A stretch of 64,000 nt of DNA from Octopus sinensis (lineage: Eukaryota). The notes beneath the pieces are model-generated. The model made no database searches, was not told the origin of the DNA, and saw only the letters and a list, made by a program, of their open reading frames with translations. Positions 1 through 64,000 of this stretch are shown here, one piece after another (positions within the stretch are counted from its first letter, which is position 1; each line of letters opens with the position of its first letter). The translations under genes were made by a program, and so were the position numbers. The DNA lies in the NCBI RefSeq assembly GCF_006345805.1, contig NC_043007.1, forward strand, positions 47,740,001-47,804,000, in the 5' to 3' direction.

Positions 1-381
1 CCCAGAAGGATGAATGGCAAAGTTGATCTTGGCAGGATTTTGAATTCAAGACATAAAGGGCCTTAACTAAATACCACAAAGTATTTTGTCTGATGCTCTA
101 CAGATTCTGCTAATTTGCAGCTTTCATTTTATAATTTTATTTTATTTATTTTTGCGTGGGGTCTTTTTTTTTTCTTCTAAAATATGCATTTTGACTCTTA
201 TAACATCATCATTATATGAAGTTTTATTCAGACATTTTGAATCAGTGTTTTCTGATATTTAAATACTTAGAAATTTCTACCAAGGTTCCTTGAACAATTT
301 CCTTTTTGCTATTTCATGAATAAGTGTTTGTTTTATTTTTGTTGTATTTTCATATCTCAATGAATGTTCTATTTATTCCAG

Positions 382-463
382 CTGATGAACTTAATAATCA
401 GTTGACACAATGGTTATCAAAAGTACAAGCAGTCCATTCTCCAGCCAGAGCTATTATTGCACC
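382..463 (+). CDS. MEMO1: MEMO1 coding exon (first in window; ATG exon lies upstream)
   Basis: ttccAG|...|GTaagt; translates (A)[27 protein letters not shown], matching human MEMO1 [26 protein letters not shown] from memory. Confidence 0.95.
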
Positions 464-533
464 GTAAGTTATTCTATACAACAACTACCACATTGGTTTT
501 GCAAAAATTTGTACTTCTTTATTAGCTAATTAG

Positions 534-855
534 TGAAGGCATGTGACTTAGTGGTTAGGGTATTCGGCTACCAATCGTAAGGTCATAAGTTCAATTCCTG
601 GCAACACATTGTCTCTTTGAGCAAGACACTTTATTTTATGTTCCTCTAGTCCACTCAGCTGGCAAAAATGAGTTGTACCTGTATTTCCAAGAGCCAGCCT
701 TGTCACATTCTGTGTCATGCTGAATCTCTCTCTGAGAACTATGTTAAGGGTACTCATGTCTGTAAAGTGCTCAGCCACATGCATGTTAATTTCGCAAGCA
801 TGCTGTTACATTGATCAGAGCAATTGGAACCCTTGTCATCATAACAGAGTGCCAG
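534..855 (+). mobile_element. tRNA-derived SINE with target-site duplication
   Basis: A box (TGACTTAGTGG) and B box (AGTTCAATTCC); flanked by 13-bp direct repeat ATTAGCTAATTAG at 521-533 and 856-868. Confidence 0.85.
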
Positions 856-3800
856 ATTAGCTAATTAGCATACCCTTACTATCAAATGTAGTAGTGATTA
901 TTCTAGTTCAGCATTTTTTGGATTACATTTTCAATATTTTAAATGAATTTTTTTTTCCTGTTATTTTAGACTTTTAAGCTTTTGTCAATGTAAAGAAACT
1001 GCCCAAATAGAAAGTGAAATTTGGTTGGCTGGAAATAAAAGAAGCCTGATCTCTATGTGTCTACACGCACACAGATATACAAGGTGTGTACAGTCTGACC
1101 ACCTATTGCAATATCTGGGTACAGTCTGGTGGCTTCAGTTGTAACTATTGGCCTAACCTATATACACAGAAACACATTTTAACATCTTTTCCATCCTTGC
1201 ATGAGGCACCTGAGAGTAAGCTGGAGCACAGTTCTCTATGATTGGGTGCTCTACATAACAAACCTTACCTGCTTCTAAGCAAGGTAATAATTTCCCAGTT
1301 TGTTGACTATCAAACAGCCTAAAGATGGATATGCAGAGAAGTGGATATAAATGACACCAGTTGAATGTGCTTTCTGTTTTAAAAGATTATGCAACATGTC
1401 AAGAAGCCCAGATATGCTTTGTGGCAGGTTGCAAGCAAAAAACACTGTATTCTTGCAAGGCCTTTTATTTACAACCAGCAAACACACTTAGCATAAGCAG
1501 AAATATATATAATTTTGTCATGCTTGCATGCAATTCATTAGAGCAGATTTTCTGTAGCCAGATGCCCTTCCTGTTGCCAATCCTCACCTGTTTCCTGCCG
1601 AGATAATATTTTCCCACATTCTTTTGATAGTAAAGCTTGTTTTTGTGACTATCATGTGATGTTAAGACAAGGAAACACAAATTTACACACATACACACAC
1701 ACTTGATGAACTTGTTTCTATCTACCAAAATCCATTCACAAGGCTTTGGTTGATTCAAGATGTGCCACACAGTGGGACTAAACCCCAAAACTAAGCGGTT
1801 GAGTAGCAAACTTCTTAACCACACCACTACACCTACACCTATATATCACGATTTAATGACCATCTTCCATGCTGACATGGGTTGGATGGTTTTACAAGAT
1901 CTGAGAACTGTTTTGAGCTGCAATGTCTACTTTGGCATGCTTTTTACAACGAGGTACCTTTCCTGACTCCAACCACTTCACAGTATACTGGGTGCTGTTT
2001 TTGCATGGCATCACCATTAGTAAGGTCACTAAATAACTTGCAAAACAATACCTTTTGACTGAGTAGTGAGGTGCAATATTGAAGAGGTGGTTTTGTGCCA
2101 GGTATTAAGAGGCTAATGCATGATAGAGGGATGATAAGAATTAGTATCTTGCTGTAGTGATAACATAACTACTCCAGCTGGAAGAAAGATGGTGATAAGG
2201 TGTTAGGGGGTACCATCAACATACAAGGTGAATAAAGAGAAAATAGGGTAAAAGAATCGAGGATGGTTGGATAGGATGTTCTGTATGGGCTTTTCCCACT
2301 TTCTGTCTACTAAATCTGCTCACAAGGTTTTTGGTCAATCTGAAGTTATGGTAGAAAACATTTACCCAAGATGCCACACAAAGGAACAGAACCTGAAGCA
2401 ATGTGGTTGGAAAGCAAGCACATTTCTTAGTCATGCAACCATTCCTGCACCAGTGTGTGTGAATGAGTGAGTATTCCCCCTTCACATGTACAAACTGATT
2501 GAATGAAAAAAAAAAAATCACTTTTTATAATATAAGCTATATCGTTTGCTTGCAATTCTCTGGAAAATCATGTCTAGGTTGTCTTACTACAAAGCAAATG
2601 AGAGTTAGTGACAGGAGGAGCATCTGGGCATAGAAAAATCTACCACAGCAAAGTCTTATCTAACCCATGCAAGCATAGAAAAATGGGCAATAAAATGTTG
2701 GTAATGATGGCATAAGATTAAACCATACTTGAACACTTGAAAGATTAAATTGTGGGCCTGTAAATTTGGTGATTTAGATTTTGCTATAAGAATTGTTAAG
2801 TAAAATCCATGCAGTCCGTATGACTGAAATATCTGCCATTCATAGTTGTCTGGTTGCTTTTAAAGAGTATTTGGAATAAATGTTATTTATTGCGACAATC
2901 TTTCTTCAGTTTTCGAGGTCAGTCTGTCTTCTAAAATCAGTAAATATCTCTACAATCTTGGTAAGAATACGGGTGATTAGTCATCCTCAAACCAGAAACC
3001 TGGTCTAAACACTTGTAACAGATTAAGCTCAACTAAGGGTACACTAAGACCAGGTGATGGGGTTAAGTTAGATATTGATAAATATTTTTGCATTGTCCTT
3101 TCCATGATATATCATGCTTAGAGATTTACAAATTTGTGTTAGTAACATGTAAGAAACACCTGGTGCACTCTGTGAAGTAATTGGCATTAGGAAGGGCATC
3201 CAGCCATAGAAACCAAGCCAAACAGAATGCTGGAGCCTGGTACAGCTCTTCAGCTTACTGGTCCCAGTCAAACTGTCCAACCCATGCAAGCATGGAAAAT
3301 TGATGTTAAAGGATGAGGATGATGTTTTATTAAGGATTGTAGTCTTAAAACTATGCAGTAAACGTCCAAAATTTTATGAATTCCTCACTGACTCCAACTG
3401 CCCTTGGTTTTATGATGCAAACCTCCTGTTTTAAAGCAATCTAAACCTTCCATCAAAATGTTATGCAAATTTAAGTTCCATACACCAACTTAATAATGAC
3501 ATAATGATTTTACTAAACTCTTCATTATTTTCCAAATTAATTAAAATAAAAGTTGTATATTTCAACAGAAATATGGTAACAAAGGGGTTACTGTATTTTC
3601 TTGGTTTGACTGAATGCTGACTGTTGGTTCCATCTACTACTAACCTATAGATGTTGAAAGTCCATTATAAAGTTGTTATGAAGCATGTCATACTCTGTCT
3701 GTTGAGGACAGGGTTAGTGTTTGATCAAAAAAGTTTCCACACTCACTTTGTGCTTAATATTTTTAATTTTATGAAAGTCTAGTGTTCTTTAGTAATATGA

Positions 3801-4482
3801 CACCTAGAATTTCATTTTTGAAAAATCTGTATGAGATGCTTTATTTGATTTACCATTGTTAATAATTTGCCAGTGTCCAATATATTTGAGTGAGAATTAC
3901 ACTCTGTAACATGATTTTTGTCTTTGGGTAGCAACTGTTAATTAGTATTTGCTTACCACTTGAAAGTATGAAAAATAGTTAATATCTCCCTCAAATTTTA
4001 CTTTTGTTACATTTATTCAAACCCCTAAAAATCCCTCCACCACTACTCCTGCTCATCGTCAGAGATGCACATATTGTCAGAATCTGTGGTATTGAATATT
4101 TGCTATAACAATATTTTTACTTCAGTAACTCAGAGCTGAATCTGTCTGAATTGTAATGGATCAGTTTCTAAACATTGATGCCCAGGTCACAGAAGCAAAG
4201 TTTGAAGAGAATAGTATTAGAAGCAAATTGGAAATAACACTTAACTGACTAAAGAAAAGAAGAAATTTTGTTACAATGTTATTTGAAATATAGACATATT
4301 AAACAACATACAACTTTATTTTGCACAATGAATCCTGTAAATTTAAAGCTTTTCTGAAAACCTGAACTGAATTATATATTATATTTGTACCCTGATATAT
4401 AAAATAAATTCATTGCTTTAATTAGAATTTTATTTCAGGATAATTTAACATTAGTAATATTTGTTTTGTTTTTATTCCTAAG

Positions 4483-4551
4483 CCATGCTGGTTATATCTA
4501 CTGTGGAGCATGTGCAGCTCATGCCTACCGACAAATTGATCCTCAAAAAAT
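4483..4551 (+). CDS. MEMO1: MEMO1 coding exon
   Basis: AG/GT flanked, phase-compatible; [22 protein letters not shown] (PHAGY motif). Confidence 0.96.
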
Positions 4552-5385
4552 GTAAGTAACAGCTTATATATCTCTTAACAGTAGTTTCTCCCTGTCTATT
4601 GTGTTGCTCTCACCACTTTCAATATTATTATTATTTCTTTTACAACAGGTTGTCATTGTTAATGAATGATTATCAATATTTTGTTGCAGTTACTCTTGTA
4701 TATCTGTCCTCTACCTAAAGTCTTACTGCTATAATCAATACTGCATAGTATTCTGTTCTGACTCTTTGTTTCAAGTTCAAATCTTGCCATGGTCCACTTT
4801 ACTTATCTTTTTAGGTTCAATAAAGCAATTCTAGCCTTCCAGACTTGCTTGCACCCTCAACTCATTGGTGGGATTATAGATTTAACAGACAATTCTTTTA
4901 GTCTTGTATTATCATTAGTTGTAATTTCTTAAATTATTTGGGATCATTAATGATCCCAAATACACTATAATGTATCATTATTAAGAAATATATAATTAGA
5001 TACTTCAATCTTTTTCATATTGGCAAAATATATTTTATTCAGAAACCTGTTACAGTTGTATTTAAGAGATTTGACCTGAGACTGACTTTTAAAAATGGAA
5101 CAATTCCATCACAAAATCAATTAGATCACAACCACTAAACAACAGAAAAATTGTTAGATTCACTGTTCATTGATTTCTTAAGAGTATTGACTTTAATGTC
5201 AAGCTATGTTGCACTCTTGTGTAATTGAGCAGGTTGCAGAAGTGCAACGAATCTTTCTGAGTGTTCATAATAGACTATTAAGATATAAAGGAAAAGTGTA
5301 TATAACAACTTTTGTGTACTGTTAAATGACTAAAATGATTTCCTGCCTTTATAAACTGTAGCGAAATATTATCTTTCTGTTTCAG

Positions 5386-5498
5386 TAAAAGAATATTTAT
5401 CCTAGGTCCTGCTCATCATGTCCGTCTTTATGGTTGTGCACTGTCATCAATGGAGAAGTATCAGACCCCTTTTTATGATCTCACTATTGACAGTAAAG
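5386..5498 (+). CDS. MEMO1: MEMO1 coding exon
   Basis: AG/GT flanked; [37 protein letters not shown]. Confidence 0.96.
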
Positions 5499-5556
5499 GT
5501 AATTTCTAACTTTGTTACTTTGGATTTCTTTTATATAAAGTTAACTTTTTTTTTTT

Positions 5557-5903
5557 GGCTGTCTTTTTCACACATAAGTGAAAGTAGGGTATTTTAGTCA
5601 CTCGTCTTTCTCTGTCTGTCTGTGTGTTTGCAAAATTACTGTAAAACGGCTGAACGGATTTTCACCAAATTTGGCAGAAATATTCACTGGGTGAGTGGCT
5701 CGAACTCATTATTTTGGTTTGAGTATCTTTAAAACTGCTGGACTGGTGAATCAAAATGTTTTTGTTTACCTATACATTAACGATAAGCAGGGGAAATAAC
5801 TCTTGAGGTCATTTTGTTGAAATCTGAAATCGTCTGATAATATATTTATTAAATTTTATTTTATCCTTGTGTTTGCGCAGGTAGGTATCACCCACTCTGA
5901 TGG
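5557..5903 (+). mobile_element. Helentron-associated (HINE/DINE-1-like) non-autonomous element
   Basis: sits between T runs, has a (GTCT)n tract and the core AAAACGGCTGAACGGATTTTCACCAAATTTGGCAGA typical of such elements. Confidence 0.55.
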
Positions 5904-6205
5904 CTTTTTTTTTTGTCTTTTTCATTGTAAACTGTTTTTTCTCATTAAATACCAATTAATTTGATATCAGAGAAAGTAATAAACTATCTATATGGGTATT
6001 TGCCATTGTACAATAAATAGTAGTTACCTACAAATAAGTCAACTTGATGGCATAGAATGTCTCTCAGGTATATTAAACCTGGAGGAACAAGACAAAACAA
6101 GGTGTCCAGATTCTGAAGCCAATACTTGCTCTCCTTTGGGTTTGACTCTTGATACCAATCCACTGCCTTGACTGTTCCTATTCCTGTTACAAATTCCTGT
6201 TTTAA

Positions 6206-6382
6206 CCCTTTAGCATTTAAACCGGCCATATCCAGTCCAAATATTGCACCTGTTTTATGTCAAACTGGCCAGATCAATGTTATTCTAAAAATTTTAAATC
6301 ACATCAATGTAATCTTGAAGCTTTGGGAATAATGTGAAAGAATGAACATTGCATTGACGGGATAATCTGAATGCTAAAAGGT
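6206..6382. mobile_element. piggyBac-like MITE
   Basis: TTAA|CCCTTTAGCATT...AATGCTAAAAGGT|TTAA. Confidence 0.75.
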
Positions 6383-6412
6383 TTAAGTGATCTTAATTAC
6401 AAGTTAATTTAA

Positions 6413-6641
6413 CCCTTTTGTTACTGTGTTTATTTTGAGATGCTCTATGTTTCTTTCAATTACTTTATAACAAAGAATTTAGTAAAATAACTTATCATTC
6501 AGCTAGTGTTAGGAACATAAATTGTGACTAAGGTTTGGTAGAAGATTTTAATTCGAAACTTATGAAAACAAGACATTTGTACTCAGAGCCAGTTTCAAAA
6601 TAATGACAGTGTAGTTTAACAGAAATATGATAATAAAAGGG
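6413..6641. mobile_element. piggyBac-like MITE
   Basis: TTAA|CCCTTTTGTTA...TAATAAAAGGG|TTAA; related decayed pieces near 3420-3590 and 37560-37746. Confidence 0.75.
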
Positions 6642-7489
6642 TTAAGGATTTAACCCCCCTATTATTCTGTTGGTAGACTGTCTTTTTAACATTTGCTTTT
6701 TCACTTGTTTTACACCCATCTTACCATGCTAGCATGGGTCAGGTGAATACTTGCTAATTAAGGCATTATTTTACAATTCACATACATTTCTTGTCATTAA
6801 CCTTAACTTGTTTTACAATTTAGGGATTGTTATATTCCACTTGTCTTCAAAAGCATAGAGCTACAGAATGATTTGTTAACAGAAAGTCAATTTAACATCT
6901 CTTCTTTTCTCAATCAGTTTCATACAAAGCTACTGAATGTAAACATACCCACAAAATGCATGCATGCACACACACACACACACACAAAACAGGCTTCCTT
7001 ACAATTTCCAACTACAGATTCCATTTACAAGGCTTTAGTTGACTGAAGATACTTGCCCAATGTGCATACCATAAGATAGAACACAATGGTTACAAAGTGA
7101 ACTGCATTTCTATTCAGCTTTAATATATTTTCTTACGTAGAATTATTATTTTCTTGTATGGTAAATTTGATTAAATGTTTATCTTAAAGAAATGGGAAAA
7201 TTTTTGCAAGGTGCTGAATTGATTGTCTTGTATTTTTGATTCCTACATTTGTTGATCAACATTTTAAATAAGTCTTTATCAGTTATATTTTAAGAATTAT
7301 TTTTTAATGAGAAATACTTGGTTCTTCATTCAGAATTTATCATCCAATAATTATTATTATTGTTGAAATTGTTAAGGATAAAGAATTTCATATGAAGCTT
7401 TCTTTCTATTCTGCTTTTGAAAATATGAATTTTATTAAAAAGAGATCTTTTTTGTTAACATCTAGCTAATACAATTCCTTGCTTTTCAG

Positions 7490-7601
7490 TTTACAAAGAG
7501 CTCATGGCTACAGGCCATTTAGAGCAAATGTCAAGAGAGACTGATGAACAAGAACATAGTATAGAAATGCATTTACCATATATAGCTAAAGTAATGGAGA
7601 G
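7490..7601 (+). CDS. MEMO1: MEMO1 coding exon
   Basis: AG/GT flanked; [37 protein letters not shown] ([10 protein letters not shown] motif). Confidence 0.96.
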
Positions 7602-7661
7602 GTAAGTTAGCCAAAAATCAAAGTTTATAGCTGAATCACTATCAGAACTAGAGAAAAATTT

Positions 7662-8500
7662 TCAGGTGTGGAAGCATGGCCTAGAATCAAAGGGCCTTAG
7701 AGTTAACATAGAAAAAACTGAAGTCTTAGTAAGTACGAAAGAAGACAAGTTATAAATCCCTTCAGGTAGAAAATGGTCCTGCTTGATATGTAGAAAAGGC
7801 ATAGGTAGAAACTCCTTAAGATGTACCCAGTGCAGGCTATGGACACACAAGAGATGCAGCAATATCACAGAAAATAGTCTCTGTGTGTGGCAGGTGCAAT
7901 GGTACAATAAGTACTAGAAATGTACAGAAAATTGACTCCATCAAATGCAAGGGGGCGATACCTAGAAGCAGTTGATAGCTTCCGTTATCTAGGTGACCAA
8001 GTCACCAGTGGAGGTGGATGCTCTGAGAGTAGCTAGTAGAATAAGAATAGGCTGGGTAAAGTTCAGAGAACTACCTCTGTTGGTGACTAAGGGCCTCTCC
8101 TTTGGAGTGAAAGGCAGATAGTATAATGCCTGTGTACAAACAGCCATGCTACTCTGCAGTGAAACATGGGGTGTGACTGCTAAGAAAGAAATGAAGCTCA
8201 TATGCTTCGCTGGATGTGCAATGCCAGTATGCATGTACAACAGAGTTAGACCTCACAGAGGTGATGGTAAGTGACCGAGACCGTTGGTAATATGCTGTAC
8301 TTGAGAAAACTCATCAAGCCAAGTGAACTCATAGTTGTGGCCAATACTGGTGGCACACAAAAGCACTTGTGCCAGTGGCATATAGTAAACACCCATTACA
8401 CATCCAGTTGTAGCAACCATACCAAATCAGACTGGAACCAGTTCCAGTCAAACTGTCTAATCCATGCCATCATGGAAAGCAGACAATAAATGATGATGAG
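7662..8500 (+). mobile_element. RTE-like LINE 3' fragment (decayed)
   Basis: + frame WKHGLESKGLRVNIEKTEVL...CLICRKGIGRNSLRCTQCRLWTHKRCS (Cys-rich), FRYLG, IRIGWVKFRELPL; ends in CCATGCCATCATGGAAAG..(GAT)n tail. Confidence 0.8.
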
Positions 8501-8549
8501 ATAGATAGATATATGGCTAAAGTAATAGATATGTTACTATTTAACATAT

Positions 8550-8773
8550 GTAGTAAGGCAGTGAGCTGGCAGAAACATTAGCACGCTGGGCGAAATGCTT
8601 AGCAGTATTTCGTCTGTCTTTACATTCTGAGTTCAAACTCAGTCGAGGTTGACTTTGCCTTTCATCCTTTCAGGGTCGATAAATTAAATACCAGTTGCAT
8701 ACTGGGGTCAATCTAATCAACTGCCCCCTCCCTCCCCAAAAATTTCGAACCTTGTGCCTAGAATAGAAAAGAA
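8550..8773 (+). mobile_element. tRNA-head SINE with Nin/Deu-like central domain
   Basis: GCCTTTCATCCTTTCAGGGTCGATAAA domain; 12-bp TSD TATTTAACATAT at 8538-8549 and 8774-8785. Other copies at ~1-125(-), 9170-9585(-), 33985-34250(-), 34610-35065(+), 35850-36065(+), 55560-55755(+). Confidence 0.85.
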
Positions 8774-9847
8774 TATTTAACATATATTGTGAAAGTAATG
8801 GGGAGGTAAATTATTTACTATCTATAGCTCAAGTAATGAGCAGAGTAAGACTTGCTGCAAAAGCCATGATTTTGGGTTAACAAAGAATGAGTATACATAG
8901 ATAAATTTTTCTGTTGCACATCTTAAACTTTTATTTGTACAAATATAGTGTTTTGATGATATATGGGCCAAAGGGTGTACAGCAGTTGACCTTTGTTAAA
9001 CAGTGATAGAAATGTAAGCAGAAATGGTTGAGATTAAGTTCACATGTCTATGAAATTTATTTCTTCTTGAAAGTCTTTTTTGTGTGTGTGTGTTCGTAAG
9101 AATTTATAAACTTTTGAGAGAATGTGGAGTAATTCGTTTTTGAAATTGATTTTGTAGTATGATGCTATAAATAATCCTTTCTACTAAAGGTACAAGGCCT
9201 GAAATCTTAGCAGAGGGGACTAGTTGGTTACATTCACTCTAGTACTCAGTACTTATTTCATTGACCCTGAAAGAATGGCAAGCAAAGTCAACCTTGGCAG
9301 AATTTGAACTCAAGAGTGTAAAAACATGCCGTTTAACATTTTTTTCGGTATACTAACAATTCTGCCTTATAAATAATAGCACATAAAAATATTGATCTCA
9401 AATTTTGGTACTAAGCCAACAACTTTAGGAAATGGGGTAAGTTGATTATATCAACCCCAGAATTTAACTGGTACTTGTTTTGTCAACCCCAGAAGTATGA
9501 AAGGCAAAGTCAACCTTGGCAGAATTTAAACTCAGATCGTAAAGATAGATGAAATGCTAATGATTCTTCCAGTTTGCCACCTTAATAGCATGTAAATATT
9601 GGGTTGGTAAAAACCCCTTTTGAATAGGGAAAGACAAAGGCTGCTCATGAGATTTGAACCCACTTCTCCTGTAAACATAGCAAATGTTCTACTATTGGAC
9701 CTAAGTAATCCTTTGAATTTTTCTATCCATTTTAGAAACTTCTCACCAACAAGAATCGTGTGCATTTGATGTTATAAGCATTTATGAACTTTCAAGAGAA
9801 TAAGGAGTAATTCTTTCTTGGAATTCATTCTCAAAGTTTGTATAGTT

Positions 9848-10204
9848 GCAGGCATGGCTGTGTGGTAAGAAACTTGCTTGCCAACCACATGGTTCCAGGT
9901 TCAGTCCCACTGCATGGCACCTTGGACAAGTGTCTTCTACTATAGCCTTGGGGCCAACCAAAGCCTTGTGAGTGGATTTGGTAGGCAGAAACTGAAAGAA
10001 GCTTGTGGATGTATGTATATAAACGCAGGCATAGCTGTGTAGTAAGAAGTTTGCTTTACAACCACATGGTTCCAGGTTCAGTCCCACTAACACCTTGGAC
10101 AAGGGTCTTCTACTATAGCCTTGGGGCCAACCAAAACCTTGTGAGTGGATTTGGTAAACAAACTGAAAGAAGACCGTCATATATATACATATATATGTAC
10201 CGTC

Positions 10205-10238
<34 letters not shown>

Positions 10239-10440
10239 CTATGTCCCCACCACCATTGCTTGACAACCGGTGCTGGTGTGTGTTTGTCTCCATAACGTAG
10301 TGGTATGGCAAAAAGTGACTGATAGAATAAGTACTAGGCTTACAAATAAGTCCTGGGGTCAATTTCTTTGATTAAAACCCTTTAAGGTGGTGTGCCAGCA
10401 TGGCTACCATTAAGTGGCTGACACAAGTAATAAAATAAAG
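9848..10440 (+). mobile_element. tRNA-derived SINE with duplicated 5' half and internal (TA)/(TG) microsatellite
   Basis: head GCAGGCAT(G/A)GCTGTGT(G/A)GTAAGAA...GGTTCAGTCCC occurs twice (~9848, ~10025); 3' part ends CCAGCATGGC...CTGACACAAGTAA. Confidence 0.8.
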
Positions 10441-10669
10441 CTTCAACTTCCCCAAAAAAAATGTTTCCATATTCTCTCAAAAGTTTATAGTTCTTATGAT
10501 ATCAATCAGGATAATTAAATAATTTAATGCCAGAAAAATCAAAGTAGAATAGTTTTCGTCATTATCCTGTTAAATCGAGAGTGATTTCAAGATAAATATC
10601 AAATGTTTTTATTTTATCTTCATCCTTTTTTTCCTAGCAAATAAATTTATATTTAGAATAGATTCGAAA

Positions 10670-11122
10670 TCAAATTTGATGATTGGCATCCATGCTAGTG
10701 GAACACTAAAAGCACCATCCGAGCATGATCGTTGCCAGAGCAGCTGAGTGGCTTCCGTGCTGGTGGCACGTAAAAAGCACTATTCGAGTGTGATCATTAC
10801 TAGCGTTGCCCTACTGACACATGAAAAAACATTCAAGTGAAGTCGTTACCAGTGCCGCTGGACTGGCTCCTGTGCAGGTAGCATGTAAAAAAACACCATT
10901 GGAGCATGGCCGTTTCCAGGACTGCCTGACTGGCCCTCGTGCCGGTGGCACATAAAAGCACCCACTACACTCTCAGAGTGGTTGGTGTTAGGAAGGGCAT
11001 CAAGCTGTAGAAACTCTGCCAGATCACATTGGAGCCTGGTGCAGCCATCTAGTTCACCAGTCCTCAGTCAAATCGTCCAACCCATGCTAGCATGGAAAGT
11101 GGACCTTAAACGAGGATGATGA
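10670..11122 (+). mobile_element. RTE-type 3' end with internal tandem subrepeats
   Basis: repeated GGTGGCAC(G/A)TAAAA(A)GCAC units, then CCAACCCATGCTAGCATGGAAA and GAT tail, like the 7.7-8.5 kb LINE end. Confidence 0.65.
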
Positions 11123-11755
11123 CTAGATTATCATTTCCAATGCCCTTTGTTTACTTCATGGAATGGATATATTTGTAGCACAGTGTCCCATGCAGCCCTG
11201 TCCTAGTTATAGGCTGTGCTTAGTAGTTTTGGTATATTTTTACTGTAGCTTTATTGTAGCTGTTACCTAAGAAAGAGTCCAGCCATTACCCACATACAAA
11301 TGCGGCTTGGTAATATGCATCATGTTATTGCTAATTGTTGTAGGTGCCTGTGTGGTTGCTGGCAGATAGAACCAGATTCAGAATGTAACGACTAGAGGAA
11401 GAAAGAGCTATACCAGCACTTGGCTGGCACTCATTTTCAGTGGGTTAAACTGGAGCAAATTAAGATGAAGTACTTTGCTCAAGGATACAATATGCTGTTC
11501 ATTCCACAAATTGAACCCAACACATGATCAGCTGCCAGACACCCATACTGGACCACACTGCCAACAGCTGTGAACATCAGACATCCAAGTTCTCATCCCC
11601 TTACATAAAATGTTCTTCAAAAATGTTGTAATCCTCCCTTCCTCATTACTATAAATGTCACTGATTAAGCCACACTTTACATGTTATCTGTTCTTGTAAT
11701 GAATAACCAAGGCCTTAACTAATATACATGTTTACATGTCTTTTTGTTTTTTCAG

Positions 11756-11898
11756 TAAAAAAGGACAGTTTACTATAGTTCCAATTCTTGTAGGTTCATT
11801 ACAAGGAGATAAAGAAAAAATTTATGGGAAATTATTGGGGGAATATCTATCTAACCCAGAAAATTTGTTTGTGGTATCTTCTGATTTTTGTCACTGGG
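11756..11898 (+). CDS. MEMO1: MEMO1 coding exon
   Basis: AG/GT flanked; [47 protein letters not shown] (SSDFCHWG motif); within ORF 11736..12077. Confidence 0.97.
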
Positions 11899-13214
11899 GT
11901 AAGTTTATTTTGACTACATTGTTAATGCTGTCTCGTCTGTTACTGTTGGTTCTCTCAGCTAAACTTAATTTTATTTTGTATATCAGTGAGGGTGGGTGGA
12001 TGGATGTAGTTGAGTGGGATGCTTTATGGGTATTTTTGGTATTTTATCAGCTCCAGGAATCAAAAACCAAGATTTGACCCCAATTTAGGCTATCTGTCTC
12101 ACTACAAACTAATTTTCTTTCATCAATAAACAGCCAGTGTTTGTAGAGATGGAAGATACATGATTGAATCATTCATTATTTTGTTTGTTTAACATTTATT
12201 TTTCTGTGCTAGCATGGGTTAGATGGGAAGTTATTTGAAGTGGGATTTTAAAACCAGATGCTCTTCCTATCACCAACACTTATCAATTTTTCTAGCAAGG
12301 AATTTTTTTATTCTAAACGCTTTTGAAAGCTCAGTGACAAGTCAAAAGGCTAAAACGGAATGTCAACATCATTTTGCTCAAGTGTCCAATATTTACATTT
12401 GTATGCCAACACACATGCACACATACTTATATGTATAGATGTGTGTAGGCACAGTGGTTTTCCTAGCCACATGATTTTTAGGTTCGGACTCACTACGTCA
12501 TACACTGGACAAGTATTTTGCTATAATCTGAAGCCATTCAAATCCTTACAAGTGAATTTGGTAGAGGGAAGCTGAAAGAAGCATGCTGTATACATCTATG
12601 CTTGTACCTTTGTCTTGATATAGCATGATAGTTGTAAACAAGTGTCGCTGTCGTACAAGCTGTGTTAATTTCCAGTCTTCCATAAAAACATACCAGGCCA
12701 TGGGTAATAGTATCTTGTTTGGAAACAGGTTAGGGTTGGTAAAAGGAAGGCCTTCTAGTGAATGAAAATCTGTTTTGGTGAATTACATTTGATCTATGCA
12801 AGCATAGAAAAATAAACATTGAAATAACGGTGCTTGTGTGCACAAGCATGTCAAATTTAAAACTCAGCAATGTCCGATAACTGTAATATTCTGACATTTA
12901 GAATGTTTAAGGATTGCAAGCCATAACAACTTGAGCCTCTACATTGTCACTCCTATCTTAAAATAAGGACTCGTTGAGTAATGTAATTCCAGATATGCTT
13001 TCTAATGAAACGAGATGATGGTCATATTTGGAATGTCTTTTGATGATCGGTCTGCTTAATCATAGCTGACCTGGGCTGGCCATCAGTATCAATAATTAAG
13101 CAAAGTAGTGATACTGGTTTTGAAATACGAGTTAAATCCCACAATGCCACACAACAATGTGCTGACAAGGGAAAATACCTTGGTTTATGGTGTCTTTATT
13201 TGTTCTTTTTCCAG

Positions 13215-13291
13215 GTCGTCGTTTTAATTTTATTTATAATGATGAGGCAGCTGGTGAAATATGGCAGTCTATTGAATCTCTGGATAGAATG
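13215..13291 (+). CDS. MEMO1: MEMO1 coding exon
   Basis: AG/GT flanked; GRRFNFIYNDEAAGEIWQSIESLDRM. Confidence 0.95.
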
Positions 13292-14645
13292 GTATGGATT
13301 TTATTCTTGTTCTTCCTTATTTACTGCAAATATTCTTTATTTTTTTTCCCCATGGTTTACACACACTTACATGCATGTATGCATATTTATATTTGCCAAA
13401 ATGACAAAAAAAATCCATATTGATAAGTGCTGCAGAATCACTTGGAACAAAGTATACTCTGACACAATGGTAATGTTTAGAGGCTGAAATATTTTGTACC
13501 CTGCCAAACCTACACTTGCTACTCACTCACTTTGCATCTCTAACTCCACTTTTCATTTGCCTATTGTTCATTCCCATCCTTTCTTCCAACTCTTTATCAC
13601 TCATAGCCCTCCAGCTCCCATCTCCTTACTCTCCTTTGCCCTGCTGTACTGCCAGCCATCATTCTCTCTCCTCTGGACCACCTCTATTGCCGCCCACCAC
13701 CTGTTCTTATCTCATCACTTACCCTTGTCTTTGTCCACTTGTGCTGCTGCCAAATCACCCTTCTATCTTTTGAAATTTTGCTATTTTTATACTCAGCCTT
13801 TTCTCAGCTTGATTGTGCTCCATCATGCATTATACATCTAACAGAGAATACTCACCTCATTTCTTTTTAGTGTTTGTACACCTTCCACATTTAACACTCA
13901 TATTTCACAGCCATGTAACATCATACTTCATACAAAACCATTCATCATACAGTCAGCCCTATACTCAGAGAAAGGATTCCTTTGTTTCCATCAGAAACAG
14001 TAGCTGTGAACTTTCTCTACTCTATTCATATTCTAACTACTATATTCTCAGAATACCCTATTCCATTGCTAATTAGGTCATTACAATAGCAGAAGCTTTC
14101 AACTAAAACTAGGGGTCCTCCTAAGACATGAAAGAATTTTTCTCTTAGGTTCCCTTCTTTCCTGCTTACTAAAACTTTTGTCTTAGCTCAGTTTTACTTT
14201 GTGGTAACTCACTTCTAAGCTCTGCTCCCACATTTGCCATTCTTCTCAAAATGTTTGAGCTAGGTCAATCAGGGTTTCACATAAACAGCTTTTCTTAAAC
14301 TCCTATGTTTATAGCCTGGAGAACTATAACAAACTCAAGTTGCAAGTGAGAACCAAACTCAATAATTGCTAACTCACATTGCTGTACATGGCTTGTATGG
14401 TTCTCATTCACATGGTGTCTTGTCAAAAGCCTTCTCCAGATTAAGGGGATTGCTATTAGCTTTGAACTTCTATTTGTTATACTAAAGACAAAAAACGTAT
14501 CAGTGATTGTTTTCTGTAACCTTTATCGGACACAATGACCAAGTAGATACATTAGCTTCCACTGTTATGCCCATGCATTAGATATTAAGGTCTATTTAAG
14601 TTTTTATGTTTATTATTATTATTATTGTTTTTTTTTTTAATTCAG

Positions 14646-14750
14646 GGAATGTCTATTATTGAAAGGATGGATGCTAAAGCATTTTCAGAATATCTGCAAC
14701 AATATCAGAACACTATATGTGGTCGGCATCCAATCATGGTTCTGCTTCAT
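14646..14750 (+). CDS. MEMO1: MEMO1 coding exon
   Basis: AG/GT flanked; [35 protein letters not shown] (NTICGRHPI motif). Confidence 0.97.
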
Positions 14751-16542
14751 GTGAGTATACAGAAAGTCTTGAAAACAAAATATAAGTACCCTTTGTTAAA
14801 TGTCAGTTTGCTTCAAACAGCTTTATCACAACCAAGGAGTTAGTGCCTCATCAGTGGGATGTTACACAAACAAAAAGCTTCTCAAATCTCACATTTATAG
14901 CACCAACAGCTAATATTCTCGTATCTGTTGGACTGTGCCATTTTGGCAAAATGTTTTTTGGCTGACAATGCTTTGTGAAGGAAACTGGTTGTGTGTGTAT
15001 ATGGTGTACGTATGTCTGTATTTGTGTGTGTGTGTATAAATATGTATATAATCGCCATATATCACCTGTATTCTGTGCTGGCATGGTTTGAATGGTTTGA
15101 CAGGAACTGATTGGTCAGAGGACTGTGTTGAGGTCTAATGTCTGTTTTGGTATAGTTTCTAAGGCTGGATGCCCTTCCTAATATCAACCTTTTCACATGG
15201 TGAGCTGGGTACTTTTTCACGTCACTGGTATTAGCCAGATTGCCAAGTAGTTTGCAAGATAAGACCCCCTTGGTTGACAGTGAGTGTAGCATTGAGGGAT
15301 GTGGCTCATGCCAGATGTTCTGAGGAGTAGAAACAGGTGTCTTACTGTAGAGGAGTACCCATGCTGGAAAAGAAGAGATGGTGGTGATGAGTTTGTACCT
15401 CAAGGTACAAGATTGTGAATGTGAGAGGGATGGAGACAGAAAGAGATTATAGGGAATAAGGACAGGGGAACAGGTAAGTTCACAATCTAGGACACTCAGT
15501 AAACTGGTTGGCACTGGAAGGGCATCTAACTGTGGAAATCATATCAAAGCAGACATTGGAGCTCAATGAAGTCCTCTGACTTATCAAATCCAACCTATAT
15601 TGGCATGGAAGGCAAGTGTTAAATGATGATAATGATAACATATATGATGTGTGTATGTGAATGTTATAGTCCTTGTCTTTGTAGCAGGAAGGGCTGACTA
15701 AATCACTGCCTGAGCAAGTCTTTGTCTAGCACATGCCAGCATGAAAAACAAATATCACAGGAAACAAAATGAACCCAGTCAGGTAGCCATTAATGATCTG
15801 TTGCAGCTGTATGTCTTAAATGGTGGTTTTTGTTTCAATTGGTTAAATTTTACTTTTCAGTATCAGAAAATCTCAGCTCTATAAACTAATTTAAAATTAT
15901 GTTCCATCAACCCTAACTAGAATGTTGCCATCTCTATATTACACCACATTGTCTCTAATCTAATATTGCCATCTCTCTATATTCTGCTATATCATATCTG
16001 ATCTATTATCATCATATCTATCTCACCATACTTTATCTAATTTGATGCTACCAACTCTCTCTCTCTTACAATACTATATCCGATCTAATGGTGAACTTGG
16101 TATTGGACTACTAGTGAAAGCAGTTTCTTGAGCAGTGTTGTCACCGTAGACAAGCTGTTCTGCTTGATATATATATAAATATTTATATTTGAAAACATTT
16201 CACTCACACTCTGGTCTGGATGAGGTAAAAGCTGAATGCATACTTGTAAAATGGAGCAAGTAATCACCTGTATTAGCACATAGCTTAGTGTTGGCACATA
16301 GTTGTATGTTAGCTGTAAGGTTTTAACCTTGTAGATTTGGTAATGTTTATGATTGTCTCTTATATTTTCAAGTAATATATTTTCAAATGAGAGTTACAAA
16401 AACATGAACTCAGCTCTTTTGTAAGTTGGTCTGCTGGTATTTATATGTCTTTTTCTTAATATCACATTTACTCGTTCATCTACACAACAATTAATAGATA
16501 GTATATATTTTCTAATTATTTAATATTCTTTTTCCATTGCAG

Positions 16543-16674
16543 GCAATTGAAAGCATTCAAGAAATTGGTCACAACTTTAACATGAAGTTTCTAAAATATG
16601 CTCAGTCCAGCCAAGTGAAACACATTCGTGATTCGTCAGTTAGTTATGCATCTGCTGCTCTTACCATTCAGTGA
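16543..16674 (+). CDS. MEMO1: MEMO1 last coding exon
   Basis: ttgcAG|; AIESIQEIGHNFNMKFLKYAQSSQVKHIRDSSVSYASAALTIQ* (YAQSS, DSSVSYA motifs); TGA at 16672-16674. Confidence 0.96.
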   Translation, partial: AIESIQEIGHNFNMKFLKYAQSSQVKHIRDSSVSYASAALTIQ

Positions 16675-16937
16675 CGTTAATTTCTGTTTAACATCACAAT
16701 ATTCTGCACTTTTATCACTTTTTTTTTGTAAAGTGTATATATATATATATACATACATATATATACATACACACACTGCTAAGTTGTAGAATTAATCTGT
16801 TAGTACAAAAAAACTGACTGACCTCTCCATCATCTGTTCTGAAGAGACTCCAAACTTGTATGTTCTAATCAATGGCCATTGGAAGATTAGCTCTTTAAAA
16901 TAACTATCCTCAAACAGCAAATATTGAGGTCATATTG

Positions 16938-16968
<31 letters not shown>

Positions 16969-18240
16969 CTGGCATTATTGTAAGCTGCCTATTCTTCTTT
17001 GGTTAAAACAAGCTTTAACAAGGTTAACAGTGATGTTCTACTTTTCTTTGTGTCTTTCCTCTATCTTAAAGATGCTTTAATAATATATACTACTTAGAAA
17101 TAATGGAGAAAAATCGGACTTATTGTTTTCATTTCTTTTTTCTTTAAATATTTTAGTAAATTATTGCGAAAAAAGGGAAAGAAAAACCACTCAAAAATCT
17201 CAGAATTAGTTATATATTTGAAAGGAAAATTATACAGAAAAATTAGTTTTAGTTTTCGGTTATCTTCCATATCTTTTATAATTTCATTGTGTCTCTTTTA
17301 TAAGCTACATCCATCTGATGCTGGTTACTTCTAAGCGTTTATAATAATAGACCTCTAACTTTCAAACAAGGCCACACAGAATGCATGTTTATTATACTTT
17401 TGCAGAGGAAAGGTTGATTGTTGCTTTAAAGTTTTGGCCTGCTTGCCATTGGCAGATTGTCTGACAAAAGTGAGTAAGTGGAAATTTTGAAGTAATTTTC
17501 AACCTTGTCCTTTGTGTGTGTGTATATATATAATATATACACAACTTGCAAGATGCTTCCATCAAGAGAATGGCACAGCCCTGTCTCGGTTCATTAGCAT
17601 ATAAACTGTCTCACAGTTATGCTTTGTACTCTGGTTAATCTGGACATGACTCTGCTGTTCTCTGGATGAAATATAAAAAAATGCTTTACCATCAAAAGTG
17701 TTGAATATTTCGTTGGTTTACAAATACCTTCATATGGTAAGGATTACCTGTATTATGATGTGTGTGTGTGTGTGTTTTTATATACATATATGTATACATA
17801 CATATTTGTGTGTGTATAGATATATCCCAATGCTATAACACTGTAATAATCAATAATGAAAAGAACTCAATTACATAATTAAAATTTAATACAAGCAGCC
17901 ACATATTTACTCTACCCAACATGTGTGGTTTTCTCTATTCCATACCAGGTATATTCTATATATATGATAAACATGTAAGCATAGCAATTCTGTCATTCTT
18001 TATTCTAATGGTAATGTATGTAATTGAATAAAAGTAATTTAGAATAGCAAAATAATTTTCCTAGTTTCTAGCAGTCAAGGTTTTTTACCTGTCAAGTTAC
18101 TCTTGTAACACAAATAAGAATTAGGAAACAATCTTCACTAAAAAGAATGAAAAAAAAATGCCTGATATATTTCTAATGCTCAGTTATGTAGTTTTGAGAT
18201 ATCTAGAGTTGTGAATAACTTGCATCTTGTTATATATATA

Positions 18241-18273
<33 letters not shown>

Positions 18274-19230
18274 CTGGTGACACAGAGGCAGCATCGTCTG
18301 CTGTATTAACTGGCTAGAATATGGGATTGCTTACACTGAGAAACGGATGGAGTAACTTGTTAGAATTTAGGTTAAAGGTGTTTATATTTAGTTATGCCTT
18401 GTTAATTCTTCACAGTATGAACTTTGATGTAGCTAGCTCAGGTATCCAAATTACTTGCTGGTTTGACACTTTTACCATATTCTTCAGCTGAATGTATTAG
18501 ATCTGTTCAGTAACTCAGATTGATTCCTTTAGAAGGTAATCTCTACTTTTGGAAATTACATTTGGAATCTCAAGGAATTCTATGAAAATTAATGTTTAAA
18601 ATTATTTTCTGTCCTGTAAAATCCAAACTTGAGAAATTTGCTTGAGCTTAAAATGGTCATTAATGAATGCAATATTCTTCAAGTTCATTGTATTTCTAAG
18701 ACATTCCATCTTTTAGTCATTCCTTCATTTTATTATTATTAATAATTTCCTACTAATAACATATAGGATGTTTCTAATTTCCTTGCAGAAAAAGCAATTA
18801 GATTAATTTTAGGTTAGAATTTCTTTATGGAAAAAATTTTAATTAGGAAATATTGAGTAGCTCCTGAATTATTAACAAACCAACAACAAAAGGAAAATAA
18901 TGCCAATATCCACTAGGTACCTGAATAATCTCATACCTACAAACATTTCATAATTTAGCTTTTGACAATGATCCTAAGTTCTTTTTTCTTTCTCAATTTT
19001 GGTTTGAAAATTTAACTCCATTTCTTTCTTATTTCACAAGGATTCCATTTGTTATGTGTTTTTTTTTTTAAATTATTGTTTTTCTCTCTCTGAGAGATCA
19101 ATTTCTCAAATACTTACCAGCTCTTTACAATTGTTGCATTCTAAAGTTTGGTTTTTTTTTTTTTTTGTTGGTCTCGTTAATGAGCTTAAAATTGCTGACT
19201 TCTTTTAGTATCCAATATGTAATTCCATTT

Positions 19231-19236
19231 AATAAA
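19231..19236 (+). terminator. candidate MEMO1 polyadenylation signal
   Basis: AATAAA ending a ~2.5 kb repeat-poor AT-rich stretch after the stop; another AATAAA at 18027. Confidence 0.35.
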
Positions 19237-19526
19237 GACTTCTTTTTTAACTAGAAATAGTTGTTGACTCAATATTCAGTATCCATAAAAAATGTACCTT
19301 GGGTTTCAGAACATTAAAGGAATCATATTCTAAATTGAAGGCTATTGTCACCAGTAACAATAGCTGTATGAATTGAGCTGATCTAACGATCAGCAAAACA
19401 GCTGCAGTGTATTTAAACTTAAACTTGATGAATGATGAACTTGATAACACTTCTTTATATTCTATCCAAATATGGTAAAACTGGTTCACTTCAGCAGGTA
19501 AAGGGATGTTTATCTTCATTCTTAAT

Positions 19527-20201
19527 GTTTCAGCAGATTCAAACAGGAATATGCTAATCACTGTTTATTCTATCTGTGAAGAACAACTTTTCCTTTCAGA
19601 TGATCTGTGATAATACACTTGATTCATTGAGGACCAGGTTGTGTCTTTTCAATCAAGGCTACCCTTGGGTCAATGAATCTTAATGCTTTAGCATTTGGGT
19701 CACTCTGTCAAAGTTTATGCTTATATTTTCACTTTGTTTTGAATTAATTCTACATTATTTCACAGCTTCATAATTTTGATGATGTGATTGCCTATTTTTA
19801 CAATGGCATTAAAAGGTAGGTGTGAGAGGCCAGATCAGGCCAGTTTCAACATAAAGCAGAATATTTTGACCAGATATGACTGGTTTAGATACTAAAGTGT
19901 TGAACAAGGATTGTGGTTCTTGTTTATAGAAATCAGTAAATAATTTGCTATCACCTGCACACAGCAGCAAATAATTTTCTGATTTCTATAATCAAGAACC
20001 ACAGCCCTTGCTTAGATTCAATGATTTAGGGATAGCTTTGACAGAAGAAACACAACCTGGTCAAAATAATGTGATGTGTCAATGTGCCCTTATATTAATG
20101 ATTCAAGTATTTTGTGAACACACATCATCTGAGGAGAAATTGTTCTCCATAGACAAAAATATGGCAGCAGTTAGCATATTCATGTTTGAATCTGCTGGAA
20201 C
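19527..20201. repeat. foldback (long inverted repeat) element with nested TTAA MITE
   Basis: 19527-19680 and 19904-19949 are reverse complements of 19966-20201; MITE 19684-19899 interrupts the left arm. Confidence 0.85.
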
Positions 20202-20931
20202 GCAAGTAGTGTGCACATCATAAATTTCCAAAGAACACTGATATAATTTGGTGCCAACTTGTGACTGGAGCCTCAGTATTAGTATGCCAAGAACTTAAAT
20301 ATGTGATGATGCCCTGAGGTAATAGTATGTCCCATTTGTCATTGAGTCATTGCAGTAGTTCCTCATCTATTTCACTGTATCTACACAAAGTTGGCCTGCA
20401 GAAACCAGACATCCTTCTTCAAGATAGATGTATGGGGAGACTTGAACTTAGAGCTATACCTAACAAAACTCTTGTCAGTTGTGCAGTGTCCCCACTGTGA
20501 GCTGAATAATTCTATAACTTTTTTATTATGAAGATTGAGCCACATCATATTGCTGATGATGGGGAAATGTGAAAAATTTGGTCAGTAAGACTACATTTAT
20601 TGACTCAGCTGCTAGGAACTCCATTAAAGGAAGGTATTTAAAAGATATATATGATTTATATTGTCAACATCATTTAATAATATGTGTTCCATGCTGGCAT
20701 GGATATCAACTAGATTGGATGTAATCAAATACATTTCATTCACTTCAGCATGTTTTGTATTTAAATGATTGCCACATTATCAAACTTTGACCTTCAAATC
20801 CTAATACTAACCATACATCTCATTTCATGCATCATTCTGATGAATTGTTAAATATTGCTAGGATATGAAATCAAGTCCTGTACTACCAACCAACCTTATT
20901 GTCACTCAAAAAAACCCAAAAAAACCTGGCA

Positions 20932-22347
20932 TCTGTATATACACTTGTACCGCCGGTATTTGTCAGGCTAAGATAGTTAAGTCATGATTAAATTCGAGTT
21001 ATTTCCCTCAACTTCTGAATTGACATTGCTTGCAATGCTTGAAAGGTGTTAAAACTCTTCACTGTATATCCAAGCTTCCAGTTCCTTTAAGTGAAACAAG
21101 TGTGTGCAATGTTCCAAATTTTGATCAAGGAAACATTCTTAGAAGAGTAAAAGTTTTCATTACTGACAAAGCTTCAATGATACCAGTTTATGCTTTGAAA
21201 GCTATAGATAATTGTTTAAGAGATATATAAGAGATTGTATTAAAATTATTGTACTAGGAGGAGATTTTAGACAAGTTCTTTCAGTTGTTCCCAGAGCTCC
21301 TCCAGAAGCTGTACTTGATTCCTGCCTCAAACGCTCCTCTGTGTGAGATAATTTTCATCAAATGTAACTTACGCAAAACAAGAACAAATGCAAATGAACA
21401 AGATTTTTCAAGGTGGTTACTACAACTTGGAAGTGAATTTCTTCAAAGTTCTCTTGATAATCTCGCAGAAGATACTGTTGATATTCCTGAAGCATGCATG
21501 TGTAACAATTCTTTTGTATCTGATATATTTGACAATTGTACAGCAGAAGAAATGAAAAATAGAGTGATCTTATCCCCAAAAAATTCAGACTGCTTAGCAG
21601 CAATTGAAATTTTAAGTAGATTGCCCACTGAAACTAAGACAAATCTAAGCACTGACTTAGTAACTTCTGATAACGAAGAAGCCTAGAATTATCCCATTGG
21701 AGTTTATAAACACTTTTACACCTTCTGGAATGCCTCCCCATCACCTTAACTTTAAAGTTGGAGCAATTATTATACTTCTTAGAAACCTCTCTATAATACA
21801 AGGTCTGTGCAATGGAACTTGCTTGTAAGTACTTCAGCTTCATGAGCATAGCATCAATTATAAGTGGATCTCATTCTCACACGGGAGCACTGATTCCAAG
21901 AATCAAACTTACTCCAAGCAATGCAAACATTCCATTCATTCTGCATTGGACCCAGTTCCCGGTTCATCTGTCCTATTCTATGACAATAAAGCAGAGGGGC
22001 AAACATTCAATAGAGTTGACATACACTTGCTACAGCCATGCTTCACTCATGGCCGGCTTTACATAGCTTTTTCAAGAGCAAGGGTGATGAACAGTGTGAG
22101 GTTTAAAGTGATGCCTGAAAACGCATCCACTCGTGGTTGCAGAAGGGAATCACCTACACTAGATACCTTGTGTATAGGGAAGTGGTGTAATGGATGTATT
22201 TAATATATACTTATTAATAAATATAACATAAAGGATTATAGAAGTTTTCATTAACCAAAATAGTGCAAATTAAACCATTTTAATCAAATATCTATTCATT
22301 GAATGATATTTTAATTATCCATGAATTTTCCTCACGGGTCCAGCTAG
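20932..22347 (+). mobile_element. internally deleted Helitron carrying a decayed PIF1-type helicase C-terminus
   Basis: A|TC 5' end, 3' hairpin CCATGA..TCACGG then CTAG|T; helicase motifs ITDKASM, LGGDFRQVLSVV, FSRWLLQLG, ILSPKN, TPSGMPPHHLNFKVG, LRNL..GLCNGT, IPRIKLTP, QFPVHLSYSMTI, FTHGRLYIAFSR broken by stops/frameshifts. Confidence 0.92.
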
Positions 22348-22898
22348 TTTCTCATTATTTTGACAAGCTCATTTCTCATATTTCAGAATATATAAAATAT
22401 GAAGTATTCTCAACAGAGAAATGTGAGTGCAGATACATGGACTATGAAACAAAAGTTTTTGTAGTGAAATATTTGATTACCTCAGTATGTGAGAGGGGAG
22501 AGAAATATAGTCACTGGCATTACAAGCTTCAACCTATACAGGTTGTGATATCACTTGTTCGGTCTCCTTCAAATGCTTGAGACATAACACCATTGTAAGG
22601 ACACTATTGCACCTACTCAGTAGCAGCTGAAAAATTAGTCTTAAAGACTGTACTGGAATGCACATCTATAGAAATAAAAGCAGAAATACAACATTCATGT
22701 ATTGTCCAAGTCTACCTTTACTGATGTTGCCACCAGAAACCTACAGGCATTTAGGAACAGAAAATGAAGGCTATCCAATATCTCCTGTTTACTGCACTGA
22801 CCCATACTATAAACTACTGTATATGCAGTATAGCTCTCAACAAGTTAGTAGCTAGATATGCAGGTTACAATCAGATGTTTGATTCAATTTCTCTGTAG

Positions 22899-23182
22899 CA
22901 GTGATTCTCAACTATTTTTTACTTATGGGCCCCTTTTTTCTGGTGGACCCTCATAGCCATTCAATGTTTAAAAACTCGTTTTATAGATACTTTAAAAATT
23001 TTTATTTTGTCTATTACGCATTAGCTTGAGTCAGTTGAACTGTTTAAACATCAGAGAAAGAAACCTAGCCGTTTCTTGTAATAAATACAGCTAAAGCAAA
23101 ATTTGCTTATCTTGCTTATGCAGACCCCACAAAATTTTATATGGTCCACAAGAGATTATATGAACCCAGTTGAGAACTACTG
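22899..23182. mobile_element. hAT (Charlie-like) MITE
   Basis: TIR CAGTGATTCTCAAC...GTTGAGAACTACTG; imperfect 8-bp TSD CTCTGTAG/CTCTATAC. Confidence 0.75.
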
Positions 23183-24300
23183 CTCTATACTGTAGGTCTT
23201 CTGGAGGAGTTTTGAAGAAATTGTCAAGCAATGTAGGTAAAACAATACAGAGTTTGTGAATATACCTGTGTCCAAGTGATTCTGTATATTAACTATTAAT
23301 GAAGGTCATTTAAAACAATGTTTGGAAAGAAGTAAAAAAAAATAAATACAACAAGAACTTGAGTTCCATTTGTGATACGGTGTCTCACTGCTGTCTTCAA
23401 GAAACTAGTTTTGGTCTCTGCTCCGAAAAGGATTATTTGCAGCTTTTAGTATCCTTGTTGCAGTTGTTAAATAAAATCAAAAGCATAAAATCATAAGAAA
23501 CTCCCTTGAAGAATAATGAGATTACTGTTTTTAAAAAAAGGTTGTGAAACTTCTGAATTTAATGTTAATGGCTGATAGATTTGTCAAAGAGAATTTCAAG
23601 TTAGGTAAGTAATTAAAACACTGTTAATCAATTGAAAAATTGTTTTCTTTTTTCAGTTTGTTTGAACATTAAAAAGTAGCAATGGAGTGAAGCCTGAACT
23701 TCAAATATATATATGTGTGTGTCTAACCTAAAGTTCACTTATGCTTAAACACTACTTGGTATTGATACTGCTGAATTTTTCCTAACCGGGTGGACTAATA
23801 ACAATTCAGTCAATGTTGTTTACTGTGCTTCAGTTAATGTTATGGCTTTAAATCTGCCCAGAGTTAACTCTCTTCAGTATTTCCCATTGATAATGACTAG
23901 AGAGCATGACACACTGCATCTGAGAATCAACACTGGGCAGATATGGTGTTTTTATACCTTTTTACCATAATAGAGGGTATTTTCTCCATGGTTATTGCAG
24001 TGAATTTGCCTTTAGAAGTTGAAGTGTGTCACAAACACAGTTTAACTAATCTAAAGTTTGCTTATGCCTAAACATTGCTTGGTGCAGATAACAGTACTGA
24101 AAAAGGGCAAATAGCCTGAAACCAGGTTGGTCTACTGGTCTTGTCAAATCCCTATATGGTAGCGATTCGCTCCCCTGCTCTCAATATATCAGACATAGGT
24201 TGTGTCATTAACCAGCTGGAGGAGGTGTTCTGGGCTACAAAAAAGGAGTAATGTTGTTCTGTATGAAACACCCATGTTGAAGCACCAACAAACATTACTT

Positions 24301-24334
<34 letters not shown>

Positions 24335-24610
24335 ATATATATATGTAACAAAACACAATGTTTCCCATCAGTCATACTGGGGAATGAAGGAACAAAGTGA
24401 GAGTGGGTGACAGAGACACTAAAGCAAGTGAACAACATTCAAATTTTTATTGTAAATTGTATTTAGTTTTTCAGTTTCACTCATGCACACATATAAATAT
24501 ATATATGGAATTAAATATTAAACACTTGTTTTCAAAATATTATCATTCACATAACATATGTATAGATGTTATGTGAACAAGAATGAATGTATGTATGTAT
24601 GTATGTATAT

Positions 24611-24642
<32 letters not shown>

Positions 24643-24644
24643 CA

Positions 24645-26800
24645 TATACAAAATAAGAAAATGGAGAAATACATCTAAATCATTTATCAACTACCAGATA
24701 ATACCATAAGAACATTAGGGTTAAACATAAAAATATATAACAAAACAGCGTACATGAATGAGTAATACAATACAATAAGTACAATCATTATAAGAGGGTA
24801 TAAATAAATAAATATAAATAGATATAAATATATATATACATATATAACTACAAAATTAGAAAATGGAGAAACATACTTAAATCAATCAAACATCAACCAC
24901 CAGATGATACCCAATCAATACTTTATTACACCATTACATAACAGTAAAGGCATTATACAAAATATACTGTAAATATAATTAGACAAGGAAATAGAAATAT
25001 AAAATATAAAATATAATATGTAATTATATCATATCTGACAGCTGTTTCGGCAGTAAGGGCAAGCATGCCTCATTTAACCTATAAGCCATATAAGGCAGGT
25101 ATAAATGAGACATTAACAAGGATGCCCCACGGCCTCTTCAGAGAATTTAATTTATTATAAGTGTGAAAAAAATTTTTTTATATACATATAAATATAAAAA
25201 TATAAAATATAAAAACGTGTGCATAGACACCCATAATACTACACATATATATATACTCATTAATACAATAATACAAAATAAACAAAACAAAATAAAATAA
25301 AATATATATCAATATATATTAATAAACACAGTTATTCTACATATTGGGCTAATAGTTCTAAAAACTAACACACAGGAAAATATATGCACACTCACATTTA
25401 AATTAAAATCAGACCTATACATGAAAAATAATAAAAAAACACAGTTCAGTTCATAAAATTATAAACCTGTAAAAGTCAATAAAAATTATTATTAATATTA
25501 ATAATAATAATAATAATAGATACAATTATGTCTGTACCAAGTACATCCATCGGACATCGACATATATATGAGTCTGGTTATTCTGTCCGCTTGATATTGA
25601 TTATTCTAGATTAATTCGATTGGCTTATAGTTTAAAATTTGAATCACAAAAGAAATTTTACGGTTAGTTAGTCAAGAAACGCACATACGCACACGCACAT
25701 CCACAGATCAATCGCACATACATACATAATTATATGTATACACACACACATACACTCATACACATACATATCCACAAACAACGTCAAACACATAAATAAA
25801 TAAATAATAAAAGAGGTATAATCCTAGCTATGCAGCCATCCAGCCTCTCAAAACGATAACCATACCACTAAATTAACTAAATAGATTCACTCACATATTT
25901 CCATAAAATATTTGTTATAAAGATACATATATTTATATATCACGACATCGAATGTTATTTTTGCAGGGTACACGCAGCATGAGACACCGTTTTTTCTGTA
26001 GTCAACATAACGTTTACTGATTTCACCGTAATTTGCTATAATTACATGTACGCTAAGTTATAAAGTATAGATTAATTTTTTATAGTATAAATATATATCT
26101 TTTCTACGTAATAAATCCAGTGCCATTATAATATTAATATTTATCCATCAAAGAACCTAACCTACGAACTAATAGAATTACACTCAAATATACATACTCT
26201 TGTGTAGCAGCAGATATACACAAACGCACCGTCTATTTTCATATGTGGCTCGCAAGTGCTTATATACAAATATACTTTTAAGCAACCGTGGACACATAGA
26301 TAACAAATGTAATAATTAACAAGATTTGGCATTAAATAATATCAATGGGGGACTAACCAATACAATTGTATATAAGTAAATAACAGAAATTAAATTAATT
26401 ATAAGTTAATAAATTGTAAATACTTAAGTTAAAAATGTGATAAAATAAATAAGAAGAAATAATTAAAATTACATACATAATATAAGTACAAACCAGTATA
26501 CATGTATCCATATATTATTAAAATAAATAATTGGTATGTATGTATATATCTACACTTAAATAGGTAAATAAATAAATAAATAAATAAGTAAATGACTAAA
26601 TGAATAGATAGATACCATAGAAAACAAATTCAGATAAATACCTAGGTACAGGTACACCTAATATATAGTAATGCTAATATGCATATATCCTCATATGCAT
26701 AAAAGAGTATATATGTAAATAAATAACATAAAATAAAGTGAAGATATATATTGAAGAAAGTAATTATATAAACTTAGTATAAACTTAGTATAAACATCTT
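24645..26800 (-). mobile_element. probable Penelope-like element non-coding/pLTR region
   Basis: very AT-rich, duplicated AAAATGGAGAAA..CCAGAT(A/G)ATACC block (~24650, ~24850) and an embedded hammerhead motif; boundaries uncertain. Confidence 0.45.
25034..25144 (-). ncRNA. hammerhead ribozyme motif (Penelope-type minimal, extended stem II)
   Basis: minus strand TCT-CTGAAGA-GGC...GCC-GAAA-C-AGCT-GTC-AGA: full catalytic core, stems I/II and palindromic stem III. Confidence 0.8.
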
Positions 26801-26829
26801 CCAATACCTTAAATTTCTCTCTCACTCAC

Positions 26830-27930
26830 CTTAAGGATCACCTGTACGGTTTGTATAAAGCCAGATCTACTGGTGATCTATACTCGTCTGTTACCCACTG
26901 ATGGGTTCTTGCTTTGGAGTAATTTAGTAAAAACAATATTGCTACCCATGACATCAGTAGAGCTTTCAACTGTATATGGGATATGAATCTCCACTTGAAA
27001 CTTCCTGCCAATGGACTCCACTCTCATCTCATTTCTTGAATAAGTAACTTCTTATCAGAGCACACCATTACTGTTTGTGTTGACAAAACTGTTTCTGTCC
27101 CTAACTTTATCAACTCTGGCATGCTCTAGGATTTGGTCTTGTCACCCATTCATCTACTCTCTTCCTTCTGTACATCAATGTTTTACTTACCACTACATCC
27201 AACAACACCTACTTTTACACAGATGATACTATCCTTTATTCTCTAATATTCCTCGACCTTGATTTATCCACTCACAATCTAGTTACCACATATCAAACCC
27301 ACATTGACTTCATGATCACAGACCTTGAAAACATCTTCTGGTAGCACCATGCCAATCTGTTTTTTTTCTTTATTTTTTTTTCGAATGCCAGTTAATACAG
27401 ACACTGCTCATATCAAGAAGACAGCATCACACCATATCACGACTAGTCATGAGTAATGCTTAGCAAGAATCTTCAGTAGTTGAGTCTCACTATCATTGAA
27501 GATCTCTCTTGGTGAAAGACCATTCTTTGCATAATTAGGATCACATTCCACCTAGAAGCCTGTCTCATCAGGATCAGAAGAATTTCAGTCCCTATCAGTT
27601 ATTAATATGCTATAAAGCTCAGGTGAAGCCCACAAGGGAATATTGCTCTAGCATCTAGGACAGTATCACTATGCAAACATAGACCACATCCAGAAAAAGG
27701 TCAAAAGCCACTCACATGCAGGTCCCAGCCTGTCTCCTGTCTCTGAGTTTTCTATACCTACTGTAGTGGCCTCTGCTCCTCACAGCCTATTGGTTTTGAA
27801 CTTCCATCACCTCTTAGACATTCCAATCCCACTTACTTCTCTTCCTGTCACCTTTCCGGTATCTACCCTACCACTACTATCACACACATTAACCTGGGTT
27901 CTCTCCCTGCTCTTATCTGTTTCGTAGGTG
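26830..27930 (+). mobile_element. old CR1/L2/Jockey-group LINE reverse-transcriptase remnant
   Basis: decayed DISRAF, INSGML*DLVLSP, FLLYIN, YTDDT and YKAQVKP..EYCS motifs with many stops. Confidence 0.7.
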
Positions 27931-28178
27931 TTTAGTTAAAGCCTCAACAGAAGCATTAACCTAGCATTAGTCTCACCAGTCTAAGAAGACCTGCAAAGAT
28001 CACAGATTCAGCCCATTTCTTCAGACAAAAAAACAAATAAAATGAAATACGATATAATTTTCGAAGATGGTAATGAATTCTTAAGATGCCCTGTGAGGGT
28101 ACACACACACACACACACATTAACAAGTTCCACCTCAACCTTTAAACATATTTTACTTATGTAAAGGAGATATTATTC

Positions 28179-28609
28179 GGATCTTTTTGGTTTGAACGGC
28201 AGTTTTTTCTAGCGGTGTCATATGAAATTGTCATCCATAATTATGACCCTAGTATCGATCTATTGCATTTCAATCTGTTTTAGGGTTAGGGTTAGTTAGG
28301 GTTAGGGGTGGGGAAAGGGTATCTTTTTTTCTTCACAAATGTAAATAAACCCAATCTGTTTCTTAAACGAGGGACATATTCATACGGCACAGAATGTTTT
28401 TTTTTTTTACCTCAATAGACGTCAGTGATTGGTTTAAATTGCAGAAATTGAAGAAAAAAACAACAAATATCTTACAAACTATAGAATTTTCTCAATAAAG
28501 CCAAGAGAAAAAGATGTTTTATAAACACATTCTACCAGTATACGAAGTTTAAAATTTTTTAGTTACCTAGAAATTATGTTAAAAACTGCCGTTCAAACCG
28601 AAAAGATCC
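28179..28609. mobile_element. MITE with GG-starting TIRs and 8-bp TSD (Merlin-like), containing TTAGGG repeats
   Basis: TIR GGATCTTTT(T/C)GGTTTGAACGGCAGTTTTT (~29 bp, 1 mismatch); perfect TSD TATTATTC at 28171-28178 and 28610-28617. Confidence 0.85.
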
Positions 28610-28727
28610 TATTATTCAAATTATATATTTTCAGGTAAAATATTTAGCAGATATCAATCGGAATTTTTTCTGTTTTTTTTTTTGAAGAGTGCTTCACGTC
28701 TTGAGCGGCCTTAGTATCATAGTAAAA

Positions 28728-28838
28728 ATGGCTGACATCGAAGAGAATTTACGTGAATTAGTGGAATTACAGAACGACTACAATGCTACATTACACGACA
28801 TTCAACTTTTGGTGAGAGATATTGAAAGACTACAAAAG
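28728..28838 (+). CDS. uncharacterised ~100-aa coiled-coil-like protein, exon 1
   Basis: AAAATGG start context; MADIEENLRELVELQNDYNATLHDIQLLVRDIERLQK; donor after 28838 or 28841 (both in frame); CpG-retaining surroundings. Confidence 0.75.
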
Positions 28839-30579
28839 GTGGTGTGTCTTACGTTTTTCTTTTGTATCTCTTCTATTAATTTTCATTGTGAAAACCATCC
28901 TGTAGAATGGAAGATATGTTATTCTGTAAACTGTCAACATTAGCGGAGGATGAGAACACCTTCCGTTAATGTCGTCATATTTTGCTTCTGCTTCTTTACC
29001 AGTTGTAACTTCAGTTAAATAAAAGGCTGAAAGTAATTAACATGTATAGTTAGCAAGGAATATGGAAAAAGGGAACTCAAACGGCCCATCTTCAGGAATG
29101 CAATAATGAAAGTAGTAGTGGTGATGGAATGTTTTGATTAATTTCAATGATTCATATTTTTAGAGGAAGGGTTAACAGGTAATTTTGATGAGCAACATAA
29201 ATGGAATGAAATTAATTGGCATTCGCTTGAAATTCTATGTAGACTCACTCTCCCATACCTCTCTATACACAGTAGCGTACCATACCAGTAATATATTTTG
29301 TTCCCGTCGCACACACTTCTGTTAAATTATATATATATATACACACACACACATATAAAAATACATGAACTGTTAACTCGTTTGGTGTATTACCAACAGC
29401 TTTAACATATTCCGACAGTTTCTCATGTTTTTATATTTGAATTATAATAAAATTTAGCAGAACTGAAACCTATTATAAATCTAATTTCTTTACATGTAAA
29501 ATAGAAATTATCTTGGAAGTTAGCTGTGGTGTTGAATCAAAGTTCGAATTCTGCTGGGTTTAAAAAAAAAATTTCAATTACCTATAAACTATTGGGGTAT
29601 TTATAATTTACTCTAATCTCACCCCGCCCTTCCAATTGTGGTCTTGTACCAAAGTTAGAGTTTCTTACTGAAGCAAACACTTCAATAGACTAGGAAGAGA
29701 TTTGGTTCTTAATCATTTTTGCAGCATTCATTCCTTAAGTCATGGAATCCTAAGTAATTAGAACGTAACATCTATATTATTTTGTATGTTTGTATGAGGT
29801 ATGCATGCAAACTCGTCGCCAGACTTAGAATATTCTGGGAGGGCACTAATTTGTAATAATAATAAAGTGGGGTTTCTCGACAAGTTCTTTAATTGGAGTT
29901 CTGATCTTTTAACCAGTCATAACTTTTTTCATTTTTTATTTTTTGGTATCTTCAGAAAATTTTTGTAAACTGTAGTTTCTAAATCTGAGGATGCACTATT
30001 GAATAGTGAGGGGACAGTGCCGTCTAGTGTCTCTTTTTCCTTAGCAATGGGCATGTATGTATGTAAAGTGTGAGAGAGGCATATTGTTACTTTATTTTCT
30101 ATCAATGACTATTTTCTTTGGCTTTTGATTGTTATTTTTTCATTAAATAGTTTTCTTAAATATCCCATAATCATTTTATCATACACTTTTCCATGCTTAT
30201 GTTACCTTCGACGGAATTTGTTGAGGTAAATTTTCTATGGCCAGATACCCGTCCTGACATGATCCTGTACCTGTTTCTTAAGAAGGTGATGCTTCCTCAA
30301 GGCCAGGCAAGTTGTTCATGGAAAGATAGCAGAGATTCTTTAGTTAAAATTTCACCTAATGCTATCCTCCTCTTCAACATCGTCATCATCTACTATGACT
30401 CAGGGATTCCAGTATGGCTGCTCTACCATTCATATTATTTGCTGCCCAGATCACCCGAAGCAGTAGAACTAGGCATGTCCAGACAATTGAACAGGATTAT
30501 CATTACATTGTGCCATTTTAGGTCAATTGTATTGTCTGGTTTTTATTAATAACATTTTCCTTATAATGTCTTTTTGCAG

Positions 30580-31690
30580 GTTACCTCAGTGATGAATGAC
30601 AATGACCTTACTTTCATGGCTGGTGACTTCAATAGACACGTTGGGTAGCATCCTGGAGGATTCCATGATATGCATGAAAGCTATGGATTTAGTTCTTGAG
30701 CTGAGGAAAGAACAAGGTTCTTGGAGTTCTGTGATGTAAATGACCTAATAATTCAGAACACTAACTTCAAGAAATGAGACAGTCACCTGATCATTTATCA
30801 GTCTAGTGGGCATACAAGCCAGACTGACTATATCCTCATTAGAAAGCAGGTTAGTTAGATGCTTGTAAATACAAAGTCCTTTCCAGATGAAGAATGTTCT
30901 AAGGTTAGTTGTTAACGACTTCAGACTTAGAAGGATTCAGAGACACAAACCAATCTGGAAAAGGAAAATACAGAAAGAATGGTCTGAGATATATGTTTAA
31001 ATCAGAACTTCTATATAATGAAAAGGAGATAGACATATGACACTTAGGAGAATTGGAAGTTCTTATAGGACAGCATATTTATTGTAGTCAGGGTGTGGAC
31101 GACATGGTGGTGGAATGGTGAAGTAAACAGAGCCATAAAATCAGTGAGACAGGTTTGGGATGAATGGAAGAAGGAGTAGGAGCAGAGGATTATATCAAGT
31201 TACTGAAGGAGAAGATAGACAACAGGTATATTTAGAAAGGGGAGAAGTAGAAAGGAAGAGGTTTGTCAATGTTCTGTAGCATGATGACAAAGGCATGAGG
31301 TTTTCTGGAGTGCAAAGCAATGTATTACTGAAAATTGAGACATTGCAGAGAAGTGTATATGAATAGATAATGGTACACTTACACTTAGTGATGCTGAAAA
31401 GAAAGAGGCATGAAAGTGCTACTGTGAAAGGCTACTAAACATGGAGAATATATGGGAGAAATAGAGCTTTCTAAATATGAACTGTGGGACTGGCTATTCT
31501 AGCTGACAGCTGTATGATTGATAAAGCAATTAAAGATATGAAGATAGGGAAAGCTGGTCCATTAGGAATTACCTCCCAGATGCTTAAATATCTGGTGATG
31601 TGAGATACAGCCTAGTCTTCCATATAATTAATCAGTTTGTACAGGAAGGTATCATACCTCACAATAGGCATAACATTACAATCAATCCTT
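30580..31690 (+). mobile_element. RTE-like LINE fragment (endonuclease to start of RT), decayed
   Basis: MAGDFNRHVG, NTNFKK, SQTDYILIRK, TWWWNGEV, AIKDMKIGKAGP motifs with stops. Confidence 0.8.
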
Positions 31691-31759
31691 AAAAAAGGCG
31701 AACACTTGACAATATGATCCTTCATAATTATCTTTATTTTTCTCTGATTTTATTTACAG

Positions 31760-31874
31760 GAGAATGAGAGTTTGGCTGTGCAGCAAGACTGTTCTGAAAG
31801 TTTTAACTGGTCTCCATTGAAAGAAACATTACGGATTGTACTGGAAATAGACAAGAACCCTGAACTTGAAGAAG
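31760..31874 (+). CDS. uncharacterised ~100-aa protein, exon 2
   Basis: long pyrimidine tract + tttacAG|, AAG|GTacac donor; open, phase 0 to 1: ENESLAVQQDCSESFNWSPLKETLRIVLEIDKNPELEE. Confidence 0.75.
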
Positions 31875-32520
31875 GTACACTCTTCTTTTTACAATTTTAA
31901 TCTTTTGCTCTCACTCTTTGCCATATTCCTGCGATACCTACTGCAACATTCTTAATGTTGCAGTTATGTTTGATCCAGTTTAGAGTTAGTGTGTCTCAGC
32001 ATATTTCTCCCTACATGGATGAGAAAAGGGAAAGTGTTCATGTCAGTCATGTTAAATGAATAAATTGTAATATCTCTCTTTCTTTTGCTCTCTCCCTCTT
32101 TCTTTCTCTCTCTCTCTCTCTCTGTATATGTATATTTCTCTCAGTGTGTATGTGTGTTTGCCTTCAATGCCAAAATCTACTGTTGCAAAAACAGGCTGAA
32201 TGTCCAGTCAATTATGCCAAATCATCAGTGTCCAAACAACTGCACCCAGCCATCTCATGTCAAAGATTCACTATGTCTAAACAAGGAGGGAATGGTCAGG
32301 ATTGATCATGAGCTAGACAGCTATGATAATAAATCAATGGCTATGTACAAAAGCAAGCAATTCATCCATCTTAACATTTTGTGTTCAAATTCTCTCAAGG
32401 TCGACTTTACCTTTCATCCTTTTGGGGTTAATAAACACTGGGGTCAATGTAATTGACTACTCCTCTCCCTCCAAATTTCAGGTTTTGTGCCTTCTGTAGA
32501 AAGGGTGATTATTATTATTA

Positions 32521-32995
32521 CATGGAAAAATGTGAGCATGAAAAGTCATATTCTTAAGATTATAAACCTGGAAAAGTACAGGACAAATTATTACACCTGT
32601 AAAAGTATAGGACAAGCTATTACTTCTTGTAAAGAATAAAGAACTTTTTACTTAAAATATTGCAGCAAAGAATGCCAGATCTTCTAATTTATCACTCTAT
32701 ACAGTTCTCATCTTTTAAATTTATTGTACAAAACTGTTCAGCTAATTCATAAGTTTGTCTAATTAGTCACTTTTTTCTGCATTTAAGGTAGTAAATTAGC
32801 AAAATTTTACTTAAATAAGAATAGTGTTATTTGTAAACTATAATAAAATAAGTTTTAATATTCAAATTTTAATTTTTGCTGCAATATTTTAAGTAAAAAC
32901 GTTTCTTATTCTTTACTAGAAGTAATAGCTTGTCCTATACTTTTCCAGGTTTATAATCTTAAGAATATGACTTTGCATGCTCACATTTTTCCATG
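32521..32995. mobile_element. MITE with long terminal inverted repeats
   Basis: TA|CATGGAAAAATGTGAGCATG...CATGCTCACATTTTTCCATG|TA; inverted homology extends over 100 bp; related sequence at ~52440-52585. Confidence 0.8.
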
Positions 32996-35378
32996 TAATC
33001 CATGATTTTTCCAGACATTGCTCTTATAACATAATTAATAATGTGACAATTAATAATTTAAGATTTAACTGAAAGATAATATTTCAATTTTTCTATAAAG
33101 TGATGATATTTAAATTTTTTTCATGTTTAATATAAATATATGTTGTGATTAAATTATTTGATATTACCCATCCACACCAAATTAATGGCAGGAAATTTTA
33201 CCATGTTGTTGGTTGCACCATGGTTCACCAAAAGTTACGAACAACAAGACCCCAAAACCATCAGTTACCAGGCTCACCTTAAGTAACCTAATTTTGCAAT
33301 ATTAGGAGGTCACAGGAATTCATTCAATGAAAAAAAAAATTTCCAATGATTCTGGGATTGAGCAGGGACCCCTCCACCTCATTTTTTCCGAACCAAAATA
33401 AGGGATTTGCAGCATATTATGAGGTCAGGGTATTCGATTCCACGCAAAAAATCAAATTTTTATTTTTCTTTCTTAGTGAAAATCGTGACCATAATGTTGT
33501 TATTTAACCTCAAATCAACCCTGATACTGCAAACTTATCACCAAAGACATTCCAGCCTTCAGCAAACCTTCTTTTTAGGGATAATCTAGGACATTACATA
33601 CAATGGGCATGTTATTTAGATAGGGGGATACTATGGCTGCTATTTTTAGCATGTTGAGCGACGAGGTAGAGGCTCTTCCATTGGTTCAATTCTGTGATGA
33701 GATTTTTTTATACATATATGTAATATGTATATATATATCATCGGCAGAAGTTAGAGAGTAAGTCAAAAGCTGAGAGTTTCATGTATTGGCACTTATCAAA
33801 CATGAATTTGTCCATTGTCACTCTGTAACTTCTGATAAAATAACTTCTAAAATACAAAAATTTGTCAAAAACGTTAAGAGTAAACCCTGTCCTGTGTGAC
33901 ACAGTCTACCAGTATCGGAAGTTTGAAAGTGTTTAGTTAAAAAAAAATTAATCAAATAATCTGTATGTCTAATTGAATGGATCCGAAATGGATGAAAGGC
34001 AAAGTCGACCTCAGCGGAATTTGAACTCAGAACATAAAGACAGATGAAATACCACTTCTAAAATACAAAATTTTGTCAAAAATATTCTACCCGTATCAGA
34101 AGTTTGAAAGTGTTTAGTTAAAGAAAATTAATGAAATAATCTGTACATCAAAGTCGACCTTGGCGAAATTTGAACACAAAACATAAAGACAGACAAAATA
34201 CCGCTAAGCATTTTGTCTGGCGCACTAACATTTCTGCCAGCTTGCCACCTTAGAATGTAAACATTCATTTTAGAAATATATTCTTTATTCTTATTGCTTA
34301 AGTGTTACTTCTTACTTACTGACATGAAATTTTCATAACATTTTACCTCATAACTGTTTTTCTACTAAAAAAAATTATGTTTATTGAAGATGAATATCTG
34401 CCTTACTGCCCACTTGAGGTCTGACATATTTTGATGTAATTTGTTTTCTACTGAACCAAATCTCAAGCTATTTATGCCAAAGTGTAGCTGAAGAGGTGTC
34501 CTCTTTAATTCAGTTGAGAACTGAATTAGTGGTGAAGCTTGGAAGCTGCTGCGATTGACAAAATGGTGGATTTAAGAATATATTCAACCACTACCATGGT
34601 TGAATGATTAAGGCGGTGAGCTGGCAGAAGTGTTAGTATGCTGGGTAAAATGCTGCTATGCATATTGTCCGTCTTTACATTCTGAGTTCAAATTCTGCTG
34701 AGGTCGACTTTGCCTTCCATCCTTTCAGGGTCAATAAAAAATACGTTCCAGTTAAATACTGGGGTCAGTGTAATTGACTCGCCCACTCTCCCAAAATTGC
34801 TGTGGCAAAAAATTTGAAACCATTATTATTATTATTATTATTATTATTAAGGCAGCAAGCTGATAGAATGGTTAACACACTGGACAAAATACTCAGCAGC
34901 ATTTCGTCTCTCTTTACGTTCTGAGTTCAAATTCCATTAAGGTTGACTTTGCATTTTATCCTTTCAGGGTTGGTGAAATAATGCTAGCCAAATGGTGGTG
35001 GTGGTGGTGGTGGGGGGTCGACTAGCCCATTCCTCCTAAATTTCAAGCCTTGTGCCAATAATAGATTTATATCTATTATTATTATTTTAAGAGATTTTCT
35101 TGCAGTTTTCCATGTTTCCTAAATAGGAGAGTTAGAACAATATATCTTGCCTAAGGAAACAATATTTGATAAGAAACTTGATTGCTTAACCATTCAATAA
35201 TTTATTCAGTCTCTACATAACATTTAATAGTACCCCAGCACTCATATATTGAGTCATTCCATAAATAATGCTTTTTTTTCAATTGCATGAACTAATATAT
35301 ATATAAATCTGTAATTGCCATATATAAGGCTGTTTGATGTTTCTTTCATTACTATTTTCTCTCTTCCTATTTTTACAG

Positions 35379-35455
35379 ATGTTTTACAAGTGTTGAGTCA
35401 GAAGCTTTCCTCACTTCGGATGGACCTGTCGGCTTTAAGAAGTGCTGATCACTAA
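35379..35455 (+). CDS. uncharacterised ~100-aa protein, exon 3 (stop)
   Basis: pyrimidine tract + tttacAG|; phase 1 continues (D)VLQVLSQKLSSLRMDLSALRSADH* with TAA at 35453-35455. Confidence 0.72.
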
Positions 35456-36348
35456 CATATGCACATCTTCATGTCTTTAACTCTCCATTTATTTGCTAGT
35501 GTTCCATTTGACCCCATTCCTTCTCTACCTTACCACATAGATTGTCATTTGTTGTCGCCTCTTGAACTTTTTTGTGATATTTTATCATAATGACCTACAG
35601 ACAAGCAAATGACAGACGCTTACAGAGAAACAGTATCATAGAGAAAAAAGTGTGCTGTGAAAAATCCAGCAATCTTATATATTTTGTCTATTGCATGAAA
35701 TCTTGTAGTGAAGAATTGGTAACATGCCTGATCTAACTATGTCTGTATGTCAGGTGTGTCAGGAGTTTTTTAATTCCCAAATAATTTTTGAACTTTATTT
35801 TCTGGTCTCTTGAAAACTCATCATTTTTGTATCAATGTAGTTATGAAGTTAATGACAGCAAGCTAGCAGAATCATTAGCATGCTGGGCAAAATGCTTAGC
35901 TGCATTCTGTCCGTCATTATGGTCTGAGTTCAAATTCCATCAAGGTCAGCTTTGCCTTTCATCCTTTTGGGCTCGATAAAACAAGTACCAGTTGAACAAT
36001 GGGGTCAATATAATCGACTTACTCCTCCCCTAAGATTGCTGGCCTTGTGCCAAAATTTGAAACCAATATAGTTATGAAGTTATATTTATTGAGATTTTAA
36101 GAATTACATCAACAGTTAGTCACATATCATCTTTCACTTTGTTATTCGTCGTTCACTTTTGATTAAATTTCATTCTCTGTCTGCTATGTAATCTCATTAT
36201 AAATACTTCCAAAAGAATATAAGAATTGATTTGGTAAGACTGTCATCTTGCCTGGATCAGTTCAGTATTTTGTTACAGAATCAACAACTTTAAAATTGTT
36301 TGTGATAAACAGTTATTAAGGCACCAAAAATGCAAAGAAATATTTCCC

Positions 36349-36402
<54 letters not shown>

Positions 36403-38817
36403 GTAAATAATTTTTCATGATGGATAAAGCTATAAGTACATAGAATATTGGGTTAAAAAGCTATTTGAATGGAAAAAGAAGTTGAAGGCTACCCAGTGGT
36501 CAGAGCATCTGTCATGTTATCAAAGATGTGGGTTCCTCTTCTGCAGGTAGCTATCAACTTTTTTCCATCTTAGGGTTTTTTAATCCAATGTTCTACACAG
36601 TATTATTTACAGCTTGATCTACTTTGAGTTCTACTATTAAATATGATTTACTTCATATCTCTTGAAGGTTCTAAATTATTATGATATACATAAGTATGTG
36701 TATATGTTTATTCATACATGCATATATATATATATGAATATATACACGCCACACATCCACACAAACACACACACACAGGTACACATATATAATATCTTTT
36801 TTTTAAATACTGGACATGTTTCAATCACTTTTTGTCATTACATTTAATAAAACCAGGAAGTTTACTAGAGAAAACATCTCAATTTCTGTTGTCTTTTTAT
36901 CTGAGCATGTTTTATTATATGCCTGGTGTTTTGCTGTACAGCTGACTGGATGACACTTGTGATATTTCTCCAGATATAACTGGTATCAATATATTGTACA
37001 TTCACCAGTGATATGGTTTCTTGATGTTTCTGTTTAGAAGCCATTTTTCTCAAGTTTTCTCCATGTTCTTCCTGTCTCTTTAGTTACTGGTGATTGATAT
37101 TATTGTTCTCATTAAACTTTTCCACCAGCTGTTCTGTTTGATTTGAGCGTAACTCTGTGGCAACCAGAGTTTGTCTTTAGTGATTGTCTTCATTTCATTA
37201 TTCTTTAATCACTTGATTTAAATCATACATTAATCCCTCCACCTTTCACTGTGTACATTTCTGTCTCTATTCTCATAAATTAATTATTTTTAGATGAAAA
37301 CAAAAAAAATTGATGTTTTCTGAATTTTTGTTATCTTTTATTGAAACTTTATCTCATGTTTACAATCTGTTAGTAAATTTGGTGTTGTTAATCCTTTCAA
37401 AGTCTGTGAAATCATTGTCATTGTTGCTGAGGGTTTGTATATAATATGTTTGATTACAAACCCTATATTTCTGAACAAAAAAAAAAAAAATTATCATTAC
37501 AAGTTTGGATCTGTTCCTACCCCAAAGTTTTTTCTGTTTTGGCTTAATTAATTTGATATCTTATTTCTGATGAAATGCACAGCCTGCTATGTGTTTCAAT
37601 TAATTTGAAAAATACTCAAGTATTTTGAGGGATTTAGTTAAATATTTTCATTATTAAACTGGCATTTGGAATAGATCTTACATAAAGTTTTAACAAAGGT
37701 TTCTAGAAATTTTGTGTTACAACTGAAGGTAATATCAGGTGGGTTAACAGATTCCAGTATTTTATTTTAATGGTTTAATCCTAAACACATTAGATTAAGC
37801 TATGAGATGTGGATGGTTATTGAATTAGCTATAGTATTTATTATATTCTATGTGATTTATGTTACAGATCTGATGGTTTATTTCACATGTTTATAATGTT
37901 TTAATATTTGCCATAGTAGTTTAATATTTGAAATAAATTAGACACATTTAGAAAAGTTTCATAATTCTCTTAGTATAATTTTCTTTTCGTATTGAGTTAA
38001 AAAGAAGTGTTTAGTTGTTTCTATGATATTTAGTTGTGTCTTGGTGTTTACTTTGAATGAAATAAGAGAAATACTTACATTTGACCTTCATCTGCTTTTC
38101 TGTATACTTTTTGAAAGATTATCATAAGCTGTTACACTTTGTCATCAAACAACTTATCACTTCCATTTCACCATCTATCATCATTTTCACTTAAAAGCAT
38201 ATCATATTTGCTAAATTATTATCATCATTCTTTTCTTTTTTTATTTATTAACAACTATTAATATTTGCCAAACCCATTTGTTTACAAAATATATTTCTAT
38301 TGTAAGTGGATCCAAAAAATTGTTTTTGTTGTTCCATACTACTGCTACTGCAACTTTTGAATATATTCTTTTCTACTCTAGGCACAAGGCCCAAAATTAA
38401 CTATTGAATATATTGAATATCAGAAAGTTTTTTTTCTTCTCAGTTTGACCATTGCAGCAGTATTTTACTGAAATATTGAAAAATGTTGTAAACAAATACA
38501 CATTTTTAACCCTCAGTTATTGTAACCTGTTGAGATGATACAGTTAAGATGAACATTTCAATTTCTCCCTCATCTGTTGAAGCTTTCACTTTTCCTTAAT
38601 TCTATTCTGTAGTGTTTGGTAAATATAATAATTGTAACTTCAAACCTTGGTTGTGATGCCATACACAAAGAAACATTTGTATCAACCTGTTGAAACAGCC
38701 TAGATGTATAGAATGAATAAAATTGTATATAGTCTATATTGTCTTCCAGTCTTTGTACGTTACTGCAGTATGCATGCATTCATTCATTCATACATACATA
38801 CACACATACATTCATAC

Positions 38818-39235
38818 AAAAAAAATATCTGCACTGAACAATTGAGAAATTTACAGTTAATCCATCCAGATTACAAATTTAGGTTTATATCTGTAATTAT
38901 TGGGGCACTGGGATATGTAACACATTGCCTAAATACCAGTCTTGAGAAATTAGGCTTCTCAAAACCAGAAAGAAAGTCTGATTTGAAGACTACAGATCCA
39001 ATTCATTGCTGGAACTGTAAAAATCTGTAAAAGTTGACAGACGTTTATCGTTTTGCAACTATATGGATGCGAATACATACATAAAACCAAACATACAAAT
39101 CTGCACACATACCTACCTACCTACCTACCCCGATGATGTTTAAATTCCAATGATGGAGCCTCAGGTCTAGGTTACAAACTGGCTCATTCTCTAATTGCAA
39201 GAAATCTTGAAGTAAAACTGAGTAATGATGTAAAT
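38818..39235 (+). mobile_element. R4/Dong-like LINE 3' fragment
   Basis: LRNLQLIHPDYKFRFISVIIGALGYV (restriction-like endonuclease C-terminus); same family as 50.4-51.4 kb. Confidence 0.75.
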
Positions 39236-41373
39236 ATTTGCATATATATGTGTGTGTGTGTATAATTGTATTTCTGTATTTTACCATCATTGTCATCTGC
39301 CCTCTTATATCATTCTGAGAACCACATCTGAGTTCTACATTTCATTTTTTATATAGTTTGTACAATTGGATACCTTTCTTGAAACCAATCACTTGAGTTA
39401 AAGCATCAAGGAGTCCTAGCAACAAGACTGTTCTAGGTGTATTTCATTGAGACACCAAAAGGTTGCCATTTGTCATCAACAAGAATAAAGGGTCCTTTTG
39501 ACCCTACAGTTTCTCCCCCTTCATTGATCATCCACTTCACAGAGTGTACTGAATGCATTCTATTAAGGAATCAGCTCAAGTGTGGCTGGTTTGGACCTTA
39601 TAAGTCTAAAGAGTCTTCATTACAGTGTTTGTTAGTTGTAGGGAATCACCAAGAAGTGGGAGGATAGTAGAGGGAGGAGATAACAAAAGAAGCAAGGACA
39701 GAGACTCACTGGGGTTAGAAGTAGTTGAGTTGGGAGGTAAGAGTGATGGTAAGAGAGGTAGAGGTGGACAGGGGTAAGAGTATGTGGTAGAAGACTACAA
39801 GTGGCTCGGGGCAGAAGGAATGATGACTGACAATACATAAAGGCTGATGGTACAACCTTTTTTACTAACAGTAATAGAATAATACAAAAAATAGAAGAGG
39901 TCAATGTTGAGTGATTGAGAGATGAAAGAACATCAAAGATGCAAGAGGCAGATGTAGATTTGATAGAAACATGGGGTGAGCAACCCAGTTGTCTGCATAT
40001 ATGTGTATATAGCACCTTTTAACATTTGCTCTCTGTGTTGGTATGGGCTGCATGGTTTGACAGGAGATGACTTGGTTTCTATAGCTGGATGCTCTTCCTA
40101 ATGGCAACCACTTTACAGAGTGTACTGGGTGCTTTTATGTGTAAAACTACACCGGGGGCAGTTTTACATGGCACTATAGAAATATTCATAGATGTGGCTG
40201 ATGCAAAGTAACATTTTCAGGATTCTTAAAATAAAGAACTCATAACAAGAAGTATGAAAGTCAACCAAAGAAATTTAATTAATAATCGTGAGTCTGACAA
40301 AATTACCAACAAAGCCTTTGGGTGAAACAATACATTTTATTAGACTCACAGTTATTGATTAAACACATATACATATATATATACATATTATGTCTTCCTG
40401 CCAACATTTTTAAAGTCACTTTTGCCATGCCTACATGGGTAAGTGGGTCTCCTCTAGTACTGCATGTTACCAATTATAGTGTTTTGTCACATCTGTGGGA
40501 TTCAACAGCATTTGATCAGTCTCAACCACATCACGCCTTGTCTTCTTGAGTTTCCCTCTTCCACACACTCCATCTACTTTGTGTGCCCTGCACTTCCCCA
40601 TAGAGCTGTAATCACATGCTCAACACATTGCTTTCTAGTCTCTACAACTCGTCTGAATTCAAAGACTATATCTCACTACCATGTTGTTTCACAGTTCATA
40701 CACAAGTATTATTCAATCTGTCAATGGAAAAACATAAACATGCATTCACAATTTAAAAAATGTGGGTGGGAAAACATTTTTTAATAATTAAAGAACAATC
40801 ATATCAATGAGAATCTATGGTCACTCAACCTGTTAGAAATAGTAGCCAAATCTCCCTCAAATCACATGGCAGTGTCTTAAAAGAAATTAAGATTACATAG
40901 GATAATGTAGTTCTAGATACACTTTTGTCTGAATAAAATATGAATGATCATGACAGGAACGTATTTATTGTAGGTCTACTGGATTAGGGCTGAGGTGAGA
41001 CTAAACAACAACCCCACCATAAACTAACATTGAATAGATCCAGTGGAATGCATCAGATTATAAAACACTTTGGTCTCTCATTCAATTAGAATAAATCTGA
41101 AATAATAAAGAATATAGTTGTTTAGCCCCAAGTATCCCCGACTGAACTCTGATCTTCCCCATCTTATTTTTAATGACTACTTATTAGTCACATTGCGTTT
41201 TTGAGTATGGTTGCATGAGTGTGTGATTCGAAGGAGATGTAGTTGCTGTTTCCGATAGAACGATGTGGAGAGCTCCTTGTTGTTTCAAGTACATGTGTAT
41301 TGTAAATGGGGAAAATAATTCTATTACAACACGATAGATTTACATGAATTATCACAATTTTTAAATATACTAA

Positions 41374-41762
41374 TCTCTCTCTATATAAAGCTGAAGTTGT
41401 GTGTAAGGCAGGTTTGGTAGTCTTCAACTAACACTATCTCCTCCGAGACCCTGTGGCGCAAGTTGACCAAAATTGAGAATATGATAGAAGAAGGCTTGCT
41501 CTTCCTTCCGGAGAAGAAAAATTTAAATCGGTCCTTGTTAACACCAAAAATTATTTACATCAAAAAGGTGCTTTTTTTCTATGAAAATCCCTATTTTTTA
41601 CGATTTTTTTACTTCTGTGTCGCCATTTTTCGGTTTATTTCAACCAGAAAAATGTTCACTTAAAGAGAATAACGAGTTACATAATGCAAAATTTTTACTT
41701 TTCAAAAATTCCAATTCTAAAGGGTCGAAACAAACCCGAGCAACGCCGGACGATACTGCTAG
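41374..41762 (+). mobile_element. non-autonomous Helitron
   Basis: A|TC start, GC-rich subterminal hairpin CCCGAGCAACGCCGG, CTAG|T end. Confidence 0.88.
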
Positions 41763-42071
41763 TTATGAATAAAATAATAATTTAACGTTTTTAGTATTTG
41801 TTTAACTACGTTCTTGATGTGAAATCGTGATTTGAAATGTGTATTTTGGGAGGGTCATTTCATAATCAATTGCTTGACCAATTATTTGATTAACCATCTA
41901 ATTGTTGGTTTATCAGAGTTCTTTCGTCGCCTTCTTCGATCTCATGCATGACATATCTTCATTCACAGCAGTTCAGTCACTGTCTCTTGTAAGAGTTACT
42001 TTCCCTACAGATATAATAAGAACAAAGTTGTCTCCCTTGTACAATATTTTTTTTTTTCGTTTTATTTAATA

Positions 42072-42464
42072 CTAGCAGTATCGCCCGGCGTTGTTCGGGT
42101 TTGTTTCGACCCTTTAGAATTGGAATTTTTGAAAAGTAAAAATTTTGCATTATGTAGCTTGTTATTCTCTTCAAGTGAACATTTTTCTGGTTGAAATACA
42201 CCAAAAAATAGCGATACAGCAGTCAAAAAATCGTAAAAAATAGGGATTTTCATAGAAAAAAACCCCACCTTTTTTATGTAAATATTTTTTGGTGTTAACA
42301 AGGACCGATTTAAATTTTTCTTCTCCGGAAGGAAGAGCAAGCCTTCTTCTATCATACTTTCAATTTTGGTCAACTTGCACCGCAGGGTCTCGGAGGAGAT
42401 AGTGTTAGTTGAAGGCTACCAAACCTGCCATACACAGACAACTTCAGCTTTATATATATATAGA
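42072..42464 (-). mobile_element. non-autonomous Helitron, second copy (inverted)
   Basis: reverse complement of 41374-41762 with the same termini; ORF track shows near-identical peptides on opposite strands. Confidence 0.88.
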
Positions 42465-42824
42465 TTTTTACCCTGACATTTTTTAAAGTTATTTTTTCTG
42501 AAAAAAGCGTAACGACAAGAAAATTGCAGTAAAGCTGTGTGATAGAGGTGTCAGACGTAGCATGCAGATCATCATATAACTTGTTTTATTCTTCTCTTCC
42601 GTTTTATTTTGACATGCGCATTACGTTTTAATCCTTCTCTTCTGTTTTACGAATTGAGTATGCACATGCGCAATGTGTGTTCATACTTCTCTTTCTTTTT
42701 CCCACTTAAAACTGTTTCCAGATCACAACCATCTCATGAACCGGCGTTCTTTAATTTTCCTCTGCCATGAAACACCATACACTACTGTTCAGTTCAATAG
42801 ATCAGTATGAAGACACACACACAC

Positions 42825-42870
<46 letters not shown>

Positions 42871-44017
42871 CACACACACACACAAACGTACATCTTACTA
42901 TTGGAGTTACGTCAGTTCAACTGTGGTGTAAAGAGCAAATTGCGATCTTGTGATCCCATAGGCCGGTCCCTTTACAGAACTAACATTAAATTGGTCACCG
43001 CTGGGACCAGTATGCTGAATGCCATCATGTTGGATAGGGAAGCAACGGAAGTTTCTTCAAGGTGGTTGTAGATCAGATGATATGAGGCCTAAATGAGATG
43101 CTACTCTCTAACGTAGTAGTAGTAGTATTGAGGCAAATGCTGAAAACAGCGCGTCACTGCAACTGCCATTTGTTGGTGATTCGCTACTCCTGATGCATAA
43201 CACATTTGCCCCACTCGAGCAACAACCCTCCAATCCATGGGTCTGTTTGGGTAGTCATTGCTGGTGACGGTTTTACGAGGCTGGAGTGCAAATCCTACCT
43301 CAACCTCTTTTAGTCTCCATTTACAACACACCGAGGAAATGTTGGGTTTACTTTTTAACATATCGGTCCCCACACAACACAAAGGCAGTGCTAACAAAAC
43401 TTGCTAGGGCTTGATCAACTCCTGTTGGGTCGCCTGGCTGGGTCACCCGACTGGGTTCCCTAGCTGGATCCCCTAGCTGTGTGCTTGATTGTTGAAAGAC
43501 TTGAAACACTTAATGACTTCAAGAATCATCACTGATGATGTGTTTTATGTGCATCACCAGATGATAAATGATGCGCGCACGCACACGCAAATTTGGTCAA
43601 ATGCATTATTTTCAATATTTAATTTGGCTTGCAATAGACGGTTCTTTTGGTCAAACTGTCGTATCTCCAGCTGCTACAGTTGAAAATTGTCAAAGTGTAG
43701 TACAACGGTTTAGCATTTTTCAAAAGTGTAGTAACACCCACAAACAACTTTCTTTAAAGAGAAGTTGTGAATTAAAAGTTCGATTCGAACTTAATGCTAA
43801 CAGCGTTATACGAATATATACAGTAAATCCTCACACTAATGGATCCCAATTTAAATATTAATAATGCAGTTATGTATTACTATTATAGATACAAGTTATT
43901 CTTCAACTACATTTCAAAAAGAAAGTCAATAATACACGTCCTTTAATATCATTTAACGCTTTTAATTCCAAATAATATTTAATTATAAAAACTAAATAGA
44001 AAATATATATCTGTCGC

Positions 44018-44320
44018 ACGCGCTAGTATGGGCATGTCCTATGTCTCCCGCTACATCATCCTATCAGCTCTTTACTCTCATTCGACGCGGCATCTGCAGG
44101 CTAGAAGAGGCCTCGTGGCAGGCCTCGCAGCAGATGGTTGGACGTGATTAGAAAAGATCTCCAGAGGCTCGACGTCATCTTGGAGGATGCAGAGGGGTTG
44201 GCACTGGACTATCAGCGATGGAGAGCACTGATGGACCTGCTTGACTCTACGCATGATGACGCCTCTGGGACCCCAGCCCCATCAAGCAAGATCATGAAGC
44301 CAAGAACAAGCAAACTGAAA
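44018..44320 (+). mobile_element. RTE-like LINE 3' end
   Basis: YGHVL..KRPRGRPRSRWLDVIRKDL..RWRAL C-terminal signature; CAAG-type tail. Confidence 0.75.
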
Positions 44321-44433
44321 GTTTAATAATTACATATTTAACACACATGTATGCGAGACATATGTAAATCAATCCCACATTAAAATACAAATCCCATACA
44401 GAAGAAAATATAAACATGACAAAAGAAAGAAAA

Positions 44434-44875
44434 GGCGTAGGAGTGGCTGCGTGGTAAGTAGCTTGCTTACGAACCACACGGTTCCAGGTTCAGTCCCACT
44501 GCGTGGCCCTTGGGCAAGTAAGTGCCTTCTACTATAGCCTCGGGCCGACCAAAGACTTGTGAGTGGATTTGGTAGACGGAAACTAAAAGAAGCCCGTCGT
44601 ATGTATGTATGTATGTATGTATGTATGTATGTATGTATGTATGTATGTATGTATGTGTATATGTTTGTGTGTCTGTGTTTGTCCCCCCATCATCCCTTGA
44701 CGACCGATGGTGGTGTGTTTACGTCCCCGTAACTTAGCGGTTCAGCAAAGTACCCGATAGAATAAGTACTAGGCTTACAAAGAATAAGTCCTGGGGTCGA
44801 TTTGCTCGACTAATGCCGGTGCTCCAGCATGGCCACGGTCAAATGACTGAAACAAGTAAAAGAGTAAAAGAGTAA
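44434..44875 (+). mobile_element. full-length tRNA-derived SINE (octopus OK/OR-like)
   Basis: A/B boxes, internal (GTAT)n, 3' CCAGCATGGCCACGGTCAAATGACTGAAAC and (AAAAGAGT)n tail. Confidence 0.85.
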
Positions 44876-44983
44876 AGAAGAGTATGAGCGGAGAAAAGAA
44901 TATAAAAAAAGAAAACAAAGAGGAAGAAAGAAGAAAGAAATCAATCAACACTAAGTATTTCAATTCGTCGCACAACATAGGGT

Positions 44984-45345
44984 TCAACGGAGCCTACTGA
45001 AGCAGGTCAATGTGCTCGCGACATTACTGTGGGTGATGGCGAGGTTAAGACGTTGGAACAGCCAAGCACCCTCATGGGTATCACCTGACACCTTGGTAAG
45101 GCGAGCTGCCAACGATGACAAGAATTTTGTTGTTAGCGGCCCAACCCCTCCAAGCGTTTCAAATGCCACAGGCCGGAAGTAATGATTTACTGATAGATCC
45201 CAATACTTCAGGATTTTGTTCCGTTCGGTTACGGACGCAGTGACCCTCCCATTTACCGCAGCATCCAAGATGTGGGAGGTAACAAAGGAATCATAGAGTC
45301 TGGCGTCCCAGGGACAAAGTGTAAGACCATCTGCGCTCTTCCCAC
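44984..45345 (-). mobile_element. CRE-clade non-LTR retrotransposon 3' fragment
   Basis: GKSADGLTLCPW...ERNKILKY..FRPVAFETLGGVG..FQRLNLAITHSNVAS matches the CRE restriction-like endonuclease C-terminus. Confidence 0.8.
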
Positions 45346-45598
45346 CACTTTTAATTTGTAATAGTACAATATATTAAAATCAATAAAAATGACGCCTACG
45401 TTTCCTTTGATTTAACAAAGTTTTCGTACCAAATGCACATTTCCTCTTCATTATATCGTTGATGTGTGTAATTTACAAGTTAGAAACTAAATATTCGTCC
45501 AATATAAAAAGATCCCCAATTTATTTTCTACAACTAAAAATTTTATAAAACCAAGAGACATAACTGTAATTGAAATTAAGTTGCCTCCCATGAACTAT

Positions 45599-46012
45599 TA
45601 CTCTTACTCTCTTACTTGTTTCAGTCGTTTTGACTGTAGCCATGCTGGAGCACCGCCTTTAGTCGAGCAAATCGACCCCAGGACTTATTCTTTGTAAGCC
45701 TAGTACTTATCCTATCGGTTTTGCCGAACCGCTAAGTTCCGGGGACGTAAACACACCAGCATCGGTTTTCAAGCGGTGTGTGTGTGTGTGGGGGGACAAA
45801 CACAGACACACAAACATATACACACACATACATATATATACATATATACGACGGGCTTCTTTTAGTTTCCGTCTACCAAATCCACTCACAAAGCTTTGGC
45901 CGTCCCGAGGCTTATACTAGAAGACACTTGCCCAAGGCGCCACGCAGTGGGACTGAACCTGGAACCATGTGGTTCGTAAGCAAGCTACTTGCCGCTCATC
46001 CACTCCTACGCC
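45599..46012 (-). mobile_element. full-length tRNA-derived SINE (same family)
   Basis: reverse complement of the 44434 SINE. Confidence 0.85.
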
Positions 46013-46820
46013 TCTTATGTGAAAGAAATTTCTGACTCTTTTACCTTTGAGTGAAAGTTATTAAAAGTTTCTATATTTTCTGCCTTTCTCACGGAAATGT
46101 TGACATATTAAAGAGTGTTAAACAATCAACGTGAGTCACGTCAACTGTAAATAAATTTATTTATTATAATCGTTGTCACATATTGCTGTTATGGTCGTCG
46201 TCGCCGCTACCGTCGTCGTCTTTACAAATCGCCTTACGTGTTTTGAGATCTCCCGGTTTCTTGTCGTTTCCCAACCACGAAAATCATACGCTGTAACCGC
46301 TTCGCAATACATCATTTATTCACGCCACATTCTAATGGCTGCAGCACACGCACACATCTCACATGATGTCCGAGCCAATATGGCAGCACCTAAGTGGTCT
46401 CTAGATAAAACTAGAAACAGCAGAGAAGTTTCCTTCTTTTTTGTACTTCTCTGTCGTCTTGAAACAATAGAGGAATTCATTAGGTATTGCTGTATTACAT
46501 AAATACGATGGTCGGTCACAGATTAAACGTCTTTGACACGTACGAATGATCTGCCGCATCCGTCTTCGCCATATGCAACAACAATAACAACAACAGCAAC
46601 AACAAAGGTCGGAAGATGTGTCAGGTGCCGAAATTCGCCGGCAGCATTTAGCACAATACAGGGGACAATGCACTACCACGTAGAAGTGTGTATCGGAAAG
46701 TTTAAAACTGACCGGACAAGCGTGATGCACGAAATGTCTGTCAACCTCCACCATTGAGAAGAATATTCAACAAACTCGAGAGATCGTAATGGTGAACCAG
46801 TTCACCGTTACCATCTCTGG

Positions 46821-47338
46821 GATTTTAGAACATTTATAAACAGAAGGTCTTACAGCTGTTTCCGGAATATTTTATATATTCCTTCATCGGAGAGGGTGTG
46901 AGAAAATGGTTAATAGTTATTTTAGATAAGAAATGGAGAGTGAAGTGGAGGAATGAAAATAGACGTGAGATATGCAGGGAGATTGCATCCGTAGATCCCT
47001 TATTTAAGCAGAATGGTATACATATAAGATTCCAAAACCCTCCATTCAATAACACTGTGTACAAACTACCTCTATACATGGAATAACTAATTTTAAATAC
47101 TATTGGAATTTACTCACATGGTATTGGAATCTTATATGTATACCATTCTGGCTAAATAATGAATCTACGGATTCAATGTCCCTGCGTATCTCACGTCTAT
47201 TTTCATTCCTCCTCTTCACTCTCCATTTCTTATCTAAAATAACTATTAACCATTTTCTCACATCATCTCCGATGAAAGGATATGTAAAATATCCCGGTAA
47301 CAGCTGTAAAACTTCCTATTTATAAATGTTCGAAAATC
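46821..47338. mobile_element. inverted pair of Penelope-like pseudo-LTRs with hammerhead-like motifs
   Basis: 46821-47039 is the reverse complement of 47120-47338; each arm has CCGATGA-stem-G(A/T)AACAGCTGTA. Confidence 0.7.
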
Positions 47339-47921
47339 TTTCACAGCCTTGGATTTTTATCGCATTCTGAAAATTTTTATATATACACACGCTGATATAT
47401 GACCTACGTTGGACTCCTTATTCGCATAATCACCAAACCTGGAGCTTAACTATAGTCTGTCCATAGCACTTACTCAGTTTTACCTGACACCTTTGGGTCT
47501 TTTAACACCATAACCTTTCATAACCCTCGCTCTCTCTCTCGCGCTCTCTATATATATATCCTATTTTTGCATGGGTATGTCTGGATTAACATTATTGTTA
47601 TTTATTTTAATTTATGCTTATATTAAATAGTAACTATTTTTATAACTGTATATATTTTTAAATTATGCATTAATTTTAATGGTACACTGTATTTTTCCTG
47701 TTTACTTAGTTAATGGTTTCATTATGTTTTCAATATGATATGTATAAATTTCTTTGTGCGTTCTTCCCTGATAATATTCTGGCTTATAATAATTAACCAA
47801 ATTGATTTAATTGAATTAAATTTGATTGATTTTATACTATAAGCGATGAATTGAAACAATTGTAGATCTTATCAACGTATTAATACATTTTTTATTAACC
47901 TTATCTCATCTTCTCTCTTGG

Positions 47922-47959
<38 letters not shown>

Positions 47960-47961
<2 letters not shown>

Positions 47962-48200
47962 TTTGTGTGTGTGTGTGTGTGTGTGTGCCTTTGTGTCTGT
48001 GTTTGTCTCCCCACCATCGCTTGACTGGTATTGGTGTGTTTACGTTCCAGTAACTTAGCGGTTCGACAAAAAGAGACTGCTAGAATAAGTACCAGGCGTA
48101 AAAGAAAAAGTAAGTCCTGGAGCTGATTTGTTCGACTAAAACCCTTCCAGGTGGTGCTCCAGTATGGCCGCAGTCAAATGACTGAAAGAAGTAAAAAGAA
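47960..48200 (+). mobile_element. 3' half of the same SINE family
   Basis: GGTGTGTTTACGT..AACTTAGCGGTTCG..TGGCCGCAGTCAAATGACTGAAA. Confidence 0.75.
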
Positions 48201-48250
48201 AAAAAGAAAAAAGAATATATATGTATATATACATCTGTGTGTGTGTGTGT

Positions 48251-48292
<42 letters not shown>

Positions 48293-48430
48293 TATGTGTG
48301 TGTATACACACACATACGCACACCTATGGAGACGAAAACTGACTCTTCCATATGTCATGCTTGAACAATTGTGAAGGTTTCTTCGGTTGCTTTGATAACC
48401 CAAAAATAAAGTACATACATAAGAAAATAT

Positions 48431-48509
<79 letters not shown>

Positions 48510-48513
48510 TACA

Positions 48514-49837
48514 CGAGGGACGGCTGAAATGTAAATAGGCTGGCCAAGATAATATCACGAAATGTCACTAGATGAAGCTTAAGTTTCAATATAGTCCTCC
48601 TTGCGGTCTACACACGTCTTCCATCGATGTTGTAGTGCTTGGGTCTCATTGGTGGAGAAACTTTCTTTCAGTTACTCAAAAAAGTCAACAACAGTAGATT
48701 GACGTCATCATCGCTGCGATACGGCTTGCCAACCAAGTATTTTTTCTTGTTGGGGAACAGATGATATTTAGATGGGGCAAAATGAAGGGATAAGGTGGCT
48801 GATCAACCATTTTAAAGCCAGTCACGCACAGCAGCCATTGAGACCAATGTCTTCTGTGCTGAAGCATTGACCTGATGAAACAAGACGCCTTTCGTTAGAT
48901 TTCCTGGTCGTTTGGTCTCGATAGTCTTTCGTAACTACCTCAGTAAGTTGGCGTAAAACTCTCAATTGATGGTGTAGCCCTTCTGAAGATAGTCAATGAA
49001 CACAATGCATTTTGCTTCCCCCAAAACACTGAGGCCATTATCTTGCCAGCAAATGAAACGACCTTGGTCTTCCTGGAAATATGTGAGGAAGGGTGTTTCC
49101 AATGCATGGATCACCTCTTTGAATCTAGCTCAAAATGATGAACCTAACAGTTATCCTGGCGTAGGAAATACCTAAAGAAGTGAGCTGGATCTGTCTCAAA
49201 CAATGTCTGATTTTCCCATGATGTGAGCAGCCTAGTGCGTTTTTGATCAAGTATGAGAAGATGTGCTACTTACTGAGCAGAAACCTTCGTCATGCCAAGT
49301 TCATTGTACAGAACCCTCTCCCGCAATATACTAATTGCATTGGCTATTTGATTTATAGTCAGTCGCCTGTCATCCATCACCATGTAGTAAATACGGCCAA
49401 TGTTTTCCTCGGTGATGGCATTTGCAGGATATTCTGACCTTGGGCCATCTTGTGGATTCTGCCTACCCCTCCTAAATTCAGCTAACAAATTTTGCATGGT
49501 TGATAAAGCTGGAGCATCATCTTCTAGAGTCGCAAGCATGTCAGCATGAATGTCCTTGGGGTTTAAACCATTTTCTGCAGGTACTTGATAACACTATACT
49601 CTTTTACTCTTTTACTTGTTTCAGTCATTTGACTGCGGCCATGCTGGAGCACCGCCTTTAATTGAGCAATTCGGACCCCGGGACTTATTCTTTTGTAAGC
49701 CCAGTACTTATTCTATCGGTCTCTTTTGCCGAACCGCTAAGGAACGGGGACATAAACACACCAGCATCGGTTGTCAAGCAATGCTAGGGGGACAAACACA
49801 GACACACAAACACACACACGCATATATATATATAAAT

Positions 49838-49893
<56 letters not shown>

Positions 49894-49902
49894 ATATAAT
49901 AT

Positions 49903-49946
<44 letters not shown>

Positions 49947-50305
49947 CACGACGGGCTTCTTTCAGTTTCCGTCTACCAAATCCACTCACAAGGCTTTGGT
50001 CGGCCCGAGGCTATAGTAGAAGACACTTGCCCAAGATGCCACGCAGTGGGACTGAACCCGTAACCATGTGGTTGGTAAACGAGCTACTTACTACACAGCC
50101 ACTCCTGCGCCTATGTTGCTAATTTCTTTCCATTTTCAAGAAAATTTGTTACTTGTTAGTTTTGAAATCTTCTTTAAACTCAGATTTACTTGGAAAGAAC
50201 CAATGCTTTTATTAATAAAATGAGTTGAAATTAATGCATGCAGGATTTCACAGCGCTAGCACTACTTCTTCATAATCAACATATTAACTTTTCAGCCCAC
50301 CTTCG
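48514..50305 (-). mobile_element. mariner transposon, decayed, interrupted by a SINE
   Basis: TIRs CGAGGGACGGCTGAAA / TTTCAGCCCACCTTCG|TA; HTH fragment (ORF 49270..49539), IDYLQKG and DQPPY motifs. Confidence 0.88.
49597..50111 (-). mobile_element. SINE nested in the mariner
   Basis: same SINE family with long internal (TA)n; splits the transposase N-terminus. Confidence 0.85.
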
Positions 50306-50394
50306 TATGTATGTATGTATGTATGTATGTATGTATGTATGTATGTATGTATGTATGTATGTATGTATGTATGTATATATGTGTGTATGTAAGT

Positions 50395-51376
50395 AGGTAG
50401 GTAGGTATGTGTGCAGATTTGCATGTTATGTTTTATATATGTATCCTCATGCATATAATTGCATATCTATTAAATGATAAACTTCTGGAAAATTTTATAA
50501 ATTTTTACAGTTCCAGGGATTGATTAGATCTGCAGTCTTCGAATTAGCTTTCTCCTTTCTGGTTTTGAGAAGCCTAATTTCTCAAGATTGGTATTTAGGC
50601 AGTGTGCTTACATATCCCAGGGCTTCAATAACTACAGGTATATCAGGTCTGTTGTGCTTACATTTTATTGAGGTCTTCACTGGGACATTCTACCAGTACC
50701 TCTTTTTATTATGAGTGACTGTGGCCTCTGCCATAGTGTAGGTTCTTATTTCTTTGTCCTCGGGCTTATCCATCCGACAGTTTTCATTATAGAGTGGTCT
50801 AGCTACAACATCATGTCTCATCGGTATATAATACCGTGATGACATTTTCAGACAACTGCTTGTGATGTGGCTGATATCTTCGGTGTTAACTTCACAAAGT
50901 CTGCATCGGTTGTCACATTTTACTGCTTTTCCTGCACTTCTATTACTTTTGTGCATCAGGTACTTGGTTGATATTTCCTGTTCCTGGATTGCAAACGCAT
51001 ACCCTTCAAAGGGGGAAAGTAGTAATCCTGCTATTGATCCATGATAGACTGCTTTGATGATCAATGTTATTATCATCTCGGAGCTTACTACTAACATAAC
51101 AATGCACAATCTTCTGCTCATAGAGGCTCATCCTTTTATCTGATGATACGTTGCGGTAGAGTCGTGCGACTTCTTTGGGCATGTATTCTGGGTTATCACA
51201 CAAGGAATGTTACTCAAGTAGCTGCCTTCCAAGTCTTATGATATTATCAGACTCATGTATGCAAACTTAGTCAAAGAATACGACATTCAAAGGCATTTTG
51301 GATCGATGTTAAGTTTCTGCTGCCTTGTTTTCGTTTTAGGTAGAAACGGTCTACGTCACTGTTTATGTGGAAATTA
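50395..51376 (-). mobile_element. R4/Dong-like LINE, 5'-truncated and decayed
   Basis: FHINSDVDRFYLKRKQGSRNL, FAIQEQEISTK, zinc knuckle CRLC..EDISHITSSC..RHDVVA, HNRPDI. Confidence 0.85.
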
Positions 51377-51534
51377 ATGTATGCTTGTTAGTATTTTTCG
51401 GTTTTCACATCAATGGCTCGGGTCAACTCAAGCGTCCAATCAAGTAGTCCATACATACATACGTATGTATGTATGTATGTATGTATGTATGTATGTATGT
51501 ATGTATGTATGTATGTATGTATGTATGTATGTAT

Positions 51535-53141
51535 GTATGTATGTATGTATGTATGTATGTATGTATGTATGTATGTATGTATGTATGCATGCATGTATGT
51601 ATGTATGTATGTACGTCCGTACGTACGTGTGTGTGTGTATGTGTGTGTGTGTATTCACACACGTGTATCATTCACACTCTTGTATATGTATTACTCACGA
51701 CCACTTATAGGCTTTGTCACTAACTCAGTTTTTGACCAAATCAGATGATATCTACATTTTTAAATTGGTCACATGTTAAGCTACATTTTCAGTAACAAAA
51801 TTTGAAAATTTCGGGCCTTGTGCGTAGAATAGAAAAGATCATTCAGCATTTGAGAATAAAATTATTTCCTTATCTGTATCTTTTAATACATCTCAACGTT
51901 TCTAAAGCAAACTGTGTTTGTTTACTTTAAAATGAAAAATAGATTTTAGCAAAAATTTTTTTTTAATCATGTGTTTTGAAATATACAATTAAGATGGTCA
52001 TTTTATTTAGGTGTATCAAGTACAAACAATAAAATATTAAGTTATAAATAATATTGCACAAGATTTTTTTTCTTCACTTGAATTGAAATCCCATTAAAAA
52101 AAATAAGGAGAAGAAGAACTTTGCTCGCAGCAGAATGGTCATTAAATGGTTTCAAATCAACCATATACTCAGTCAATTTTTCTAATTCACCACTTTCAAT
52201 TTTCTCCTTGGGATGACTAATTAGGCGAATTTTACTGTATTTAAAAAAAAAATTAATTTCATTTTTAAAATACTGCTTTTTCCTAAATTTTGCTTCAATA
52301 ACCTATTTTCTGAAAATAATCAAAATTACTGGGGTTATATACGAAAAGAGTTTCTGAATATAAGCCCATAGGCTTAAAATCGGATGGGCTTATTTTTGGA
52401 AAAACAGTAATGTTTTTATAATTTTTATTTTGATAAAATATAGTAAATTTTTAAAATGTTATTCTCAGCTGCAATATTACAGCAGAATTTTAATTTTAAA
52501 TACTTTTTAGTTTCCTCTAGAGGTGACGAATTAGGCAAACTGTACTTTTCCAGGTGTAATAACTTAAGAATATTAGCATGCATGCTATTTCAATTCAAGT
52601 GAAGAAAAAAAATCTTGTGCAATATTATTTATAACTTAATATTTTATTGTTTGTACTTGATACACCTAAATAAAATGACCATCTTAATTGTATATTTCAA
52701 AACACATGATTAAAAAAAAATTTTTGCTAAAATCTATTTTTCATTTTAAAGTAAACAAACACAGTTTGCTTTAGAAACGTTGAGATGTATTAAAAGATAC
52801 AGATAAGGAAATAATTTTATTCTCAAATGCTGAATGATCTTTTCTATTCTACGCACAAGGCCCGAAATTTTCAAAGTTTGTTACTGAAAATGTAGCTTAA
52901 CATGTGACCAATTTAAAAATGTAGATATCATCTGATTTGGTCAAAAACTGAGTTAGTGACAAAGCCTATAAGTGGTCGTGAGTAATACATATACAAGAGT
53001 GTGAATGATACACGTGTGTGAATACACACACACACATACACACACACACGTACGTACGTACGTACATACATACATACATACATGCATGCATACATACATA
53101 CATACATACATACATACATACATACATACATACATACATAC
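51535..53141. repeat. near-perfect inverted duplication (~555-bp arms, 497-bp spacer)
   Basis: ~51535-52089 is the reverse complement of 52587-53141 with only a couple of visible differences. Confidence 0.92.
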
Positions 53142-53693
53142 ACAGAAGACATAATTACATGTCATTTGTATATGAGGTTTCTAACGACTGCAGATTCGCA
53201 GCCTCTAAGCAGTGCTTTGCTTTATAATATGTAAATTATTAAAAATATATAAAATTTCGTGGTGGTCGTGGTCCTCATCATCATCATCAAAATCATAATC
53301 ATCATTACTACCACCGTCGTCGTCATCATCCTCATCATCATCATTTATACTATTTATAGATGACCATTTATACTATTTACAGATTCCGATTGGTTGAATT
53401 TGTAAGGAATGTGTTCGAATCATTTAGCAGGACATCAATGTTTTATCTATTTTACACATTATTATTCGGTTACGGTTCATGAATAATATTTAACATTCTT
53501 GAATTTTACTAATAACACGAAAAAACAGTTTGATTCCACACAATGAGTACTTAATTATGGTTAATAACCCACACTACAATGTAGCGTGGATAATGGCCAA
53601 GCTCAGGCTTGTGTGAGTGTGTGTGTGTGTGTTTGTGTGGTAGGACAGACAAACACAAAGGCACATGCGCGCACACACAAACACACACACGCA

Positions 53694-53748
<55 letters not shown>

Positions 53749-53883
53749 AGGATTAAGTGAAAAGAACGCAACAAACGAGAAAATTTAACAAAAACATAAC
53801 AAATGGAAAAATAGACAAAACCATAGTACACGGGAAGTTCGCAGCTGATTCTTCATCAGTCAGTGTCTAGCAACGAACCCCTT

Positions 53884-54166
<283 letters not shown>

Positions 54167-54517
54167 CCATGATAGATCGGTAGCCACTACGCACATTTTT
54201 TTGTCCTTGTTTCTTTCTGTGGAAGAGCGTAGGCTTTAAACGTTAAAGACTTTTTCAATTCCCGAACGTTATACTAATACATCTGTTTGTTTTCTACACC
54301 ACCTGTCTTCGTCCTTTGTTTTTTTTCGTGAATTCTCTCCACCCCACCTATATATTTATATATATGGGCAACCTTTGATTTTTTTCTAAAAAAGGGTTTT
54401 TCAAGCCAATATTTACATGCTCTTGCTTATAGCTTTGTGTGTATGCTTCGTGAAATACTGTTCCAAAGGCGGCAACAACGACAGCGGTAGCAGCAGCAGT
54501 AGCAGCAACAGCAGCAA

Positions 54518-54548
<31 letters not shown>

Positions 54549-54569
54549 GATGTGAGGACACAAACACGG

Positions 54570-54925
54570 GAAAATGTCGAAACAATGGAGGGACACTTTA
54601 AGCTGCGACAACATAACCACAGATGCTCTTTCAGGATCCCAGAGATGCGCAACGTTTCGATATTGACCAATTAAATTACGGCACTTAACAGAAGAGGGAA
54701 CACCATACATGATTAAATGGAAGCTCCTGGAAGCTGTGGGAACAGCTAGGGCCATACCTAATCGGAAACAGACAATGTAAACTTTGCTTGGCCGAGAGGG
54801 CATGAATCTTTAAAAATTCGCTTGATCCGGGTGCCTTCTTAAGCTCAAAACGTGAGACTTTTAGTCGGTGCCGTCATAATAGGAAATTCATGTTAAAACT
54901 GCAGAAGTTTTTGCTTGCTGACTAG
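54570..54925 (+). mobile_element. Penelope-like GIY-YIG endonuclease C-terminal remnant
   Basis: FKLRQHNHRCSF..IKWKLL..CKLCLAE..SRCRH pattern with stops/frameshift; preceded by a (CAG/CAA)n tract. Confidence 0.75.
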
Positions 54926-55182
54926 TGAACGGAAAAGGGATATAAACTGACCATTCTCAGACACAATTGGAACCATTCAAAAGGAAGAAACTCTGTCTCT
55001 CCCAGAAGGGGTTTCGGTCCGAAAAAATTTCGTTTCTGGAGATTTTTCTCACCACCCAGCTGACAAAGATAGTCGGGGTACCTGTGGTTCTATGAGCAAC
55101 CTTCGAACGTCTCCTCCCTATTGAGGAATACTCGTTTTTAAAAGTTGTTTTTGTTAAACCTGCTTAGACGCAAAACCCTCAC

Positions 55183-55185
55183 ACC

Positions 55186-55220
<35 letters not shown>

Positions 55221-55329
55221 ACACACACATACACACATACACACACACACGCACGCACACACACGTGCACACGCACATACACACATACACATACATACAC
55301 ACACACGCACACACACACACACACACACA

Positions 55330-55365
<36 letters not shown>

Positions 55366-55385
55366 ACACACACACACACACACAC
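55183..55385. repeat. imperfect (CA)n microsatellite
   Basis: direct reading. Confidence 0.95.
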
Positions 55386-55924
55386 TCCTCTGCCGTCGTT
55401 AATGTTTTTCTTAACGTAAACCTTTTGTGGTTAATAAAGAAATCATTATTATTTTCTTTATCAGTTATCGTCATCATCGTTGCTGCTGTTGTTATTTTTT
55501 ACTATTAGTGTTGTAATTGATTTTATTATCATTCTTCTTCTTATCGTTATTGTTATTAAGGTGGCTAGCTAGCAGAATCGTTAGCATGCCAGGGAAAAAT
55601 GATTATCGGCATTTCGTCCGTCTTTACGTTCTGAGTTCAAATTTCGCCGAGGTCGACTTTGCCTTTCATAAGTACCAGTGAAACACTGGAGTTGATGTAA
55701 TTGACTAGTCTCCTCCCACCAAATTTCAGGCCTTGTGCCTTTACTAGAAAAGATTATCAATATTGTTATTTTCTTTACTTTATCACTACTTATCAATAGT
55801 TCCACAACAATGTTACTATACTCACTTATCCATTATGACTTGGTACCGGCGACTGTGGGGGTCACTCATTATTGTCCACACTACTCTGCATATCATATAT
55901 TTCCTCTTCCTCCTGCCTGTCTGT

Positions 55925-56039
55925 TTCTTCTTCTTCTTCTTCTTCTTCTTCTTCTTCTTCTTCTTCTTCTTCTTCTTCTTCTTCTTCTTCTTCTTCTTCT
56001 TCTTCTTCTTCTTCTTCTTCTTCTTCTTCTTCTTCTTCT
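55925..56039. repeat. (CTT)n microsatellite, ~38 units
   Basis: direct reading. Confidence 0.95.
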
Positions 56040-56488
56040 ACTTCATCTCTCTTCCACACTTTTATTGACTTTATATTTGCCTTGTTCCTCTTTCCATAAT
56101 TTTGTTTTAATTTTTATTATCAATTATACTTTTTGTTTCCTCTCGATACAAGCAAAGCACAACGCTTGGTACCTTTAATGAAGGTCTGAAAAAGTGCTAT
56201 TCTAATGTTTAAAACCATGAATATTACGTAAATTTTCACAAATTTTTCGTGAACTGGCATTGAAAACAGCGTGGTACAGAAACAATTGAAACAGGTCATT
56301 AAAGATACAATAAACTCTTTCTTTTTCTCCTTATTTGAATCATATTTTATTCTTCGCTAAATCTTCACAATGGTTTTATCGTCGTGACACCTGGATTTTC
56401 TGCGCCTGGAGAATTTCAGTCTTACGTAAGACTATAATCCGAGAGCGTAGAAAGCCTAAAGCTCAGATTTAGTGCTGCATTAGAAATA

Positions 56489-56560
<72 letters not shown>

Positions 56561-57531
56561 TGCCTAACTCAGTACCCTCACCGCCTACACCATTATACAA
56601 ATACTCACACACATTGTTCAACTCAGGACTCGCACCACACACCATTATACGCACACACACCTCACTCCACGCACACTAGCACCCAACACCTCACAGTACT
56701 CACACCACATGTCATTGTGCACACACCTACGCACACTCTCCGATATCCTCACCACACACGCCATTATACGAACACCTTTGCACACTGTTCAACTCACTAC
56801 CCACACCACACACCGTTATGCACACTTCTACACACGCACTCACATGCACATGCTTTCACACTATAGCATCCTATACTCTTGTCATCACTATCCCACCTTG
56901 CACCTCTATAATTCCCCCACAACACACAGTATTCACTCCAAAAAGCACACACAATGCACATGCACACATCAACTGCTATACACAAGCGTTTGGCACACAA
57001 ACACACATACACACGATAAACTCACACACATACTATACACAGACTCACACACACATACACGAAACGCGCGTCACTCCACAAAATGCAAGCACTAAGTTAC
57101 TTAAACACACCCACACGCTCCCATACGCGCACAATGGCCCACATAATTTTAAGCTCATTCACACATACATTCATATACGCTCGCTCCCGTTCACGCATGC
57201 ACACTCACACACACCATTCTCACATACACACACGCGCTTGCGCATTCTAGTTCAGTCGGGTCACCATTATCATCTCCCTTTCACTCAGCTTCTTTCTTTC
57301 GGTCATTTATTTCATCATTTTGAACCGTTATTCCCTACACATTTCTTTTCTCACTCCGTTTTTTTGTTCTCTCTCCGTTTCTTTCCTCTCAATCCTTTCT
57401 GTCGAAGAGCGTAGGCTCGAAACGTCAAACACTTTTCTATTCTTTCCGAGTGTCAAAATAATACACCTGCTTCTTGTTGCCTCATCTTTCTTCGACTCTT
57501 ATTTTCTGTAAATTTGAACTATATATATATT

Positions 57532-60108
57532 CTAGTTTCAGCTCAGAGCTGCGGCCATGCTGATGCACCGCCGTTTTGTGCTACACTGTTATTACGACGA
57601 ACCTCGTCTAATATGTGACACTTGGTGAAGAATGGAGTTTGATACAGCTACTCTCATTTGCACCTCTTGCCGTGAGGTAGGTTCATCTGGGACTCTTGAC
57701 AGGAAGATGTCCAGCTTTGATTTAAAAACCGCTACATCTACTTTGTGCAAGTTCCTCAAACTCTTTGGGAGAATATTAAAAAGCTCTGGGCCCTTGAAAC
57801 CCACGCTGTTGCAGAAGCTGGTCCTGAAGCGTGATGGCATTGCTGGGATCTTTGGCACTATGCAGTGTTGTCTTGTTCTAGCATTGGTGTAGCTTACAAT
57901 GCCAAAATTTGGCACAATTCCTTCCAGGATCTTCCAGACATATATTACTACATACCTCCCCCGTCTTCTCTCCAGGGAGTAGAGTCTTAGCTGTTTCAAC
58001 CTTTCCCAGTAGCTGAGCTGTTGCAAAGAGACGATCTTCTTTGTGAATATTCTCTGGATTGCTTCAAGGTCCGCTGTTAATTTTACACTGGTGAGTGACC
58101 ATAGCTGTGAGCAGTAATCCAGGCGGCTGAGGACGAATGTCCGCCAGAGGACCATCATGGTTTCCTTATCTCTGGTTCTGAATGTTCTTAGGATCCACCC
58201 AGCCAGTCGTCTGCACTTTGTCGCCATCCTGGTAATGTGCACTTGGAAAGAGGTATCATCACTCATGTCGATACCCAGGTCCCTCACAGACTTAGGCTCT
58301 GGGATTGAAATTTCCTGTGGACCGGTGTATCCTGTAAGTTTAATATTCAGTTCTGGATGCTGGTAGCGCAGGGCCTGGAATTTTTCAGCATTAAACTGCA
58401 TATTATTATCCCCAGCCCATCTGTAGATTGAGTCCAACTCCTGCTGCAGGTGTGCAACATCGCTGGGGTTCTGTATTTTCTGCGAGACTTTCGTATCGTC
58501 TGCATAGCTGGCCAGAGTGGCTATCCGGGCATTTGAGGGCATATCTGAGAGGGCCACTATAAAAAGCAGTGGTCCCAAGACAGTGCCCTGTGGAACACCG
58601 CTCACTATTTGTGTGTTCATAGAGGTGGCTCCATTAACCACTACTGCCTGACTCCTATCTTTCAGGAAGTCATGCGACCACACTCCAAGTTTTCCAGCTA
58701 TGCCGAGGTTACGTAGTTTGTGGCATATCATACCATGATCCACCTTGTCAAAAGCTTTTGCAAAATCAAGGTAGATTACGTTCACATTTGATTTGTTGAG
58801 TAACTGCCTCAACACCCAGTCATAATGTTGTAAGAGCTGGGTCAGGCAGCTCCTACCTGGTCGAAAACCATGCTGGGTATCACTCAGCAAGTTATTTTCC
58901 TCAAGGAATGCGATTAGTTTCTTTCTGACTATCCTTTCCATGACTTTGCTGATGTGTGAAGTCAGAGAGATAGGCCTATAGTTTTTGGCATCTGCTCTAC
59001 TTCCCCCTTTATGTATTGGGCATATTATTCCCTCCATCAGCTTGCTTGGCAGTTTGCCATTCGCAAGAAAGCTCTGGAAGAGAATCTTGAGGAGTTTTGC
59101 CAGGGCATGCTTACACGCTTTGAGGAGGATGGCTGGGAAACCATCTGGACCAGCAGCTGAGTTTGTATCCATTTCATCTATGGCTAGTAGGACATCTTTT
59201 TCGCTAATGTCAATACATTCTATTGTAACTGCCTCGCTGGTTATAGGTGAGTCGGCAAAGAAGTCCACTGGTTCGTTTACTTGTCTGTGTTCCAACGGGG
59301 TGGTAAAGACACTTTTGAACTGGTCATTCAGCATCTCACTGATCTTAGTTGGACTGTCTGTGAGGGAGCCATCCTTTTGGAGGAGGGATCCTATCTTGTA
59401 GTGCACTGAGACTGTTTCTTTCGTGTAATGAAAGAGGGCCTTTGGGTTTGATTTAATGTTTTTTATAACCCAGGCTTCTTTGTTTGCTTTCTCCTTCACA
59501 TAGGATTGTTGCAGCCTTTTTTCGATCTCCATCAGTGTTGTTTTTAGGCGGAACGTTTCGCTACTTTTGGGATGTTGGTTGAGACGATTTGCAACCTTCG
59601 TCCATCGTCTCATGAGGATCTTCCTGTCTCTTGGAATCTTGCTCCTATTTGTTTTGGCCTTGTGCTCTGGGACATATTTCTGGCATACGGCTTGCACAGA
59701 AAACATGAAACATTCTAGTTTCATGTCAATGTCTGGTGTGGAGAGACATTCCGGGCAGTCCTCTCTGAGGATCTCTTTTTGGATCGATTTCCAATCTGCT
59801 TTGTGGAAGTTCAGATTGGAGAGATTTCGGGTGCTTCCTTTAGGCTGTATGTCTCTGGTTAGTTTTGGCCCAAACATAGACAGCTCTATTATGTTGTGAT
59901 CCGAAACTGATGTCGGTGTCACTTTCACATCATGAATGATGTCCATATTGTTCGTGAAGCAGAGATCCAGAATGTTATTCGCCCTAGTTGGCTTAAGTAC
60001 AACTTGCTCCATGAAAAAGGCATTGGTGAGGTTGAGCAGGGACTCCACCTGTACTTGCTTGCAATGATTCATTCCTGAGAGTATGTGACCTTAGGGCCAT
60101 TTGACGTA
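57532..60108 (-). mobile_element. 5'-truncated CR1-group LINE
   Basis: contains the 826-aa ORF, short 3' UTR with hairpin, flanked by TATATATATATT at 57520-57531 and 60109-60120 (probable TSD). Confidence 0.92.
57592..60072 (-). CDS. LINE ORF2 portion: end of APE endonuclease plus reverse transcriptase
   Basis: PTRANNILDLCFTN, SDHNII, NYRPISLTS, QHGFRPGRSC, LDFAKAFDKV, GVPQGTVLGPLLF, YADD; the frame continues upstream through a stop, so the Met is internal. Confidence 0.92.
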   Translation of the reverse strand: MNHCKQVQVESLLNLTNAFFMEQVVLKPTRANNILDLCFTNNMDIIHDVKVTPTSVSDHNIIELSMFGPKLTRDIQPKGSTRNLSNLNFHKADWKSIQKEILREDCPECLSTPDIDMKLECFMFSVQAVCQKYVPEHKAKTNRSKIPRDRKILMRRWTKVANRLNQHPKSSETFRLKTTLMEIEKRLQQSYVKEKANKEAWVIKNIKSNPKALFHYTKETVSVHYKIGSLLQKDGSLTDSPTKISEMLNDQFKSVFTTPLEHRQVNEPVDFFADSPITSEAVTIECIDISEKDVLLAIDEMDTNSAAGPDGFPAILLKACKHALAKLLKILFQSFLANGKLPSKLMEGIICPIHKGGSRADAKNYRPISLTSHISKVMERIVRKKLIAFLEENNLLSDTQHGFRPGRSCLTQLLQHYDWVLRQLLNKSNVNVIYLDFAKAFDKVDHGMICHKLRNLGIAGKLGVWSHDFLKDRSQAVVVNGATSMNTQIVSGVPQGTVLGPLLFIVALSDMPSNARIATLASYADDTKVSQKIQNPSDVAHLQQELDSIYRWAGDNNMQFNAEKFQALRYQHPELNIKLTGYTGPQEISIPEPKSVRDLGIDMSDDTSFQVHITRMATKCRRLAGWILRTFRTRDKETMMVLWRTFVLSRLDYCSQLWSLTSVKLTADLEAIQRIFTKKIVSLQQLSYWERLKQLRLYSLERRRGRYVVIYVWKILEGIVPNFGIVSYTNARTRQHCIVPKIPAMPSRFRTSFCNSVGFKGPELFNILPKSLRNLHKVDVAVFKSKLDIFLSRVPDEPTSRQEVQMRVAVSNSILHQVSHIRRGSS

Positions 60109-60171
60109 TATATATATATTGAAAGTTTATAAAATACTTTTGACGTTAACAATATACAAATATTCTTATAC

Positions 60172-60219
<48 letters not shown>

Positions 60220-60224
60220 ACACA

Positions 60225-61100
60225 CGAGGGTGTGCTGAAAAGTTCATACGCTGACTATGAAAGAGTGATTTTAGAGCTGTGAAATCTAGCATGCATTAAT
60301 TTCAACTCTATTATTAATAATCGCATTGTTTTTTCCGAGTAAACTGACATCTATCTGTTCAAAGAATACCTCAAAACTAACTTGTAGCGACATCTATTGA
60401 AAATGGATTAAATTTGGCATCAAGGTGTTATCAAGAACCCGTAGAAAAAAGGTTTAGCCCCCAACAATATTCATGCTGACATGGTTGCTACAGCTTTATC
60501 AACAGTGCAAAGGTGGGCAGCTGAATTTAGGAAGGTTAAGGAAGAGTCTTGGAAATGGCCCAAAGACTGGACGTCTAGCAACTGCTTCTACCGACAAAAA
60601 CATTGATTGTATTCACAACATGACAGGCGATTGACAATAAATCAAATAGCCAATGTTATTAGCGTATACTATGAGAGAGTTGAGAACTTGGCATGACGGG
60701 GGTTTCTGCTCAGTAGGTAGCACATCTTCTGATGCCTGATGGACAATGCACCACGTTGATTGCATCACAGGAGAATCTGAAGCAGATTTTGAAGCAGATC
60801 CAGCTGGTTTCTTTGAACGTTTCCTAAACCAGGATGAGTGTTGGGTTCACCACTTTGAGCCAGAGACAAAGGGGCAATCCATGCAGTGAAAACACCCCCT
60901 CCTCACATACTCTCAAGAAGGTCAAAGTCGTTTCATTTGCTGGTAAGGTGATGACCTCAGATTTTTGTGATGGAAATTGCATTGTCTTTCTTGACTATCT
61001 TCAAAAGGGCCATACCATCAATGAGTACTATGCCAAATTTTTGAGGCAGTTACGGAAAGCTGTCAAGACCAAACGGCCAGGAAAACTGACGAAAGGTGTG
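60225..61100 (+). mobile_element. mariner transposon, 3'-truncated and decayed
   Basis: TIR CGAGGGTGTGCTGAAAAGTT; DECWVHHFEPETK..SMQ, AGKVM..FLDYLQKGHTIN..YY..LRQLR; same family as the 48.5 kb copy. Confidence 0.88.
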
Positions 61101-61146
61101 TGCAGATCTCGGTGGTAGTAGCAAATATTCGAACATGTGCACATGC

Positions 61147-61195
<49 letters not shown>

Positions 61196-61775
61196 TTTAA
61201 CCGCTATTGGTCAAGCCACAGTCAAGCTCAGTCAAGCGTTGAAAGAAGGAATTTGGCCTAGAGACAATAAAATTTTCTATCAATCTCTTTATTTTTATAT
61301 ACATTGATACTTACACACACACATACAAACGCACATATACACACAGATACAAACATGCATATATACATACATACATTTTCAGGAGTGTTCTATTGTTTCC
61401 TGCTACAATTCCATTGGGAATTATGTTTTGAGACTGGGTATAAACTGTTTTTTAATTGGAATATTTGGTATCTCTAAAGTGACAAAATCTATGGGTATTT
61501 ATCATAAAAGAGAATCCATTACATTTTTTAAGAAGTCAAGATACCTTTGTATATTGAAAGAGAGCCTCTTCATGCCTGATTGCCAGGAGGTGGGGGGAGG
61601 GGCTCCCTGTATTGAGTGCTACATTCCCTTCCTAGCAGCCCCACTCCTATATCTAGATACCCGTGGCAATTTCCCCCTCCGCACCCCTACAAATCCGGCC
61701 CTGGGTTTAGTTACTACTTTCATCTCTTTTAGAGATTTTCTAACAAGTTACTTTGCTTGTTATACACACACACGC

Positions 61776-61812
<37 letters not shown>

Positions 61813-62118
61813 ATATATATAATATATATATATATATAAATATATATATATAAACAGAGAGAGAGAGAGAGAGAGAGAAGCGAGAGGGAGACAGATAGAT
61901 AAATATTATTGATAGATATTTGAAAAATGAATAGGAATGGTTTTTCTGATAATTTTACTACTTCAATAATTTGAGGTTTACACACACACACGCGCGCACA
62001 CGCACACACACATCCTCCCACACACACCTAAAGCGAAGGTCTGATTCAGAACTTTTCCGTTTCCACCGGTCAAGTGATAATAACCGGTTTCATATCATTA
62101 AAGTTATATTAATCACAT

Positions 62119-62630
<512 letters not shown>

Positions 62631-62684
62631 TTATGCACATGTTCAGAATAGAATGGGTGACTAGATATGTCCAGTGTCACAGAT

Positions 62685-63450
62685 TTTTATTTCTTTATTG
62701 CCCACAAGGGACAAGACAAACAAGGACAGACAAACGGATTAAGTCGATTACATCGACCCCAGTGCGTGACTGGTACTTAATTTATCGACCCCGAAAGGAT
62801 GAAAGGCAAAGTCGACCTCGGTGGAATTTGAACTCAGAACGTAGCGGCAGACGAAATATCTATGTCTTTACTACCCACAAGGGGCTAAATACAGAGAGTA
62901 CAAACAAGGACAGACTAACGGATTAAGTCGATTATATCGACCCCAGTGCGTGACTGGTACTTATTTAATCGACCCCGAAAGGATGAAAGGCAAAGTCGAC
63001 CTCGGTGGAATTTGAACTCAGAACGTAGCGGCAGACGAAATATCTATTTCTTTACTACCCACAAGGGGCTAAATACAGAGAGTACAAACAAGGACAGACT
63101 AACGGATTAAGTCGATTATATCGACCCCAGTGCGTGACTGGTACTTATTTAATCGACCCCGAAAGGATGAAAGGCAAAGTCGACCTCGGTGGAATTTGAA
63201 CTCAGAACGTAGCGGCAGACGAAATATCTATTTCTTTACTACCCACAAGGGGCTAAATACAGAGAGTACAAACAAGGACAGACTAACGGATTAAGTCGAT
63301 TATATCGACCCCAGTGCGTAACTGGTACTTATTTAATCGACCCCGAAAGGATGAAAGGCAAAGTCGACCTCGGCGGAATTTGAACTCAGAACGTAACGGC
63401 AGACGAAATACTGCTAAGCATTTCGCCCGGCGTGCTAACGTTTCTGCCAG
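62685..63450 (-). repeat. tandem concatemer of a Nin/Deu-domain SINE (184-bp unit, ~4 copies)
   Basis: CAAGGACAGA recurs at 62721, 62905, 63089, 63273; single SINE head at ~63410-63450. Confidence 0.9.
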
Positions 63451-63677
63451 TGTCACAGATTTTAGCTGTTATATATATATATGTGTGTGTTTGAGTGTGA
63501 TGTGTGTTCGTTAATGGTTACTGTAACTCTGTAGTGACAGTTTATGTGCCTTGTTAGTATGTGTGTATAAAATGTTTATTATAGATGTATGTGCATGTGC
63601 AAGAGTGTGCATGTGTGTGTGTGCGTGTGTGTGTGTGTGCGTGTCTGTATTTATGTGTGTGTATTTATGTATTTATG

Positions 63678-63835
63678 TGCAAGTGTAGCCGTGTGGTAAG
63701 AAGTTTGCTTCTCGATCACATGGTTCCGAGTTCAGTCCCACTTCACAGAACCTTGGGCAAGTGTCGTCTACTGTAGCCTCGGGCTAAAGCCTTGTGAGTG
63801 GATTTGGTAGACAGAAACTGAAAGAAGCTCATCGT
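63678..63835 (+). mobile_element. SINE 5' half followed by (TCTA)n and (TG)n
   Basis: A/B box head as in other copies; (TCTA)n at 63840-63925. Confidence 0.75.
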
Positions 63836-63839
63836 TTAC

Positions 63840-63925
<86 letters not shown>

Positions 63926-63940
63926 GTCTGTGTGTATGTA

Positions 63941-63971
<31 letters not shown>

Positions 63972-64000
63972 GTGTGTGTGTGTGTGTCTGCGTTAGACAC

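Follow-up and report, generated by a model that had tools for sequence, protein, structure and literature searches.

A Hammerhead Ribozyme Motif in a Penelope-like Copy

The window, i.e., the whole 64-kb stretch of octopus DNA analyzed here, carries on its minus strand a type I hammerhead ribozyme motif (25034..25144), established by direct reading of the core and stems and by folding. In the 5′ to 3′ direction, it comprises the stem I 5′ strand TCT (25142..25144), the C3–A9 core segment CTGAAGA (25135..25141), domain II (25049..25134), the G12–A15.1 segment GAAA (25045..25048), the palindromic stem III ACAGCTGT (25038..25045), which forms 2 bp in the monomer and 8 bp in the dimer, C17 (25037), and the stem I 3′ strand AGA (25034..25036). 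The type I core (CUGANGA, GAAA, and UH around the three-way junction) is present. A first-pass annotation of this DNA had claimed a full core on the minus strand, a 3-bp stem I, and a palindromic stem III fit for dimer formation; every element was found at 25144-25034, with TCT/AGA at 25144-25142 and 25036-25034 and the palindrome at 25045-25038. The same annotation had put stem II at about 85 nt; the long arm is indeed there, but its length is 86 nt (25134-25049). The hammerhead numbering and cut rule, which we take as given, place the predicted cleavage site between GUC and A (25036..25037, minus strand); set by this convention only, it agrees with the cut proposed earlier between 25037 and 25036.

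Domain II is an unbranched rod of about 30 bp with a 9 × 3 internal loop. Folded alone, it gave one hairpin (−36.3 kcal/mol, z −4.5), and all the stem II helices named previously were seen in the minimum free energy (MFE) structure, GTGGGGC and GCCCTTAC pairing with one bulge. The 121-nt fold reached −40.9 kcal/mol (z −3.97), a value matched by none of 200 shuffled sequences. The Rfam hammerhead models gave no match to the motif (20000-30000 of the window, E up to 10); they are insensitive here, since they likewise missed a short-armed motif present in L137 and L149 (L-numbers denote individual loci from the 2.72-Gb genome). Rfam miRNA matches in the region were TA-repeat noise far below the cut-off. 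A short-spacer hammerhead scan of the 64-kb window returned 10 matches vs. 22 expected.

The motif lies in a 5′-truncated Penelope-like element (PLE) copy, assigned by its motifs to the Hydra clade (~24848..26781, minus strand), which retains only the non-coding 3′ UTR and pLTR and matches L031-L034 at their 3′ ends with 89-96% identity. Between the ribozyme and the 3′ end of this ~2-kb copy lie 189 nt. A TA-rich tract marks the 3′ junction (24799..24847), and a short 3′-end remnant of an older related subfamily occupies 24600..24810 on the minus strand (85% to L251:557-748, 79% to L139). The 5′ junction borders a decayed RT-like fragment with broken frames, probably of a LINE (26800..27400, plus strand), whose Pfam RVT_1 match (E 0.019) is below the Pfam cut-off; this fragment is separate from the Penelope-like element. 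An 11-bp tandem duplication was noted at the 5′ junction (26767-26795). The main 3′ end (24848-24870) resembles a splice acceptor (CTAAT...TAG), a feature absent from the ends of the 55-nt-arm families, and a donor-like GTGAGT occurs at ~25390, upstream of the ribozyme.

The copy is colinear over ~2 kb with the 3′ ends of ORF-bearing longer copies, and the proposed link to Penelope was borne out, as it matches the 3′ 2 kb of RT-EN-encoding elements. No PLE ORF was found near it among 27 frames of at least 70 aa (15000-35000). The earlier statement that no ORF lies nearby is therefore correct for the copy but not for the element, the ORF being lost here through 5′ truncation. The window copy is a dead fragment without sign of a host role. 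A first look at the genome with the 141-nt motif region gave 1,228 candidates, and the 40 that were scored were all 97-100% identical. Thirty fetched loci shared a common 3′ end near 24800-24850 and had variable 5′ truncations, several with inverted partners.

The Full-Length Element

L092 and L093 each have a 960-codon open frame (947 aa counted from ATG) with the motifs RWR50, DKT151, YRDD, CNCRNKNKC822 (CxCx5C), YIG, CSLC920 (CxxC), and CIH948 (CxH). Motifs read directly in L092, L093, and L031, the last with a 749-aa RT-EN frame upstream of the shared 3′ end, define the 947-aa protein as an RT with an endonuclease (EN) of GIY-YIG type at the C terminus. Pfam gave no RT or EN match for this ORF and PDB likewise nothing useful; a homologue, P0013, matched Pfam RVT_1 at E 4e-5, and among named proteins the closest, with 39% identity, was one from Argonauta hians. 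Long Asn-rich low-complexity inserts lie between RT and EN (L093 residues ~520-810), and such inserts make the ORF of these families ~250 aa longer than in most database relatives.

The ribozyme is present in both 588-bp pLTRs of L095, which are 98.8% alike, at 2185 and 7694, i.e., 5.5 kb apart, giving a unit of ~5.5 kb with the predicted cut ~500 nt before the ATG. The structural traits of Penelope-like elements were all found: partial-tandem pLTRs, inverted 5′-truncated partners, and a 3′ tail. Copies end ~190 nt past the cut or ~175 nt beyond that, then run into (TA)n, and the junctions correspond to the (TA)n target of the Hydra clade. Two 3′ end points ~150-180 nt apart were seen in each family (L093, L219-L231, L121, L130), and 22 of 40 tail matches stopped at one common tail end.

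As described in the accessible text of Craig et al. 2021 (PMC8557442), the Hydra clade is defined by an RWK-like motif, DKT, a CxCx5C linker, and CxxC and CxH in the C-terminal EN; like the octopus element, its members have a C-terminal GIY-YIG domain, (TA)n targets, and a type I hammerhead with near-palindromic stem III near the 3′ end. We assign the element to the Hydra clade on these motifs because Pfam calls no RT or EN domain, the RT tree being one without a named Hydra reference. Published Hydra elements are mostly <3 kb with short-armed ribozymes, traits given in the same source as typical, not diagnostic; the octopus unit is ~5.5 kb, with an arm of 85-86 nt, a 947-aa Asn-rich ORF, and a 3′ UTR of >2 kb.

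Genome-Wide Distribution of the Long Arm

An exact core pattern with an arm of 79-105 nt matched the genome 2,072 times vs. once for the reversed control, and a pattern with an arm of 53-60 nt matched 8,513 times vs. none; a few of the matches listed in the two sets were unrelated. The stem II length singled out as unusual at this locus (86 nt) thus proved to be lineage-wide rather than locus-specific. Closer subfamilies have arms of 82-105 nt. Sister families with 46-55% RT identity have arms of 53-60 nt, unrelated in sequence to the window arm and only at shuffle level of identity to it. In a quick RT tree (71 rows), 18 in-genome rows, three of them (L107, L109, L111) without their own ribozyme identified, were set apart by one branch (SH-aLRT 89), within a group supported at 100 that also held four outside proteins. 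This topology allows a single origin of the long arm.

Could the motif belong to a non-autonomous retrozyme, as the first-pass annotation had entertained beside Penelope, or be a chance hairpin? The ORF-less window copy and the silent Rfam models speak for such a reading, which we nevertheless regard as highly improbable and reject. The excess of 2,072 long-spacer matches over one in the control argues against chance. The motif is part of the 3′ UTR/pLTR in a Hydra-clade element that is autonomous and with which the window copy is colinear; since full copies encode the RT-EN protein and have a ribozyme in each pLTR, the element is not a retrozyme. Non-LTR retrozymes, as presented in the accessible text of bioRxiv 10.64898/2026.07.22.740005, share a type I hammerhead and are pLTR-related, but they are tandem non-coding units, whereas the window copy derives by truncation from an autonomous element, and no tandem unit, short and non-coding as in those retrozymes, was found at the motif site.

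Further hammerhead motifs with arms of 14-68 nt were recorded at L149:2023-2075, L121:9468-9539, L018:2261-2338, L122:1111-1221, L137:3294-3348, and L005:2580-2633, four of the six flanked by short direct repeats at a spacing of 350-500 nt. Three extended loci with such motifs had no RT beside them; for arms of 31-68 nt, RT was found in none of eight extended loci and an EN fragment in one. A ~650-bp inverted repeat (L005:2280-2933) is centered near a small hammerhead-like motif. The word TCTCATT is common to the arms of two families, possibly by chance.

Conservation and Covariation

Compared with the window, the 12 positions of the core varied in 14 diverged representatives at N7 or U4 only: C3, G5, A6, G8, A9, GAAA, and U16.1 were invariant, and position 17 was C or A. 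The 100-nt flanks dropped to shuffle level in the distant representatives, so the core is conserved relative to its flanks, the point on which the first-pass annotation had made its case depend. Stem I was compensated across families (TCT/AGA, TTC/GAA, CGG/CCG, TAG/CTA, CCT/GGG). The stem III palindrome changed as a whole, with five versions in different families (ACAGCTGT, ACACGTGT, ACGATCGT, ACAATTGT, and ACATATGT); a monomer would not need such change, which argues for a dimer.

The covariation of stem II that had been called for was detected in 23 chosen sequences: 88.3% of cells were paired and 13 of 34 pairs showed two-sided change. The pairing and covariation scores were reached by 0 of 500 shuffles, the pair count by 1 of 500, and the pair-type count by 133 of 500, a significance that is overstated because it was the window copy that supplied the structure and the sequences are related to each other. 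All 34 representative arms folded as a single hairpin, with a mean z of −3.7 vs. −1.0 and −0.2 for the flanks and z below −2 in 28 arms vs. 8 upstream and 5 downstream flanks; some of the arms had been preselected for folding, and the 20 from loci picked by pattern alone were all rods. These data demonstrate that the pairing of stem II is kept through sequence change. Stems I and II and the stem III palindrome covary.

In a wider alignment of 29 sequences, only six proximal pairs remained consensus and the distal pairs were lost, which, together with the shuffle-level identity of the sister-family arms, fits a tolerated insertion as well as it fits a protein-binding handle. The former, our main rival to the handle, says that the arm grew once in an ancestor and that selection only keeps it closed and the core undisturbed. 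The spread of lengths from 53 to 105 nt with unrelated sequences between families, the loss of the distal register in distant subfamilies, and the internal-deletion variant L054, which retains the motif with a 50-nt arm, all agree with such a sealed insertion. Against it, the 15 ORF-linked loci of the RT tree included no short-armed member, ~30-37 bp were retained in 24 of 25 representatives of the window-arm lineage, and arm identity stayed above shuffle where that of the flanks did not (L108, 63 vs. 41; L134, 60 vs. 48). On balance, we consider the tolerated insertion rather unlikely. The rod was also considered as a putative pre-miRNA or editing substrate, a reading that we do not adopt.

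Predicted Dimerization and Cleavage

In the monomer, the closing pairs of the arm had probabilities >0.99, stem I ~0.07, and stem III <0.01. The palindrome duplex was predicted at −11.1 kcal/mol and the dimer at −91.5 vs. −81.8 kcal/mol for two monomers, a gain of ~10 through the 8-bp palindrome. Stem III would hence be stable only as a dimer. In the MFE structures of both monomer and dimer, C3-G5 and the cut site were base-paired with each other, a shifted register that is inactive, and stem I was not the favored register. U4C was found in 587 of 2,072 cores (28%), a change that, according to the accessible part of PMC3088659, lowers hammerhead activity considerably in vitro yet allows viroid infectivity. 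Whole subfamilies with U4C have been amplified (L108, L234, L171), in both the long-arm and 56-nt-arm groups. One subfamily with intact ORFs has a stem I of only 2 bp. Several results thus point to cleavage that would be low or assisted. Contigs from four sequencing runs, three of them guessed to be RNA, covered the motif (481 bases around it) with the same subfamily variants; as assembled contigs only, they carry no ends, strand, or level.

The 5′ ends of copies anchored 3′ of the ribozyme were inspected by eye in the first 100 of 157: 77 spanned the cut, 22 began within 39 nt 3′ of it, one had a deletion across it, and none started exactly at the cut. Control 50-nt windows held 15 ends in the first 100 of 151 copies (downstream) and 7 in the first 100 of 311 (upstream). 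The corresponding rates, from samples that overlap and mix subfamilies, were 0.64% per base on the cut side vs. 0.33 and 0.15 (p 0.03 and 0.0002). The 5′ ends just 3′ of the cut (24997-25045) were therefore about two to four times denser than in the two controls; truncation may simply fall with length, and we treat this local excess as a lead only.

The favored inactive register, the U4C cores, and the lack of copies starting at the cut would suit a motif that no longer cuts and is kept as a structural signal for dimerization, packaging, or RT positioning; in PAc, as far as the accessible text of PMC11167929 goes, ribozyme mutants had no effect on insertion in vitro. We find this improbable: the invariant core, C or A at position 17, and the compensated stem I are what catalysis would lead one to expect, and immediately 3′ of the cut, 5′ ends show a mild enrichment.

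Comparison with Known Systems and Proposed Role

Minimal metazoan PLE hammerheads (Cervera and de la Pena 2014, PMC4209133, accessible text) share with the octopus motif the pLTR location, short stem I, palindromic helix III, G10.1-C11.1 closing pair, and dimer logic; they are described as inactive as monomers and weak as dimers. Their helix II has 6-8 bp, far less than here, and, unlike them, the octopus motif needs no extra base between A9 and G10.1. In PAc of the Poseidon clade (PMC11167929, accessible text), the pLTR ribozyme likewise lies upstream of two 3′ end points, cleavage is protein-assisted, and uncut RNA is the main template. PAc belongs to another clade and its ORF starts inside stem II, whereas the octopus ATG lies ~500 nt past the cut.

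The closest published hammerheads are far shorter-armed. In File S2 of PMC8557442, every one of the 26 Hydra rows, the octopus Hydra-1_oBim among them, shows a stem II of 3-7 bp with loops of 3-10 nt, i.e., arms of ~25 nt or less vs. 53-105 nt in octopus, and the octopus tail is ~175 nt vs. the 30-40 bp drawn for PLEs. From other clades, the accessible parts of the same source list PLE-X1_sMoe, whose long spacer (~53 nt) is flagged as deviating, and eight 'HHR_half_core' cases, including an octopus Naiad, with 35-50 nt between the core halves; there they are noted as deviations, without fold, covariation, or copy counts. In the literature searched, we found no report of a long-armed PLE hammerhead, while Repbase and Dfam may hold such variants, and the word 'hammerhead' is absent from the main text of the 2026 octopus repeat annotation. 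The hammerhead type and its Hydra-clade host are known; the very abundant long-armed architecture is new.

Element context, presence of the ribozyme in both pLTRs, and core conservation were demonstrated. On this basis we consider it fairly probable that the motif is a pLTR hammerhead of a Hydra-clade PLE, predicted to cleave slowly, only as a palindrome-paired dimer, and likely with the element's protein. A slow, partner- and protein-dependent ribozyme appears most likely by analogy with PAc and the minimal PLE hammerheads, as far as their published descriptions (PMC11167929, PMC4209133) were accessible. Transcription from the upstream pLTR would yield an RNA with two ribozymes that pair and are cut to unit length, and most new copies would come from uncut RNA. 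With less support, the long rod may fold first and fix the stem II side of the junction, its closing pairs being predicted at p >0.99, and may offer the RT-EN protein a putative handle, and that protein would then free stem I from its inactive register. The inactive-register MFEs, U4C, the subfamily with a 2-bp stem I, and the 77 of 100 copies spanning the cut count against the explanation as a whole.

Why Penelope elements keep hammerheads is an open question in the accessible texts of PMC8557442 and PMC11167929. With its young intact-ORF families, graded arms, and natural core variants, the octopus genome offers a series for testing stem II-RT binding and the gating of cleavage. The core search described in PMC8557442 (accessible part) used a spacer of 7-17 nt; with such descriptor limits whole ribozyme classes can be missed, a point to weigh when ribozymes are said to be lacking in some clades. 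A broader hypothesis, tentative and somewhat doubtful, is that a cephalopod PLE radiation made stem II a protein-docking arm of 53-105 nt and cleavage RT-dependent, with >10,000 ribozymes missed by Rfam and short-spacer descriptors; the split-core, 'ribozyme-less' Naiad and Chlamys elements may share this design.

Other Features of the Window

Broken frames at 21258-22203 (plus strand) resemble what we take to be a Pif1-type helicase remnant, possibly of a Helitron; Pfam gave no support for these frames. SINE-like tandem arrays with units of 184 bp and 173 bp were observed at 62716-63410 and 9848-10172, respectively.

What the first reader, a model, noticed from the sequence alone, without database searches (positions are those of the whole stretch)
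28728..35455. Unrecognised three-exon gene encoding a 100-aa coiled-coil microprotein
Seen: three exons with canonical splice sites and compatible phases join to MADIEENLRELVELQNDYNATLHDIQLLVRDIERLQKENESLAVQQDCSESFNWSPLKETLRIVLEIDKNPELEEDVLQVLSQKLSSLRMDLSALRSADH. There is heptad-like Leu/Ile spacing at both ends with a short linker. The ORF track only shows exon 1. I do not recognise the family. Inference: a lineage-restricted or fast-evolving subunit of a helical complex (kinetochore, BLOC/BORC or synaptonemal types are possibilities only).
Basis: partly seen in the sequence, partly recalled or inferred. Interest (0 to 1): 0.7.

Follow-up and report, generated by a model that had tools for sequence, protein, structure and literature searches.

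The report
Real octopus coiled-coil gene, partner unknown
This is a real, spliced, single-copy octopus gene that public annotation already lists as 'uncharacterized'; its 100-residue product is predicted to be three helices and likely works as a small coiled-coil adaptor in a protein complex we could not identify, and we found only three relatives.

Summary
The gene is real. Exons 28728-28838, 31760-31874 and 35379-35455 join through GT-AG introns to a 100-codon frame, and junction 1 is in contigs of 4 of 4 runs laid. It is not unrecognised: NCBI holds it as uncharacterized LOC106873292 in Octopus bimaculoides (1 residue different) and in Argonauta hians (8 different). It is single copy. One further relative was found, P0003, 55% identical, organism not given. 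No Pfam family reached its cut-off, and no PDB or fold match stood above background. AlphaFold2 gives a long helix, a linker and two more helices, with uncertain packing (pTM 0.37-0.40). The heptad core is the best conserved part (17 of 21 columns invariant). Best reading: a stand-alone coiled-coil adaptor; the complex is unidentified. Nothing here points to kinetochore, BLOC/BORC or synaptonemal roles in particular. Whether it is cephalopod-born or an old family diverged past detection stays open. A conserved export-signal-like motif at residues 81-90 is a weak lead. Modest interest.

The parts
28728..28838 (+). Coding exon 1, residues 1-37, most of helix 1 (zipper)
   Evidence: frame, donor; contigs cover from 28732, 28742 or about 28765 to the donor
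31760..31874 (+). Coding exon 2, residues 38-75: end of helix 1, linker with invariant Trp54 and Pro56, helix 2, turn at Pro71
35379..35455 (+). Coding part of last exon, residues 76-100 and stop: leucine-rich helix 3 with export-signal-like pattern at residues 81-90
35456..35895 (+). 3' UTR, at least to about 35895, where the contigs would end just before a dispersed repeat
   Evidence: 517 nt follow exon 2 in 4 of 4 contigs; arithmetic; repeat family D6 begins at 35910
28839..31759 (+). Intron 1, 2921 nt, GT-AG, phase 0
   Evidence: table 5
31875..35378 (+). Intron 2, 3504 nt, GT-AG, phase 1
   Evidence: inferred from protein conservation and contig lengths
28665..28727 (+). T-rich tract ending in AAG at 28687, then 40 nt without ATG: a possible acceptor, so an unseen 5' non-coding exon may exist
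   Evidence: sequence; no contig piece shown covers it; inference only

Best explanation
The locus is a spliced, single-copy gene for an acidic 100-residue protein that is predicted to be all-helical and likely acts as a non-enzymatic coiled-coil adaptor inside a larger protein complex. Shown: the gene, its conservation in three relatives, and a conserved heptad core. Predicted: helix 1 (residues 2-45/51), a linker, helix 2 (55-69), a break at Pro71 and helix 3 (71/73-99). Inferred mechanism: helix 1 has six heptads with Ile/Leu/Tyr at a, Leu at d and an Asn at a (residue 39), a pattern I recall from parallel two-stranded zippers, so it would pair with a second copy or a partner zipper. Extra conserved hydrophobics at e positions (8, 22, 29) would let the first four heptads take a third or fourth helix. 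The Trp-x-Pro linker would set a bend, and helices 2-3 would form a hairpin whose invariant leucines and invariant small or charged residues (84-89, 91-92, 95-97) dock a partner. Which complex it joins is not identified.
For: Splicing. Full-length conservation with no indel over 95 aligned residues, 52 of 95 identical and 77 of 95 positive to P0003; P0003's best genome match is this locus. Invariant columns: 17 of 21 at a/d, 11 of 22 at e/g, 14 of 32 at b/c/f; linker 46-54 least conserved, 3 of 9. Two AlphaFold2 models agree on the helices (pLDDT 80.4 and 84.1) but not on a compact fold (pTM 0.37 and 0.40), as expected of a chain that folds on a partner. Weak Pfam scores are mostly coiled-coil families and all under cut-off. 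No long hydrophobic stretch or catalytic motif is visible; pI 4.4, charge about -12. Prior: essential taxon-restricted proteins in yeast and worm are enriched in coiled coils and interactions (PMC5633384, passages).
Against: No partner, localisation, tissue or peptide evidence. The heptad register was read from P0001 itself, so the conservation contrast leans towards it, and it rests on three sequences, two of them 91% identical. Low pTM also follows from a three-sequence alignment. The two models differ in where helix 1 ends (45 or 51). The prior from PMC5633384 concerns genes already known to be essential; this gene's essentiality is unknown.
Confidence: 0.55

Rival explanations
1. It is the diverged orthologue of a named small subunit of meiotic or chromosome-segregation machinery (TEX12, SYCE3, or a kinetochore subunit) that standard profiles miss in octopus.
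For: Size and helix-turn-helix layout resemble these proteins (recalled). Pfam TEX12 (PF15219) found 0 matches in the genome and SYCE3 (PF15191) none over cut-off, so these slots are not visibly filled. Simulated relatives at about three times the P0003 distance are mostly missed: 15 of 60 found at 2.5 and 7 of 60 at 3.0 substitutions per site. PMC5633384 (abstract and passages).
Against: Neither profile scored the proteins or rang at this locus. An exon-by-exon genome search is insensitive, so the empty slots mean little. No such chain is among the top rows of the fold searches apart from a generic SYCP1 coiled coil (Z 6.2, rmsd 15.8). At least 19 runs from 7 studies hold the last exon, which does not look germ-line-only, though tissues are not given.
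Confidence: 0.15
2. It is a zipper-only decoy in the sense of a microProtein: helix 1 captures a leucine-zipper protein and residues 81-90 act as a CRM1 export signal that moves the pair out of the nucleus.
For: Each of the 3 proteins has exactly one class-1a-like pattern, at the same place, with a hydrophobic residue at heptad position f (residue 90). The strict form L-x3-L-x2-L-x-[LIM] is shared in 2.6% of column shuffles and 7.7% of heptad-preserving shuffles. No basic DNA-binding region. The mechanism is described for ZPR proteins (PMC9638782, passages).
Against: The general pattern is shared in 35% and 40% of shuffles, and the strict pattern was chosen after seeing the motif. Consensus matching has high false-positive rates (PMC6488578, passages). 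Helix 3 is predicted as continuous helix that runs on past the motif with invariant Leu92 and Leu95. A microProtein normally has a larger relative with the same domain; none was found in the genome or the library. No bZIP Pfam family scored.
Confidence: 0.12
3. The three exons are the tail or an alternative form of a longer gene, reached from an unseen upstream exon or from MEMO1.
For: A possible acceptor lies at 28687 and one frame is open for 14 codons before the ATG. In run X16 a 1342-nt contig holds only 72 nt of exon 1 and 636 nt in front that were not placed. MEMO1 ends 12 kb upstream on the same strand.
Against: All three proteins begin Met-Ala-Asp at the same column; the ATG context is strong; MEMO1 has its own stop at about 16673; the search without length limit found no longer protein with this domain, the three long hits being short local matches.
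Confidence: 0.05

Closest known systems
Uncharacterized protein LOC106873292, XP_014776088.1 / UniProt A0A0L8H1X0 (Octopus bimaculoides) and GAB1601257.1 (Argonauta hians)
   Same: Same gene: 100 aa, 99 and 92 of 100 residues identical to the window product.
   Different: No function, family or paper found for them.
P0003, unnamed 102-aa protein from a 917-nt Logan contig
   Same: 52 of 95 identical without gaps, same start, best genome match is this locus.
   Different: Organism not given; linker and helix 2 more diverged.
Rrp47/C1D (Sas10/C1D family, 4wfd_B)
   Same: The row with the best full-length fit to model 1: 92 residues aligned, rmsd 4.2, Z 7.0.
   Different: 10% identity; Z is within helical background; absent from the top 50 for model 2; PF04000 matches elsewhere in the genome, not here.
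ESCRT-I Vps23/TSG101 core (2caz_D, 2f66_A, 2p22_A)
   Same: Coiled-coil stalk followed by a helical hairpin; Z 7.0, rmsd 3.4 over 55 residues for 2caz_D.
   Different: 2-5% identity; PF09454 matches elsewhere in the genome, not here; no UEV domain.
Synaptonemal central-element proteins SYCE3 and TEX12
   Same: About 90-120 aa, all helical, self-assembling coiled coils (recalled).
   Different: No profile score on the proteins or at the locus.
LITTLE ZIPPER (ZPR)-type microProteins
   Same: Small, zipper without a DNA-binding region (PMC9638782 passages).
   Different: No larger relative sharing the domain was found; carries a second conserved half.

Membership tests
Spliced protein-coding gene | Canonical introns removed in transcripts | tested here: met
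   Junction 1 in 4 of 4 runs; junction 2 indirect only
Spliced protein-coding gene | Frame conserved in other species | tested here: met
   P0001, P0002, P0003
Spliced protein-coding gene | dN/dS below 1, or peptide evidence | not testable with these tools
   No orthologue DNA could be fetched; no proteomics tool
Coiled-coil protein | Heptad repeat with conserved hydrophobic a/d core in a predicted helix | tested here: met
   15 of 21 core columns hydrophobic in all three, 17 of 21 invariant; helices
Coiled-coil protein | Oligomerises with itself or a partner | not tested
SYCE3 (PF15191) | Profile match | tested here: not met
   Not among families listed for P0001 (E up to 10) or P0002/P0003 (E up to 1); no match at this locus. 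Profile-profile search not available
TEX12 (PF15219) | Profile match | tested here: not met
   same caveat
SYCE3 / TEX12 | Meiosis-specific expression and axis localisation | not testable with these tools
   Run tissues are not given
BLOC-1/BORC and kinetochore small subunits | Profile match to any Pfam family of these subunits | tested here: not met
   None over cut-off; only the generic CENP-F leucine zipper at 11.9-16.7 bits against a cut-off of 34.5
BLOC-1/BORC and kinetochore small subunits | Fold match to a solved subunit | tested here: inconclusive
   No E <= 0.001; no Z >= 8 among 48,161 chains
Sas10/C1D (PF04000) | Profile match | tested here: not met
   3 matches elsewhere in the genome, none here
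Vps23/TSG101 core (PF09454) | Profile match | tested here: not met
   2 matches elsewhere, none here
DPY30 (PF05186) | Dpy-30 motif | tested here: not met
   15 matches elsewhere, none at this locus; considered because DPY30 neighbours MEMO1 in human (recalled)
CRM1 cargo with class 1a export signal | Hydrophobic pattern x3, x2, x1 | tested here: met
   Residues 81-90 in 3 of 3 proteins; shared by chance in 35-40% of shuffles; spacing recalled, class named in PMC6488578
CRM1 cargo with class 1a export signal | Exposed motif and CRM1-dependent export | not testable with these tools
   Needs cell assay
microProtein (ZPR/Id type) | A larger related protein carrying the same interaction domain | tested here: inconclusive
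   None found, but short zippers are hard to match
Taxonomically restricted gene | No detectable homologue outside the clade | tested here: inconclusive
   Only 3 true relatives, one of unnamed origin; detection fails beyond about 2 substitutions per site

The most novel reading that the evidence does not exclude
A protein family born in the cephalopod lineage and kept single-copy under strong constraint, which couples a leucine zipper to a CRM1 export signal or to a cephalopod-specific complex and so adds a new subunit to core cell machinery.
Probability: 0.2. Interest if true: 0.55.

Novelty: new member of a known kind. Interest (0 to 1): 0.25.

Why it matters
The gene call itself adds little, since public annotation has it. 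What remains is one small, constrained, family-less coiled-coil protein among the many taxon-restricted genes of any animal genome (about 10-20% of genes according to the introduction of PMC5633384). It would matter if it proved to be a missing diverged subunit of meiotic or segregation machinery, which would extend that family's phylogeny, or a cephalopod-born subunit of a core complex. Both are cheap to test with a profile-profile search on more cephalopod orthologues and existing tissue RNA-seq.

Tried and rejected
Sequence searches: Pfam, nothing over cut-off for P0001 (6 families at E up to 10) or P0002/P0003; PDB sequences, best E 0.29 and 0.21; ESM Atlas, best 0.80 and 0.76, below the 0.9 lead level; word-index searches gave only P0001 and P0001 plus P0003, near lengths only. 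P0004-P0006 rejected as short local matches in unrelated long proteins. Viral contigs: 0 of 38 candidate stretches. Metagenome contigs: 1 of 119, L027, rejected as a 26-bit coiled-coil match inside a 285-aa ORF beside a transposase-like ORF. Weak own-genome hits on C10266 (E 0.6-0.7) not pursued. Folds: Foldseek PDB none at E <= 0.001 for either model; BFVD none; VIA wide best Z 7.3 and 6.4. Family slots: DPY30, C1D/Sas10 and Vps23 core lie elsewhere; SYCE3 and TEX12 not found anywhere, uninformative. Rfam: 0 matches in the window, so no sign of a snoRNA host. Neighbours: 40 kb upstream and 60 kb downstream of the window showed mainly transposon-like frames by eye and no useful gene. Literature: 0 papers for LOC106873292, LOC115216979 and the three accessions, 0 for octopus+MEMO1+synteny, 0 for the kinetochore query. 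Supplements: no hit in PMC9712504 (3 files; one PDF unreadable), PMC9815951 (1 small file) or PMC11202624 (1 file that uses no LOC-type ids); marker tables not held may bear on expression. No RNA holder is listed as RNA on record; five same-study runs held next to none of the words. Earlier findings of the scan: nothing. A paper on central-element phylogeny was not held.
Full report
Observation. Only exon 1 shows among frames of 80 aa or more. Contigs of four public runs from four studies were laid on 28300-33650; each has one contig that joins exon 1 to exon 2, skipping 2921 nt with GT..AG ends, and no mismatch in the listed exon pieces. Three of the runs are guessed to be RNA and one is of unknown kind, so these are spliced contigs rather than counted reads. 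The second donor, 3 nt further on, was not seen. All four contigs carry exactly 517 nt after exon 2, which would end at 35895 just before a dispersed repeat, and 19 of 24 listed runs, from 7 studies, hold all sampled words of 35380-35900.

It is already annotated. A search with exon 1 returned P0001, uncharacterized protein LOC106873292 of Octopus bimaculoides. Its cluster has a second member, P0002 from Argonauta hians, named after LOC115216979. The window product differs from these at 1 and 8 of 100 residues, so the window is from an Octopus species (inferred). The gene is single copy: the three best of six genome matches are the three exons and the other three have E 0.6-0.7; exon 1 DNA matches only itself. 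No held paper names these ids.

Relatives. A profile of P0001 and P0002 scored against all 1.84 billion representatives gave 5 hits at E up to 0.001: P0001, P0003 (104 bits) and three long proteins with short local matches that I rejected. P0003 is 102 aa, from a 917-nt unnamed contig, 52 of 95 identical with no gap, and its best genome match is this locus. Adding it found nothing more among 152 candidates. To ask what this absence is worth I simulated divergence of P0001 (BLOSUM-derived rates, gamma shape 1, no indels, 60 runs per distance) and scored with the same profile and library size. P0003's score corresponds to about 0.75-0.8 substitutions per site. Detection was 58 of 60 at 1.5, 40 of 60 at 2.0, 15 of 60 at 2.5 and 7 of 60 at 3.0. 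The simulation is generous, having no indels. If P0003 is a squid or cuttlefish (my guess; not shown), other molluscs could lie near or past the limit, which is the null model of PMC7660931 (abstract seen). The collection is also thin for this gene, three sequences in all. So restriction to cephalopods is neither shown nor excluded.

Anatomy. The protein is 11.7 kDa, pI 4.4, with 18 Leu and 22 acidic residues. AlphaFold2 gives H2-45, H55-69, H71-99 (pLDDT 80.4, pTM 0.37) and H2-51, H56-69, H73-99 (84.1, 0.40): confident helices, uncertain packing. In helix 1 the a positions are I4, L11, Y18, I25, I32, N39 and the d positions N7, L14, T21, L28, L35, L42; in helix 3 the core is L78, L81, L85, L88, L92, L95. 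Across three sequences 17 of 21 a/d columns are invariant against 11 of 22 e/g and 14 of 32 b/c/f (the register was read from P0001, so this leans my way). The linker is least conserved, 3 of 9, but W54 and P56 are invariant, as is P71. Ile at a, Leu at d and Asn at a is the pattern I recall for parallel two-stranded zippers; conserved hydrophobics at e (8, 22, 29) suggest a wider bundle in the first four heptads. Residues 81-90 fit a class-1a export-signal pattern in all three proteins; the loose pattern is shared in 35-40% of shuffles and a strict, after-the-fact pattern in 2.6-7.7%, and such patterns give many false positives (PMC6488578, passages). It is a lead only.

Comparison with known families. 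No Pfam family reaches cut-off; PDB sequence hits are at E 0.2 or worse; Atlas scores are 0.80 or lower. Foldseek finds nothing at E up to 0.001 in PDB or BFVD. The wide structural search has no Z of 8 or more among 48,161 chains. Two rows were worth a test, Rrp47/C1D (92 aligned, rmsd 4.2, Z 7.0) and the Vps23 core (Z 7.0); both families match elsewhere in the genome and not here. DPY30, considered because I recall it beside MEMO1 in human, also lies elsewhere. SYCE3 and TEX12 profiles ring neither here nor convincingly anywhere in the genome, which leaves that rival open but unsupported.

Surroundings. MEMO1 lies upstream on the same strand and stops at about 16673. Between it and the gene are old repeats. 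An element with terminal inverted repeats (about 28179-28608) ends some 120 nt before the ATG, followed by a T-rich tract and AAG at 28687, so a non-coding first exon further upstream is possible. The frame is open for 14 codons before the ATG, but all three proteins start Met-Ala-Asp in register and the ATG context is strong, so I take the protein as complete. One unexplained record: in run X16 the contig holds 72 nt of exon 1 and 636 unplaced nt before it, at depth 377 against 10-13 in the other three runs. Its break near 28765 fits no AG exactly; an assembly chimera is my guess. Flanks of 40 kb and 60 kb beyond the window gave no informative neighbour, and Rfam found nothing in the window.

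How it most likely works. Shown: a transcribed, spliced, constrained small gene. Predicted: three helices. Inferred: helix 1 zips with a second copy or a partner, the Trp-Pro linker bends the chain, and the leucine-rich hairpin docks another protein, making it an adaptor subunit of a helical complex (0.55). Rivals: a diverged named meiotic or kinetochore subunit (0.15), a zipper decoy with an export signal (0.12; mechanism as in PMC9638782, passages), a fragment of a longer gene (0.05). PMC5633384 (abstract and passages) gives a general prior that essential restricted genes are coiled-coil rich and often act in chromosome segregation, but says nothing of this gene. Oligomer state could not be modelled.

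Verdict. A correct gene call on a gene that public annotation already holds without a function. No family, partner or tissue could be assigned. It is a new member of a common kind, the small taxon-restricted coiled-coil protein. Interest 0.25; 0.55 if it proves a cephalopod-born subunit or shuttle (probability about 0.2).

Noticed in passing
window about 4480-16673 +: Exons of a MEMO1 gene (Pfam Memo, E 3e-12 on 11703-12074; further motifs at 4484, 7552, 14718, 16633); it starts at or before 4480 and stops about 12 kb upstream of the finding on the same strand.
   Followed up: partly
window about 28179-28608: Element with about 29-nt terminal inverted repeats, very high contig depth, ending about 120 nt before the start codon; MITE-like.
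   Followed up: partly
window 28765-28836 (run X16, record 17): A 1342-nt contig carries only 72 nt of exon 1 and 636 unplaced nt in front, at depth 377 against 10-13 in other runs: chimera or alternative 5' form.
   Followed up: no
window 19500-20250: Two inverted, head-to-head copies of an old dispersed repeat centred near 19957; 45 genome matches, those elsewhere at about 68-79% identity.
   Followed up: yes
window 21020-22200 +: Broken frames that look like a Helitron/PIF1 helicase remnant (recalled resemblance; Pfam gave no hit on the two frames tested).
   Followed up: partly
window 57592-60090 -: 832-codon open frame with a reverse transcriptase domain (RVT_1, E 2e-31): a fairly intact non-LTR retrotransposon.
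   Followed up: partly
window 23607-23657 +: A strong donor (AG|GTAAGT) and an acceptor about 50 nt later; could belong to an unseen 5' exon of the gene or be chance.
   Followed up: no
G000 contigs C8223, C8593, C9778, C9532, C12463, C8702, C9077, C9310, C12602 and others: The Dpy-30 motif has 15 genome matches, many on unplaced contigs and several with equal scores: an expansion or assembly duplicates.
   Followed up: no
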